In this document: positions 1-64,000 of the stretch, piece after piece
Layout: each line of letters opens with the position of its first letter
How positions within the stretch are numbered: position 1 is the first letter of the stretch
Assembly (NCBI RefSeq): GCF_032191835.1
Contig: NC_083235.1
Location: 15,562,001 to 15,626,000 of the forward strand
Direction of reading: 5' to 3'
DNA: 64,000 nucleotides
DNA from: Heteronotia binoei
Lineage: Eukaryota
The notes under the pieces: generated by a model
What the model was told of the DNA's origin: nothing
Database searches by the model: none
What the model saw: the letters and a program-made list of their open reading frames with translations, nothing else
Position numbers and translations under genes: made by a program

Positions 1-405
1 GGTCACTATGTAGAGGCAGACAAACCACCTCTGTTTGTCTCTGCCCTACCTTGGATGGCTCAGACTAGCTTGAACTTGTCAGTTTTCCAAAGCTAAGCAG
101 GGCTGGCTCTGTTTGGACCGGGATGGGAGACCACCAAATAAGTCCAAGGTTCCTATGCAGAGACAGGCCATGGCAAACTACCTCTCTCTACCCTGTCCTG
201 GATAGCAAAGGCTAGCCTGATCTCGTCAGGTCTTGGAAGGTGAGCTGGGTCGACTGTGGCTGATACATGGATGGAAGACCACCAAGGAAGTCCAGGGTTC
301 CTATGCAGAGGCAGGCAATAGCAAACCACCTCTGTTCATCTCTTGCCTTGAAAAGTCTATGGGTTTGCTGAAAGCCGGCTGTGACTTGATGGCACTTTGC
401 ACCAC
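1..405 (+). mobile_element. Tandem 5S rRNA-derived SINE copies (5S-Sauria-like): tail of one copy plus two further copies
   Basis: Contains degenerate 5S internal segments (gctaagcagggctggctc...ggatgggagaccacc; gcctgatctcgtcaggtcttggaag). Each is followed by the tail ctatgcagaggcaggc...gcaaaccacctct, which occurs three times. Confidence 0.7.
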
Positions 406-446
406 CATCACCACCTCCACCTCCATCTCCACCAAAGGGTTCTACC

Positions 447-618
447 CAGGGGTAGAATTCTAGCAGGAGCTCCGTTGCATATTAGGTCACACACCCCTGA
501 TGTAGCCAATCCTCCAAGAGCTTACAAAAAAGAACCTTGTAAGCTCTTGGAGGATTGGCTACATCAGGGGGTGTGTGGTCTAGTATGCAAAGGAGCTCCT
601 GCTAGAATTCCACCCCTG
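447..618. mobile_element. Palindromic hAT-type MITE (CAGGG...CCCTG family)
   Basis: The whole element is an inverted repeat, with a perfect 8-bp TSD GTTCTACC at 439-446 and 619-626. Confidence 0.9.
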
Positions 619-851
619 GTTCTACCATCAAATGAGCCTACTGAGGTCTCCTTTCCTTTGTCCGAATGCTACTTAATGTGCTCTTTACAAAGGACAACCT
701 TTTAAAACTGTCTGATGACAAGACAAAATTTGCAACCACATTGGTGACTTTGTGGGTTCTTTGTGTTGATTAAGGAGACTGGAGAGAGTTACGGCAAAGG
801 AGTTCTTTAGCTCTAGGTGAGCTAAGGGTAACATCTGGAGATGCTATAGTG

Positions 852-1095
852 CAGGGGTGGCCAAACTTGCTTAATGTAAGAGCCTCGCAGAATAAATATC
901 AGATGTTTGAGAGCCACAAGACATGAACATTAGATGTTTGAGAGCTGCAAGGAAGGAAAATAGGATATAAATTTGGGGGGAGAGAGTGGTGGAAAAAAGC
1001 AACTTTACTTTAAATGCATTCTCCATCTGGCTTGGCTTGGAGAAGTGATTTAAAGAGACAAATGCCTTCTCCAAGTCAACCAATGGGGCAGTTAA
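852..1095 (+). mobile_element. Non-autonomous hAT-like DNA transposon fragment
   Basis: Starts with the TIR-like caggggtggccaaac. The right end is not resolved. Confidence 0.5.
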
Positions 1096-1285
1096 AACAG
1101 AGGATACCAGTTTATTTTCTTGGTGGTCTGTTATAGCCCTCCCTCATTGCCTTTCTATATTTCTAGGCAGGGAAACCAAGGACATTGTCGGACACTAGAG
1201 CAGGACAGGAGAATCGTATTTCTTTGCATCAGAACTCATTGGTATAGTTGGTTAATATAGAAGAGTTTTGCCCAGTCCCAGAAGT

Positions 1286-1660
1286 GTAATACTGAGTGCA
1301 GTAAATAAATCTCCCAAGAGGTATATTTCAGAAAGGTACGTTTATTCAAGTAGATCCAGTTCACATCCAGCTTGTAAAGAAAGGAAGAGAAAGAATCCTA
1401 AGTTAAGAGTACTTTCTTTATCACAAACGGCCAGCTTGTCTGGCATCATGTGTGTGGGAGTATGAGGGTGCTGTCTCTACAAGAGAGACCTGCAGAGATG
1501 TGAGTCTCCAACGGAAGGCCATGTGAAGGCAGAGTGAGAGGACAAAGGGAGACAGAGGAGGGGGGGGGGAATCAGAGGGCAGCTCCCAGGTTAAGTCAAA
1601 GATAGGCATTCCATTCAAGGAGATAACACCTATATACACTTACATACTAGAATCCCTCCC
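1286..1660 (-). mobile_element. LTR-like repeat, homologous to 25240-25548
   Basis: The minus strand reads aagtgtatataggtgttatctccttgaatgg...gatgtgaactggatctacttgaataaa. It matches the + copy at 25.25 kb and has TATA-like and AATAAA signals. Confidence 0.5.
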
Positions 1661-1904
1661 CAATGTCCAGGCTTGCTCAGTTGCTCACTCCTTTGTCTAG
1701 AAAATGTGCACGCCACCTCTCTCAAGACCTGCTATGAGAACTTCACAACTAAAATAAAATTACACAGCCATCAAAACTAACTTTTTTAAACATCAGAAAA
1801 ACTATCACTCCTTATATAACCACCATCTTTCCCCTTCTGCCAGACGACACAGGGTAGTGGTATCGTTTGTGCGGCACGTTGGAAGAAATGTGCAAAGTTT
1901 CAGA

Positions 1905-2010
1905 GGGTAGCCTTGTTGGTTGGCAACAGAGAAGCTAAATTTGTGCCCAGTAGAACCTAAGAGACCAACAAGATTTTTGGGGCATGAGTTTTCAAGGGTC
2001 AAAAATCACC
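1905..2010 (-). mobile_element. Penelope-like element terminal fragment
   Basis: The minus strand reads ttgttggtctcttaggttctactggg...caacaaggctaccc, the same terminus type as 23473-23535 and 24361-24390. Confidence 0.5.
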
Positions 2011-2350
2011 CCTTGCAGCTCCTTTACAGCTGCAGGGAACCTGATCCAAGTCCCCTCCCGAGTCTGTTTGTTTCAACAGTTATGTGTTGGGGAGAGGGCA
2101 GTGATTCATGTAGACAGTTATGTATCCAGAATGTTGGGTCAGTATCCTAGAAGGAGGAGGTGGTAGAGAACAGGAAAAGCACGTTTTGCTGTGCTGTGTA
2201 GTGTAGTGATTAAGAGTGGCAGACTCTAACCTGGAGAACTGGGTTTGATCCCACCACTTCTCCACATGAAGCCTGCTGGGTGACTGTGGGTCAGTCAAAG
2301 CTCTCTCGGAACTCTCTCAGCTCCACCTGCCTCACAAGATACCTGTTGTG

Positions 2351-2860
2351 AGGTCCATCAGTGGCTATTAAAAGAGGACCGAAGACCAGCAATTTATACC
2401 CCGCCCTTCTCTCTGAATCAGAGTCTCAGAGCAGCTTACAATCTCCTTTATCTCCTTCCCCCACAACAGACACCCTGTGAAGTGGGTGGGACAGAGAGAG
2501 CTCTTCTAGAAGCTGCCCTTTCAAGGACAACTCCTACAAGAGCTATGGCTAACCCAAGGCCATTCCAGCAGGTGCAAGTAGAGGAGTGGGGAATCAAACC
2601 CGGTTCTCCCAGATAAGAGTCTGCGCACTTAACCACTACACCAAACTGGCTCTCTTAGCCATAGGGTATTGATGCAACTCTGTCTGGGGCAGTGATGCTC
2701 TGTATTTTTGGGGCTTGGGGGGGGGCAACAGTGGAAAGGATTCTAGTGTCCTGGCCCCACTGATGGACCTCCTGATGGCACCTGGATTTTTTGGCCACTG
2801 TGTGACACAGAGTGTTGGACTGGATGGGCTATTGATCCAACGTGGCTTCTCCTAAATTCT
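2351..2860 (+). mobile_element. CR1 LINE 3' end, itself interrupted by a SINE
   Basis: Reads aggtccatcagtggctatta|...|ttagccatagg...ggccactgtgtgacacagagtgttggactggatggg...atccaacgtggcttct, the same 3' end as other CR1 copies in the window. Confidence 0.75.
2381..2654 (-). mobile_element. MIR-like SINE (Squam3-like)
   Basis: Reverse-complement full copy, ending cttaaccactacaccaaactggctctc. Confidence 0.85.
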
Positions 2861-3103
2861 TTGTGGGGAGAGGAAGGGAAGGTGATTGTTAGCTACTCTG
2901 AGACTCCTTAGGGTAGAGAAAAATGGGGTATAAAAACCTCCTCCTCCTCTTCTTCTTTGCTCAAAATTGCATGATTTTTCTGGGCACATCAGTTTCTACT
3001 ACCCAGAATGGATAACTAGATGGTGGTGGGAGGATCATGTACCTAGGAATTGATAAGGCTTCTCATTTTCTTATGTTTTTTATCCATCACCAGTGTCGGA
3101 CTG

Positions 3104-4039
3104 ATGAATCACAAGAACATCACTCTTGTATCAGAATTCTTGCTCCGTGGCTTCTCATCCAACCCAGAGGTTGAAAAACTTCTCTTCCCATTTTTCCTCT
3201 CCATGTATCTCCTCACCCTCCTGGGGAACATAACGATAATCTTGTTGATCCGCTCTGATACGCAGCTCCGCCAGACCCCCATGTACTTCTTCCTCAGCCA
3301 CCTCGCAGTAGCTGATTTGGCTTTTGCCAGCACCGTCACCCCCAAGGTACTTGAGAATATAATCTCCCGAAAGAAGACCATCTCCTACTATGGCTGCTTG
3401 GCCCAGATGTTTGCAAACATACATATCGGCAATGCAGATAGCTACCTTTTGGCTTCCATGGCCTATGACCGCTACGTGGCCATCTGCTGCCCACTGAACT
3501 ATTCCACCATCATGAGCCACAAACGTTGCCTCCAATTGGCCACAACATCCTGGACGATCACCATGTTCCACGCCACACTTTATACCTTTTTGATGTCCCG
3601 CGTTGAATTCTGCGACCCTGGGGAAATCCCTCATTTTTACTGTGACCTTTATCCGATTCTGGATATCTCTTGCTCTGACAGCAAAGTCATAGATCTAGTC
3701 TTGCTGACTGAGGGGGTGGTGGAGATTTTGGGGCCCTTTGTTCTCATTATCATTTCCTATATGTTCATCTTCTACACCATCATAAGGATCCCATCGGCCA
3801 CTGGGAAGCGCAAGGCCTTCTCCACATGCGGATCCCACATTTGTGTGGTGGTCATGTACTTTGGTGGTATCAGCTTTGTTTATTTCAAACCAAATTCTAA
3901 TCTTGCAGAACGCCAAGATACCTGGGCCGCTATGGTATATACCATGGTCAACCCCATGGTCAACCCCTTCATCTACACCCTCAGGAACAGTGAGATGAAG
4001 GCAGCCCTGAAAAGAGTAATTAAGAAGCATTTTTGTTAA
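3104..4039 (+). CDS. Olfactory receptor, class II OR1-like, intact, 311 aa (called OR-A here)
   Basis: Has the OR motifs LQTPMYFFLSHL-like, MAYDRYVAIC, KAFSTCGSH, PMVNPFIYTLRN and an N-terminal NIT sequon. The ATG at 3104 follows the acceptor caccAG (3092-3093). The ORF-track start at 3050 lies in the intron. Confidence 0.95.
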   Translation: MNHKNITLVSEFLLRGFSSNPEVEKLLFPFFLSMYLLTLLGNITIILLIRSDTQLRQTPMYFFLSHLAVADLAFASTVTPKVLENIISRKKTISYYGCLAQMFANIHIGNADSYLLASMAYDRYVAICCPLNYSTIMSHKRCLQLATTSWTITMFHATLYTFLMSRVEFCDPGEIPHFYCDLYPILDISCSDSKVIDLVLLTEGVVEILGPFVLIIISYMFIFYTIIRIPSATGKRKAFSTCGSHICVVVMYFGGISFVYFKPNSNLAERQDTWAAMVYTMVNPMVNPFIYTLRNSEMKAALKRVIKKHFC

Positions 4040-4091
4040 CCTTGATGGGCCATGCTAGAGGTATCTGGAAATTTCTGAAGTATCTCAGGGG

Positions 4092-5190
4092 TTGGTGTAT
4101 AGTACTGTGGAATACAGTGTTTCAGTGTGGTTCAAGAGCACCCATGTCCACAAACTTTGTGTCCAACTCAACACAACAATGAGAACCATTAGTGGATGTA
4201 TTAAACCCACTCCAACCTATTGGCTACCCACGTTGTGCCACATCACTCCCCCTCATCTCCAAAGACATAAGAACATAAGAGAAGTTATGTTGGATCAAGC
4301 CAATGGCCCATCCAGTCCAACACTCTGTGTCACACAGTGACCCAAAAGACCAGGCACCATCAGGAAGTCCATCAGTGGGACTAGAAGCCCTCCCACTGTG
4401 CCCCCACCCCAAGCACCAAGAATACAGAGCATCACTTGCCCCAGACTGAGATTTACAACAATACACTGTGGCTAAGAGCCACTGATGGACCTCTGCTCCA
4501 TATGCTTATCCAATCCCCTCTTTAAGCCGTCTATGCATGCAGCCATCGCCGCCTTCTGTGGCAGTGAATTCCAGGTGTTAATCACCCTTTGGGTGAAGAA
4601 GTACTTCCTTTTCTCTGTTGTAAAGGATAAAAAAAGATGCTCTTCTTCATGAATATAGAAAGTTCATCGAAAACAGAGAGTTTTCCAAAACACAAAGACA
4701 TGGCTGATGCCGACCTATCCAGACTAAGATCCCGACACTCACCCGTAAGATCTGCCCGAATCCTGCAATCACAAAATTTCATTCTAGGGGATGCATGGTT
4801 GTGAACGTTGATGCGATCAGTTCCCTCTGATATCCATAACCTGATAAACAAACACCAATGAGAGGCCTGCAGGTTTTGATTTGCCACATAAAGTATGGAA
4901 GACGGCTAACAGAATACGAACAGGCTTTGGCAGTTGTGCAGACCTGCTGTTTAAATGGGGCAAAGTACCAGGACATGAATGCGATTGCAGGGCAGCCCAC
5001 CAAACTAATTTCTGTCTGTCACTGGAATGCGAGCATTGTGCTTTCCGGAGAGAGGAGATGGAGCTCTTTGAATTCTCTCCAGATGTGACTGAGTGGATTG
5101 AAAATCTAGATACTAGAATTTAGGGAGACTGTCCAACTAGTCTGCTTACTTGTATCAACTTGGTTACATATTTTATATTCTTATATACTT
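4092..5190 (+). mobile_element. Vingi/Ingi-like (I-group) LINE 3' fragment, degraded and interrupted by CR1
   Basis: Translates to YSTVEYSVSVW..QLNTTMRTISGCIKPTPTYWLPTLCHITPPHLQR | KDALLHEY ... KVWKTANRIRTGFGSCADLLFKWGK..CDC ... EWIENLDTRI*. Confidence 0.7.
4264..4619 (-). mobile_element. CR1 LINE 3' end
   Basis: Reads acataagaacataagagaag...ggccaatggcccatccagtccaacactctgtgtcacacagtg, the reverse of the CR1 tail. Confidence 0.85.
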
Positions 5191-5466
5191 CCAGTATGAT
5201 GTAGTGGTTAAGTGTGCGGACTCTTATCCGGGAGAACTGGGTTTGATTCCCCACTCCTCCACTTGCAGCTGCTAGCATGGCCTTGGGTCAGCCATAGCTC
5301 TGGCAGAGGTTGTCCTTGAAAGGGCAGCTGCTGTGAGAGTCCTCTCCAGCCCCACTCACCTCACAGGGTGTCTGTTGTGGGGGAGGAAGGTAAAGGAGAT
5401 TGTGAGCCACTCTGAGACTCTTCAGAGTGGAGGGCGGGATATAAATCCAATATCTTCTTCTTCTTC
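5191..5466 (+). mobile_element. MIR-like SINE (Squam3-like)
   Basis: Has A-box and B-box-like head (gtagtggttaag, ggtttgattccc) and a (TTC)n tail. Confidence 0.85.
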
Positions 5467-5802
5467 CTATGTGTAACTCCGCCATACTCTAAATAATATA
5501 ACCAAAGGCTGTATCTTCCGACGTTGCTCCCCTCCCTATTTTACACACCCCACCAACCCTCTTAACCTAGATCTTCAATACTGGTTATGTATTTTTTAAA
5601 TGCAAGGGAAATATTGACTAAAGATTCAATGTGATTTATATTTGCTTAAAATGTTTTCAATGGGTTGCTATTGAACACGAAATAAACTAATATATATATC
5701 TATTTACTATCCACTGAAATAATAGCTTCGCTTCACTTAGTTTGCATGACGACACACAGACCCAGGTTCAGTGGCATCAGTTACAACAGCATGACCACTC
5801 AG

Positions 5803-6264
5803 CAGGGGTATTTTGTAGAAAAATAGGTGGCAGAGCTCATTAGCATAACTCATTAGCATATGCCGCCCCCTCCCCAGCCAAAAGCAATCCGATGCAAGAA
5901 AGGAGAGCCCTGGGCCAGCGAGGCCTGCTTGGACTGGCAAGAGATCCAGCCAACCCAAGCAGGCCTTGCTCACCTGGGGCTCTCTTTGCCCCCCCTAGTC
6001 AAAAGGCCAGCAAGCTACCTGCTGCCCAAAATCACAAAAGAAGTGGAGAAAGGATGGCACGGGCTTCTCCAGAGGTTAATGAGGGCTGCTGTGGGTGTGG
6101 CAAAGCCCCTGGTGGCTGGCTCACTGTCCACTCTCCTAATCTAGGGATTGTGATGCAGCTGCACCTCCTATTCAATGGACAAGGTAGGTGGGGAGGAAGA
6201 GGGGGAACCCTCAGAAAGGTTCAGGAGCTGTGCTCCTGTGAGCTCCTCCTGAATCTGAGGCCCG
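5803..6264 (+). mobile_element. Non-autonomous hAT-like element, same family as 22076-22517
   Basis: Colinear with 22076-22517. Imperfect 8-bp TSD ccactcag/ctgctcag. Confidence 0.75.
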
Positions 6265-6458
6265 CTGCTCAGACAGCTTCTATACTGCTATACGTTCCTC
6301 TGTCCCTTGTTTCCAGTATTATGTCTGGACTCCTTCCTTAATTCCACCTTTCATCCCTGTCGCCAAAAAAAGCCCAAAACAAAACACTAAATTAAGTGGG
6401 GAGTCACTTCTCAAGTTCAGTGTCACACAGCCAGGGCCGTTGCTAGGGTTGCCAATCT

Positions 6459-8204
6459 CTTTATGAACAAACTTGAGACGGAAAAAATTTTCAATGAAAA
6501 TTGCAATCCTCTTTTGAAAGAGATATTTTTTTTACCAGATTTATAGATGATTGCTTCTTTGTGATAAGACACACAAAATATGCAGCAGAGCTCATGAAGT
6601 GGATGAGCACAATGCATGACAAGGTGGAATTTACTTACCAGGAAAGCACTAATGATGTACCTTTTTTAGATACAGTTGTGAACAAAACTACTGAGAATAA
6701 GTTGGCAACTAAAACCTACAGAAAGCCAACAGATAGGAATGCTTTTTTACAGTATTCATCATTCATCCATGTGCTTTGAAAAAGAATATACCATATGGCC
6801 AGTTTGTAAGGTTGAGAAGAAATAGTACCCTAATGTCTGCTTATCTTGAGGATAGTGATAAGTTGGCATCTCATTTTGTTGGTAGAGGCTATCCAGAAAA
6901 AGATGTTAGGATGGCTAGAAAAAGGGCTGCTAATCTAGATAGAACACAGTTACTAAAACAGAATCCCAGGATGAGAAATACTAGATTACAATGGGAACTA
7001 GAATTTAGCAGACTATCTAGCAGAATTTGTAATGTGGTAAGGAAGCATTGGCACATTGTAAGTGATACTGGAGGTTGTGAAATGCCACCACAAATAGAAT
7101 TGCGTCGCACTTATTCCATTAGGGATAAAATGGTAAGATCTAGAGAATACCATTCGGTCACTCATACTCTTAAAGGGCACTTTGCTTGTAAAAGGTGTAC
7201 AATTTGTCATTTATCTATGAATGTCAAAGAGTATTATTTTGCTGAAAAGACTAGACCATTTTGTTCTGAATCATTACTCTACATGTGCTACCCGCTGTGT
7301 TGTGTATTTGATCATCTGTGGGTGTGGCCTAAGGTATGTTGGCAGCACTACTCGAGCCCTTAGAGTACGTATTCTGGAACACAGGAGCAGACTTAGGAAC
7401 CATGTGATTGAAGCTCCTATGGTCAGCCATTTTATGCAAGAGAATCATGACTGTGAAGATTTTTTTTTTTTCACCTTATACAAATATGAACAAACAGATA
7501 GAAATGTTGACGTGCACAAGATCCTGCTGCAGAAAGAGGCATACTGGATACACCAGTTGAATTGCATTTCTCCATATGGACTGAATATGACCAACGATTT
7601 GACATGTTTTTTTATGAATGGTCTTCTTTATAATATTATGAGTGCTGTGCATAATTTGCCTGAATAATTATAGGATTTTATATTCTTTGTATGGAATATT
7701 TTCTATGTTGTATCTGCTGTGATATAGTTTGTGTCTTTTAGCATGTTGCATTAGAAATATGTTACTTTACCTTTAAGAGGTTTGTGTAATGGCAGCTGTA
7801 AATGAGATGTTTGCCTTTTTAAACATGTTAGTTGCACCATTAGGGTGCGCAAGAAGCCACATACTGAGCTGTAGCCGATGTGAAATTGCTGCTGGAGACG
7901 CTCTGCGTCCCTCTTTTTTGAAAATTGTGTAAAGAATCTATATAATTGAATCAATATGTAAGTATGATATATTTTTTCACTGGAAGAGGGTTGGTGGTGT
8001 CTGAATGTCCTTCTGATATTTTTGTATAATATTTTCTTTTGTTAGTGGTCCCAGGTCTGATGAAGACTGGAAAGAAACAAGTACTTAATCGATTGGCTTG
8101 TCACCACACTACTTTGGGACTTGAATGTACATGTTTTGGACATTTGGACTGGTTTCTATATACTTCTTAGTAAATTGGTCACTAGCTTGCATTTTTTGTT
8201 GTGT
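6459..8204 (+). mobile_element. 5'-truncated Penelope-like retroelement (Neptune-type): RT C-terminus plus GIY-YIG endonuclease, frameshifted
   Basis: Three ORF pieces: RFIDDCF..VPFLD..TYRKPTDRN (6501-6779); KKNIPYGQFVRLRRN with a CKRCTIC linker (6776-7363); and VVYLIICGCGLRYVGSTTRALRVRILEH, the GIY-YIG motif (7221-7667). Confidence 0.9.
8048..8120 (+). ncRNA. Candidate type I hammerhead ribozyme in the Penelope 3' region
   Basis: Core CTGATGA (8057-8063) and GAAA (8074-8077). Stem III caag/cttg with a TCGA loop, then GTC (8100-8102). Stem I ggt/acc and gtccca/tgggac. Stem II (agactggaaa) does not pair well. Confidence 0.65.
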
Positions 8205-9024
8205 AATCCCCAGGTGGGGGCAGGATATCCCCTGGTTTTGAGGCCCTCCCCCTGCTTCAGGGTCATCAGAAAGCGGGGTGGGGGGAAAGGAAATGTCTGC
8301 TGGGAACTCTATTATTCCCTATGGAGACTTATTCCCATAGGAAATAATGGAGAATTGATCCACAGGTATCTGGAGCTCTGAGGGAGCTGTAATTTGAAGT
8401 AGAGGCACCAAATTTTTAGTGTAGCATCTAGTGCCTCTTTCAACCCCCCCCCCCAACTTTCAAAAAGATTGGACCAGGGGGTTCAGTTCTATGAGCTCCA
8501 AATAGAGGTGCTCCTATCCTTTATTATTTCCTATAAAGGAAGGCATTTAAAAAGGTGTGCTGTCCCTTTAAATGTGATGGCCAGAACTCCCTTGGAGTTC
8601 AATTATACTTGTCACACCTTTGCTCCTGGCTCCACCCCCAATGTCTCCTGGCTCCACCCCTCAAGTCCCCAGATATTTCTTGAATTGGACTTGGCAACCC
8701 TAGTCAGTGTTAGGCTTTTTGGCACCCTAAGTGAGGCTACCTACTTGCGCCCCCCCCCCCCATGATGGCCTCCAAGCACTCCTCAGTGCACCTGCCCTCC
8801 CCCCCCATTGGCCCCAGGTTCAAGTCCTGCCCAGTCTGGCCTTGGGAGGCTGCTGGGGCAGAAAGTGTTTCCAGGTCAACAGTCCTTTGGCACTCCAGGC
8901 AAAGCCCCTCAGCCAGATGGGGAGGGGCATGGCAGCCTCACCTGCCTGGCTCAGCGAGGACCCAGAGGAAGAGGAGAGAAGTGGCTTCCATGGGATATAA
9001 TGCCACAGAGTCCACCTTCCCAAG

Positions 9025-9584
9025 TGTCACGTTCTCAGGGTGCAGGCAGGCGGGAGTCCAAAGCCAGTCCAAGGTCCAAGTCCAGGAAGTCAACCAGGAG
9101 CCAAGTCACCAAAGCAAAATCACAAACTGTAATCAGAAGTCAGTGTCCAAAAGCCAAAGGGTCAGGGTGCCAAGGAATTCAAGCAGGTCAGGGTCTGAAA
9201 TCAGGAAGGAGTGTGGCTGCAAGCCGGAGAATTGACTTGTTGCTTCCAAAAGGTTACCAGGTCCTGGGTGGGAGATATATTGGAGTCTCAATCAGTCTGC
9301 TCCATGGGTGGCAGCGACTCTGCTAGAACTCAGGGCTGAGAGATCTGAAGCATTGGCATGCCTCATGTCTTCGCTCTGAAAGTTCTTTCTGGAGCCTGCT
9401 TCGAACTCTTGAGATGGGAGGGGGAGAGCTTGGAGGAGATTGATTGTCAACAGCTGACACTGGTACCTGGAATGTGGGGAGAGTGATTGATGGGGCAGCT
9501 GCTGGTTGTTCAGCTGAGGAACTGGCTGGCAACTCTTCCAGGTCTGTTAACCCTTCCAGCTCCCCCTCATCAGGGCTCATGACA
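9025..9584 (-). mobile_element. LTR-like element (560 bp)
   Basis: The minus strand starts TGTCATGA and ends GTGACA. The start matches the LTR at 34119. No TSD found. Confidence 0.45.
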
Positions 9585-10824
9585 CCTGGCAGCTTTTTCT
9601 CCAGGGGAACTGATCTGCGTTGTCTTGAGATCAGCTGTAATAATGGAAGATCTCCAGCTACCACTTGGAGGTTAAGCAGCCAAAGTGAGACATGGATAAA
9701 GGGGCGGGGGCATCCAAAGCAACGCTTCTGTGTACCGGAACGCCTTAAAACGTATCTCTTAAAGCTATAAAGATTCACATACACTTTTAGAACAAATATT
9801 TATAAAGCTTAAACATTGCAATTTACACAAGTGAATGCAACATAAGGGAGAAAGGAACAAAACGTCTAGTAAATTTCTTGCAAAGAGTCTCGCTATTCAA
9901 CCACAAAGTCTTCTCTAGAGAAGGTGCAAATACCAAATTCCCACGATGAAATGCAGTAAAAGACCACCTCTGTAACTCCAAGGAATGGGCGACCTAGGCA
10001 GCTGGCAAGGATTAACATTGTGCGGTGTTGTTCATTCTTTAAATCAATCAGAGCTAAACGAGGTCTCCAGACATTCAGAACCCGTTTTCACCTCCCAGGC
10101 TTTCTCCAAGCTTCAATTGTGACAAGGCACTTCAACAAAGATCCGTAGTTCCAGCTTTTCTTACAGTTCCAAAGTTGGTAACAAGAGGAAGCCGTGGAAA
10201 AGACACATGCAAAGAAACCCGAAGGCTCACAGCTGAAAATTACTGGCAACAATAATTTTACAAAATTGTGAATATAATTATTTAGAAATTCCAAATGTGC
10301 AGAATAAACAATAAAAGCAAGTGCCTCCTCTGCTCCCCGCTAGATCTGGCCCTGCCAGACTCCAGTACATTAGCATTTCAGACCTGTTGAATGGACCATG
10401 GTGAGCGATTGGGTACTTGGTTTGAGCATCCTGACCTAGCCATGGGTCTGTGTAGGCTCTGTCCTCAGCCTCCAGTGCGGCTTCTGTCCTGCAACTACAG
10501 TCCCAGATGTTCTGATGCTGAGCATCCCTGTGCCCTGGCCATGAGGTCAAGTCTTGCCTGCCCCAGCACATTTCTTGCAGGGTGATAAAGTGGGGATACC
10601 CAGTCTGAACTTGCAGTGCCATCACATGTAGGAACCTGGGGGATCCTGGAAGGAATGGCCATACATGTGATGGAACACCCATTTGGGAAGGAAGTCCACT
10701 TTTGCTGTCTTCCATTGGCTCTCGGTTGCCCAGAATGGACCTGAAATTCCCTCTGGATTCCGGTGTCAACTTGATGGTCTCTCAAGCACCACTTCTGGGT
10801 TTGGGCCATGAGTTTTAGCAACAT

Positions 10825-11080
10825 GGAGAGCCAGTTTAGTGTAGTGGTTAAGTGTGTGGGGTCTTATCTGGGAGAACTGGGTTTGATTCCTCACTTCTCC
10901 ACTTGCAGCTGCTGGAATGGTCTTGGGTCAGCCATAGCTCTTGGAAGAGTTTGTTCTTGAAAGGGCAGCTTCTGGGAGAGCTCTCTCAGCCCCACCCACC
11001 TCACAGGGTGTCTATTGTGGGGGGAGGAAGGTAAAGGAGATTGTGAGCTGCTCTGAGACTCTGAGTATAGGGCGGGATAG
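10825..11080 (+). mobile_element. MIR-like SINE (Squam3-like)
   Basis: Reads ggagagccagtttagtgtagtggttaag...gggcgggatag. Confidence 0.85.
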
Positions 11081-11477
11081 AACATAAGAAAATAAGAGAA
11101 GCCATGTTGGATCAGGCCAATGGCCCATCCAGTCCAACACTCTATTTTCTCCATTGGCTGAGGCTCCTCCTTTGGGGAGGAAGGGTGGGTGGGATAGCTT
11201 GCTTTGCAAGGCTCTCTCAATTGCACAGCAGAGTTTCTGAGTTAAGCTTTTCTTCCTTCTATTGGCTGCGGCTCCTCCCCCTCCTGGTCCCCTGGGGAAG
11301 GAAGGAAAGAACCAGAGCTTCCTTTGCCCAGTTCTCTGTATCCCTTGGGAGAAATACAAAGAAAGCACATTTAAGACCAACAAGTGCTAATGTTTTAAGC
11401 TTTTTTTTAAAAAAAAATTAATTTGTCTATCCTTTATAAAGTTTATATGTCTGCAACCTTTATAAAGTTTATATCTC

Positions 11478-11690
11478 TGGGACAGTGGCTCAGTGGTAGA
11501 GCATCTGCTTGGTAAGCAGAAGGTCCCTGGTTCAATCCCCAGCATCTCCAACTAAAAAGGGTCCAGGGAAATAGGGGTGAAAAACCTCAGCTTGAGACCG
11601 TGGAGAGCTGCTGCCAGTCTGAGTAGACAATACTGACTTTGATGGACCGAGGGTCTGATTCAGTATAAGGCAGCTCCATATGTTCATATA
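11478..11690 (+). mobile_element. tRNA-derived SINE with CR1-like tail (Squam2-like)
   Basis: The tRNA-like head gtggctcagtggtagagc...ggttcaatcccc runs straight into ...gatggaccgagggtctgattcagtataaggcagc. Reverse tail fragments lie near 62772 and 62990. Confidence 0.75.
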
Positions 11691-12029
11691 AATAGGTACA
11701 CACATGGCCTGGCCCAACCCATCATGGCTCAGCCCAGCAAGGTCTCATTTAAGTCAGATCCGGCCCTCATGAGTTTGACACCCCTGTGCTGGACCTTACG
11801 CAAGTCCATGATATCTGACCGGATTTACGTGATGGCTCTTTCCCTGCCAGGTCATGGGTCAACATGACTTGGGTAATGGTGGTGGCAGTTCTTCTCATTA
11901 TAAATGGCAGTGGTCTTGAGCATGGTCTTCTGGTAGGGAGGCTAAGGGTGGAGGCAACTCTGTCACACTCTGCATCCTCCCTCTGAGTGTGGTAGGTCCC
12001 TGGTGGGTCTCTTGGTCCCCTTCTCAGGA

Positions 12030-12368
12030 GGGCTTGCTGGAAACATTAGGCTAATTGGCAAAGCCCTTGAGTTGGTGTCTTCGAGATCGTCCCTAGAGAA
12101 TCTCTCAAGAGGGAATTCGGCTGCACCATCCTTCCTCCCTGAGTTGGGGATATCACAGCTCCCCAAAGTCCAAAGACTGAAGAAAAGCTGGCGGCACCAC
12201 TGCATCACTGCCTTCTGATGCTATACCAAAGGATGAGCCAGTTCTGCGCAACAGAAGAATATCCCTGCATCTTTCAGTTCAGCAACATCAAGGAAACATT
12301 GGCAGTTCCATCTCTTGCTTTGGCAAACTGGAAGGGCATTTGGGGCTGTCTTAATCAGCTGGGTAAGT
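12030..12368 (+). promoter_or_regulatory. Putative OR promoter plus 5' non-coding exon (module M2), probably for OR-B
   Basis: Contains aggcTAATTGgcaaagcc, tccctagagaatctctcaagagggaa and the donor G|GTAAGT (GT at 12363). Homologous to modules at 24.8, 50.6, 57.9 and 60.8 kb. Confidence 0.6.
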
Positions 12369-12647
12369 AGGAACACTTTGTGCACTGAAAGGTTTCTACC
12401 CTCAACAAGCCTACTAAGGTCTCCTTTCTCTGGGTGCCACCTAATGTGCTCTCTACAAAGAACAGCTACTTGGAACCTTCTGATGACTGGGAATAGTTGC
12501 AGCACATTTGGCAGGATTCTGCTGGCGACTGGATGTTTTGCAATGATTAAGGAGACAGGAGAGAGTTAAGGCTAAGGAGGTCTTTAGGTCTGTACGGGCT
12601 ATGGGTGATATCCAGAGATTTTTTCCTCCTCCAAAATTATAAACTCT

Positions 12648-12943
12648 GCCCCGTGGCGCAGAGTGGTAAAGCTGCAGTACTGCAGTCAGAGCTCTCTGCT
12701 CATGACCTGAGTTCAATCCCAGCAGAAGCTGGGTTCAGGTAGCCGGCTCCATGTTGACTCAGCCTTCCATCCTTCTGAGGTTGGTAAAATGAGTCCCCAG
12801 CAAGCTGGGAGAAAGCGTAGGTGACAGGGAAAGGTAATGGCAAACCACCTCGTAAAAAGTCTGCAGTGAAAACGTCGTGAAAGCAAGGTCACCACAGAGT
12901 CGATAATGACTGGTGCTTGCACAGGGGACTACCTTTACCTTTT
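12648..12943 (+). mobile_element. Sauria SINE, full length
   Basis: Reads gccccgtggcgcagagtggtaaagctgcag...cagccttccatccttctgaggttggtaaaatgag...tttaccttt. Confidence 0.9.
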
Positions 12944-14129
12944 ACAAACAGCTTACATAGAATAAGAAAAACTTTTTAAAAACATAAACTCAACTCACAA
13001 GTAATGGTACATGAATTAAGTCAAAGAAAAGAATTCAGCAAAACTGACTCTCAAAAAAGGTGACCACTTTTCTATTACAGATTGATGCTGAGACACCATA
13101 GCACGAGTTTAAATCAGAAGAGGGATGTATTGCATTTTTATTGGCTGATGCCATTCCAGATGTTAACCTTAAGGTGGCTACTTTCATCTTTTTAGCAACA
13201 AAAATAAGGAAGAAGATAACCACACCCAGCCATACAAGAATTTTGGCCAAGTCATAGTCTCATTCTGTCACGTTGTTTTATTATTTAGGTTTTAAATCTT
13301 GTTCATAGTTCTGTATTTTACTATGCTTTTTTAAAAGAAATGTTTTAATTTTTATGTCTAGAAGTAAACCGTATACTTTGGGGAGTTTGCTGGGTTGTTA
13401 TGGCCTATGGCTACAACAATAAAATACTTTACTTACTTACCACAGCACGTGACGTGATTGCACCTCATCAGTAATTTTATCCAGTATAAAGTACCCAAAT
13501 TTTGAGATATCAAACACATGTATTAGGAAATCACTCATCTTTCCAGTTACAAACTATAACTGCTTCAGCTGCAGTAAGTAAAGTCATTATAAACTCTCAA
13601 TCCAGTTTCGAGGCAGACCCAGATTCGACATCCAGGGATACTACACCGCTGAAGAATCCTAGTTGCCACAAAACGCACAGCCTCGTCCCAGAGGTCCCTG
13701 CATGCAGTCCAGGAGCTCTCTTCCCAGTTCCTAACAGACTGCCTTTTAAATACAAACATACCCAAAGTGAGCAGACACCAACGTGCCCTGACCCTCTTTG
13801 CTACTTCCCAGCTTCTGGTGTCTCAAGAAAGTCTTTTAAACCCTTTGAAATCATGTCCCCAAAGTCCTCTGTTCCTGTTAACAAGTTCTAACACAAGTCC
13901 AAGTCCCTAAGGGACATTTCTCTGCTCGTCCTTGGTCTTTCCTGGCTTGACAGGGTGGCCAGCCCCAGCGACTCCGCACTGTAATGCCATTCCAGATGTT
14001 AATCCGCACTGTAATCCCCATTCAACTGGCTCACCTTTCTGCACGTGAGTGCAACTTCTCTGTTGTCCATCTCAGCTGGCCTAAGTGCCACCATTGCCTC
14101 GTATTTCTCTGTTGCTTCACTGTCTAGTG

Positions 14130-14400
14130 CAGTTTGGTGTAGTGGTTAAGTGTGTGGACCCTTATCTGGGAGATCCGGGTTTGATTCCTCCACTTGCACC
14201 TGCTGGAATGGCCTTGGGTCAGCCATAGCTCTGGCAGAGGTTGTCCTTCAAAGGGCAGCTGCTGGGACAGCCTTCTTAGCCCCACCCACCTCACAGGGTG
14301 TCTGTTGTGGGGGGAGAAGACAAAGGAGATTGTAAGCCGCTCTGAGTCGCTGATTCAGGGAGAAAGGCGGGGTATAAATCTGCAGTCTTCTTCTTCTTCT
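14130..14400 (+). mobile_element. MIR-like SINE (Squam3-like)
   Basis: Typical head and (TTC)n tail. Confidence 0.85.
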
Positions 14401-14660
14401 TTTTTTCCCCTCTGGCACAATTTCTTCTTCAGCCTCCTCCTTGTTTGCCTATTCTGATGCTTCCCCACCTTCCTTGCCTCCTCTTGCAGTCTTCAGCGTC
14501 CCAGCCTTTGCTGATGATTTTCCAGCTGCCTCTCCCCCACTCCCCAGTGTGAGTCCTTTCAGTCTTATTTAAAGTTCCTGATTGCCTGTTTGTTTCATAA
14601 ATTACTCTGCACTGGAACTGTTGGTCACAGAGCCAAGCAGTGGGGTAGTGATCTCGGACT

Positions 14661-15017
14661 CAGTGCCGGATTAAATCCTGTGGAGGCCCCTAGGCAGTCA
14701 AAATCTTAGGGGCCCCCTTGCAAATTATCTCTGAGTCTGAGTGCCTGCCACACCACCCATGGGCCTTGCTGCAGCCTGCAGGCACCTTCTTAAAAGCTCC
14801 TTTTACTAAGCTGCAAGGGAGAGGCAGAGAGAGGCAAACTTGGCAAGGATGCCAGCAGCAGCCGCACCAGGGATGTCGGGCAAAGAGCAGCTCAGTTGCT
14901 GGCTGTGCGTGAAGGCTGGGAGGGCTGCAAGCAGGGGGGAAACCTGGCCCGGGGCCCCTAAAGGTGTGGGGGCCTATAGGCCAATGCCTACTTGGCCTAA
15001 TTGTTAATCCGGCTCTG
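14661..15017 (+). mobile_element. Non-autonomous hAT element
   Basis: TIRs cagtgccggattaa / ttaatccggctctg and TSD ctcggact/cttggact. Inverted family member at 48907-49270. Confidence 0.85.
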
Positions 15018-15229
15018 CTTGGACTTGGTTCTGAGTGGGTCTCAAGACCTAGTGAAAGATGTAGAGGTTGTTACACTAGTTGGGAACAGTGACCACAATG
15101 CTATTAAGTTCAGCATTCAGATCAAAGGAAAGCTATTCCTTAAGTACAAAACTGTAGCCTTCGATTTCAAAAGTGAGAACTTTACAAAAACGAGGGGAAT
15201 AGTAAAAGGAAGCTGAAGGGCAAAAGATA

Positions 15230-15500
15230 AGAGGAAGAAGAGGAGGATGGATTTACACTCACCCTTCACTCAAAGTCTCAGAGCAGCTTACAATCTCCCT
15301 CCTTTCCTCTCCTCACAACAGATACCCTGTGAGGCAGGCGGGGCTGAGAGAGCTCTGAAAGAACTGCTCTCAAGAGAACAGCTGTGGGAGAACTGGACTA
15401 ATCCAAGGTCACCCAGCAGGTTGCATGTGGAGTAGGAGTGGGGAATCAAACCCGGTTCTCCAGATTAGAGTCTGCCGCTCTTAACCACTACGCCAAACTG
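15230..15500 (-). mobile_element. MIR-like SINE (Squam3-like)
   Basis: Reverse copy ending ttaaccactacgccaaactg. Confidence 0.8.
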
Positions 15501-15842
15501 AGGGAAAAATCAGCATGGCTTCCACAAAGGGAAGCCCTGCCTCACCAACCTTTTGAAGTTCTTTGAGAAAGCAAACAAGCATGTAGGTAACAGTGACCTC
15601 ATAGACACTATATACCTGGACTTTCCAAAGGCTTTTGACAAGGTACCTCGCCAATGACTCTTGAATAAACTTAGCAGTCATGGGATAAGAGGACAGGTTC
15701 TCTTAATGGATTTCAAACTGGTTAAAGGACAAGAAGCAAAGAGTAGGATCAATGGGAAGTTCTCACAGTGCAGCAGTGGGGTCCATAAGGATCAGTACTA
15801 GGGCAGGTACTATTTAATTCATTCATAAATGCTCTGGAACTA

Positions 15843-16687
15843 ATAGGTTTTGCAATTCCAATGTTACCAGAGAATTACTTAATGGGTAAGTGGTTAGATT
15901 TAGACATTAGTAAGAGAACTAAAAAACTGATATCTATCTTAGTATCTACTGCTAGACTAACTATTGCTTTAAAATGGATTGACAAATCTCTACCTACTAT
16001 AGACATTTGGCAAACAAAATTAAGGGAACACTTTATTTTGAGCAAAATTTCTTACCAAACCTCAAATGCTCTGTTAGAACATTATGAATCAAAATTTGTA
16101 GCAATTTGGTTTCCGGAAACAAGTTATATGACTGAAAATAATATCTTAAGAGAGAACCCATTGTATAAAACTATGAGCGTTTTCGCACTGACCTTACTTG
16201 GCAGCGACGTCCCTCTTCACTGCGCAGCGTCTGCGCGGATTTCGCACACGTTGCTCCGCAGAACCCGGAAGAGCCGCAAAGTCCCGCGGCTTTTGCATCG
16301 CAAATGTAAACTGTTTTTTGGCCACTTTACATTTGCGACGCAAAAGCCGCGGGACTTTGCGGCTCTTCCGGGTTCTGTGGAGCAATGTGTGCGAAATCCG
16401 CGCAGACGCTGCGCTGTGAAGAGGGACGTCGCTGCCGAGTAAGGTCAGTGCGAAAACGCCCTATGATTTATTTTTAAAAAGAAAAAAAAAACAAGAAAAT
16501 GACTATTTGTAACTTCTGTGCTTTACAACTGAATATTACTACATAGTAATATTACTACTATATTACCTGTGCTTGAAATATAGTTATAATGAAGTTATGT
16601 ATAATAGGTAATTGTAATCATTTGTTTTTTGTAATTTGCAACTGAACTTTAAATTGCAATAAAAATATTACATTTTGAAAAAAAAAA
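15843..16687 (+). mobile_element. 5'-truncated L1 (ORF2 C-terminus, 3' UTR, poly-A)
   Basis: Translates to ISILVSTARLTIALKW...IW. Followed by aataaa and an A-run to ~16687. Flanked by an imperfect duplication aaatgctctggaacta / aagtgatttggaacta. Confidence 0.75.
16175..16461. mobile_element. PIF/Harbinger-like palindromic MITE
   Basis: 287-bp foldback with TIR G(A/G)GCGTTTTCGCAC and a 3-bp TSD TAT (16172-16174, 16462-16464). Confidence 0.8.
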
Positions 16688-17330
16688 GTGATTTGGAACT
16701 AAGGGAGAGTAGTGTCGTGGCCAAGTTTGCAGATGACACAGAATGATTCAGGATAATGAAACCCAAGACTGACTGTGAAGTGACAGTACACATAACATAC
16801 AATACGGTATGCACTTATTAACACTGACTGGAACAAATAAACCAATGAAATCAGACCAGACTGCAAAGTGTACTACTAAGAGTTTACTGTTTTATATGTA
16901 ATGTCTACTGCACAGTGTCTGATCTCTATCACCTAAAGGCCCATTTAGTTTTAATCAACATTGAAAGTGCACCGTATTATAAATGATATATTTTGCTTAA
17001 TCTTTTTAATGTATGCTTTTCACTTCAACTTTTTAGGTACTCTATTCCATTTTGGGGTGGGGTTTTTGCCCTTTCTTTGGCGTTGCTGTGCCTCACAATG
17101 GAGACCCAGAAATTACCCAACAAGTGCTCATCAGAAGATAAATGCAAAATCGCTAATTCTGCACAAAAATGAAGATATATTCTCTAGCTTGGGCATGCAA
17201 TACATGACATTCAGAATCCCCAAGTTCCGTCACACTATTAGTGTCTAGGTTTCCTTGGTTACCCATAGTAATTAGATTTGAACTTGGTTTAAGTCTTCAG
17301 TATAGGCATCAGATACCCAGTTGCTGGATA

Positions 17331-17660
17331 AGAACATAAGAGAAGACATGTTGAATCAGGCCAATGGCCCATCCAGTCCAACACTCTGTCACAAAGTGGC
17401 CAAAACCCCCAGGTCCCATCAGGAGGTCCACCAGTGGGGCCAGACACTAGAAGCCCTCCCATTGCTGCCCCCCCCAAGCACAAGAATACAGAGCATCACT
17501 GCTCCAGACAGAGTTCCAACAATGCACTGTGGCTAATAGCCACTGATGGACCTCTGCTCCATATGTTTATCCAATCCCCTCTTTAAGCTGTTAATGCTTG
17601 TAGCCGCCACCACCTCCCGTGGCAGTGAATTCCATGTGTTAATCACCTTTTGGGTGATTA
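17331..17660 (-). mobile_element. CR1 LINE 3' end
   Basis: Reads aagaacataagagaag...ggccaatggcccatccagtccaacac. Confidence 0.85.
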
Positions 17661-18064
17661 AGAGAAGATGGATGGAAAATTATATGTGATGTACAAATGC
17701 TGTAATAAATCCCAAAGGCTGTTTCTTTAAACAAAACCAAATAGAGGGGCAGTGTTATGATAGACAAACATGAATTCAGAATGCCGGGTCAGAGCATGGT
17801 GGAGGATTTGGAACAAAAAGCAGGGGGGGGGGGGCGGGGAGTGAACAGATAAGTGGTTAAGTCTGCCGTGATAACTCATAGCATCTCTGCTCAAAACTGC
17901 ATCTTTTCAAACGGATGTGTTTGCTTGGCAGCTCAGTCTCTACTATGCAAATTGGTATCTAGATGACAGAGGAGGGTTGTGTGCCTAGAAATCTGTCAGC
18001 CCAAACTTTGGTTGTAGGCCTCTACTTTTCTTCTTATTCTCACCCTTACAGCTGCGTCGGACCA

Positions 18065-19021
18065 ATGAATCACAAGAACACAACTCCGGTCTCCGAATTC
18101 TTCCTCCGTGGATTCTCCTCTCAACCAGAGGTTGAAAAACTCCTCTTCCCACTTTTCCTCTTGATGTATTTGCTCACCCTCCTGGGGAATGTCACCATCA
18201 TCTTGCTGATCCGCTGTGACAGGCACCTTCTCCAAACCCCCATGTACTTCTTCCTCAGTCACCTTGCAGTAGCTGATTTGGGGTTTGCCAGTACCATTGT
18301 CCCCAAAACGCTACAGAACTTGTTATCTCAGAGAAAGACCATCTCCTACCATGGCTGTCTGGCCCAGATGTTCTTCTACATACATATCGGCAATGCAGAT
18401 AGCTATCTTCTGGCTTCCATGGCCTACGACCGCTACGTGGCTATCTGCAACCCACTGAACTATTCCATTATCATGAATCACAAATGTTGCCTCCAGCTGA
18501 CATCTATATCCTGGACTCTCACTATGTTTCACTCATTGATTTATACCTTTTTGATGTCCCATGTTGAGTTCTGTGATCCTGGGGAAATCCCCCACTTTTT
18601 TTGTGACCTTTATCCTCTTCTGGATGTCTCTTGCTCTGACTCTTACCTGATAGATCTAGTCTTGATGACTGAGGGGATAGTGGAGATCCTGGGGCCGTTT
18701 GTGCTCATTATCATTTCCTATGCATTCATCTTCTTCTCCATCTTGAAGATTCCATCTGCCACTGGGAAGCGCAAGGCTTTCTCCACATGTGGGTCCCACA
18801 TCTGTGTGGTGCTCATGTACTTTGGTGGTATCAGCTTTGTTTATTTCAAACCGAATTCTAATTTGGCAGAACGCCACGACACCTGGGCTGCTATGATGTA
18901 CACCATGGTCAACCCCATGGTGAATCCCTTCATCTACAGCCTCAGGAACACTGAGATGAAGGCAGCCATGAAAAGAGTCATTAGGAAGCATTTTTCATTA
19001 ATTTCCAAAGGGCTGAAGTAG
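18065..19021 (+). CDS. Olfactory receptor, class II OR1-like, intact, 318 aa (OR-B)
   Basis: All OR motifs present, NTT sequon, acceptor ttacAG at 18050-18051. The C-terminus is 7 aa longer than in OR-A, -C and -D. Confidence 0.95.
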   Translation: MNHKNTTPVSEFFLRGFSSQPEVEKLLFPLFLLMYLLTLLGNVTIILLIRCDRHLLQTPMYFFLSHLAVADLGFASTIVPKTLQNLLSQRKTISYHGCLAQMFFYIHIGNADSYLLASMAYDRYVAICNPLNYSIIMNHKCCLQLTSISWTLTMFHSLIYTFLMSHVEFCDPGEIPHFFCDLYPLLDVSCSDSYLIDLVLMTEGIVEILGPFVLIIISYAFIFFSILKIPSATGKRKAFSTCGSHICVVLMYFGGISFVYFKPNSNLAERHDTWAAMMYTMVNPMVNPFIYSLRNTEMKAAMKRVIRKHFSLISKGLK

Positions 19022-19092
19022 TGTTTTCTGGGAGATACCTTGTTGGGTATCCCATTTTTTCTGGGAGATATGTCATTGGATATCCCATGAGG

Positions 19093-19276
19093 CAGGGGTT
19101 TTTTTTTGGTATTAGGAAGTCCTTTGCATTTTAGGTCACACCCCCTGATGTAGCCAATCTTCCAAGAGCTTACAGTAGGCCCTGTAAGAAGAGCCCAGTA
19201 AGCTCTTGGAGGACTGCCTACATCAGGGGTGTGTGGCCTAATATGCAAAGGAGTTCCTGCTACAAAAAAAGCCCTG
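19093..19276. mobile_element. Palindromic CAGGG-family MITE
   Basis: Foldback sharing its core with 447-618. TSD not preserved. Confidence 0.8.
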
Positions 19277-20105
19277 GTACTCGTCCTGCCTTATTGGAAG
19301 AATGCTGAGGGCTCAGTCAGTTATTTCTTTAAAAGGAATATTATTGGTTTAATGGTACATTGGATTTATATCCTGTCCTTCCCACCGAAGCAGGCTCAGG
19401 GTGGCTCACAACCAGTAAAATCACAGTAACATTCCAACACATAATACATCATAATTAGAATTCAAAACATTAAAACAGTCAGGTGCTAATATCATTTGAT
19501 ATCATTTTATTTCCCACGACGTTCAGTATTTCATTCCTTACTTACTATATTGGTTTTTCAGAAACAATTAAAGGCTAGCCGAATTAGTGTTGTCTTACAG
19601 GCCTTCCAACTTAAATATATATAACTTGGAGGAAAATGCAACCCGGGTGATTATATCCTTATTCTTTGTTTTATGCTAGTCATATATGTGATAGCTCCCA
19701 GAATGAACCTTACAAGTTCTATTCTCTTTTTTCCACACCCAATGCTATTTCTCTTTTCTGCTATCCAGTCTCTTTAGCTATATGACAACCCAGATAGTTT
19801 CCTTCCTGCAACACTCTCCTCTCCCCTATCATGACTGAACCCTCGCCTTGGTTCCACCCTTCAATGTGAACACAATTACCACAACATACTAGGGATGGGC
19901 ACAAATTGAACCATGTGCATACCATAGAGCAATGGCATCAAACATGTGGCCTGAGGACCAGATCAGGCCCCCGGAGGGCTCCAGTCAGGCCCACGAGCAA
20001 CTCACTGTCATCTGCTGCCTTCTTTCTCTCTCTTGCTTCCTTCTTTCTTTGCCAGGCTTGCTCAATTGCGCAGGAGCTACAGGGCAAAGCCTCTATTTTG
20101 GTGTA

Positions 20106-20385
20106 GAGAGCCGGTTTGGTGTAGTGGTTAAGTGTGCGGACTCTTATCTGGGAGAACCGGGTTTGATTCCCTACTCCTCCACTTGCACCTGCTAGCATGG
20201 CCTTGGGTCAGCCATAGCTCTGGCAGAGGTTGTCCTTGAAAGGGCAGCTGCTGTGAGAGCCCTCTCCAGCCCCACCCACCTCTCAGGGTGACTGTTGTGG
20301 GGGAGGAAGGGAAAGGAGATTGTGAGCAACTCTGAGACTCTTCGGAGTGGAGGGCAGGATATAAATCCAATATCTTCTTCTTCTC
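20106..20385 (+). mobile_element. MIR-like SINE (Squam3-like)
   Basis: Full head and (TTC)n tail. Confidence 0.85.
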
Positions 20386-20999
20386 CATTGGCAAACCAGA
20401 ACATGAAGCAACTTATGTACAAAAGTTCGCAATGCCCAGCCATTTCGTGTTTTCCCGTGGGTCTTAGGCTCAAAGCATTTGCCAGGAGATTTCTGCAATG
20501 AATGCCAATAAATCAAAAGTAGGTTTGCAACTTACAGACACACACCTGAACAATACCTGAACAGCATACTCAAGATTGCTACAGCACAGACATTGTCTCC
20601 AGATTTTGATGCAATAATTCAGAGCAAGAGGAGTCATTTATCAGAGACTGTTAAATAAACAAAACATTACAAGAGTGCTAATGTTTTAAGCATGTTTTAT
20701 TTTAAGTTTTTTTTTAAAAAATCTTTAATTTGTCTGTGTCCTTTATATATCTCCAGTACCTGGCATCACATTTTATGATACACTTTAACTGGCCCAACAA
20801 GGTCTCATTTATGACAGATCTGGCCCTGATAGCAAATAAGTTCAATACCCCTGACATAGACACAAGGAGAAACAAAAGTCACTTCCCAGTTATTACTTCC
20901 CAGACTCCAGGAATTTCTGAAGCCAGCATTGGCAATGCTACTACTAAGACAAGTGGGACAAGATGGCTATAGCTTCGGTTCCTAAAAAATAGTCATTGC

Positions 21000-21193
21000 C
21001 AGTGTTCCCTCTAAGCTGAGTTCGCGTGAGCTAGCTCACCGATTTTTAGCCTTCAGCTCACACATTTTTGTCTTAGCTCGGGAAAAACGGCCTCAGAGCA
21101 AATTAATATATGCAGGAGCTCACAATTTAAATGCCAGTAGCTTACAAAGTAGAATCTTTGCTCACAAGATTCTGCAGCTTAGAGGGAACACTG
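21000..21193 (+). mobile_element. hAT MITE (CAGTGTTCCCTCTAAG TIR family)
   Basis: TIRs present, TSD gtcattgc/gtcattac. Confidence 0.85.
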
Positions 21194-21588
21194 GTCATTA
21201 CCAGTCTAGGAGAGTCAGATTTTTTTTTTTAAATACAAGACTCACTGAGCTACGATGACGCCTTCTCCTAGAGCGAACAGTGCAAAGCATTTTGTTTGCA
21301 CTGGGGGGAGCACCCAGCACAAGAAAAAAGCAACTGCAGCTTTGCACTTGGTTTCAGCAGCACCTCCTGCTTCATGCTCAAACAGCCTACTTTGCACTAT
21401 TTGGGCTTAGCAAGCTTGGCATTTGGTCCAGACAGCCCAGTATTTTCACTGACTATTTGGGGGAAATTGAAAAAAAATTACCAGGCACTGAAATGTCCAG
21501 TCCGTTTTAAGTTAATCTCAGAGAGAAAATACCAGACTGTCTGGGTCAATACTGATCACCTGGCAACCTGACTTAGTAGTGTTATCAT

Positions 21589-21759
21589 CAGGGGTGGAAT
21601 TTTAGCAGGAGCTGCTTTGCATATTAGGCCACACCTCCCTGATGTAGCCAATCCTCCAAAAGCTTACAAGGCTCTTTTTTGTAAGCTCTTGGAGGATTGG
21701 CGACATCAGGGGTGTGTGGCCTAATATGCAAAGGAGCTCCTGCTAGAATTCCATCCCTG
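21589..21759. mobile_element. Palindromic CAGGG-family MITE
   Basis: Foldback, same family as 447-618. Confidence 0.85.
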
Positions 21760-22075
21760 AGTGTTGTCATCTACCTACCAAAATGATTTTAAGGTAGGCG
21801 AGGATGCCGTATGAAGTCACCACTCTTGATTTTTCGTCTCTTTTCCAAGTGAGCTATGGGGAAAGGAACTGGACCAGGATCTCCCAGTTCACCTTCTCAG
21901 GATTCTCTGTCCCACAAAGATTCCATGACATCAACAGGTTTTTTGCCCTTTGACATTTGGCAGTGCCTGATAACAATTCCTGCAGACCCTCTCTGACATA
22001 AATCTTCCTCCGCTCCTTCATGTGCTTCTTCCTCAGTCGCTTGCCACTGGATGATCTTGGTTTTATCTCTGTCAT

Positions 22076-22517
22076 CAGGGGTCATTTTGGAGAAAAACAG
22101 GTGGCGGAGCTCATTAGCATAATTCATTAGCAAATGCCACCCCCCCACCAGCCAAAAGCAACCCGAGACAAAAAAGGAGAGCCCCGGGAGAGCGAGGCCT
22201 GCTTGGTCTGGCAAGAGATCCAGCCAGCCCAAACAGGCCTCACTCTCCCAGGGCTCTCCTGAGTCAAAAGGCCAACAAGCTACCTGCTGCCCCAAATCAC
22301 GTAAGAAGTGCAGAAAGGATGGCTTGGGCTTCTACAGAAGTTAATGAGGGCTGCTGTGGGCGTGGCAAAGCCCCTGGTGGCTGGCTGGCTGACCGGTCTC
22401 CTAATCCAGGGATTGTTATGCAGCTGCCCCTGCTATTCAATGGACAAGGTAGGTGGAGAGGAGAGGGGGGCCATCAGAAAGGCTCAGGAGCTGTGCTCCT
22501 GCTGAATCTGACGCCTG
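22076..22517 (+). mobile_element. Non-autonomous hAT element
   Basis: Perfect 8-bp TSD TCTGTCAT. Homologous to 5803-6264. Confidence 0.85.
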
Positions 22518-22849
22518 TCTGTCATTACCCCAAAGACACTGCACTGATTTCTAAAAAAGTATCTCTTGTGGTGGGCATTTTGCATGGTTGTATTTCTGCT
22601 GGATTTTCATTCTACCACTTAGCCCAGGGCTCCTCAGATGCCATCATGACTAGATGGCTCCTAAAGGTCAAGAGTGAGGGGCTAGAGGAGGAAAAGGGGG
22701 TTATCCCTCTTTTTAAAACCCATATGTTCCATTTGGTCACTTCAGTTGCTATTTGCTTTATATATCCTTCCTCCCTAACATTTCCCTCTTGCCAAACATA
22801 TTAATACTAGTAGCCACTGATAGATTTTTCCTCCATGAATCTATCCAAT

Positions 22850-23371
22850 CTAGCCTTCCCAATCCCCAGGTCCCAGCAGGGGATCCCCCGATTTTACAGG
22901 CTTCCCCCCTCCCCCAGCCAGCTGGCCAGCGGGGGAAGCCCCACCCCCACAGCTATTATGCGCCTCCACAAACGATTCCCATAGGGAATGATGGGGAATT
23001 GATCTGTGGGTATCGGGGGCTCTGGGGGGGGGGCTGTTTTTTTAGGTAGAGGTGCCAAATTTTCAGTATAGCATCTAGTGCCTCTCCCCAAAATACCTTC
23101 CAAGTCTCAAAAGGATTAGGCCAGGGGGTCCAATTCTATGAGCCCCAAAAGAGGATGCCCCTATCCTTCATTATTTTCTATGGAAGGAAGGCATTTTAAA
23201 AGGTGTGCTGTCCCTTTAAATGTGATGGCCAGAACTCCCTTGGGGTTCAATTATGCTTGTCACACCCTTGTTCCTGGCTCCGCCCCAATGTCTCCTGGCT
23301 CCACCCCCAAAGTCTCCTGGCTCCACCCCCAAAGTCCCCAGATATTTCTTGAATTGGACTTGGCAACCCTA
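22850..23371 (+). mobile_element. TAGGGTTGCC-TIR DNA transposon derivative
   Basis: Colinear with 8205-8702, ends ggcaacccta. Confidence 0.75.
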
Positions 23372-23472
23372 ATCCAATCTCCTTTTAAAGCCATTTATTC
23401 CTGTGACCGTCACTACATCCTCTGGCAGTCAATTCCGCATTTGAATCACTCTGGGTAAAGAAAGAACCGGGT

Positions 23473-24390
23473 GGGTAGCCATGTTGGTCTGAAGTAACAG
23501 AATGAAGGTAGAGCCCAGTCGCACCTTTAAGACCAGGGGTGGAATTCTAGTAGCTTACAAAGTAGAATTTTTGCTCACAAGACTCTGCAGCTTAGAGGGA
23601 ACATTGGTCATTACCAGTCTAGGAGAGTCAGTTCTTTTGCATATTAGGCCACGCCCCCCCTGATGTAGCCAATCCTCCAAGAGCTTACAAGGCTCATTTT
23701 TTGTAAGCTCTTGGAGGATTGGCTACATTAGTGGGGTGTGGCCTAATATGCAAAGGAGCTTCTGCTAGAATTCCATCCCTGTTTCAGACCAATAACATAC
23801 GGTATTTAGAACAACATATAGTGATTGTCACCTTCGTGCTTGGGGGGAGGCAGATGGGCATCAGAGGCCGCTAACAGATGGCTAGCTCAGGGCAGAATCA
23901 AGCTGACCCAGAAGTGAGCTGGCTGGAAAAGGAGTGCCCAGAAGCGTCCAGACGGCATGCAGTCTGCCCCCAGAACAGGGATGGTCTGTGTGTGCATGTG
24001 TAGATGTGCTTTTTAGATCCGTCTACCTACCGTGCCTGGGGTAGCTTTAACCTCCCGTCTGTAAGCAGCCATAAGGTTAACTTTCCCGCAAGAAAAGGTT
24101 CTCTTACACACTTATCTCCTATTTATTACAACCTGCTATTTATTGCATCAAATGTCGTTTCCCCTTAACTGGATCCATAGAGCTGTGTTGACCCTGTGCA
24201 CTTGGCTTGTTGTCCCTGCTTTGTCTCAAGATGTTTACATCATGTTATATATTAATTCGTTGTTTCAACCTTGCCTATCAATGTGAATGCTTTTCTCCCA
24301 TTTCATTGTATCTGAAGAAGTGTGTGTGTAACACATGAAAGCTTATACCTCGAATAAAGCTTTGTTGGTCTTGAAGGTGCGACTGGACTC
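23473..24390. mobile_element. Penelope-like remnant with inverted termini
   Basis: gagcccagtcgcacctttaagacca (23511-23535) is inverse to tggtcttgaaggtgcgactggactc (24366-24390). A CTGAAGA..GAAA motif lies at 24312-24340. Confidence 0.55.
23534..23780. mobile_element. CAGGG-family MITE carrying an 83-bp captured segment
   Basis: MITE arms are intact except for an insert at 23549-23631 that matches 21136-21218. Confidence 0.8.
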
Positions 24391-24804
24391 TTATTTGGAC
24401 CTGAGCCCAATTTGGGAAAGGGCAGAATATAAATCCACAGAAATAAATAAATAAATACAGTTTTATTTTATTCTGGGTAAAGAAGTCTGAAAGACAATGC
24501 CCTACAGGTGGACAAGATCATGCAGGAACTGTAATTAAATTATCTTCTGGAAGTACTAATCTGGGATCACTAAACTTTATTCCAAGGTTATGTACCTAAC
24601 TGGACTTGTTGTTTTGAAAAACTGAAATTTAATAGTTCTTCCCAACCGCAAACATGGAATCAAAATGCTAAGCCTGGACTTCCAAAAGGAAATGAGGATG
24701 GGTAAAAGCTCTATACCCCTCCACCTTCTGTCTCTGTTTGGGGCAAATTCATATAGATCCTGTGCAGCAACCCCATGGACAATATTTATTTTCCAAGGAG
24801 GACA

Positions 24805-25193
24805 AGCTGTAAACAGAGGCTCATTTGTTAAGCCCTCGTGGTGATGTCTCAGAACTGTCGTCTAGAGAATCACTAGAGAGGGAACCCAGCGGAGCTGTCC
24901 TCCAACCTGGGAATCACAGCTCCAAAGACCTGAAGACATGAACAAAAACTGGCGGTGCTGCTGATGGTGCCGTCTCTGGATACAGCAAAGTGCACGCCAG
25001 ATCTACTAAGAAGGAGGAAGAAGACTGTGTTTCCAAGAAGGAACATGCAAATGGTCTTTCCTGCCTCCTGAATTCTCTGTCCGAGATATCCTATATCCTT
25101 CAGACTGACAACATCAGCAGCAGATGCATAAATTCTGCTTCTGCTGCAAACCAAAAGATTTTTCCGCCCACTGCTTTCATCCACCAGGTAAGT
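24805..25193 (+). promoter_or_regulatory. Putative OR promoter plus 5' non-coding exon (module M3), probably for OR-C
   Basis: Contains ctgtaaacagaggctcatttg...gtctcagaac...ctagagaatc and the donor cag|GTAAGT (GT at 25188). Confidence 0.55.
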
Positions 25194-25239
25194 CAGTGTT
25201 GGTGTGAGTGACTCAGCATGCCTGGTCATGGGGGGCGGG

Positions 25240-25548
25240 TTGTGCTACATCACTCTAAGTGTATATAGGTGTTATCTCCTTGAATGGGATGCCTCTCTTG
25301 GTCTTAAGCTGGGAGCTGCTGTCTGACCCCTCCTCTCTGTTCCTTTGTCCTCTGCCTCCCTGCACATGGCCTTCCATGGAGACACACGTCTCTGTAGCTC
25401 TCTCCTGTGGAGGCAGTGCCCTCATACTCCCACATGCATGATGCCTTTTGCTGGCCATTTCTGATAGGGAAAGTATTCTTTAGATTAGGCTTCTCTCTCT
25501 TCTTCTGATTTCAACCTGAATGTGAACTGGATCTATTTGAATAAATGT
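25240..25548 (+). mobile_element. LTR-like repeat, homologous to 1286-1660
   Basis: TATA-like gtatatag and AATAAA; colinear with the reverse copy at 1.3-1.65 kb. Confidence 0.5.
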
Positions 25549-25954
25549 AAGAGAGATTCCCCACTTGGCTTGTTCCCGTCTTGTTGCTCCTTTTCCCGTG
25601 GGACTGCTGCTGGATTTCGCACAAACTGCCCCAGTCCGGCGAGTTGCCCTGCCTCTCTTATGTCCAGACCTTTATTGGCATAAAAGCAATCATGATTTGC
25701 AATCAAGAGTAGGTACAAAGACCTGAAGTATAGTAAGAACAACGCATAAAGCAATCAATTCAATGGCAGCCAATAATACTAATCAAAAGCAGACACCCAG
25801 CAATTAAAATACAGAAGTATGCCTAGATTTAATTTTCTAGGCTTCTGCTAAGAAATCCACAACACATGTAGTAATGTGGGGATTAACATTTTCTAAAAAA
25901 GCAGGTTAGAGTTTTCCTTTTAGCTCTTCAAGTTCCCTCTGCAGTAGGCAGGAT

Positions 25955-26053
25955 CCTCTGAAAAACGGTATCTCTAAGGAGATGAGACACTTGTTGGCAC
26001 ACTTCATCACAGCAGCTAGGATCCTTCTGGCGCAGAGATGGAAATGGCAGGAG

Positions 26054-26100
<47 letters not shown>

Positions 26101-27063
26101 TTATTTATATCCCGCCCTCCCCGCCGAAGCAGGCTCAGGGCGGCTAACAACATTAGATCAATACATTAAGTTATACAATAATGTTTAAAAACAATAACTG
26201 ATTTAACAATTTAATTAAAATTCTAAAATTAATAAAATTAACATCCTGGTGCTATTCCAACAGATGGTAAAATTACTTAAGCAGTCTCTCTCTTTTAATC
26301 GGTGAAGGCCATCTCGAAAAGGATGGTCTTGCAAGCCCTGTGAAATTGTTCAAAGTTCCACAGGGCCCGCATTTCTTCCGGGAGCTGGTTCCATAGGTGT
26401 GGAGCCACAACAGAGAAGGCCCGCGTGCGGGTACTCTGTAGTTTTACCTCTTTCGGCCTGGGAATGGTCAGCAGGTTCTTCCCTGTTGACCTCAGTGCTC
26501 TCTGGGGTTCATATGGGGAAAGACAGTCCCTCAGGTAGGCAGGTCCTCGGCCATATAAGGCTTTAAAGGTGATAACCAGCACTTTGTAACGAATCCGGTA
26601 AAATGGACTTGATGGGAAAAGTTCTAGAGACAGCAGAGCTGGACTTTCTATCCCAGCTGATGGCTGGGAAATCTAAAGAAGAAGCAAGAAAATATTGGAT
26701 GAAATTGAATGCTTGGTTGGATACTCAAGACTTCTAAGATTCTCTGGTGTGAACTGATTTCTTTTTGCTTTTTTCCCTGTATTTTATATTATAAAATTCA
26801 CCTTTACTAGAATTGTCAAAATTATTAGATAATAACAAAAGACTTATACTATAAAATGTTATAATGGATTATATGCAGCTTAGACAAAATGATATGGGAC
26901 AATTTCTGCAAAGAAAATACTGTAGAATCATACTTGTATTTTTTGAAAGTATTTTATGCAAAAAAAGTTCAGAATGTATTGTGCTTTTACCTTTCTTTTT
27001 CCTTTATCCCTATCCCCCATTTTTTTTCTGAAACTAATAAAACTTTTAAAAACTGAAAAAAAA
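25955..27063 (+). mobile_element. 5'-truncated L1 3' end, interrupted by an L2
   Basis: Translates to HFITAARILLAQRWK | MGKVLETAELDFL..W..WLDTQDF*. Followed by aataaa and an A-run at ~27055-27063. Confidence 0.7.
26056..26602 (-). mobile_element. L2-clade LINE 3' fragment with (TTGA)n tail
   Basis: Translates to VITFKALYGRGPAYLRDCLSPYEPQRALRS. (TCAA)n repeat at 26056-26098. Confidence 0.85.
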
Positions 27064-27522
27064 ACCCTAGTATCTGTCTGCTGCAGAGGGAACTTGAAAA
27101 GAGGTGGGCAACTCGCTGGCCTGTGGCAGTTTGTGCAAAGCCCAGCAGCAGCCCTGTGGGAAAAGGAGCAAGGAGACCAGAACAAGGTGAGTGGGGAATC
27201 TATCTAAGTTTAATCCCCCCTGCAATCTACTTCTAGGGAGATACTGTGCTCAGTATCATGCTTCTATGACTGGGCAAACTCTGCTTTATTAGCCAAACAT
27301 CCCAATAGTAACAGCGCTTCCAGCACTGGCACACTTCTAGAAAACTTCCAAAGCCTCCTCCAGTTCTTATACATTCTCTGCAATAAAATAAAATAAAATA
27401 AAATCCATATATTGGGAATCTAGTAATGCAAGAAAAAAATTGCAACCACATTCCCTATCTTGAGTATACAAATATACATCCAGAATCCTAAGGCACCCCT
27501 TGGGCATGACTATGGGAATGAA

Positions 27523-27723
27523 CAGGGCTTTTTTGGTCGAAAAAGCTCAGCAGGAACTCATTTGCATATTAGGTGACACCCCCCTGATGTCACCATTGTT
27601 TCACATAGGGCTTTTTTGTCCCTACCAAAAAAGCAGGAATTCCTTTACATATTAGGCCACACCCCCTGACACCAAGCCGGCCGGAACAGTGTTCCTGTGC
27701 GTTCCTGCTCAAAAAAAGCCCTG
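27523..27723. mobile_element. CAGGG-family MITE
   Basis: Perfect TSD GGAATGAA. Confidence 0.85.
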
Positions 27724-28244
27724 GGAATGAAGGAGAAAACAGGCAGTCGAGAAAGTGTTAAATTCTCTGTGTCGGAATCTGACTTGCTAGTCAAAAATGC
27801 ATGATTTCAAATGAATGGGCCTCCTGAGCACATTAGTGGCCTTAGTACTGGACTGAGGACTTTTCAGTTTAGAAGAATCAACCAGGGGGTAGCATGGTAG
27901 AGGTTTATAAAGTTATACATAGGATGGAGTGAGTTGACAAAGAGACATTTTTTCTCCCTCTACCGAAATACTAGAATTCGAGGGCATCCAACGTGGCTGA
28001 CGGGCATTACATTCGATTGGATAAAATGAAATACTATTTTTGCACTTTTACACGTGGAGGACTTCTGCATGCAACCTCAGTCCCAACCAGAGAGGGAAGA
28101 GCGCAGGTGGAAGCAGAGGAGGGCACCGAATCATGTATTACTGTTACACTATTGAAAGGCTGGATCTGTGGTCCCTACGCTGTGAAGTTCCTCTTATGGA
28201 AACTGACCATGTGATGCAGGGATGGAGGAATCAGTCAGGTATTG

Positions 28245-28670
28245 CTGTTGTTCAGTAGCACAGTTGAATCTGACTCTTTGAGACCCCATGCCAGGCCCTC
28301 CTGTCTTCCACCATCCTCCACAGCCCTCTCAAATTCATGTTTGTTACATCAGTAACGCTGTCCAGCCATCGCATCCTTTGCCGCCCCCTTCTTCTTTTGC
28401 CTTCTGTCCTTCTCAGCATCAGGATCTTCTCCAGTGAGTGCTCTCTTCTCATTGGATGGCCAAAGTATTTGAGTTTCAGCTTCAGCATCTGACCTTCCAG
28501 GGAACAGTCTGGGTCGATTTCCCTTAGGACTGACTGATTGGATCTTCTTGCAGTCCAAGGGGCTCTCAAGATTCTTCTTCAGCACCACAGCTTGAAAGCA
28601 TCTATTCTTCTGTGCTCGGCCTTCCTTATGGTCCAACTCTCACAGCAATACATTACTACTGGGTATAGTG
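28245..28670 (-). mobile_element. RTE-BovB LINE 3' fragment
   Basis: Translates to PWTARRSNQSVLREI..CSLEGQMLKLKLKYFGH..RGRQRMRWLDSV, with a (CAA)n tail. Confidence 0.9.
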
Positions 28671-28869
28671 TCAGGTCAGGTATAGTGAAGAGAAAATGGA
28701 GGAACAGAGTGAACCTGTGCATCAGGGGAAGGTCTGCTGGCCCCCAAGCCCTATGTTTGACACTCCTTTGTTTTCTTGTTATTGGGTGCATGGTGACTTA
28801 CATAGATCAGGCTTTCCACAGTTAAGTGTAATGCAATGCACAATGATACAAAGCATTTGAACTTTAAAT

Positions 28870-29745
28870 ATATGTTGGTGGAGTCTGAAGCTGAGAGGAA
28901 AAGAGATCTTGGGGTCATGGTGAACAGCTCATTCAAAATGTCAACCATTGTGGAAAAAGGCAAACTCCATGATGGGAATTATCAGGAAAATAATAGCAGA
29001 TAAAATAGCCAAATATCACAGAGGCCTGGGGCAGATCTATTCTGTGGCCTCATTTGAACTACTGTGTACAGTTCTGGTCGAAGAGGATACTGCAGAACTG
29101 GAAAAAGTGAAGAAGGGGTAACCAAGATGATTAGCAGGTTGGTACACCTTTCAGAGGATGGTGGAAGACAGGAGGGTCTGGCCTGAGTTGATCCATGGGG
29201 TTGCAAAGAGTCAGACTCAACTGTGCGACTGAACAACAACACACCTTTCTTAGCAGGAAGGGCTAAAATGTCTGGGACTTTTCAGTGTAGAAAAAAGAAG
29301 ACTAAGGGGGAATGTGATAGAGGTTTCTAAAATTATGCAAGGGGTGGGAAAAGTAGGTACTTTTTCTCTTCCTCCCAAAATACTAGAGCACAAGGACAAA
29401 CAATGTCTTTTATGAGCTACAGTAGATAAATTCAGGCTGGACAAAAGGAAATACTTGAATTGTTGAAATATTTGAATGGTTGAATTCACTACCAGTTGAA
29501 GTAGTGATGGCCGCAAGCATAGGCAGCTGTAAGCAGGAATTGGATAGATACATGGAGAATAGATCCCTCAGTAGATCCTAGAACTTCCATGTACTACAGC
29601 AGTGAACCTCTGAATAACACTGCTAGGAAGCAATATGTTTGATTGGTCCTCCAGGTCAACTGGTTGGCCATCATGTGAAACAAGATGCTGAACTAGATGG
29701 ACCACTAGTCCGATCCAGCAGGCCACTTCTTATGTTCTTATGTTA
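28870..29745 (+). mobile_element. CR1 LINE 3' part abutting the OR-C acceptor, with a BovB tail inserted at ~29158-29243
   Basis: Contains gagatcttggggtcatggtgaacagctc and ends ccgatccagcaggccacttcttatgttcttatgtt. The BovB tail is gttgcaaagagtcagactcaactgtgcgactgaacaacaac. Confidence 0.8.
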
Positions 29746-29773
29746 TTCTGTTCCCTACAGTAACATCTGCCTA

Positions 29774-30709
29774 ATGAATCAAAAGAACGTAACTCAGATC
29801 TCTGAATTCTTGCTTCATGGTTTCTCATCCCAGCCAGAAGTTCAAAGGGTTCTCTTCCTGCTCTTCCTCTCCATGTATGTACTCAACCTCTTGGGGAATA
29901 TAACCATCATTTTGCTGATCCGCTGTGATATGAAACTCCTACAAACACCCATGTACTTCTTCTTGAGCTATCTTGCAGCAGCTGATATGGGTTTTGCCAC
30001 CACCATCATCCCGAAGACACTGGAGAACTTACCGTCTCACAAAAAGTCCATCTCATACTGTGGTTGCCTGACACAAATGTTTTTCTACATATATTTTGGC
30101 AATGCAGATAGCTACCTGCTGGCTTCCATGGCCTATGATCGCTATGTGGCAATCTGTCAGCCAATGCACTATTCTACCATGATGAGCCACAAACGTTGCC
30201 TCCAACTAGCCACAGTGTCCTGGACTATCCCCATGATCCATTCTTTGCTTTATACCATTTTGATGGTCCGCGTTGAGTTCTGCAACCCCGGGGAGATCCG
30301 TCATTTTATCTGTGACATTTATCCTGTTCTGGAGGTGTCTTGCTCGGACAACAAAGTCATAGATTTTGTCTTGATGACGGAGGGACTAGTAGAGATCCTG
30401 GGGCCATTTGTGCTCATTCTCATTTCCTACGCGTTCATCTTCTACTCCATCATGAGGATTCCGTCTACAATCGGAAAGCGCAAGGCCTTCTCCACGTGTG
30501 GGTCCCACATTTCTGTGGTGGTCTTGTTCTATGGCGGTGTGAGCTGGGTCTATTTCAATCCAAGTGCCAAGAACCCAGGCCTCCAGGACACGGTTGCAAC
30601 TGTGATGTATACCATGGTGATCCCCATGCTGAATCCCTTCATCTACACCCTCAGGAACAATGAGATGAAGTTGGCCATGAGGAGAGTCATTAGGCAGCAT
30701 TTCTATTAA
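29774..30709 (+). CDS. Olfactory receptor, class II OR1-like, intact, 311 aa (OR-C)
   Basis: All OR motifs present, including FYG in TM6 and PMLNPFIYTLRN. NVT sequon; acceptor ctacAG at 29759-29760. Confidence 0.95.
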   Translation: MNQKNVTQISEFLLHGFSSQPEVQRVLFLLFLSMYVLNLLGNITIILLIRCDMKLLQTPMYFFLSYLAAADMGFATTIIPKTLENLPSHKKSISYCGCLTQMFFYIYFGNADSYLLASMAYDRYVAICQPMHYSTMMSHKRCLQLATVSWTIPMIHSLLYTILMVRVEFCNPGEIRHFICDIYPVLEVSCSDNKVIDFVLMTEGLVEILGPFVLILISYAFIFYSIMRIPSTIGKRKAFSTCGSHISVVVLFYGGVSWVYFNPSAKNPGLQDTVATVMYTMVIPMLNPFIYTLRNNEMKLAMRRVIRQHFY

Positions 30710-31013
30710 ATTCACTGGTCCTCGTTGTACTCACAGAGACAAATATCTGGAGAAGTCTCCTACTACTATCTGTTGTAGTTAGCCAGTCCTAAGAAGGCTG
30801 TGACCTGCCTTTTAATCTTTGGGGCCTCCCACTGCTAGATAGCCTCCACTTTGTCCCACATTGGAGTGATTCTCCCACTTCCCACATGTTCCAGGTACAC
30901 CACCTCTGGCATTCCAAATTGAGATTTGTTCAGCTTGATGGTGAGGTCTGCTTTTTGGACTGCCTCCAATACTTTGACCAAATGTTCAAGGTGTGAGACC
31001 AGGTTCTTGTTAA

Positions 31014-31685
31014 AAATAATAATAATAATAATAATAAATTTTATTTCTATCCCGCCCTCCCCACCTCAGCAGGCTCAGGGCGGCTAACAACATTTTATAA
31101 AAACATACAATAATAATAATAAAACCTTTAAATTTAACAATATAAAACATCAACAATAAACTTAATAACATTAAAACCAGTTCAATAAATAGAGTTATTC
31201 TGCGGTATAGTTCTTCAACCGCGTTGGCGGCTCCTTAATTTCTGATCTTCCTAACAGTCCGGGTGTGCAAATTTGAAGAGGACGGTCTTGCAGGCCCTGC
31301 GGAACTGCTCAAGGTTCCGCAGGGCCCGCACCTCCTCGGGGAGTCGGTTCCACAGAGTAGGAGCCGCAATCGAGAATGCCCGTGCTCTGGTGCTCTGATA
31401 TTTTATCTCCTTCGGCCCGGGGATGGTCATTAGATTTTTCCCGACTGACCTCAGTGCTCTCTGGGGTTCGTATGGGGAAAGACGGTCCCTCAGGTAGGCA
31501 GGTCCTCGGCCATATAAGGCTTTAAAGGTAACGACCAACACTTTGTACTGGACTCGGTATACAATCGGCAGCCAGTGCAGTTCACGCAGCCCCGGCTGTA
31601 TATGCTCCCGTTTTGGGAGTCCCAGCAACAGCCTGGCTGCCGCGTTCTGCACTAGCTGCAGTCTCCGAGTCCGGCACAGAGGTGG
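31014..31685 (-). mobile_element. L2-clade LINE 3' fragment with (ATT)n tail
   Basis: Translates to RRLQLVQNAAARLL..LHWLPIVYRVQYKVL. Confidence 0.85.
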
Positions 31686-32011
31686 CAATGTCATCAATAT
31701 AAGCCACGGCATGGTCCAACATGCCACTTAACAAGTTGTTCAGTAGCCTTTGGAAGGACGCTGAGGCATTTCTAAGGCCAAAGGGCATCACTGTGAGCTC
31801 AATCCATCTGGTGTAATAAAGGCAGACTTAGCCCTAGCCTCTAGCTCCAGTTCCATCTGCCAATAACCTTTATAAAGTTGTGCATACAGATATATGTCAT
31901 ACGTATTTATACCCTGTTTTAGCCAGTATGAGCGATTGCTCTGATGCACTTACGATCCATAGACTCTTGAATGATTTTTCTATCAAGGTTACTGAGAGGT
32001 CAGCCAAGTTT

Positions 32012-32470
32012 CTGTTTTGTTGTTGTTCAGTTGCATAGCCGAGTTCGACTCTTTGCGACCCCATAGACCAAGTCATGCCAGGCCCTCCTGTCTTCCACCA
32101 TCCTCCGAAGTCGGCTCAAATTTGTGTTAGTTACATCAGTAATGCTGTCCAGCCATCTCATCTTTTGCCGTCCTTGTCTTCTTCCGCTTCTGTCTTTCTC
32201 AGCATCAAGATCTTCTCCAGTGAGTGCTCCCTTCTCATTGGATGGCCAAAGTATCTGAGCTTCAGCATCTGACCTTCCAGGGAACAGTCAGAGTTGATTT
32301 CCCTTAGGACTGCCTGATTTGATCTTTTTGCAGTCCAAGGGACTCTCAAGATTCTTCTCCAGCACCAAAGCTCAAAAGCATCTATTCTTCTGTGCTCAGT
32401 CTTCCTTATGGTCCAACTCTCACACCCATACATTACTACTGGGGATACCATAGCTTTGACTATACGGACT
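32012..32470 (-). mobile_element. RTE-BovB LINE 3' fragment inserted in the Gypsy RT
   Basis: Translates to VVMYGCESWTIRK..RRIDAFELWCWRRILRVPWTAKRSN. Confidence 0.9.
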
Positions 32471-33580
32471 CTGCTCTAAAGTTGCGCCAAATGATATCAC
32501 AGAAATAATTTCTGTTCATACAAGTGTATATGAAAGTTGTGTTTCTATCCTGTTTTATACTATATTGATCTGTACTTATTTTTATGCCAATAAAAGCTGA
32601 CTTGAGTTGACTACAAAGATCCACTGTGGATATCACAGTGGCAGATCCAAGCATGTCTAATGATGTGTCTATCCTAGACATAGGATTGGCATCTGGCCTA
32701 GTGCAGCAACTGAGTTTCCAAGAGTCCACACAGAACCTGATCAAGCCATCTGGCTTGGCCACTAGGAAACAGGAGCTGCCCATGGGCTTAAGGACGGCTG
32801 GATCACTCCCAGCCTCAACATCTCCTTCTCCTCCTTCTGAATATCTGTCAGCACCTTGCCATTTACTTGATAATGAGGGCACCATATAGGCCCATGAGTC
32901 CCTGTGTCTATTGCATATCTGGCCAAAGAGGTCCTCCCTGGCTCCTTCCAACACCCTCAAAATGATGCAAAACCAACAGGATTCTTTCTTTGTCTTGCAC
33001 TGACATATTTGCAGGCCACATCAGCTTCCCTCACTGAGCAGGTTCTGAAAAGTGAGTAAGCACATCTAGTGGGTCATCGTCCATCATCTTTGTCACACAG
33101 CTGGACCTAGCAGGGCCCAGCGCACCCAACCACCCTTATCTTCCTTCAATAAGGCTGAGAACAGACAGGCATTCTGGAGCGGCTGGGAGGTGTCCTGAAT
33201 TGGGACAGTTCAAAAAGAGCCGTCCCGGAGCCTCCCCACGCTCACCAGCATGCCACCCCCATCCCTTCTGTGAGGTGGCTGGGTACTGCCGCACAGGAAG
33301 GCAACCCAGAAGCCGGATTCCACTGTTCTCCCTCTGGGGGCAAGCACTGATGAGCAGGAGTGCTCTGAATGCCTTACTGAAGAACAAAACCTGGCACCAG
33401 CTTGGGGCGGCTTGGCAGTTCCACACTGCCAAGTCACCTGCACCCTTCCCCGTCCAGGCAGCAAGGAGGCACCTGACGGCCGGCTCAAAGATTTGCTACC
33501 ACTTTGGAAGTGGTAGCTTTTTGAGCTGGTCACAGGAGCCTGGAGGATGAGGTGAGGAGGGGAGGAGAATGGCTGGTAGA

Positions 33581-34119
33581 TGTTGCAGTCTGCATGGATT
33601 TTTTGGGTTGACTTCAGAGGTGTCTCTGAGTTGACCCAAAGTGCCGGTCTGTAACAGCCTACATAACTCCTAATTGTGACTAAGGAGATGTGAGGACCCA
33701 AGGAGTATAACAATAACAGTTTATTTACAGTGCTCAAACGATAAGTGGGTAAAACAGTGAAATATATGTACAGTAAAGGGTAGTGCAAATAAACAAAAAG
33801 TCCTGACGCATTTATCTATACAGTCCCATCTCTAATAACCAACACTTACCCCCTTGGGTAAGGGAACTTTCCCCTACTACAAGTTCTCTAAGCTAAAGCC
33901 TGCCTCCAGCTCAGCCATCCAGGAAAGAACCCACTCTGCCTGGGCTTGGTCCTTTTATGTTCTCCTCCCAGGCCCCACCCCTCTCTGGTCCAGTTTCCCT
34001 CCAAAACCTTACCACCCAATCAGAGGGAGAGAAGGGATCCTGAGAAATGTAGGCTCTTTTGTAACTCCTAGGCAGGCTCCTCTGGGCCTGCAGGCCTCAC
34101 TAGGCCCAGGATCATGACA
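33581..34119 (-). mobile_element. LTR (539 bp)
   Basis: The minus strand runs TGTCATGA...TGCAACA, with TATA-like cataaaa (~33955) and AATAAA (~33722). No clear TSD. Confidence 0.6.
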
Positions 34120-34556
34120 ATCTCATTTTCTCATTCCTTTCTAGTTATATGCAGCACCATGGGCCTCTCAAGGAATGGCTTTACCATATCCACATGCACC
34201 ACTTTAGTATTTTTCCCAGACTTCCCCCTAGTCACTGCATAAGTAATATTGTCCAGTTTATCCACAATTACACGGGGTCCTTCCCATGCAGTGTTCAGTT
34301 TATTGGTGTGAAGGGGCAGGAAAACCATCACCCTATCCCCTATCTCAAAAGTTCAAGACTTGGCTGTTTTGTCACATCAAGTGCTTTGACTGCTTTGAGC
34401 TTTAGCCAAGTTCTCTTTTACAACATACATCACTCCCTTTGGTCATTCTCTGAAGGACAGTATATAGTCCACCACCGATGTTTTTGCCTTTGGGATTTTC
34501 TTCTCCCATTTTTCCTTGACCAGGTCTTAGAGGCCCCCTGACCTTTCTGCCAACAT

Positions 34557-34830
34557 AAGAAGAAGATTGCAGATTTATACCCCGGTCTTCTCTCTGAATC
34601 AGAGACTCAAAGCGGCTTACAATCTCCTTTATCTCCTTCCCCCACAACAGACACCCTGTGAGGTGGTTGGGGCTGAGAGGGCTCTCACAGCAGCTGCCCT
34701 TTTAAGGACAACTCCTGTGAGAGCTATGGCTAACCCAAGGCCATTCCAGCAGGTGCAAGTGGGGGAGTGGGGAATCAAACCCAGTTCTCCCAGATAAGAG
34801 TCTGCACACTTAACCACCACACCACACTGG
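34557..34830 (-). mobile_element. MIR-like SINE (Squam3-like)
   Basis: Full reverse copy. Confidence 0.85.
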
Positions 34831-35914
34831 TTCACCAAAGTTCAAAAGGGGAGAACCTCATGGATTCCTGGGGTATAAGCAAATAACAATTGTGGCAGTT
34901 TTTCATCCCAGTCTTAGCCAGGGTTGCTAAACATGTGGCCTGGGGGCCGATTCAGGCCCCAAGAAGGCTCCTATCAGGCCCCTGAGCAACTATCTGTTGT
35001 CTGCTTCCTTCTCCCTCTCTCTTGTTTCTTTCTCCATAAAAGCTTGCTTTGGAGGGCTTGCTCAATCACACAGGAGCTACAGAGCAAAACCTCTGTTTTC
35101 TCTATTGGCTAAGGCCCCTCCCTTGGGGAGGAAGGGATGGGAGAGCTGCTTTGCCAGGCTCTCTCAATTGCACAGCAGAACTACTGAGCCAAGACTCTCT
35201 TCCTTCTATTGGCTGAGGCTCCTCCCCCTCCTGGTTCCCTGGGGAAGGAAGGAAAGAGCCAAAGCTTCTTTTGCCCAGTTCCCTGGATCCCATGGGAGAG
35301 ATACAAAGAAAGCACCTTTAGGACCAACGAGTTCTGTTTGTGTGGACTGACAGAATAATTGAATTGTAGAGTTGGAAGGGACCCCCAGGGTCCTGTCTAG
35401 CCCCCTGCACAATGCAGGAAATCCACAAATTCCTCTCCCTAAATTCATAGGATCAGCTTTGCTGTCAGATGGCCATCTACCCTTTGTTTAAAAACCTCTA
35501 AGGAAGGAGAGCCTACCACCTTCAAGAAGCATATTAAGGTAGATGCTAAGGGGATATAATTTAGTACGCCTTCAGGTGATGTCAGGGGTGTGTGGCACAT
35601 ACAAATGAGTTGTGCTAATGAGCTCAGGCACCTCTTTTTCTTCAAAACGACCCCCTGGTGGTATCAGAGCAGCTGGGTCTCTCATCAATCCCATACATTA
35701 GGGTATAGTCAAGCACTTTATCTGACATCTAGAATGGTTTTTATCTGGGGGTAAAACCAAGCCAGTTATACAAACTTGGACCAGGCTAGGTTTAAAGTTA
35801 AAAAAAACAAGTAAAATTTATTTACAATAGAATAGAGCAGAACATAGATAAAAACAGACAAAAAACGGAAAAGGTGCACAATATTAGCAAAGCTAGCAAA
35901 AAACCCAAAACCTT

Positions 35915-36582
35915 AATAATAATAATAATAATAACAACAACTTTTATTTCTATCCCGCCCTCCCCGCCTAGGTGGCTCAGGGCGGCTAACAACAACTTAC
36001 ACGTTAACATAAATAATAAAACTTTGAATTTAACAATTTAAATTAAACACATAAAAACCAGTCAGTTAAGTTAAAATACATAATTTACGTTACACTATAT
36101 ATATATATAAATATATCTGGCAGCAATAAAACTGTTATGGCGCTGGTTCTGCCAGTTTAGATAATCTTATAGATGGCGGTTCTTTGTACCAGGCAACTCA
36201 GCAGTCAGTGTCATTATAGGCTTGTCTAAAAAGGGCGGTCTTGCAGGCCCTGCGGAACTGGTCGAGGTTCCGCAGGGCCCGCACTTCCTCCGGAAGTTGG
36301 TTCCACAGTGCAGGTGCCGCAACTGAAAAGGCCCGTACTCTGGTGTTTTGGAGTTTGACCTCTCTCGGCCCAGGGATGGTCATTTTGTTTTTACCCACTG
36401 ACCTCAGTGCCCTCTGGGGTTCATATGGGGAGAGACGGTCCCTTAGGTAGGCTGGTCCTCGGCCATATAGGGCTTTAAAGGTGATAACCAACACTTTGTA
36501 CTGGACTCGGTAGATAATTGGTAGCCAGTGCAGTCCGCACAGCCCCGGCTGTATGTGCTCCCATTTCGAGAGCCCCATATAT
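35915..36582 (-). mobile_element. L2-clade LINE 3' fragment
   Basis: Translates to LHWLPIIYRVQYKVLVITFKALYGRGPAYL, with an (ATT)n tail. Truncated at a CAGGG MITE (~36583-36750). Confidence 0.85.
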
Positions 36583-37072
36583 ACAGGGGTGGAATTCTAG
36601 CAGGAGCTCCTTTGCATATTAGGCCACACACCTCTGATTTAGCCAATCCTCCAAGAGCTTACAAAAAGAGCCTTGTAAACTCTTGGAGGACTGGCTACAT
36701 CAGGGGTGTGTGGCCTAATATGCAAAGGAGCTCCTGCTAGAATTCCATACCTGACTATATATGCTTACCATGTAGTCCTACAGCCAGTTGTTAGCTTTGA
36801 GGCTTCTCCCAGGAACTCAGTAAGCATTTCACAGCAGAAGAACTCACACAGCCTCCTGGTGAACAGCTCATTCATTAATGTCAACCATTGTGACAAAAGG
36901 CAAACTCCATGATAGGAATGATCAGGAAAAGAACTGAAAATAAAATGGCCAGCTGTCACAACGGCCTGGTGCAGATCTATTGTGTGGCTTCATTTGTACA
37001 GTTCTGGTCAAAGAGAACATTGCAGAACTGGAAAACATGCAGAAGGGGGCAATGGAGATGATTAGCAGCTTG

Positions 37073-37328
37073 GAGCACCCGGTGCAGAGTGGTAAAGCTG
37101 CAGTACTGCAGTCTGAGCTCTCTGCTCGCGACCTGAGTTCAATCCTGGCAGAAGCTCGGTTCAGGTAGCCAGCTCAAGGTTGCCTCAGCCTTCCATCCTT
37201 CTAAGGTTGGTAAAATGAGTACCCAGCTTGCTGAGGGGAAAGTGTAGATGACTGGGGAAGGCAATGGCAAACCACCCCGTAAAAAAGTCTGTTGTGAAAA
37301 CGTTGTGATGTGATGTGACCCCCGAATC
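37073..37328 (+). mobile_element. Sauria SINE, 3' incomplete
   Basis: Reads gcagagtggtaaagctgcagtactgcag...cagccttccatccttctaaggttggtaaaatgagtacccagc. Confidence 0.85.
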
Positions 37329-37561
37329 TAACTGCTGAATAAATTCCCCTGATGAAACAGGCTGGAAATTGCTTATTAAATCATAATAGCAGCATACAGA
37401 CTTTGCCTTCTTACTATTATTGATGCAATTTTTTCACCACTCATTTTTTTTAAATAAATATTTTTATGTTTTATTGACTTTAGTACAATTGGCCATTACA
37501 GCATATGGATGTTGAAATTACAAATAACCCTCGCCCCCCCCCCAACCCTCCCCATCTTCTT

Positions 37562-40500
37562 TTAGTCTTTTCCCCTCAGCCAAGGGCACAGAGTCCTGAT
37601 CTTCCACTGAATGTCCTTCCTTGCTTCTCCTGAGATCCACTCTAAATAAGGGTTCCATCTGGTCTCGATTTCCTTGACTTTATCTTCCCACGTGGAATCC
37701 TTGTTGATTGTTGCCACGATGTCAGACTGTATGTAATCAAACAAATAGCTGTGCCAGCTTTCTATTGACCATTTACTTTTATCTTTCCACCCCAAAGCGA
37801 TGACCGCCTTCCCCGCTAGTATCATTGCCTTGACAAGGTTTTGCATGGGTCTACTTAGTGCCGGACTTCCTATTGTGCTTAACAACATCATATTAAAGCC
37901 AATGGTTAATGGTACATTGCAGACTTTTCTAATAAATTGAATAATTTCCCCCCAAAAGGGTTTAACCTCTTCACACTCCCACCACATATGTGCAAACCAA
38001 CCCTTAAATTGTTTGCAATGCCAGCACTTGGAGCTCACTCCTGGGAATATATTGGCTATTTGTGCGGGAGTTTTGTACCATTTTGTGAAAAATTTATATT
38101 CCAGTTCTTTAAATTTGGTTACTTTAATCCTTTCTAGACCATCCAAGATTTTCCCAGCCAACCCCTCTGTTAACTGACCTTCATGACTCCAAATCTTTTG
38201 TAAATGTACTATTATTTTATCTTTATTTGAAATCATTTTTCTGTATAATAACCCCACTAGACCCTTCCTTTGTTTGGCCATTACCTTATATATCTCTTCC
38301 ATTGGAGTGTCTAACCAAAGCTCTCCCTTTTCACTGATCATCTTAACTCTCTTATGCAAGCCTGCTATGTTTAACCAGTATTGATTACCTAAATCTTCTA
38401 TAATTTCCTGTAAGGGTTTTAGCTTACCACCCCTAAACATATCGTCCACTCTAAAATAGCCTTTGTTTTTAAGCCTTTCCCACCATTTTATAGCATGCAC
38501 CTCCTTAACAATAACTTCTAGGGGGCTCCACCTTGAAACCTTCCCTAGCCACTGTGGGTACCATTTCATCCCGGTTTCTAATGCTGTTCTTCTGGGCCCT
38601 ATAGCTAATTTTAGATCTTTTGTCGACACTGTGGAAAAAAATCCAAATCTTCCAATGCCACTGTTGACCGCATTCTCGAAATTAATCCACTTCTGTACCT
38701 TATCCTCACTCAAATCTAGTAACGCTCTTAGTTGGAAGGCCTCATAATATTTACTTAAATTTGGGATTCCCCAACCTAATTCTGATTTTAGGTTGTATAG
38801 AATTCTCTTATGAAACCTACTGTTTTTATTATTAAAAATCCACACTTTGATTGCTTTATTCCATTGTTCAATTTGATTTTTCCTCAAACCTAAGGGTAAC
38901 GTTTGGAATAAATACATTAACTTTGGTATCATGAACATTTTAAGAGATCTTATTCTAGATGATATCCCTAGTATTTTATGATTCCAATTATTCATATCCC
39001 TCTCTATTTTCTTCCATATTTTACCATAGTTCTCCTTTATCATTTTGTCCATATTTTTTTGGAGGACTATCCCTAAATATTTTAATCTCTTGGCTCCCAT
39101 TCCTATATTCGTAATCCTATTTATTTCCTGTTTTTCCTCTCTATTAACATTAAGGTATAGAATTTCTGATTTTGCCATATTCACTCCGAGCCCTGAACAC
39201 TTTTCAAAATCATCTAAAATTATCTTAATCTCTTTAACTCCGTCTTTTGGGTTAGACATAATTACTATGATATCATCCGCAAATAAATTAATTTTCATTT
39301 CTTCAATACCTGACTTATACCCCTCTATTCTCCCGGCATTCCTAATTCGCTCTGCTAGTTGCTCTATAGCTATTATAAATATAAGCGGGGATAGTGGACA
39401 GCCTTGTCTTACCCCCCCTTGAATTGGGAACACTTGTGAGTGGTCAGTGTTGACTCTAACTTTGGCCTTACCTCCGTTGTATATTTCCTGTATAGCGTGT
39501 AAGAACCGTTCCTCTAAACCTATCTTCTTTAATATTTGCCACAAGAATTCATGTGAGAGAGTATCAAAGGCTTTATAAACATCCAACTTTAACAGAGCTA
39601 TTTTTTTCTTTTGGCCATGGTGCAATACATTTAAGATATTTCTAATAGGATGGGCAATAGATCTACCCTCAATAAAACCGTATTGGTCCCCTTTTATGAT
39701 TGACGGGATAACTCTCTTAAGTCTATTTGCTAAAACCTTAGCAAAAATCTTATAATCTTGATTTAGTAAACTAATGGGCCTATATGAACCTACTTCTTCC
39801 GGATCTTTCTGGGGCTTTAATATCAAAATTATTTCTGTTTCCTTCCATGAGTCCGGGGCTTTCTTTCCTTCCAAGACTTCATTAAAAACTACCTGCAATT
39901 CAGGTGCTATAATTTCTACCATTTCTTTATAAAAGTCAGAAGTAAAGCCATCCAGCCCTGGTGATTTACCCTTTTTGAGCGCTTTTATTACTTCCTTTAT
40001 CTCTTGGAGTGTAATCTCAGCACCCAGTGAGGCTTTTGCTTCCTCCTCTATAATTAGCTTAGGTGCGTCCCACACCTCCGTTATATTCTTTTTCATATAT
40101 AAATTTTTATAGAAGTCTTCAAATGCCTTAGTGATTTCCTTAGAGTTTTGAGTTGTACTATTATTAATTTTAATAGTTCTAATTGATTGTTTTGCCTTTT
40201 TAACTTTCAAATAATTAGCTAATCTTTTTGCTGTATTAATGCTATTCCTCTGGAAGTCGTTCTTAACCATTATTTCCTTTTTCCACATTGTTGCCATATC
40301 TAGGGCCTCCAACTGTTTTTGAATCTCTTTAATTCTAATCTGTAAACTAGGATTACACTTTCCCACTATTTCTTTTTGTAACTCCTCCAATTCCTTAAGT
40401 TTTGTTTGCCTTTTTTTATACCATTCACTTTTTATGTCTTTTTCCTTCCTAACCAAATGGCCCCTTATTACCGCTTTAGCAGCATCCCACAATATATTAG

Positions 40501-40699
40501 TTGAGACAGTTCCTCTATTTTCCTTAAAATATAATTTTAACTGTGTCATTAAGTATTCCCTATCCTCTTCTTTTGTCATTACCAAGTTGTTATACCTCCA
40601 AGGTCTTTTTTTCGAGGGAAGATTTAATTCTAATTCAATACTTAGAGGGGCATGGTCAGAAATCAAAATTGGATGGGTCTTGATCTCTTTAACCACCAT
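37562..40699 (-). CDS. L1 ORF2 remainder: EN end, RT and Cys-rich C-terminus (1045 aa open frame)
   Basis: Motifs SDHAP, KSPGLDG, YRPISLLNQDYKI, LDVYKAFD, GVRQGCPLSP, LFADD, KYLGI and CWHC...HMWWEC. Confidence 0.9.
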   Translation of the reverse strand: MVVKEIKTHPILISDHAPLSIELELNLPSKKRPWRYNNLVMTKEEDREYLMTQLKLYFKENRGTVSTNILWDAAKAVIRGHLVRKEKDIKSEWYKKRQTKLKELEELQKEIVGKCNPSLQIRIKEIQKQLEALDMATMWKKEIMVKNDFQRNSINTAKRLANYLKVKKAKQSIRTIKINNSTTQNSKEITKAFEDFYKNLYMKKNITEVWDAPKLIIEEEAKASLGAEITLQEIKEVIKALKKGKSPGLDGFTSDFYKEMVEIIAPELQVVFNEVLEGKKAPDSWKETEIILILKPQKDPEEVGSYRPISLLNQDYKIFAKVLANRLKRVIPSIIKGDQYGFIEGRSIAHPIRNILNVLHHGQKKKIALLKLDVYKAFDTLSHEFLWQILKKIGLEERFLHAIQEIYNGGKAKVRVNTDHSQVFPIQGGVRQGCPLSPLIFIIAIEQLAERIRNAGRIEGYKSGIEEMKINLFADDIIVIMSNPKDGVKEIKIILDDFEKCSGLGVNMAKSEILYLNVNREEKQEINRITNIGMGAKRLKYLGIVLQKNMDKMIKENYGKIWKKIERDMNNWNHKILGISSRIRSLKMFMIPKLMYLFQTLPLGLRKNQIEQWNKAIKVWIFNNKNSRFHKRILYNLKSELGWGIPNLSKYYEAFQLRALLDLSEDKVQKWINFENAVNSGIGRFGFFSTVSTKDLKLAIGPRRTALETGMKWYPQWLGKVSRWSPLEVIVKEVHAIKWWERLKNKGYFRVDDMFRGGKLKPLQEIIEDLGNQYWLNIAGLHKRVKMISEKGELWLDTPMEEIYKVMAKQRKGLVGLLYRKMISNKDKIIVHLQKIWSHEGQLTEGLAGKILDGLERIKVTKFKELEYKFFTKWYKTPAQIANIFPGVSSKCWHCKQFKGWFAHMWWECEEVKPFWGEIIQFIRKVCNVPLTIGFNMMLLSTIGSPALSRPMQNLVKAMILAGKAVIALGWKDKSKWSIESWHSYLFDYIQSDIVATINKDSTWEDKVKEIETRWNPYLEWISGEARKDIQWKIRTLCPWLRGKD

Positions 40700-40703
40700 A
40701 TTA

Positions 40704-41291
40704 TTATTTTTTTTCCAAAATTATATAATCTAAGCGGGATGCTGTTTTATGTCTACAAGAAATATGTGTCGGGCTGGGTCTCGTATTGATGAACTCATGA
40801 GCGTCCTTCAAGCCCCAATCTCTTAGGTTAATACTATTGTTCTTGGTTATGTCCATATTTAGATCACCCACTACAATTAGTTCGCCCTCTGAAAACTGTT
40901 GTATCTTCTTAAAAACCAAGTTTAAGAATTTCCTTTGTCTTTTATTTGGTGCATAAACATTTACTATAGTGATTTTTATGGCTTCCAGCTTAAACTTAAC
41001 TAAGAGGTATCTACCTTCCTTATCTACTAATTTTTCCATGTTCTCCACCTTAATATCCTTACGAATCAATGTAGCCACGCCTCTAGCTTTGGAAGACCCT
41101 CTTGCTTCTGCTAAAACCTGCCACCTCAGATCTTTTATCAATGGTTTTCTATCATTTATTTTTTTGTGAGTTTCCTGTAGGCACAACAAATCTATTCTTT
41201 GTTCTTTAGCCATTTTAATTACTCTGAATCTCTTAAGATTTGATGTTAGACCATTCGCATTCAGTGAAAGGACTCTTAAAGATCTATCCAT
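40704..41291 (-). CDS. L1 ORF2 N-terminal APE endonuclease segment, frameshifted from the rest of ORF2
   Basis: Motifs LSLNANGL, LQETH, NVYAPN, VGDLN and SRLDYI. Confidence 0.85.
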   Translation of the reverse strand: MDRSLRVLSLNANGLTSNLKRFRVIKMAKEQRIDLLCLQETHKKINDRKPLIKDLRWQVLAEARGSSKARGVATLIRKDIKVENMEKLVDKEGRYLLVKFKLEAIKITIVNVYAPNKRQRKFLNLVFKKIQQFSEGELIVVGDLNMDITKNNSINLRDWGLKDAHEFINTRPSPTHISCRHKTASRLDYIILEKK

Positions 41292-41504
41292 TCTCTTTAT
41301 ATGTAACAGACTTGGGCCCTAATGGCTGAGGGTATTTTTCTATACTTCTTACTGAAACCCCCCCCCCCTATTCCCTTCCCCTGTGGCACAGACAACTTCC
41401 TGGATGAAACCATCATCCTGTCTTCCACCTTCCAGGGGGCATGCATCCCGCCCTCCCCTTCAAGCTTATAGCTAAATTTAGCTCAAAATATTTTATACTT
41501 CCCT

Positions 41505-42395
41505 TTAGTAGTCCATTCTTGGCCTTTTCTCTTGTCTACTTGAGCTTCCTTCTCCCGGATNNNNNNNNNNNNNNNNNNNNNNNNNNNNNNNNNNNNNNNN
41601 NNNNNNNNNNNNNNNNNNNNNNNNNNNNNNNNNNNNNNNNNNNNNNNNNNNNNNNNNNNNNNNNNNNNNNNNNNNNNNNNNNNNNNNNNNNTCGTCTGTG
41701 GCGATGCCCAGGCGAGTGAGGAGATCTCTTGCTTCTTTAGGGTTGCGGGCCACCAGCCTTTTTTCGTCTTTAAAAATAATTATTGAGGAGGGGTACCCCC
41801 AAGAGAATTTAATCTTGTTGTCATATAATTTTTGCCCAAAGGGTCTCATTAGCCTTCTCTTTCTGATGGTTTCCTGGCAGAAGTCTTCTCTCACCCAAAC
41901 TTTCCTTCCTCTAAAAGAAAGGTCTTTCCTTTTTTTCAAAGTCTTGAAAACTGTCTGCTGAGTCTTTTCCCTTGAAAATTTAATTATGACTTCCCTTGGG
42001 GCACCCCCATCTTGTCTCCTTTGCAGTCTATGAGCTCTCTCAATATCCTGAGATTGCAGAGTGACTCCTTGCTCACCCATCCAGTCTATAAGGGTTCCTT
42101 CCAGGAGCTTATTATTTATTTCCTCTGAAATTCCACCCAGGATCAGATTCGCTCTTCTGTTACGATCAGAGAGCTCTGTAAGTTGCGAATTCAGCTGGAG
42201 TATTTTTTGTTTATTAGATAAGGCCAGCTCATTAGCAGAGATTGCAATGTTCCGTGTGTCCTTGAGGTCTGCACTCAACTCTGTAAAAGCATCCCTGAGT
42301 GATTTAATTTCAGATCTCATCTGGTCCTGGGACGACATTATTAAAGTCTGGAAAGCTGATATCTGCTCAGATAATTCTTTAATTGTCTTAGCCAT
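41505..42395 (-). CDS. L1 ORF1p (coiled coil, RRM, CTD), spanning a 131-N assembly gap
   Basis: Heptad-like N-terminus, DRNRRANL, IERAHR..PREVIIKF, EDF.....KRR, W.YP. Length across the gap is unverified. Confidence 0.85.
   Translation of the reverse strand: MAKTIKELSEQISAFQTLIMSSQDQMRSEIKSLRDAFTELSADLKDTRNIAISANELALSNKQKILQLNSQLTELSDRNRRANLILGGISEEINNKLLEGTLIDWMGEQGVTLQSQDIERAHRLQRRQDGGAPREVIIKFSREKTQQTVFKTLKKRKDLSFRGRKVWVREDFCQETIRKRRLMRPFGQKLYDNKIKFSWGYPSSIIIFKDEKRLVARNPKEARDLLTRLGIATDXXXXXXXXXXXXXXXXXXXXXXXXXXXXXXXXXXXXXXXXXXXXXPGEGSSSRQEKRPRMDY
41561..41691. other. Assembly gap (131 N)
   Basis: Run of N inside L1 ORF1. Confidence 1.
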
Positions 42396-42892
42396 GATGA
42401 TTATTTTCCGGAGTTACCCGCGACCGCTGAGTAATTAACCAGGGTGTTGCCTCGTTGATTTGATAGTAAAAGTTGTTGTCTTACCCTCTGGGACCCCAGA
42501 AAGGAATTCTTATGATCTTCAGACCTTCGTAAGTAAGCTCGTTCTTCAAATAGACTTGCCAAAGAGCTATTTACATTCTTTTGAGCTATTTAAAATTCCA
42601 GTTCGAAGGGGAGGACGAGCACACAGCCGGCTTAGTTAACGCATGCGTACAAACCCCTTTTTCACCACTCATTTGATCAATTACCCCAGTAAATTTTTCA
42701 GCCACCCTTCCTCCAAGGCACCCAGCACAGCGTACATGGTGCTCCCTTCCCCACATTATATTTGCCACTTCTCTATGAGATAGGTTGGCCTGGGAGACTC
42801 AAGGTCACCCAGCAAAATACATATCGAAGTGGGGATCTGAACACAGCCCCCTCAAATCTGATGCACACATTCACAAGCACAGCCACTTAAAA

Positions 42893-43046
42893 TATATATC
42901 TTGAGAATTATTTATTTAGACATTTATTTAGACCGGGGTTCCGGTATATATCTTGAGAATTATTTATTTAGACATTTATTTAGACCGGGGTTCCGGTATA
43001 TATCTTGAGAATTATTTATTTAGACATTTATTTAGACCGGGGTTCC
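42893..43046 (+). repeat. 52-bp tandem repeat, about 3 identical copies
   Basis: Unit tatatatcttgagaattatttatttagacatttatttagaccggggttccgg starts at 42893, 42945 and 42997. Confidence 0.95.
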
Positions 43047-43302
43047 CCCATGTGGTGCCTGTTGCCATCATGGTGAGATTTTGTGGTTGGCTCCACTTCT
43101 TGTGGCAGCCATTTTGTGGCTAGCTCTGCCTCTTATGGCAGCCATTTTGGAGTTGCCCCCACCATCCAGTGTCAGAATCTATAGGATTGGTAGGCAAATG
43201 GTTCAGTAACATTAGCGGTTTGCGACCTTACTCTCATGGAGTCTCTTGCCACTTCTGCTGATCCACTGAAGAGCCTGTGAATTGAACAGGTTGGTGTGGT
43301 GG

Positions 43303-43746
43303 TAGGGCTGCCAAGCCCCTGGTCTGGGCGGGGTTTCCCCTGCCCAGGAGGTTCCCAACCAACTGGCCCACATTCGGCCAGCAGGGGAAACCTCCCCCAA
43401 TGTTGCTGGCGCAATGACGTCACCCAGAAGTGACATCATCGCACTGGCAACGTTGTGTGGCGGGTGCTCTAGCCGTTTCAGGGAAAACTCTATGGTTTCC
43501 CTGGATGCTGTAGCCATTTGGCAGGGAAAACTTTATGGTATAATAGGTACCATAGAGTTTTCCCCCTCTCAAATGGCTAGAGTGTCTGTGAAAACCATAG
43601 AGTTTTCCCGGAATCGCCTAGAGCAGTCACTGTGTGAGGTCGCTGGTGCAATGATGCCACTTCCGGGTGATGTCATCGCACCATGCGCACTGGTACGTGC
43701 GCGAGGAGAGTCCCCCGCCGGGGGCATCAAGGTATTTGGCAACCCT
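43303..43746 (+). mobile_element. TAGGG(T/C)TGCC-TIR DNA transposon derivative; relatives at ~52506-52800 and ~59953-60316
   Basis: Termini tagggctgccaag ... ttggcaacccta, with shared internal accatagagtttt motifs. Confidence 0.7.
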
Positions 43747-44826
43747 ATATGGTGGTGATAAATTCTAGGGATTTAATCTTCAATAAGTGAATGCCCCTCA
43801 GTCCTAAAGCAGCTGATCTACTGATACCACCAAGTTATTAGCCCTCTCAGCTTACCATATCAGGAAGTGCCAGAGCTTCACATTCAATTCACTTAGGATC
43901 TTGCTAGCAGCTAGTTCAGTTGAAGGATTTCTTCTGATATATCTTTTAGGTTCCCGTACCATTAACAATTGGGTATGTACCTTCTTTGTGCCTCCTTATC
44001 ATAATACCTAACACCAGGACTTTTTTTGAGCAGAAACGTAGTTCCGGCTGCCTTGATATCAAGGCTATGGCCTAATATGGAAATAAATTGCTGCTGGGCT
44101 TTTTGTACAAAAAAGCCCTGTGTAAATCAATGGTGACACCAGGGGGTGTGGCCTAATATGCAAATGAGTTCCTGGCGGGCTGTTTCTACATAAGAAGCCC
44201 TGCATAATACCAGTGACAAATTGAGGAATTCTATTGAGGCCTGCGTAGAGGTTGAATCCAATAAAACTTCTTATGGTTGCCAATCTTCAGGTGGGAAAAA
44301 CAAGACAGAGGTCACACAGAGATATATATAAAACACAGCCCAAGGGTTATAGTGACCAAAATTACATGACCAAAATATAGATTATGATATACTTCAAAGT
44401 TATAATCCTGAGGTAAAGACAATAAACAATCCCAAAATATGAAGTGTTCACAATAAATAATATCACGTTTTCATCAAAACATCCAATATTTATTTATTTA
44501 TTTAGAATTTATATCCCGCCCTTCCCACAAGTGGCTCATGAATGTGACATGAATGTGTCCATATACTGTAGAGTCCCGATGGACAGGAAGTCAACTTGAT
44601 GCTCCTGCTTCAAATGCTCTTCCAGCAAGGGATACACCACTTCTTCAATTTCCATACAAACTATAACAGAGGACATCCATGATAATATCCCGACCAGCGT
44701 TCCCTCTAATCTGAGCTTTTTTAGCCCCCATTTTTGTCTCAGCGCAGGGAAAATGGCTCCAAAGCAAACTAATGTATGCAGTACCAGAATCACTCGTTCA
44801 CAGCTTTAATGCCAGTAGCTCACAAG

Positions 44827-45042
44827 CAGTGTTCCCTCTAAGCTGAGTTAGCCTGAGCTAGCTCACAGATTTTTAGCCTCCAGCTCACACATTTTTGTCT
44901 TAGTTCAGGAAGGATGACCCCAGAGCACAATAATTTATGCAGGAGCTCACAGCTTTAATGCCACTAGCTCACAAGTTTAATACCAGTAGCTCACGAAGTA
45001 GAATTTTTGCTCACAGGACTCTGCAGCTTAGAGGGAACATTG
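44827..45042 (+). mobile_element. CAGTGTTCCC-family MITE nested inside a copy of its own family
   Basis: TSD ctcacaag/ctcataag. Both flanks (44800-44826 and 45043-45095) are the same family. Confidence 0.8.
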
Positions 45043-45469
45043 CTCATAAGGTAGACGTTTCGCTCACAAGACTCTGCAGCTTAGAGGGAGCACTGATCCT
45101 GGCGTATATCAAACCACCATATAATATAGCTGCAACGTCATACTTACAAAGCTTCAATGAATTAATTTCCAAATCCTTCTTCAGTTTTACAAAACTGCAA
45201 CAAAATCCCACAATTACAAACAATTTGCAATATTCACCCATTAATACAATTTGTCAAGGGCTTGCCACGAAAGGGCTACTGATTTCCTATGCTTGTCTAT
45301 CCTCTGCATATTTCTACAGTTGTTGTTATCTATAGCTTCCCATGCTTCGCACACCTGCTAGCTGGGCGCAGATATTGGGTCTGAAGGCCATTGCTTGGTA
45401 ATATATTGTATCGAAACCACACTCTTGGCACTGGTGGGAATCGAAACCAAAGTTCCAAAGAAATGCTTG

Positions 45470-46115
45470 GGAAAATGTTAAGGGGGGTGCTTATCATTAC
45501 TGGCTATGCCTATTGCTGAACCTAGATTATTATTTTTGGTATATATTATATACTGAAAAATCAGCTTTCTTATTGATTAAACAAAGATTGGTTGATATTG
45601 AATTGCAGGTTCACGAAAGCCTTGCTAAAGGCAGATGTTTGTCCTTGAGTTTGGGGTTTTTTCCTCCTGGGTATAGGGCTGAATATCTCACCTGCCTAAT
45701 TGCCCTTTGGCAACACAGAGCCTATTTGCAAGCTAGGTTCAATGTGCTACCATCTGCCATGCTTCTTGGAAGATTCCATAAAACTCCCTATGCTAACAGA
45801 CTGTGCACTTGTGCATGTCCAGAGATAGAAACTTTGGAACATGTGTTCCTAAACTGTACTTTTTACTCTGACCTATGCTCCATACTCATTGACCCCTGTT
45901 TCAGTGAGCAAAACAATGAAGCCCAACAAATATAAAATTGTCTTCCTGTTGTCAACTTGGAACCAATTGGTAATGGAAACTGTTGCAAATTCTTTATATC
46001 TCGCATCTAGGAGGCGCTTTAATGTATTTGCAAGTTGCCATTTGATGGGTAGATTGGTTCCCTGTTATGTTTGATATCAATAAAGGTTATTGTATTGTAA
46101 CGTATTGTATTATTG
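45470..46115 (+). mobile_element. Non-LTR retrotransposon 3' fragment with Zn-knuckle, clade uncertain
   Basis: Translates to ARFNVLPSAMLLGRF..PYANRLCTC..ETLEHVFLNC. Followed by aataaa and a (TATTG)n-like tail. Confidence 0.65.
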
Positions 46116-46837
46116 CATGACTTACTGATGTATGGCAGTTCTGACGCAGACCCTGGCCTGAGGCACATCTTACCTGAAATTCTTAATAAATGGAACCTTT
46201 TGAAATAGAACGGACTGTTTATTGAGTACTCCGGGGGGAAGCCTGACACAATCATACATAACATCCATACTTACAAAATGTACTCACAATATTCAAACCG
46301 ATTCTTAACGTACATTCAACAAGGACACAAAGTCTCTACCGCAATTTTCAAACCGGCATTAGCTCAAAATGGCTCCGTTGGCTTTCTTATGAATTATACT
46401 GAGGGTCCAGCGGAACACTTTCTTGGTTCCTGTTACAAATTTTCTGCTATTGTAAGTTTATTTTTGTGCTGTAGTTTTGGGATACTGTATGTCATATAAG
46501 GGTAATATATAAACATAATTTTGATACAAAAAATAAAACCTATTGATATATTAAAAAAATAAAAAAAGATTTTTAAAATGGCACCTATTAGTGGCATTAT
46601 GTAGTCGCATTGTCACACGGGGGTTTTTTGTTTTGTTTTGTTTGCTCAGCATGTGCACTTTCCCTGTGGTTCCAGTTTTTTCAAGCTACAAGAGCATTGT
46701 CACAACTAATTAAAGCTATTCTTATGTGGGGAAGAAGGAACCCTTTGTTCCCCAGCACGGAGGGTCCGGTTCCGTTCTTGCTCTTGAGGAAAACATAGGG
46801 ATACCCAATCAAAGACATAGTTTGGCTTTTAGAGAAA

Positions 46838-47773
46838 TTACTGAAAACGTTGCTTAATAACCCTCTTCATGGCCGCCTTCATCTCGCTGTTCCTGAGGCT
46901 GTAGATGAAGGGATTCAGCATGGGGCTCACCATGGTATACAGCACGGTCGCCACAGTGTCCTGGAAGCCTGGGCTCTTGGAATGTGGCTTGAAATAAACA
47001 AAGCTGATACCACCAAAGTACATGAGCACCACGCAGATGTGGGACCCGCACGTGGAGAAGGCCTTGCGCTTCCCGGTGGCAGATGGAATCTTCATGATGG
47101 AGTAGAAGATGAGGGCATATGAGACAATAATGAACACAAATGGTGTCAGAACCTCTACTACCCCCTCGGTCATCACTGTTAAACCTATGAGGCTCGTATC
47201 AGAGCAGCAGACAGACAAAAGCGGAAAAACATCACAGAAGAAATGAGGGATTTCTTCAGGGTCACAGAATTCGACACGGGACATCAAAAATGTATAAAGC
47301 AAGGAGTGGATTGTGGGGACAACCCAGGACACCGTGGCAAGTTGAAGGCAACGTTTGTGGCTCATCATAGCGGAATAGTGCAGCGGGCAGCAGATAGCCA
47401 CATAGCGGTCGTAGGCCATGGAAGCCAGCAGGAAGATGTCGAAGTTGCCAAAAAACACATAGAAATACATCTGGGCCAGACAACCATGGTAGGAGATAGT
47501 CTTCTTCTGAGACAGCAGGTTAACTAATGCCTTGGGGATGGTGGTGGAGGTGAAACCAAGGTCAGCTAGGGAAAGGTGGCTGAGCAGGAAGTACATGGGA
47601 GTCTGGAGGAGCTGTATGTCACAGCGGATTAACAAGATGATTGTGACGTTTCCCAGGAAGGTGAGCAGATAGATGGAAAGGAAGAGAGGGAAGAGGAGTC
47701 TTTGGAACTCTGGCTGGAATGGAAAACCTTGGAGGAGGAACTCAGAAACATCTGTTGTGTTCCTGTGATTCAT
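46838..47773 (-). CDS. Olfactory receptor, class II OR1-like, intact, 311 aa (OR-D)
   Basis: All OR motifs present, NTT sequon. The ATG at 47773 follows the acceptor tcAG (47787-47788), a CAGCAG tandem site. Confidence 0.95.
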   Translation of the reverse strand: MNHRNTTDVSEFLLQGFPFQPEFQRLLFPLFLSIYLLTFLGNVTIILLIRCDIQLLQTPMYFLLSHLSLADLGFTSTTIPKALVNLLSQKKTISYHGCLAQMYFYVFFGNFDIFLLASMAYDRYVAICCPLHYSAMMSHKRCLQLATVSWVVPTIHSLLYTFLMSRVEFCDPEEIPHFFCDVFPLLSVCCSDTSLIGLTVMTEGVVEVLTPFVFIIVSYALIFYSIMKIPSATGKRKAFSTCGSHICVVLMYFGGISFVYFKPHSKSPGFQDTVATVLYTMVSPMLNPFIYSLRNSEMKAAMKRVIKQRFQ

Positions 47774-48120
47774 TGGACTGATGCTGCTGAAGTGAGGAGA
47801 CAGCAAGGAAGTTAGAGAAATTACTGCAGCCAAGCATGGCTAATAAATCCCAAGATTCGCACTTCTCCCTCCCACTATTATCTGGCTACCCAATGAGCAA
47901 ACTGTGGGAGAATTCTTCTATAATTTATTCTCTCTCTGTCTTGTATCTCTGTCTTTGTCCCCTGATTTATCCATTATTCCTGCCACATGAGAAATGCCTC
48001 AAGATTTAGTGTCAAAATTTAGATTTAGAATGGTAAAGTTCCTGAGCTGGAATTCAAAATCTAAGTTTCCCACTGAGTGAGAAAAATCCGCACAATGGGG
48101 CCAGGTAATGGAAAGAGAAC

Positions 48121-48444
48121 TGTTGTATATGTGGACTAATGTTGCTATCACCCATGTTCCTGCCTGGCTCATTGGAGCCTTTTGGTCTGAGCTTGGGAAC
48201 TCGGGAACAATGGACAGTAGGATCCAAATCCCTGCCGCCCTGCTCCAATCACAGGCCCCCTGCTGGTTTAAATGGTCCAATGTCGTCCTAGCGCGGGAAC
48301 CTTGAGTTGTATATAGTTGGCCCCATTGGCCCAGTAAAGTAGTCTTCTAGCTCAGCCATTACCAAGCTGTAATCGATAAAGAGAGCTTTGATTCACTGCA
48401 ACTGCATCTCCTTCATGCATTGAACCCACTATATTATAAAGACA
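48121..48444 (+). mobile_element. Solo-LTR-like insertion in the OR-D intron
   Basis: Absent from the paralogous intron at ~63410. Has TG...CA ends, CCAAT and TATA-like motifs. Confidence 0.55.
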
Positions 48445-48906
48445 TTTCCCTACAAGCTTGGGAGATCCCCTAAGTTTGCTGAAAAAATCCCAAACATTAT
48501 AAAAGGTGTGGGCAGTTGCAAGGCCCCGAAAATTGGATCTTTGCTAACGTGAAGGCAGCCACTGAGGGAATGGGGTGGGAACAAAGAAGGAGCTAAGCAG
48601 TCAATTGGGGGAGAGGGAAGGTGGTAGATGGTGGCAGGGGATTCCAACTTGAGAAACAGAAAAAACTGGGTGGGCAACAAGCTGGTGGCGGCAGGAGGAT
48701 TTAGCAACACTTCTTCTTCCTTCCTCTCCCGGGTGCTGGATCTCAGAAAAAGAGGGCAAGCAGTGCCAACTGGAAGCAAGATGAGGTGCTGCTGCTTCTG
48801 CTTTCTCCTTCCTTTCTCAACTCAAGCCTCCCTGCAAGAAAGAAGGCAGGCAGCAAAGACTACATGGCCATCTAAGAGCAATGCTGATTCTGTGAACTTT
48901 GACAGA

Positions 48907-49270
48907 CAGGGCTGGATTAACAATTAGGCCAAGTAGGCACTGGCCTAAGGGTCCCCATACATTTAGGGGCCCCTGGCAGGCTTCCCCCCCGGTTTCCCCC
49001 CTGTTTGCAGCCTTCCCAACCTGCACGTGCAGCCATCAACTGAGCTGCTCTTTGCCCAACTTGCCTGGTGAGGCTGCTGCTGGCGTCGTCCAGTTGGCCT
49101 CTCTCTGCCTCTCCCCTGCAGCTTTGTCAAAGGGGCTTTTGAGAAGGTGTCCATAGCCTGCAGCAGGGCCACAGGTGGCAAGGCAGGCACTCTGACTCAG
49201 ATAATTTGCAAGGCCCACCCCCCGAAGTTTTGACTGCCTAGGGGCCTCCACAGGATTTAATCCAGCCCTG
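48907..49270 (-). mobile_element. Non-autonomous hAT element, family of 14661-15017
   Basis: TIRs present, TSD ttgacaga/atgacaga. Confidence 0.85.
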
Positions 49271-49310
49271 ATGACAGATCATGGGAAGGAGAGAAGGAAG
49301 GGTTGTATTC

Positions 49311-49504
49311 AGGGTTGTTTTTTTTTTGTAACAGGAGCTCCTTTGCCTATTAGGCGATGCCCCCCTGATGTAGCCCATCCTCCTGGAGCTTACAGGGCTC
49401 TTAGCACAGGACCTACTGTAAGCTCCAAGAGGGTGGCTGCATGAGGGGTTGTGTGGCCCAATATGCAAAGGAGTTCCTGCTACAAAAAAAAAAGAAAAGC
49501 CCTG
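49311..49504. mobile_element. Palindromic CAGGG-family MITE
   Basis: Foldback with the family core. Confidence 0.8.
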
Positions 49505-50598
49505 TGCATCAGTGCTTAGTTCTCCTGGCCCTTTCTTATACAACCAAGAGAAACGCCAATGGCCACTTTGAGGTCAGACTGCAATTTTTCTCCAGGCCAA
49601 ATTGGTCAGAGGGTTTGGTTTTCTTTTTGCCATCTTCTGGGCATGGAGCAGGGGTCACTGAGGGTGGGTGGGAGGTATTTGTGGATTTCCTGCATTGTGC
49701 TGGGCGTTGGACTAGATGACCCTGGAGGTCCCTTCAAACTCTATGATTGTATGAACCGGCAGCCAAGATTGCAGAGAGGAAGAAGCAACATTTTCCTACA
49801 TCTCCCTATGAGTTTCTGGTGAATCCCTGCTCATAAAATACAAAGAGAGAGGGGGAAAACAAACTCAACCTGAGAATAAACTGAGAACGCTGCAAGGGTC
49901 CAGGCTACAGTAAACAATTTTTTATAGAAATATGTTTAATACATGGTGTATGCAATACATGAATTAAAAACAAAAAGCCTGATTAACAGGCCACAATAAG
50001 AGAATAAAGAATAAGCTTTACATATGCTGTTGTAATTTATTTACACTCTTTATTTTCTAGATGTGTATTTTAAAACTATTTTATATACTATCAACCACTG
50101 AGGAATGGCCAGTTCAACTGGATCCACAGATTCATACTTAACACACGTTGACCAAAAAACCCCAAACCAACCCAGAATTTCAGAACATCTCATGCCAAGC
50201 CAAGGTAGGAACATCCCCCAAAAGATGACCAAGTTCAGGAGACATGTTCAAAAGATCCAGGTTAGGGGAGAAAAACCTTACTTAGATTTTACTTTGCTCT
50301 ATTTCTTCATCAGGCAGAACACCCATTCTCCAGGATGGGGAATGGCCAAGTTACATCAGGCAGTATAGCAGTTCTGAAATGCACTAATAGCCTGCACGTA
50401 CTGAAAAAGACTAAACTTTCCCTGATTTCTCTATCAGTACATATTAATGATTCACCCACAGAACTTTGCCATGGATGTTACTGCAAACCTTCACCATCAG
50501 CAGAAGGTTCCAAAAGCTTTTCCTTTTGTAGAGACCATCTAAGGAGGCTTCATTTGACTTCCTGGGGGGAGACATTTTCCAATGCTTGATGTGCTCTT

Positions 50599-50965
50599 AC
50601 TTACCCAAGTGGTGAATGCTACCCAAAGATGTTTTCTGTTTGCCGCAGCAGCAGCCGAGTTGTAAGTTTGTAGGTCCTGAAGAAAAGCCAGAGAGGTTAG
50701 AATGGAGGGAATATGTGGCCTTTTCCTCCAGGTTAACTCAGGCCTCCTTTTCCTTCTGAGCAGATCTGACATATACGGTAGTTTGCTGTTGCATGAAACA
50801 ACAGTGGTACAGTGGCATCACCAGCTTTTGTTCACACCTTGGGGCTTTCTGGTCTTGGTGATACCCAAAGGGTGGCTCAGAAGGGTGTCTTTGTGAGCTA
50901 TTCTTGAGTAATAGTTCTGAGACCTAACTCTCAAAGGCATAGTAAATGAGCCTGTTTATAGCATG
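50599..50965 (-). promoter_or_regulatory. Putative OR promoter plus 5' non-coding exon (module M4), for OR-D
   Basis: The minus strand reads ctataaacaggctcatttac...gtctcagaac...gctgctgctgcggcaaacagaaa...ttgG|GTAAGT (GT at 50604-50603). Confidence 0.6.
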
Positions 50966-51059
50966 ATCTCTTTTTTAAAAAGACACATACATTTGCCAGA
51001 GAATGGTAGCAAGAGATCCACAAGGAATTTGCTAGAAGCAAAGAGTAATTAACATGTGG

Positions 51060-51535
51060 AATTCACTGCCATAGGGTTGTTACAAGCTTAGACACCTGAA
51101 AGTGGGTGCCGGATAAACAGATGGAGCGGAGGTCCATCAGTGGCTATTAGCCACAAGGTATAGAGGGAACACTGTGTCTGGGGCAGTGATGTCCTGCACT
51201 CTTGGTGCTTGGGGAGGGGGGGCAACAGTGGGGGGGGCTTATGGAGTTCTGACCCTGCTGGTGGACCTCCTGATGGCATCTGGATTTTCAGCCATTGTGT
51301 GACACAGAGCTTTGAACTGGATGGGTCATTGGCCTTATCCAACATGGCTTCTCTTATATTCTTATGTTTATGATGCTCTGTATTTTTGGTGCTTGGGGGA
51401 CAACAGTGGGGGGACTTCTGGAGTTCTGGCTGCACTGGTAGACCTCCTGATGGCCCCTGGGTTTTGGCCACTGTGTTACACTGAGTGTTGGATGGGCCAT
51501 TGTCCCGATCCAACATGGCGTCTCTTATCTTCTTA
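51060..51535 (+). mobile_element. Two tandem CR1 3' ends
   Basis: Two successive ...ccaacatggc(t/g)tctcttat tails at ~51350 and ~51525. Confidence 0.8.
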
Positions 51536-51930
51536 AGCAGAGACTGGATGCAGATTAGTGACAGATTAAATACTTATGGTATTTTTTTGCCCTCTTGGAT
51601 GCTGGGAAGAACCGCTTCACCTGCCCCAGACAAATTGACTAATGACCTGGTGGCAGAGAAAGCCAGGCATAAGACCCAGTGGCCACATGGTCGTACACAG
51701 GAGTCCCATGGCGCATGCCTTAACTAGGGTGGGGGAGCTGATGGGGACCATGGGGCACCACGTGGCTGGCCATCTGGACAGCTAGCACTGGGGCAAAGGA
51801 TGGGAACAGTGGTGGCATAGTGTAACTGATATGGATCAGTGCTGAAGGCAAGGATAGTGGCCCAGGCCCAGCAACTTTGATCATGGTATAAGACCATTAT
51901 CCATGAACAGAGTTCCTTATGAATGTTTGC

Positions 51931-52106
51931 CAGGGCTTTTTTATTTTTGTAGCAGAAACTCCTTTGCATATTAGACCACACCCCTCTGATGTAGCCAATC
52001 CTCCAAGAGCTTTAAGTACGGGGCATACTGTAAACTCCTGAAGAACTGGCTACATCAAAGGGCTGTGGCCTAATATGCAAAGGAGTTCCTGCTACAAAAA
52101 GCCCTC
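51931..52106. mobile_element. Palindromic CAGGG-family MITE
   Basis: Perfect TSD ATGTTTGC. Confidence 0.88.
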
Positions 52107-54191
52107 ATGTTTGCCATGCTATACTTTGAGCCCCAATCAGCCCTCACAACAGACACCCTATGAAGTAGGTGGGGCTGAGAGCATCTGCCCAGAACTGCAC
52201 TGCTGACTCCCCACTCCCCCAGTGTGAATTTTCCTCTCCATTCCCTTCCCAGCCCATGGGTCTTGAGTGAGGACACACTAACTCAGAGCTTATCAGTTGC
52301 TGTCCTTTATAAAGTTTACATCTCTGGTGCCTAGCATTACATTTTATGGCACACAGTGCCTGGCCCGACAAAGTGAAATTTATGTTGGATCAGGCCCTCA
52401 TAACAAATGAGTTTGACACCTCTGTTCTAGAACTTGCTTTGCTCTGATCTTTTTATGAACATCAGTGTCCAGGTGGGTTTGCCCGAGTATAAACAAGAAA
52501 ATGAAGATTTACAAATTGCCACAGCCTAGGGTTGCCAAGTCCCCTGCACCCTTCGGCTATGGTACCATAGAGTTTTTCTCCCAAATTGCTAGAGCATCTG
52601 GGAAAACCATAGAGTTTTCTCAGAAGCTTCTAGAGCGGCCCGCGTGTAATGATGCTGGCACAAGGATTTCACTTGTGAGTGACATCATTGCACCGGCGAC
52701 GCTGGGAGGGGATCCCCCTGCTGGCCCACTGCAAGCTGGCAGGTTGGGGACCTCAAAAGTGGGAGAACCTCCACCCCGCCTGGGAACTTGGCAGCCCTAC
52801 CACAGCCACTGCTATTGTTCCTCCTAATCTCTAATGCCTGCCATTCATCCCCCACACTTACATATATAACTAGAGGACATTTTGCCAGCTTTTAAAAAAA
52901 TGGTGATAGGGTGCTCCAGATATAGTGCAAAATGTACCCTCAGGCGGGTGGCATGATGCCCCCCAAACAATAACTTAATGGGCTTTTCTGAGGAGGACAA
53001 TGATGTAGGAGAGGCTTGATGATCCTGCAAGTACCAGGCAAGAAGGGCTTTAGGGATATACCTCCTACTGATTTCCTTAAAAGCCTTTTGGTGGAGCAAG
53101 GAGAGGAGGAAGGATGAGGTGGGTGTTAGCAGTCAGACCCCTCTTCTTGCAGAGGTAGAATAACTATCATAGGGTTATAGGTAAAATAACCATCAATACC
53201 CTTTTTAAAATATCACCTCAAAATCATGTGCAAGACACTGCCTGGCCCCAAATGACACAAAATGGATGCCAGTCAGGAACAAGCCTGGACAAGTAGCTAG
53301 AAGTGTGAGTCTGAGTGGCTGACTGTCTACTGCACGATCCATGCTTTGGAGAAATGTGTAATTTAGTACTATGGGTCTGACTCACCCTTGAACTAATCCC
53401 ACCAACACCCAGTCTTACTTACATCCTGTACCCACTTACATTAATTAAGCGGTGATTTAATCAATGCTTAATTCTGTCCCACTAACTCATTAGCCCTTCC
53501 TGCCCAGTACTTGCAGGATCATCAAATCTCTCCCACATCATTGTCGTCCTCAGAAAAGCCCATTAAGTTATTGTTTTTTGGGCATCATGTCACCTACCTG
53601 AGGGTACATTTTGCCCTATATCTGGAGCACCCTGCTTCCCAGCAGTGTGTGTGTGTAGCTTTGTTGGGCTCTCTTCTCTCTCAAAATGCTGGCCATTTTG
53701 CTGCTTCCATGGTCCTCTTCAAGATCAGTCATTATTGCCCTTCCCTAAAATTGCTTTTCCAGTTTCCTCCCTATATTTCTCTTTGTTAGCCCTCGTGTGT
53801 ATGTTTATGGTATGCATTTTATTTCATTGTCTCTTTTTATTTAAAAAAAACCTTTCCAGTTGAACACTTACTTCATTTATTTGAGCGTTTTCTTAAAGCA
53901 AGACATACATGGGTGGGGATAAGAGTTGTACTTACTGTAAATGTTCATCATTGACATCTACTATGCAGAGACCCATTCAGCCTGTGCAACCACAGGCCCA
54001 TTGTGGTGCTGTACAGCAAGATGGAAGACAAACCCAGTTACCTGCCTCTTGCTCTGTCTCCTTTATACTAATTCACCCAACTAATTAGGAGACTGCCTAA
54101 CATGGGGGTAACACAGTGATCCTTACAAAATGACAGATAGGACAGAACTGGGAGAAACAATAGAGGACACGTCACAGAATACACCATACAT

Positions 54192-54484
54192 AAAAGTAAA
54201 AGTAGTCCCCTGTGCAAGCACCAGTCGTTTCTGACTCTGGGATGATGTTGCATCTTGACATTTTCACAGAAGACTTTTTAATGGGGTAATTTGCCATTGC
54301 TTTCCCCATTCACCTACGCTTTACCCCCAGGAAGCTGGGTACTCATTTTACCGACCTTGGAAGGATGGAAGGCTGAATCAACTTTGAGTCAGCTACTTGA
54401 ACCCAGCTTCTGCTGGAATCAAACTCAGGTTGTGAACAGAGCTTGGACTGTAGTACTGCAGCTTTACCACTCTGCGCCACGGGG

Positions 54485-54488
<4 letters not shown>
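54192..54488 (-). mobile_element. Sauria SINE
   Basis: Full reverse copy. Confidence 0.88.

Positions 54489-54566
<78 letters not shown>
54488..54566. repeat. Compound (TC)n(TA)n microsatellite
   Basis: Directly visible. Confidence 0.98.
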
Positions 54567-54567
<1 letters not shown>

Positions 54568-54987
54568 TCTGTATATACTCTGTATATACCATATATATTG
54601 TATGGTATACAGTCTGCCCTTAGAAGCTGTCATTTTCTTCTGGGAAACTGACCTCTGTCACTTGGAGATCAGTTGCCTTTGCAGGAAAACTGGATAAGTC
54701 TATCAGTGCCTACTATCAATGATGGCAGAGAAGAAACCTCCACATTCAGAGTCACTAATCCTCTGAATCCTAGAGCCAGGAGGCAACATCAGGAGAAGGT
54801 CTTGACCTCTGTGCCCTGTTGTTCGCCCTCCAGAGGGATGGGTTGGCCCCTGTGTGAGACAGGATGCTGTACTAGAGGGATCACTGGTCTGATCCAGCAG
54901 GGCTCTTCTTATGTTCTTTTGTTATTCAACAAAATGGAGAAGGAAATCACTCAGATGTATATGGGGGAGGATCTGTACCTCACAAAA

Positions 54988-55929
54988 CTAATTGAAATGC
55001 TTCTTAATGACTCTTTTCAGGGCTGCCTTCATTTCGTTATTCCTGAGGGTGTAGATGAAGGGGTTCACCATGGGGTTGACCATGGTGTACATCATAGCAG
55101 CCCAGGTGTCTTGATGTCCCACTACATTCGAATTTGGCTTGAAATAAACAAAGCTTATCCCACCAAAGTACATGACCACCACACAAATGTGGGACCCGCA
55201 TGTCGAGAAAGCCTTGCGCTTTGCCCCAGCGGATGGAATCTTTATGATGGTGAAGAAGATGAGTGCATAGGAAATGATAATGAGCACAAATGGCCCTAGG
55301 ATCTCCACGACCCCCTCAGTCATCAGTACTATATCTATGACATAGGAGTCAGAGCAAGAAACGTCTAGAATAGGGTAAAGGTCACAGAAAAACTGAGGAA
55401 TCTCCCCAGGGTCACAGAACTCAACTTGGAACATCAAAAATGTATAAATTGATGAGTGCAACATGGTGATCGTCCAGGACACTGTGACCATTTGAAGGCA
55501 ACATTTGTGGCTCATAATGGAGGAATAGTACAACGGGCGGCAGATCGCCACAAAGCGGTCATAGGCCATGGAAGCCAGAATGTAGCTGTCTGCATTGCCA
55601 ATAAAGATAGCAACAAACATCTGGATGAAGCAACCATGGTAGGAGATGGTCTTTCTCTGAGATAACAAGTTCTGTAGCACCTTGGGGACTATGGAGCTGG
55701 CAAACCCCAGATCAGCTACTGCAAGGTGACTGAGGAAGAAGTACATGGGGGTTTGGAGGAGCTGCCTGTCGCAGCGGATCAGCAAGATGATGGTGACATT
55801 CCCCAGGAGGGTGAGCAAGTACATCAAGAGGAAAATCAGGAAGAGGAGTTTTTCAACCTCTGGCTCGGAAGAGAATCCACGGAGGAAGAATTCGGAGACC
55901 TGAGTTGTATTCTTGTGATTCGTTAGCAT
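54988..55929 (-). CDS. Olfactory receptor, class II OR1-like, intact, 313 aa (OR-E)
   Basis: All OR motifs present (MAYDRFVAIC variant). Starts MLTNHKNTT; acceptor acAG at 55937-55938. Confidence 0.93.
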   Translation of the reverse strand: MLTNHKNTTQVSEFFLRGFSSEPEVEKLLFLIFLLMYLLTLLGNVTIILLIRCDRQLLQTPMYFFLSHLAVADLGFASSIVPKVLQNLLSQRKTISYHGCFIQMFVAIFIGNADSYILASMAYDRFVAICRPLYYSSIMSHKCCLQMVTVSWTITMLHSSIYTFLMFQVEFCDPGEIPQFFCDLYPILDVSCSDSYVIDIVLMTEGVVEILGPFVLIIISYALIFFTIIKIPSAGAKRKAFSTCGSHICVVVMYFGGISFVYFKPNSNVVGHQDTWAAMMYTMVNPMVNPFIYTLRNNEMKAALKRVIKKHFN

Positions 55930-56026
55930 GATGCTGCTGTAATGAGAATAAGAAGAAAACTAGAGAGCCTACAGCCAACATTTTGGTTGATAGATTCCTA
56001 GGCACAAAATCCTCCCAGCACTGTCT

Positions 56027-56304
56027 AAAGGTAAAGCACCAGTCATTTCCAATTCTGGGGTGACGTTGCATCATGATGTTTTGATGGCAGACTTTTGACG
56101 GGCTGGTTTGCCATTGCCTTCCCCAGTCATCTACATTTCCCCCCCAGCAAGCTGGGTCCTCTTTTTACCAACCTCGGAAGGATGGAAGGCTGTGTCAGCC
56201 TTGAGCCAGCTACCTGAACCCAGCTTCCGCTGGGATCGAACTCAGGTCGTGAGCAGAGCTTGGACTGCAGTACTGCAGCTTACCACTCTGCACCACGGGG
56301 CTCC
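56027..56304 (-). mobile_element. Sauria SINE in the OR-E intron, ~90 nt before the acceptor
   Basis: Full reverse copy. It splits an intron block that is contiguous upstream of OR-B. Confidence 0.88.
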
Positions 56305-57884
56305 TGCAAAAATGGAGCTTCCAAGCAAACACATCCTTTTGAAGGGGTGCTGTTTTGAGCAGAGATGCAATGAGTTTTCACAATAGACTTAACCTCTGCT
56401 CCCCCTTTCATTCCAAATTCTCCCCGTGCTTGACTCAGCATTCTGAATACATACTTGCCTAATCATAACACTGCCCTCCTATTTGTTTTAGTTTAAAGAA
56501 ACAGCCTTTGGGATTGATTACTGCATTTGCATGTAACATATAGCATTCCATGAGATCTGCTTGCTTCACTGACTGTGTATAAGATGGTGGCCTATATTCA
56601 GACTGTTACAAGTCTAACTACACTGAGTAACCAAGGAAACCTAAATACTAGCAGCATGACAGGGCTTGGGAATTATAAGTGTCATCTATTTGTACCCTTA
56701 GGTTCTGTCCCCAGCAAGAGAACATATCTGCACCTTCCTGTGGAATTAGTGATTGTGCATTTATTTTCCGATGAGCATCTATTGGATAGTGTCCATGCCA
56801 TCAATGTGAGGCATATCATGCATTTCTCCCTCCCTAATCATTTTGACTACCCTAGACATCAAACTAATTTCTCCCTGATTTTTTCCTTTCTTCTGCCTTT
56901 ATGACAAATGCTTTCAGAGGTGGCCAGTAATGTGAACAGCAACGGACAAGCAAAGGACTGCTCACACACTTAGTAGAAAAAATCCCAATGCGGCACCAGC
57001 AGCTGGGGCAACAGCCTATGGTAGTGTGTAGGGGGACGGCTCGGAATGTCTGGAATGCCCCTGTGAAGTGCTAACTAGATCTTCTCCGCTGGCCTTTGTC
57101 ACTGGCTGAAGACACCCCGCAGTAAGGACAGTGTGGGAAGGGGTGGGTGCTTGCTTGTTGATCAGTGCTCAATGGTAGCATCTTCCTCCTTCGTGCCACA
57201 CAAATAATACCAGTACTCACTGTTCACTAGAGGATGGGAGGATGATGGTTAGAACGAGTGGTAGTTTGCTGGCTTGTTCTTCATGGCTTATACTAATGGT
57301 TGCATAGTTTTATCGTACCATTTGGACTGTGAACTGCCGCTAGCGAGTCTCAGTGGCGGAGGGGTGCAATACAATACAGGAAAGGAGGCATGTGCATTGT
57401 GGGTAGGGCAGGATATAAATCCAATAGAATAATAATTTTTTTTTTCTAAACAAATACATTCTAACACAGAGAAGTATGATTCCCTCATCCCTCTGGAGAA
57501 ACGCCAGTGTCTGAAAATGTCTTCTGCTTACCTGTTTCAAAATCTAGAAAGGGAGTGAGGATGGGGTTTAACAGACCACCTAGAAGGCAACCTGGATCCT
57601 TTAACTTACAGTTTGACTCGTGGTGTAGCATCCCCAGTTGTCCCCCATAGCACATACAGAGCTAACAGACTTCGTTGCCTTAACTTTCTCCTGTCTCCTT
57701 AATCAGTGCAAAACATCCCTTCACCAGCAGAATTCTGCCAGGAACATCATTGCAAATTTTCTCTCTCATTAGGAGGTTCCAAGAGGTTGCCCTTTGTGGA
57801 GAGCACATTAGATAGACCCTCAGAGAACAGAGACCTTGGTAGACTTATTAATGGTAGACACTGTACAGTGCACAAAGTGTTCCT

Positions 57885-58190
57885 ACTTACCCAGCTGATT
57901 AGTGCAGCTTAAAATTTGCTTTCTGTTTTCAGAAGCAAGAGGTGGAATTGTGTTTGTGTTGCTGATGTTGCCAATTTTAAGGGTGCAAGGAGCTTCACAC
58001 AGGGAGATCTGGGACATCCTTTGTTGGATGGCTTTTCTTCATGCCTTTGGACTCTTGGGAGCTGTGATATCCAGAACTGAAGGATGGAGGATGGCGCAGC
58101 TGGGTTCCCTCTTGAGAGATTCTCCCAAGAGCAGCTCAGAGACACCATTTCAAAGGCTTTGCCAATTAGCCTAGTGTTTACAGCAGCCTC
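57885..58190 (-). promoter_or_regulatory. Putative OR promoter plus 5' non-coding exon (module M5), for OR-E
   Basis: The minus strand reads ctgtaaacactaggcTAATTGgcaaagcc...gagaatctctcaagagggaa...cagctG|GTAAGTaggaacactttgtgcactg, close to M2. Confidence 0.6.
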
Positions 58191-58363
58191 CACTCTACCA
58201 TGAAAGGTTGGGCTAGTTATACACTCTCAGCCTAACCTACCTCAGGTTTGTCGTGAGGCTAAAATGAAGGATAGAATTAAGTAAGCCGCTCGGGTTCTCC
58301 ACTGAGGAGAAAGGCAGGGTATCAAGCCATGAGCTGGGATGGGGCTATTGATCAAATTTAATT

Positions 58364-58617
58364 AGAAGAAGAAGATAGCGGATACTCTGAATCTCAGAGT
58401 CTCTTGGCAGTTACAATCTCTTATACCACCCCCTCCCACAACAGACACCCTGTGAGGTAGGTGGGGCTGAGAGAGCTCTTACAGCAGCTGCCCTTTCAAG
58501 GACAACTCCTATGAGAGCTATGGATGACTCAAGGCCATCCCAGCAGCTGCAAGCGGAGGAGTATGAATCAACCAGTTCTCTCAGATAAGAGTCTGCGCAC
58601 TTAACCACTACACCAAA
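58364..58617 (-). mobile_element. MIR-like SINE (Squam3-like)
   Basis: Reverse copy. Confidence 0.85.
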
Positions 58618-59165
58618 TTCCCTAAATCAAAATCAAAATCACTAAATGCTCTAAATAAATATAAATAAATAATTTAAAAAGTTGCAATGATGCTCTGGTT
58701 TGCTGAGCAGGACTGGAAGGGGTCCCCCCCCTCCACAAACACTGCCTTTATCCCCCTGGGAAATATGCATGGAGTTCACATTCAGACTAAACGTGCAAAC
58801 ATGTCTTAGGATGCAATTCAATGCATCGTGACCTGAGAGTAAATACCATTGAACGTCATAGGATCATCTTCTGAACAGACAAGCATAGGATTGTGCCAGT
58901 AGGATACTTGGTAGCTGACTAATCTTATCAGGCAAGAGTTGACATCCCTGAAACCAGAGTTAACCTTTTGATGGCATATTCATGACCCAAAATTTATTCC
59001 GGGGGTGTTGGGGTTCTAGGGACCACATTGAGGCTATCATCCTGTGCTAAGTAACTCAGGACTTTATAGCCACTGTGAATATATATAGGCCTGGGTGACT
59101 CCACATGATGGTTGCTACATGATGGTGCTTAGTTGCCTAGAGTTTCATGGGGAAATGCTGATCAC

Positions 59166-59344
59166 CAGGGCTTTTTTGGTAGAAAAAGCCCAGCAGGAAC
59201 TCATTTGTATATTAGGCCACACCCCATGACATCACCATTGTTTCACACAGGGCTTTTTTTGTAGAAAAACACATTTGCATATTAAGCCACACCTTGTGAC
59301 ACCAAGCCAGCCGGAACTGCGTTCCTGCTCAAAAAAAAGCCCTG
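59166..59344. mobile_element. CAGGG-family MITE; another copy at 60413-60611
   Basis: Perfect TSD CTGATCAC. Confidence 0.88.
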
Positions 59345-60787
59345 CTGATCACCCACTCCCAAGAGAACATTCTCTTTCCCACTCTTGTTAGCTGCACTTC
59401 CCTTCAGAGCCTTCTTCCTGCCATTGGAAGCCAGGTACAAGATGGTGTGGCTCATCCAAGTGTTTGGGATAGCTTGATTTTTACTGTTAGCCAGCATTTA
59501 GGCTGTAAGATGTGTAGCTTTAGTTATGCCTGGGGCCCTCGAGTTCTGGCAAGCTTTGCTGTGCAGAGGCAGTCTAAACCAAGCAACCAGAGTTTGTTTC
59601 CTGCCTTGAAAGTCATATGGGGGAAGGGGTGCCCTCCAAAAAATTTGGCTGCGACTTCTAAGTATCTTCCGCAACCAGGCTTTTAAAGCTAAATGTGGAT
59701 TACCCAGCAGTATGGTGGGCTCAGTGGTTTCAACCTCCTCCCTGCTATTGAAAGGCCTGGTGGGTTCCTCTGGAGAAAACAGCTCAATGGCATCAGACCA
59801 TGCTGAGGTTCCTCCCTTCTTCAGCTACCATGACACTACTTGTAGCACGGGTTCTAACCTTTGAGCTTCAGATAGGCATCCCTCCTGGCAACCAGCGGAG
59901 GATGCAGGGGACTTACAAGGAGAAAGAGAAAGGCCTAGGCCTCTAGCCAGTGTAGGGCTGCCAAGTTCCCAACAGGGGTGGGGCATCCTCTGGTTTGGTG
60001 GACCTTAACCCGCTGGCAGGGAGGAGGCTGCTGGAAGGATCCCCACCCCCAAAGAGTCCTGTCAGCGTGCAGTGTGATGACATCACCTGGAAGTGATATA
60101 TTGTGCCAGGCACATTGTGCGGGGATGCTCTAGGAAATCATGGGAAACTCTGTGAGCTTTCCCCCAAATTGCTAGAGCGTCCCTGTGCAAAACCATAGAG
60201 TTTTCAGCGATTTTCTAGAGCATCTCCATGAGACATATCCAGCACAATACGTCACTTTCAGGTGACGTCATTGCACTGCATTGCACCAGCAGACAGTGGG
60301 AACTTGGCAACCCTAACCTAGTGACGTCCAGGCAAAACTCTGGTATTTGGGCGAAAACTCTATGGCAAAATTGGCTTCTGATTAGACTGGAATGTTTCTT
60401 CTTAGTCAGGCCCAGGGCATTTTTTGAGCAGGAATGCACAGGAAAGCAGTTCCGACTGGCTTGGCATCAGGGGGTGTGACCTAATATGCAAATAAGTTCC
60501 TTCTGGGTGTTGTCTACAAAAAAGTCCTGCTTGAAACAATGGTTACATCAGGGGGTGTGGGCTAATATGCAAATGAGCCCCTGTTGGGCTTTTTCTGTAA
60601 ATAAAGCCCTGTTCAGTCATAGATATGTTAACCCTTAAGGAGGTTACTTGAACATGCTTGTGGCCGTTCCAGCTAAAGCTGTGTCCCACAAGAGTGTTAA
60701 TGTCCTGAAGGGTAGCTAGGGAGTATATACTTGTAGCTATTCTGCATCCAGTGTCTGGCAAATATGTGTGTGTTTTTAAAGGAGTAT

Positions 60788-61125
60788 ATACTATAAGCGG
60801 GCTAATTTGCAACGGCCTCTGGGGTTCTGTCTCAGAAGTATTCCTCTGGGTCACAGCCCTGAAAGATGCCAAGCCGTGAACAAAAGCTGATCGTGCCACC
60901 GTGCCACCCATTGTTTCATTTAATAGCAAACTGTTTGTCAGATCTGCTCAGCGGAAGATGAAGGCTTGTGTTCACCAGGAGGAAAAAGCCAAATACATTC
61001 CCTCCTTCCTGATCTCTCCGTGGGATGGTCCCGCCGTTCTTTGGCACCTACAGACTCACAAACTCTGCTGCTGCTGCTGCAAACAGAAAGCATCTTTTTG
61101 GGTAGCATTTACCAACTGGGTAAGT
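60788..61125 (+). promoter_or_regulatory. Putative OR promoter plus 5' non-coding exon (module M6), with no CDS inside the window
   Basis: Reads ctataagcgggctaatttgc...gtctcagaag...gctgctgctgcaaacagaaagcatc...aactgG|GTAAGT (GT at 61120). Paralog of M4. Confidence 0.55.
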
Positions 61126-61285
61126 GAGAGCCCTGCGGGCACCAGAAAATTCCTATCACCGATAAGCCCACTGAAGCCTCTTTATTACTTCTGTCAGGGG
61201 CACCCAGCAGGTCCCACTGAGTTGCTGTTTCTGGCTCCTACTCATGGAACCCCTCAAAAACTTCCCAGACCCTGATAGCCTTGAG

Positions 61286-61467
61286 CAGTGTTCCCTCTCA
61301 ACTGAGTTAGTGTGAGCCAGCTCACAGATTTTTAGCCTCCAGCTCACACATTTTTGTCTTTGCTCAGGAAGGATGACCCCAGAGCACAGTAGCTCACAAC
61401 TTTCATGCCAGTAGCTCACAAAGTAGAATCTTTGCTCACAAGACTCTGCAGCTTAAAGGGAACACTG
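61286..61467 (+). mobile_element. CAGTGTTCCC-family MITE
   Basis: TSD gccttgag/gtcttgag. Confidence 0.85.
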
Positions 61468-61879
61468 GTCTTGAGGGCAATTTAGATCCCACTCATTCTT
61501 CCTTCTGAGTGGTTTTTTTTTTGGGGGGGGGGGCTGAGGGAAAAGGAAAGATTTTTTCTGGAGTGTTCTCGGAGGAAGAATGCTTCTCTGTCAGAACAGC
61601 GCTCATTCCAACAACCTTCTAATCTGCAGACAACCTCTCATAGCAGGGAGACTGTGAGTAGTGGGAGCTAGCGTGGCCACCAGAAAAAAGCCCCTGCCAT
61701 TGAGCAGTGAGCTAAATGGAGCTACCCTCATGTCCTTTCAAGTATTTTTGTACTTTTTATCTTGTGCCTGTGTGTGTGTGCATCTGGAAATCATAGCAAC
61801 CTCTGGTGATTGACCCCTATTGGGGGCCTGGAGGATATTGAGAGAGGTGGCTCACTAAAGCCTGATTCTGTCTCCCAAC

Positions 61880-62251
61880 CAGTGTTACCTCTAAGCTGAG
61901 TTAGCGTGAGCTAGCTCACAGATTTTTAGCCTCCAACTCACACGTTTTTGTCTAAGCTCAGGAAGGATGACCCCAGAGCACACTAATTTAGGCAGTAGCT
62001 CTCAACTTTAATGCCAGTAGCCAGGGGTGGAATTCTAGCATGAGCTCCCTTGCATATTACGCTACACACCCGTGATGTAGCCAATCCTCCAAGAGCTTAC
62101 AAGGCTATTTTGCGTAAACTCTTGAGGACTGGCAACATCAGGGGTGTGTGGCTTAATATGCAAAGGAGCTCCTGATGGAATTCCACTCCTGCCAATAGCT
62201 CACGAAGTAGAATTCTTGTTCACAAGACTCTGCAGCTTAGAGGGAACCTTG
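61880..62251 (+). mobile_element. CAGTGTTCCC-family MITE containing a nested CAGGG MITE (62022-62191)
   Basis: Outer TSD CTCCCAAC (perfect); inner TSD ccagtagc/ccaatagc. Confidence 0.88.
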
Positions 62252-62362
62252 CTCCCAACTGCTGGTATTCCCAGGAGGTCCCCCATCCAAGTACTTGCCA
62301 CAGTCGACCCTGCTTAGCTTCTGAGATCTGATGACATTGGGCTTGCCTGGGATATCCAGGTC
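62252..62362 (-). mobile_element. 5S rRNA-derived SINE head, interrupted by the MITE to its left
   Basis: The minus strand reads cagatctcagaagctaagcagggtcg...agtacttggatgggggacctcctgggaatacc. Confidence 0.7.
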
Positions 62363-63069
62363 CTCATGTCCTTTCTGGTAGGTGTCTTTGGGAGGAGGAA
62401 GAGCCATGGGGGGGGGGAGGCAGAATGATGTCAGCATCCTACAGGAACCATCTCAGGGGGGCTGAATCCTGCACCTTCCAGGTTACACCTCCAGCAATCA
62501 CATCCACCACTGTTGAGGTATGATGGTCTTCCAGAAAAGGTGTGGCAGGATCTCCAGTTGCTTCTCTTCGGTGGCAGTGTCTTCATGTGTCTCACACTAT
62601 CTTTCTGACAGCTACTAATCCAAGGGCTGATCATATAGCAAGAAGTACTGAAAATCAAGCTGATTAATGGGTGGGTGATTCAAACTATGGGTGGGTAGGT
62701 CGGTAAGGATTTCTGCTCTGCTTCATGTGGATGACACGGGCACTCTCCAGTATGTGCTTATCTTACACGAACACATGAAGCTGCCTTATACTGAACCAAA
62801 CCATCGGTCCATCAAGGTCAGTCTCGTCTGCTCAGCCTGCTAGCTGCTTTCCAGAAGCCCAGGGAAAGGTCTTTCACATCATCTGCTACCTGTGTTGGTT
62901 TTTTTATAAATGTGCAGAGTAAATAAGCAAACAGAGAACACCATGTGTGTTTGAGATTTATAGAAAACTACCTTTATTAGAAATATATGAACATAGGAAG
63001 CTGCCTTATTCTGAATTAGACCCTCAGTCCATCAAAGTCAGTATTGTCTACTGACTCTACTCACACTTG

Positions 63070-63745
63070 CAACTGCAGGTGTCTGGCTGGCTTCGAGTTG
63101 GCACCGAGTGTTCTCTTTCGCTCCCTGGTGGGATCAATGCCTGGGAGAGGAAGGGGGGAGTGGTGCTGTTGCTTTCTTCTGCTGTTGCCACCTTTCTGTC
63201 TGGCCAGCTCTTTCTCTGTCTTGTGCTGGAGCCTTCTGCCCCCATCTAACGCTTCCCCTCTTCCCTTTATTGATTGCCTGGATTCTTCTTTGCCCCACCC
63301 CATCACTATTGGTGGCTGCCTTCATATTAACCAAGATCCAGTTGAGGACCACGTAACCATTTTGAAAAACGTTTTTCTACAAACCTAGGGGTTTCCCTGG
63401 GCTTGGAGGAAAATTACCTCTTTCCATACTGGCCCCATTGTGTGGAGTTTTTTAAAACAGAACTCAGAGGGAAATGTAGATTTATTTTTAAAAAGAAATC
63501 CTGAATTCCTGATCCAGAGCCTCACAGTTTTGAATCTGAATTCTGACACTACATCTTGAGGCTGACACATGTATCTTGTGTGGCAGGAATAATGGATGCA
63601 TCAGGGAGAGAAACACAGAGATTTGAGTCAAAGAGAGAATACGTCCTAGAAGGATTCTCCCATAGTTTGTTCATTGGGTAGCTTACCTTGATAATAGTGA
63701 GAGGGAGAAATGTGAATCTTGGGATTAGTTAGCCATACTTGGGCC
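63070..63745 (+). other. Paralog of the 3' part of the OR-D intron (47826-48790, inverted)
   Basis: Colinear blocks, e.g. tgtggcaggaataatggat, cattgggtagc, gaatcttgggatt and ggccccattgtg, occur in both places. Confidence 0.85.
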
Positions 63746-64000
63746 GCGGTCACACTCACCATTAAATCCATCCCTAACCCGTTGCTATTATACCCCGCAG
63801 CTTTTTTACAACGAATTTCCTGATCAAACATCCCTCCATCCTTCAGTTCTGAGCAGCGTTGGTCCCATCGTTGGTTGATCAGAGGTCTCAACTGGACCTC
63901 ATTTTTTGAGATGGCATTCCGCACTCATGCAAGCACAGTACCGTAGGATATCGTGCTTGGCTTTTTTTAAAATGGTGCCAGAAAAGGTGGGAGATCTGCC

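Follow-up and report, generated by a model that had tools for sequence, protein, structure and literature searches.

A hammerhead-derived motif without helix II adjoins an intron in the tail of a multicopy Penelope-like element of the gecko Heteronotia binoei

The hammerhead ribozymes of Penelope-like elements (PLEs) are well known and are common in the gecko genome, but their role is still unclear. One such element lies in the 64,000-nucleotide stretch of Heteronotia binoei DNA analyzed here (the window), between two olfactory receptor ORFs on the plus strand, one at 3050-4039 that carries Pfam 7tm_4 and a putative one at 17963-19021. An initial annotation of the window had noted this placement and had read positions 8048-8120 of the element's 3' region as a minimal hammerhead whose second stem is unpaired. 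Is a motif of this kind a working ribozyme, the remains of one, or a chance likeness? We find that it is a true descendant of a PLE hammerhead, located where such ribozymes sit. Two of its features are new: the build without helix II is family-wide, and an 88-nt intron, lost in many copies, adjoins the motif. Elsewhere in the window, a run of N occupies 41561-41691.

The limits of the host element follow from its insertion site (Table 1). A paralogous block at 22072-22524 and 22861-23369 is without the element. At the 3' end, the right part of a SINE restarts with AATCcccagg at position 8205, where the read-end consensus before this position is ...ACTAGGGTTGCC and the intact SINE reads GGGTTGCC-AATCCCCAGG. 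Because the SINE is split and a 4-bp AATC duplication flanks the split, we take the insertion to be 6458-8204.

Table 1. Coordinates of the element, its insertion site and the parts of the hammerhead-derived motif within the window
Feature	Position	Strand	Basis
Target-site duplication AATC, left copy, at the end of the SINE 5' part (...gggttgccAATC)	6454-6457		
Penelope-like element of 1747 bp, truncated at the 5' end ~25 codons ahead of the RT motif FIDD	6458-8204	+	Empty paralogous block, split SINE, protein evidence
ORF remnants in three pieces and two frames: C-terminal part of RT, GHFACKRCTIC linker, GIY-YIG endonuclease (YVGSTTRALRVRILEH)	6501-7667	+	
Noncoding 3' tail (pLTR part), 537 nt	7668-8204	+	Read depth climbs from ~60 to ~700 towards the 3' end
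Spliceosomal-type intron, 88 nt, GT..AG	7958-8045	+	Read joint 7957 to 8046
Hammerhead-derived motif, type I	8048-8120	+	Letters, pairing and shuffle tests
Core box CUGAUGA (CTGATGA), C3-A9	8057-8063	+	
Purine-rich linker AGACUGGAAA (agactggaaa), 10 nt, unpaired, at the place of helix II	8064-8073	+	
Core box GAAA: G12, A13, A14, A15.1	8074-8077	+	
Helix III: A15.1-U16.1 plus CAAG/CUUG, 15-nt loop	8077-8101	+	
Predicted cleavage site, between C17 (8102) and A1.1 (8103)	8102-8103	+	Hammerhead numbering only
Target-site duplication AATC, right copy; the very abundant SINE resumes	8205-8208		

The coding remnants bear out the annotation's identification of a Penelope-like element. They carry the RT motif FIDD, a CxxCxxC linker and a GIY-YIG region, and a phmmer search with a 148-amino-acid piece against 1.84 billion representatives returned 2,611 matches at an E value of ≤1e-3 (best, 49% identity), the long ones carrying RVT_1 together with GIY-YIG. 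In the alignment, the relatives end in LSCFL, and the gecko copy continues for 17 residues further. Pfam left the element's own broken ORF pieces unscored, a word search with the 148-amino-acid piece gave no match, and the 22-mer CTGATGAAGACTGGAAAGAAAC was not found in metagenome and viral contigs. With an RT followed by a C-terminal GIY-YIG domain, and with an intron retained in genomic copies, the element has the organization of a canonical EN+ PLE.

Within this element, the motif stands on the sense strand, in the tail or pLTR; it begins 381 nt past the stop codon, and 102 nt separate its predicted cut from the insertion's 3' end. The arrangement of letters that the annotation described (core boxes, stems I and III, and the bulge) was confirmed throughout, as were the type I topology on the sense strand of the tail and the GUC site at 8102. 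In standard numbering the hammerhead core is complete, with C3-A9, G12-A14, A15.1-U16.1 and C17 all present; U16.1 is T8101, C17 is C8102, and the GUC cleavage site spans 8100-8102. The 5' strand of helix I consists of gtccca (8048-8053) followed by ggt (8054-8056), and its 3' strand consists of acc (8103-8105) and tgggac (8115-8120). Three base pairs (8054-8056 with 8103-8105) and six base pairs (8048-8053 with 8115-8120) are thus separated by a 9-nt bulge at 8106-8114. Helix III joins caag at 8078-8081 to cttg at 8097-8100 and reaches 5 bp when counted as ACAAG/CUUGU, with an extra U-G pair possible.

Of the parts of a type I hammerhead, then, the core, helix I and helix III are in place, and helix II is missing. 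No pair at all can form within the linker at 8064-8073, and taking an alternative GAAA at 8070 is no better. The linker is not self-complementary. The sole perfect match to its complement, TTTCCAGTCT, is the linker itself on the opposite strand, the 12 matches with one mismatch are at chance level (7.1 expected), and a repeat search of the tail gave only short, chance-level arms. We also considered other registers, with GAAA at 8070, with U16.1 at 8098, with a U3-A8 variant of the core, on the minus strand or as a type III permutation, and none was better. No other CUGANGA...GAAA candidate was found on either strand of the element. A coding reading of the motif was rejected: an AUG at 8060, inside the CUGAUGA box, opens 36 codons, yet no frame of the tail resembles PLE proteins.

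How does this build compare with that of known PLE ribozymes? In metazoan PLE hammerheads, helix II has 6 to 8 bp, with a base between A9 and 10.1 and a highly conserved G10.1-C11.1 pair, helix I is short (4 to 5 bp), and helix III has 0 to 2 bp (Cervera & De la Pena 2014, PMC4209133). The center of their helix III is palindromic, and two copies form one long helix III (PMC4209133; PMC6765202); cleavage as a dimer is described by Lunse et al. 2017, as summarized in PMC6765202. Like these minimal hammerheads, the gecko motif is of type I, has CUGANGA and GAAA boxes, lies on the sense strand of the tail or pLTR, occurs in hundreds of copies and has a palindrome in the helix III region. Unlike them, it lacks a large helix II with G10.1-C11.1 (0 bp), and in place of a minimal palindromic helix III it has a 5-bp stem with a 15-nt loop. 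Only an extra A after A9 could be read into the motif from among the PLE helix II features. The initial annotation's reading as a Penelope minimal hammerhead with a palindromic stem III loop finds no support in this comparison, the build being the reverse. The palindrome itself, AAUCGAUU (aatcgatt, 8087-8094), lies in the helix III loop with its center 1.5 nt off that of the ACAAG/CUUGU stem. Because it is off center, one continuous extended helix III is impossible in a dimer, and at most a loop-loop contact could form; the part in dimeric cleavage that had been proposed for it is not supported. The palindrome is also the weaker evidence for a hammerhead origin, as shuffling by itself yields an 8-nt palindrome in 2% of cases for the loop and in 14% for the motif.

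Whether the lack of helix II belongs to this copy or to its family can be read from genomic reads. We compared positions 7000-8400 with raw H. binoei whole-genome reads that matched at ≥80% likeness, drawn from three runs of a single sample, and with the contigs of one run. Depth per run was 25 to 115 over the ORF and 440 to 740 over 8034-8174, and rose to tens of thousands from 8205, in the SINE. Assuming that a run samples 0.5 to 1.3x of a gecko genome of 1.5 to 2.5 Gb, the tail is present in some 500 to 1,000 copies. In the ORF region (7000-7704), at least 20 positions differ from all or most of the reads, and some 1-nt differences break the reading frame; the number of differing positions indicates that this copy has drifted there. 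Within 8048-8120, by comparison, only 8111 and 8119 appear among the differences listed, each in at most ~5% of raw reads, and the differences listed include no insertion, deletion or majority change in this interval, the linker at 8064-8073 included. Since every listed difference attains ~65% or more in one run or another, the listing speaks to the majority state of the copies; we infer that a majority change in the motif should have appeared in it. The missing helix II is therefore a family trait and not private decay, and the helix-II-less build was already present in the source elements of the gecko family. The annotation's caveat about stem II accordingly holds in one half, that the stem is unpaired, and fails in the other, that this copy has decayed, since by the reads several hundred copies have the same letters.

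The same reads reveal an intron immediately ahead of the motif. The strongest read joint skips exactly 7958-8045 and is carried by 186, 125 and 147 reads in runs X7, X8 and X9, respectively. The skipped segment starts with GTAAGT, has a branch-like CTGAT site ~27 nt from its end and ends in ttttcttttgttAG, placing the 3' splice site 2 nt before helix I. Depth inside the intron is 177 to 241; intron-bearing and intron-less forms sum to the depth of the flanking parts and, after correction for joint-spanning reads, make up ~40 to 45% and ~55 to 60% of the family, respectively. As intron-containing and intron-less copies both stand in the genome, spliced and unspliced RNAs must both have been copied back into DNA.

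[quoted passage not shown] The two elements share a short spliceosomal pLTR intron that lies directly upstream of helix I and is retained in genomic copies. They differ in that helix I of the gecko motif starts 2 nt past the splice site and is unchanged by splicing, and in that more than half of the gecko genomic copies are intron-less; the ribozymes differ too, helices I and II of the D. virilis motif having 2 and 6 bp, respectively, and its helix III being small and palindromic. The gecko element may thus extend the layout of an intron followed by a hammerhead to a vertebrate, for which we found no report in a non-exhaustive literature search.

We then asked how often such a motif would arise by chance. 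With a descriptor that specified the two core boxes, UH, a helix I of ≥3 bp and the presence of helix III, but not of helix II, we found 0.54 sites per dinucleotide-shuffled 64-kb window (both strands), or 0.04 when helix III had to have at least 4 bp. For the 537-nt tail, sense strand only, 69 of 20,000 shuffles satisfied this descriptor, and 6 did so when helix III had to have ≥4 bp (0.03 to 0.35%). Thermodynamic support for the fold is absent: the 91 nt at 8040-8130 have a folding z-score of 0.24. Over 8046-8126, the hammerhead fold has a predicted energy of -8.3 kcal/mol versus -17.7 for the minimum free energy structure, and hammerhead-compatible structures make up ~6e-5 of the ensemble. 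In the minimum free energy structure, AGACUGG is base-paired to CCAGGUCU, a predicted competing hairpin that buries the CUGAUGA box. The Rfam hammerhead models gave no match to the motif at the gathering score or at an E value of ≤10 (401 bases searched). This negative says little, because the models also missed a textbook PLE minimal hammerhead that our own scan found at 24308-24350 (plus strand), the class being outside the models; that control reads GTAT, CTGAAGA, an extra A, a 6-bp helix II, GAAA, GC, TT, ATAC.

Three kinds of known system help to place a hammerhead core that lacks a canonical stem. Naiad PLEs include an "HHR_core" class, in which CUGANGA is followed after 7 to 17 nt by GAAA and the stems fall outside the hammerhead descriptors (Craig et al. 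2021, PMC8557442); the lack of canonical hammerheads does not keep Naiads from thriving (PMC8557442). With its 10-nt spacer the gecko motif falls within this class, and it likewise has core boxes without fitting stems in a PLE family that still multiplies. Unlike the Naiads, which have an N-terminal endonuclease and are known from invertebrates, the gecko element has a C-terminal GIY-YIG domain, and its motif has kept helices I and III and the UC site. The Poseidon element PAc of Anolis carolinensis, compared here by description only, is likewise a lizard PLE, with a hammerhead at the boundary of pLTR and ORF and the insertion 3' end downstream; its hammerhead differs from the gecko motif in possessing stems I and II along with loop II. 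Cleavage by the PAc ribozyme requires addition of its protein, and catalytic mutants insert normally in vitro (PMC11167929). Finally, minizymes are engineered hammerheads in which stem II is replaced by a linker, and they still cleave, less efficiently (PMC10192333). The gecko motif resembles them in its intact core and helices I and III and in the short unpaired linker that stands for stem II. Minizymes differ in being man-made, with linkers usually of a few nucleotides and with reduced activity.

On balance, and by a little more than an even chance in our judgment, the motif is a family-wide, crippled descendant of a PLE hammerhead that is predicted to cleave very poorly or not at all. The source elements of the gecko family would already have carried the core, the GUC, helix I and the long helix III, with a linker for helix II. 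The lone RNA would then most likely have little or no activity, both because helix II is missing and because the CUGAUGA box is predicted to be buried. Such a ribozyme would have been tolerated, and the family would have reached its several hundred copies regardless, presumably because ribozyme cleavage is not needed for PLE insertion. Against this stand the perfect core, the GUC and the two good helices of the consensus, unexpected if the ribozyme had long been useless, and a build that, having a long helix III but no helix II, suggests remodeling more than mere deletion; minority variants of the motif, in 10% up to about half of the copies, are also compatible with the read listing. Two other explanations fare worse. 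That the family has a normal hammerhead with a helix II, and that this copy alone has decayed, is very unlikely. The copy is old enough, to judge by its drifted and frame-broken ORF region, yet the differences listed, at depths of 440 to 740 per run, hold no majority change or indel in the motif, and regaining helix II would take an insertion of several bases, of which there is none among them. A chance look-alike, with the family's real ribozyme, if any, elsewhere, is most improbable. It would fit the lack of an Rfam match, a fold no stabler than shuffles, and a loose descriptor that finds about 0.5 sites per shuffled window for a pattern chosen after being seen. The Rfam negative is uninformative, however, the pattern is rare on the sense strand of the tail, which is where a PLE hammerhead is expected, an intron precedes the motif, which is also the layout of D. 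virilis Penelope, and the element holds no other candidate.

A more serious rival to the crippled descendant, which we still regard as doubtful, is an active hammerhead variant that has dispensed with helix II, the natural equivalent of a minizyme. Cleavage at 8102/8103 would then be weak, or would be assisted by a partner RNA or by the protein of the element, and the stable helix III would make unnecessary the dimer on which other PLE hammerheads rely. The intact core, GUC and helices I and III in several hundred copies speak for it, as do the lower-efficiency cleavage by minizymes (PMC10192333), the protein-assisted hammerhead of Anolis PAc (PMC11167929) and a place beside the intron kept as in D. 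virilis Penelope. Since PAc needs its protein to cleave, predictions made on RNA alone may be misleading. The linker argues the other way: it is without any pairing, has no self-complementarity and no complement found in the tail, and lacks the conserved G10.1-C11.1 pair (PMC4209133). The predicted ensemble, moreover, strongly disfavors the hammerhead fold.

The strongest form of this idea is that a vertebrate PLE family has rebuilt its hammerhead as a natural minizyme, one that lacks helix II, relies on a long helix III in place of a dimer and cleaves at 8102/8103, perhaps with protein; we consider this improbable. We know of no example of a natural minizyme. The contrast between the readings matters for the role of PLE ribozymes in general. 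Several hundred copies with a helix-II-less hammerhead would be further evidence that cleavage is dispensable for PLEs, or, if the motif cleaves, nature would be using a design so far known only from engineered minizymes. A natural minizyme would be the first case in nature of a hammerhead demonstrably active in the absence of helix II, and, with the motif 2 nt behind the intron, splicing and cleavage would act on the same short leader.

The tail of the 5′-truncated Penelope-like element (PLE; plus strand) carries an 88-nt GT..AG intron at 7958 to 8045. Whole-genome raw reads from the same species, mapped to 7000 to 8400 with a likeness of at least 80% (here, family reads), indicate that, in over half of the genomic copies of this family, exactly this intron is absent. 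A non-exhaustive literature search found no report of a pLTR intron polymorphism of this type in a vertebrate PLE.

The family reads also place this copy relative to its kin. Between 7000 and 7704, this copy disagrees with all or most family reads at 20 positions, while no differing position is among those listed from 7705 to 8204, which suggests that the short tail-only copies may form a subfamily distinct from, and closer than, that of the ORF-bearing copies. At approximately 7846, family read depth doubles; in run X7 (one of three runs from a single sample), it climbs from about 195 to about 435. This step may mark either a site at which 5′ truncation is favored or the beginning of the repeated part of the pLTR. 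Relative to this copy, approximately 40 to 50% of family reads have a 1-nt deletion at 7607, about half have a 9-nt insertion (GTTTGTGGT) after 7726, and one-third to one-half of the few reads present there have an extra A after 7665. The ORF of this copy extends 17 residues beyond LSCFL, the terminus in relatives.

Within the CUGAUGA box of the hammerhead-derived motif, an AUG opens a 36-codon frame (8060 to 8170, plus strand) with a basic start (MKTGKKQ...); comparison of this frame with PLE proteins revealed no similarity. In PAc, the Poseidon PLE of Anolis carolinensis, the ORF starts directly at the hammerhead (PMC11167929).

Judged by its sequence, a second motif is a textbook PLE minimal hammerhead, belonging to a family other than that of the PLE at 6458 to 8204. 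An Rfam search over this motif did not find a hammerhead. The tail 3′ of it has a 26-nt inverted match in common with 23510 to 23535.

Elements of the predicted minimal hammerhead at 24308 to 24350
Element	Strand	Sequence
5′ and 3′ ends	+	GTAT at start, ATAC at end
Core boxes	+	CTGAAGA, with an extra A after it, and GAAA
Helix II	+	6 bp, GTGTGT...ACACAT, first pair G-U
Center	+	palindromic AGCT, then U17

A tRNA match at 11479 to 11550 (plus strand; Rfam RF00005, 44.3 bits), whose acceptor stem contains several nonstandard pairs, could be the head of a tRNA-derived SINE or a tRNA pseudogene. The PLE insertion itself separates the two parts (6272 to 6457 and 8205 to 8400) of a very abundant SINE-like repeat, with a read depth of approximately 15,000 to 30,000 per run. 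Inside this repeat, "opposite strands" joints are numerous at 8244 to 8291, nearly all of them from run X7 alone.

Follow-up and report, generated by a model that had tools for sequence, protein, structure and literature searches.

A conserved upstream block, probably a promoter with a non-coding first exon, accompanies OR genes in a gecko cluster and in other squamates

Olfactory receptor (OR) genes in a cluster of the gecko Heteronotia binoei, and related OR genes in six other squamates, are preceded by a homologous block, one per OR and in the sense orientation. In agreement with the gene-linked module proposed in a preliminary description of this DNA, the block ends in a consensus splice donor to which a matching acceptor corresponds just before the coding exon, it is non-coding and excludes interspersed repeats, and it has been inherited together with the coding sequence. 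Sequence comparison suggests that it is most likely the promoter and non-coding exon 1 of each OR, a reading that we consider probable. We infer that the donor and acceptor are used, that the transcription start site (TSS) lies inside the block, and that a homeodomain-like site is bound by an Lhx2-type factor.

Results

The window is the whole stretch of 64,000 nucleotides analysed from H. binoei (Bynoe's gecko), assembly GCA_032191835.1, CM063337.1: 15,562,001-15,626,000, and positions are counted from its first letter. Five intact OR coding exons were identified in it, each matching Pfam 7tm_4 (PF13853) with E values of 1e-51 to 1e-54. The sources name the OR subfamily in this cluster OR1-like. 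Gene calls for these ORs give CDS ranges only and, as had been noted, omit the module described below.

3104-4039, plus strand: OR-A CDS, Pfam 7tm_4
18052-19021, plus strand: OR-B exon 2, with 13 nt of 5′ UTR and an intronless CDS (ATG at 18065), 7tm_4 at 2e-54
18065-19021, plus strand: OR-B CDS, Pfam 7tm_4
29774-30709, plus strand: OR-C CDS, Pfam 7tm_4
47773-46838, minus strand: OR-D CDS, Pfam 7tm_4
55929-54988, minus strand: OR-E CDS, Pfam 7tm_4

The window also carries a full-length L1-like element on the minus strand (37562-42395), which has an intact 1045-aa ORF2 (RVT_1, 37562-40699) and an ORF1 broken by the window's N run (the window holds 131 N in total).

Five homologous blocks, M2 to M6, had been described upstream of the OR genes, and both their homology and their places were borne out by MAFFT alignment. 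A profile built from the five gave exactly five full matches in the window (E 1e-114 to 1e-138) and one partial match at 621-709. Homology begins about 60-80 bp upstream of the block starts given in the preliminary description, and the resulting islands, together with a sixth found outside the window, are as follows.

11981-12619, plus strand: M2 island, upstream of OR-B, with a promoter-like 5′ part, a putative non-coding exon 1 and ~250 nt of conserved intron start
12050-12058, plus strand: homeodomain-like site GCTAATTGG of M2, a candidate Lhx2-type site
12363-12368, plus strand: M2 5′ splice site GTAAGT, exon end at 12362, at the same aligned position in 18/18 copies
12363-18051, plus strand: predicted OR-B intron 1, with GT...AG bounds, transposon-rich
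24732-25315, plus strand: M3 island, upstream of OR-C, donor G at 25188, predicted intron 25188-29760
50493-51036, minus strand: M4 island, upstream of OR-D, donor G at 50604, predicted intron 50604-47787
57641-58198, minus strand: M5 island, upstream of OR-E, donor G at 57890, predicted intron 57890-55937
60720-61239, plus strand: M6 island, pointing at an OR just past the window end, donor G at 61120
L002:6384-6895, sense to OR-A: M1 block of OR-A, just before window position 1 (about 140-510 bp)

All five window blocks end in GG/GTAAGT or AG/GTAAGT, in keeping with the shared GGTAAGT end first reported. The motifs said to be common to the blocks held up as homologous sequence but not letter for letter: M2 has CTGGAAAC rather than CT(A/G)TAAAC and GTCTT rather than GTCTC, and M6 has CTATAAGC. 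TCCC(T/A)AGAG sites, described for several copies, are exact within the window in M2 only (TCCCTAGAGA) and are not kept across copies. The four predicted intron ends at 18051, 29760, 47787 and 55937 each coincide with a pyrimidine tract and AG before the ATG, that of OR-B being a pyrimidine tract with a CAG ending at 18051. Distances from donor to ATG are 5702 nt for OR-B, 4586 nt for OR-C, 2831 nt for OR-D and 1961 nt for OR-E, and the interspersed repeats in OR-B intron 1 include 12648-12942, 14660-15017 and 17328-17652.

M2 is matched at 11981-12489 by a 16-copy profile and, in BLAST, by Eublepharis over 12024-12612 (76%) and Sphaerodactylus over 12024-12587 (71%). M5 is 73% identical to M2 over 580 nt, of which 240 nt belong to the intron. 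The orthologous block of M3 was found in Gekko (L003:13344-13936) and that of M4 in Paroedura (L005:13480-14039).

M6, at the window edge, is the only block without a visible OR. The part of the window that carries M6 and its intron (58413-63742) is a ~5-kb segmental duplicate of L011:3704-9218, 90-94% identical and ~57 kb apart; that duplicate runs into an OR at L011:10001, and the window's homology to it ends at 63742. A block for every OR implies one for OR-A as well, and M1 was indeed found in DNA fetched upstream of the window; its donor (L002:6754) precedes window position 1 by 143 nt and the OR-A ATG by 3247 nt. The stretch of post-donor intron that had been placed at ~385-800 near OR-A does exist, but at 619-842, and 443-623 is an interspersed repeat. 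Repeat insertions part M1 from this intron-start element.

The wider distribution of the block was followed in a sample of ~217 kb from seven squamates (five geckos, one cordylid and one lacertid). Besides the window, the sample comprised another stretch of this H. binoei cluster and loci around related ORs of Gekko japonicus, Eublepharis macularius, Paroedura picta, Sphaerodactylus townsendi, Hemicordylus capensis (Cordylidae) and Lacerta agilis. It holds 18 OR coding exons by tblastn and 18 blocks by profile search. Every block lies on the strand of its OR, in sense, 0.9-7.7 kb upstream of an OR coding exon, and all 17 ORs having enough upstream sequence possess one. No orphan or antisense copy was found by profile search in the ~217 kb at E<0.01. 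The preliminary description had set against its own reading the case of a dispersed repeat unrelated to OR position or orientation; within the ~217-kb sample, 18/18 copies are sense and upstream.

Phylogenies of the block and of the CDS contain the same clades and the same orthologue pairs (M2 with Gekko 1, M5 with Paroedura 1, M3 with Gekko 2 and M4 with Paroedura 2), indicating that the block has been duplicated and passed on as a unit with its coding exon. Several copies per window and SINE/LINE-rich surroundings would suit a dispersed repeat or transposon fragment that came to lie near ORs by chance. Such an element is nevertheless extremely improbable, given that copy number equals OR number with every copy sense and upstream, that no copy occurs elsewhere in the 217 kb, that the block phylogeny mirrors the CDS phylogeny, and that there is neither an Rfam match nor a terminal repeat. 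The presence of the gene-linked module in geckos, the cordylid and the lacertid indicates that it predates the split between Gekkota and Unidentata, which took place on the order of 200 million years ago. The cordylid and the lacertid belong to Unidentata, the sister group of Gekkota (NCBI taxonomy).

One Paroedura picta copy has the 5′ part of the block tandemly duplicated (L005:7241-7472 and 7524-8055). The same copy carries an insertion of ~75 nt just before the donor, the only one of that size inside the block among the 18 copies.

The splice signals are kept at both ends of the predicted intron. A donor GTAAG(T/C) stands at one aligned position in all 18 copies from seven species; Gekko copy 2 seems at first to have lost it (GA), with GTAAGT 4 nt downstream. 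An acceptor, consisting of a pyrimidine tract and AG, lies 2-13 nt before the ATG in 16 of the 18 ORs, again in seven species, the exceptions being Sphaerodactylus copy 2 (AG changed to AA) and Lacerta copy 2 (shifted CAG). At the Sphaerodactylus townsendi locus where the usual acceptor is lost (L006:18120-18215), the deposited gene model (16014-19146) starts 2.2 kb upstream, and its ATG is unrelated to the block, so that the model may reflect a genuine alternative exon or else a work-around in the annotation. A neighbouring H. binoei OR (L011:19333-19345) has ATA at the usual start codon and would start at an in-frame ATG 9 nt upstream, within exon 2 just past the acceptor. Two short Logan contigs encoding related ORs (P0022 and P0038) retain the pyrimidine tract and acceptor and are therefore genomic or unspliced.

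The predicted block exon is non-coding. In each copy, the 330 nt that precede the donor hold stops in all frames, and gap lengths in the block alignment show no preference for multiples of three (46 vs 86). When the reading frame was walked back over the predicted junction by index arithmetic, a stop preceded any in-frame ATG of the block exon in 15 of 16 scorable ORs (Sphaerodactylus copy 1 is the exception). A coding exon or an upstream ORF in the block is ruled out by the stops, the gap lengths and the frame check. Nor is the block a recognisable structured RNA element: no Rfam family matches any block, and RNAalifold predicted 0 consensus pairs on block alignment A2. An Rfam tRNA match (44 bits) on the plus strand at 11479-11550 lies outside the block, ~480 bp upstream of M2, and is probably the head of a tRNA-derived SINE, not a tRNA gene.

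The module had been described as kept amid heavy transposon turnover, and the repeat content of the window agrees with this. Interspersed repeats make up 30% of the window and 20-60% of neighbouring bins, whereas none falls within -400 to 0 before the donor in the five window modules. The block is kept in every gene; the upstream flank and the intron beyond ~+400 nt have wholly turned over.

Rates of substitution were compared with edge-proportional partitions in IQ-TREE. Relative rates were 0.45 for codon positions 1+2 and 1.28 for codon position 3; 1.16, 1.27 and 1.32 for successive thirds of the block; 2.07 for the upstream flank; and 2.02 for post-donor columns. The flanks thus evolve ~1.6 times faster than the block, which evolves at about the rate of third codon positions. 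Fitch steps per column were 2.5-2.7 in the block, 2.53 at third positions, 3.7-3.8 in the flanks and 1.1 in the 10 columns around the donor. When column scores were shuffled, none of the 10-nt windows in the block came out as significantly slow (the best gave P=0.12-0.17). Between Heteronotia and Gekko (~80%) and between Heteronotia and Eublepharis (~72-76%), alignable intron pieces are as similar as the block, so that sequence-level constraint is modest and comparisons among geckos are uninformative as a test of it.

These rates raise the possibility that the block is a functionless relic, the slowest-decaying part of uninterrupted co-duplicated DNA, in which GTAAGT is incidental. A block rate equal to that of third codon positions, a gecko-gecko identity equal to that of alignable intron pieces and the lack of a significantly slow window would all follow. 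They have to be set against the persistence of the block in 17/17 ORs on both sides of the Gekkota-Unidentata split, despite complete turnover of the upstream flank and of the intron past +400, the 0 repeat insertions in five window copies against a 30% background, and a 5′ splice-site hexamer present in 18/18 copies and paired with a conserved acceptor. A neutral origin of this pattern appears highly unlikely. Evidence for selection, as judged from these comparisons, is mainly the retention of the block, the absence of repeats and the kept splice signals, not sequence rate.

Conservation is not confined to a predicted exon. It is even from about -420 to +300 around the donor, forming an island of ~700 bp. 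Among the A/B/D/E lineages, their gecko orthologues and the cordylid, the intron start (~300 nt) can be aligned over most of its length at 60-80%, like the block; for A/B/D/E homology extends ~250-300 bp past the donor. The stretch from +400 to +700 gave no alignment, homology being gone beyond +400 nt. The limits of the exon are therefore unreadable from conservation, which continues equally into the intron. For M2, the 3′ limit of the island is marked by a ~290-bp interspersed repeat (12648-12942) that starts ~30 bp past the conserved sequence and has copies at 37081-37308, 54192-54485 and 56034-56301, 82-88% identical.

Within the intron start, an element 100-300 nt past the donor is shared by several copies.

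619-842, plus strand: OR-A intron-start element, aligned with 12394-12619 at 70.5%, with a 16-copy profile match at 619-720
12469-12619 (plus strand), 57787-57641 (minus strand), 50548-50411 (minus strand) and 619-842: intronic element, 100-300 nt past the donor

This element is common to the cordylid Hemicordylus at ~70% identity and absent from M3, M6 and the Lacerta copies. When gecko was compared with cordylid by BLAST, nothing matched apart from this intronic piece (M2 12469-12579) and a small portion of the block. The aligned copies lack a conserved GT donor after the element, and we therefore do not take it for a second exon; it may instead serve as an enhancer or as a downstream promoter element. 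At the other end of the island, AG/GAG after T-rich sequence occurs in many copies at the 5′ edge of the block and is weakly conserved, which leaves room for a further upstream exon.

A functional, gene-linked block might thus have another architecture. It could be an internal non-coding exon, the real promoter and exon 1 lying further upstream; the TSS could lie near the donor, so that nearly the whole block would be promoter; or a second promoter or an enhancer could reside in the conserved first ~300 nt of the intron. The even spread of conservation (about -420 to +300) is compatible with such arrangements, as are the dominance of the +100 to +300 element, with a short bit of block, in gecko-cordylid BLAST and the T-rich sequence with AG/GAG at the 5′ edge of many copies. 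Mouse ORs, moreover, often have several 5′ exons and alternative TSSs (PMC3247239). On the other hand, deep comparisons contain no conserved element further upstream, the AG columns at the 5′ edge are not slow, the intronic element has no conserved GT donor after it, and an internal non-coding exon would not be expected to come with as much as 400 nt of repeat-free sequence. Counted jointly, the three arrangements are unlikely, and a promoter followed by a non-coding exon 1 remains the preferred reading.

The homeodomain-like sequence GCTAATT(G/T)G, always at one aligned position 280-390 nt before the donor, is present in 12 of 18 copies, among them those of the cordylid and the lacertid; four others, namely M3, M4 and the second copies of Gekko and Paroedura, are one base off. 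The site is among the three slowest 10-nt windows of the block and is not statistically distinct (column shuffling, P about 0.17). The O/E (Ebf) sites that had been proposed to accompany it did not stand up: TCCCNNGGGA, one mismatch allowed, was counted five times in the ~10 kb of block sequence where ~3.8 would be expected, in line with chance, by string matching with no position weight matrix. RGRGGGAACC, a half-site-like string, is more conserved than TCCCTAGAGA, again by string comparison only. CT(A/G)TAAAC is gecko-specific and TATA-like in only some copies. A reading of it as a TATA box with an initiator was rejected, its distance from the conserved GTCTCAGA being ~42 nt and not the canonical ~30, and for the same reason no TSS is called.

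Discussion

Taken together, these data suggest that each OR gene of the OR1-like subfamily consists of two exons, with a repeat-free conserved island of ~700 bp placed 1-8 kb upstream of the coding exon. The core promoter would be the 5′ part of the island, around the homeodomain-like GCTAATT(G/T)G. It would be followed by a non-coding first exon of roughly 100-300 nt that ends in the consensus GG/GTAAGT donor, and the remainder of the island would be the first ~300 nt of the intron. Exon 1 would be spliced across the transposon-filled intron to the acceptor 2-13 nt before the ATG. The module would have been copied with the CDS at every tandem duplication and retained since before geckos split from other lizards.

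A more speculative proposal, which we hold to be distinctly unlikely, is that the island is a subfamily-specific cis-regulatory unit predating the gecko/other-lizard split, or that it works by way of the OR transcript, in its non-coding portion. In a mouse study, OR RNA was reportedly found to contribute to receptor choice in a non-coding capacity. If the proposal were true, the cis-regulatory island would carry information beyond generic Lhx2/Ebf sites, for example on choice probability or zone.

The predicted organisation has several consequences. It would mean that a mammalian-style OR gene layout predates, in this OR subfamily, the split of geckos from other lizards. The block profile may serve to locate the likely first exon and promoter of the whole OR subfamily in squamate genomes, and the exact junctions predicted here can be tested with any olfactory RNA-seq. 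The 18 aligned natural variants would be usable for reporter or ATAC work in laboratory geckos (Eublepharis and Paroedura).

Prediction of OR TSSs and 5′ exons is difficult, and nearly all mapping has been done in mouse (PMC3247239). Mouse ORs have their TSS on average 4.2 kb from the ATG, with fewer repeats and higher conservation around it and with introns in the 5′ UTR, and O/E and homeodomain sites belong to the promoters of mouse and human class II ORs (Young et al. 2011, PMC3247239). The lizard genes resemble mouse and human class II ORs (PMC3247239) in their intronless CDS with an acceptor just before the ATG, in a predicted upstream non-coding exon (1-8 kb away in gecko against a mean of 4.2 kb in mouse), in the drop of repeats at the module, in the co-duplication of promoters with recent paralogues, and perhaps in a candidate TAATT homeodomain-type site. 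They differ from mouse and human ORs (PMC3247239) in that the lizard module, described here from sequence alone, is recognisable across the whole subfamily and across infraorders and is not enriched in O/E sites.

The module also invites comparison with Greek Island enhancers, which carry a composite Lhx2/Ebf motif (Monahan et al. 2017, PMC5608512). Both lie within an OR cluster, and the homeodomain-type site of the Greek Islands has a candidate counterpart in the gecko block. Greek Islands are, however, sparse and intergenic (PMC5608512), whereas the gecko block occurs once per gene and is tied to a splice donor. The gecko site also differs from theirs (PMC5608512) in having no juxtaposed canonical Ebf site: the nearest O/E-like sequence, CCCTTGAG, lies ~10 nt downstream with 3/8 mismatches, as judged by string and not by the published matrix.

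A closer parallel in layout is offered by the mouse V1R subfamilies, in which promoter regions of ~1 kb are conserved within a locally duplicated chemoreceptor subfamily (Stewart and Lane 2007, PMC1955453). As in the gecko cluster, peaks of homology stand out of repeat-rich gene blocks (PMC1955453). V1Rs belong to another receptor family in another organism, and their TSSs, unlike those of the gecko module, were mapped by 5′ RACE, to sites inside the promoter regions (PMC1955453). Judged by analogy with these systems, the module is a reptile/squamate instance of the upstream exon/promoter layout known from mammalian ORs and V1Rs, and not a new kind of element.
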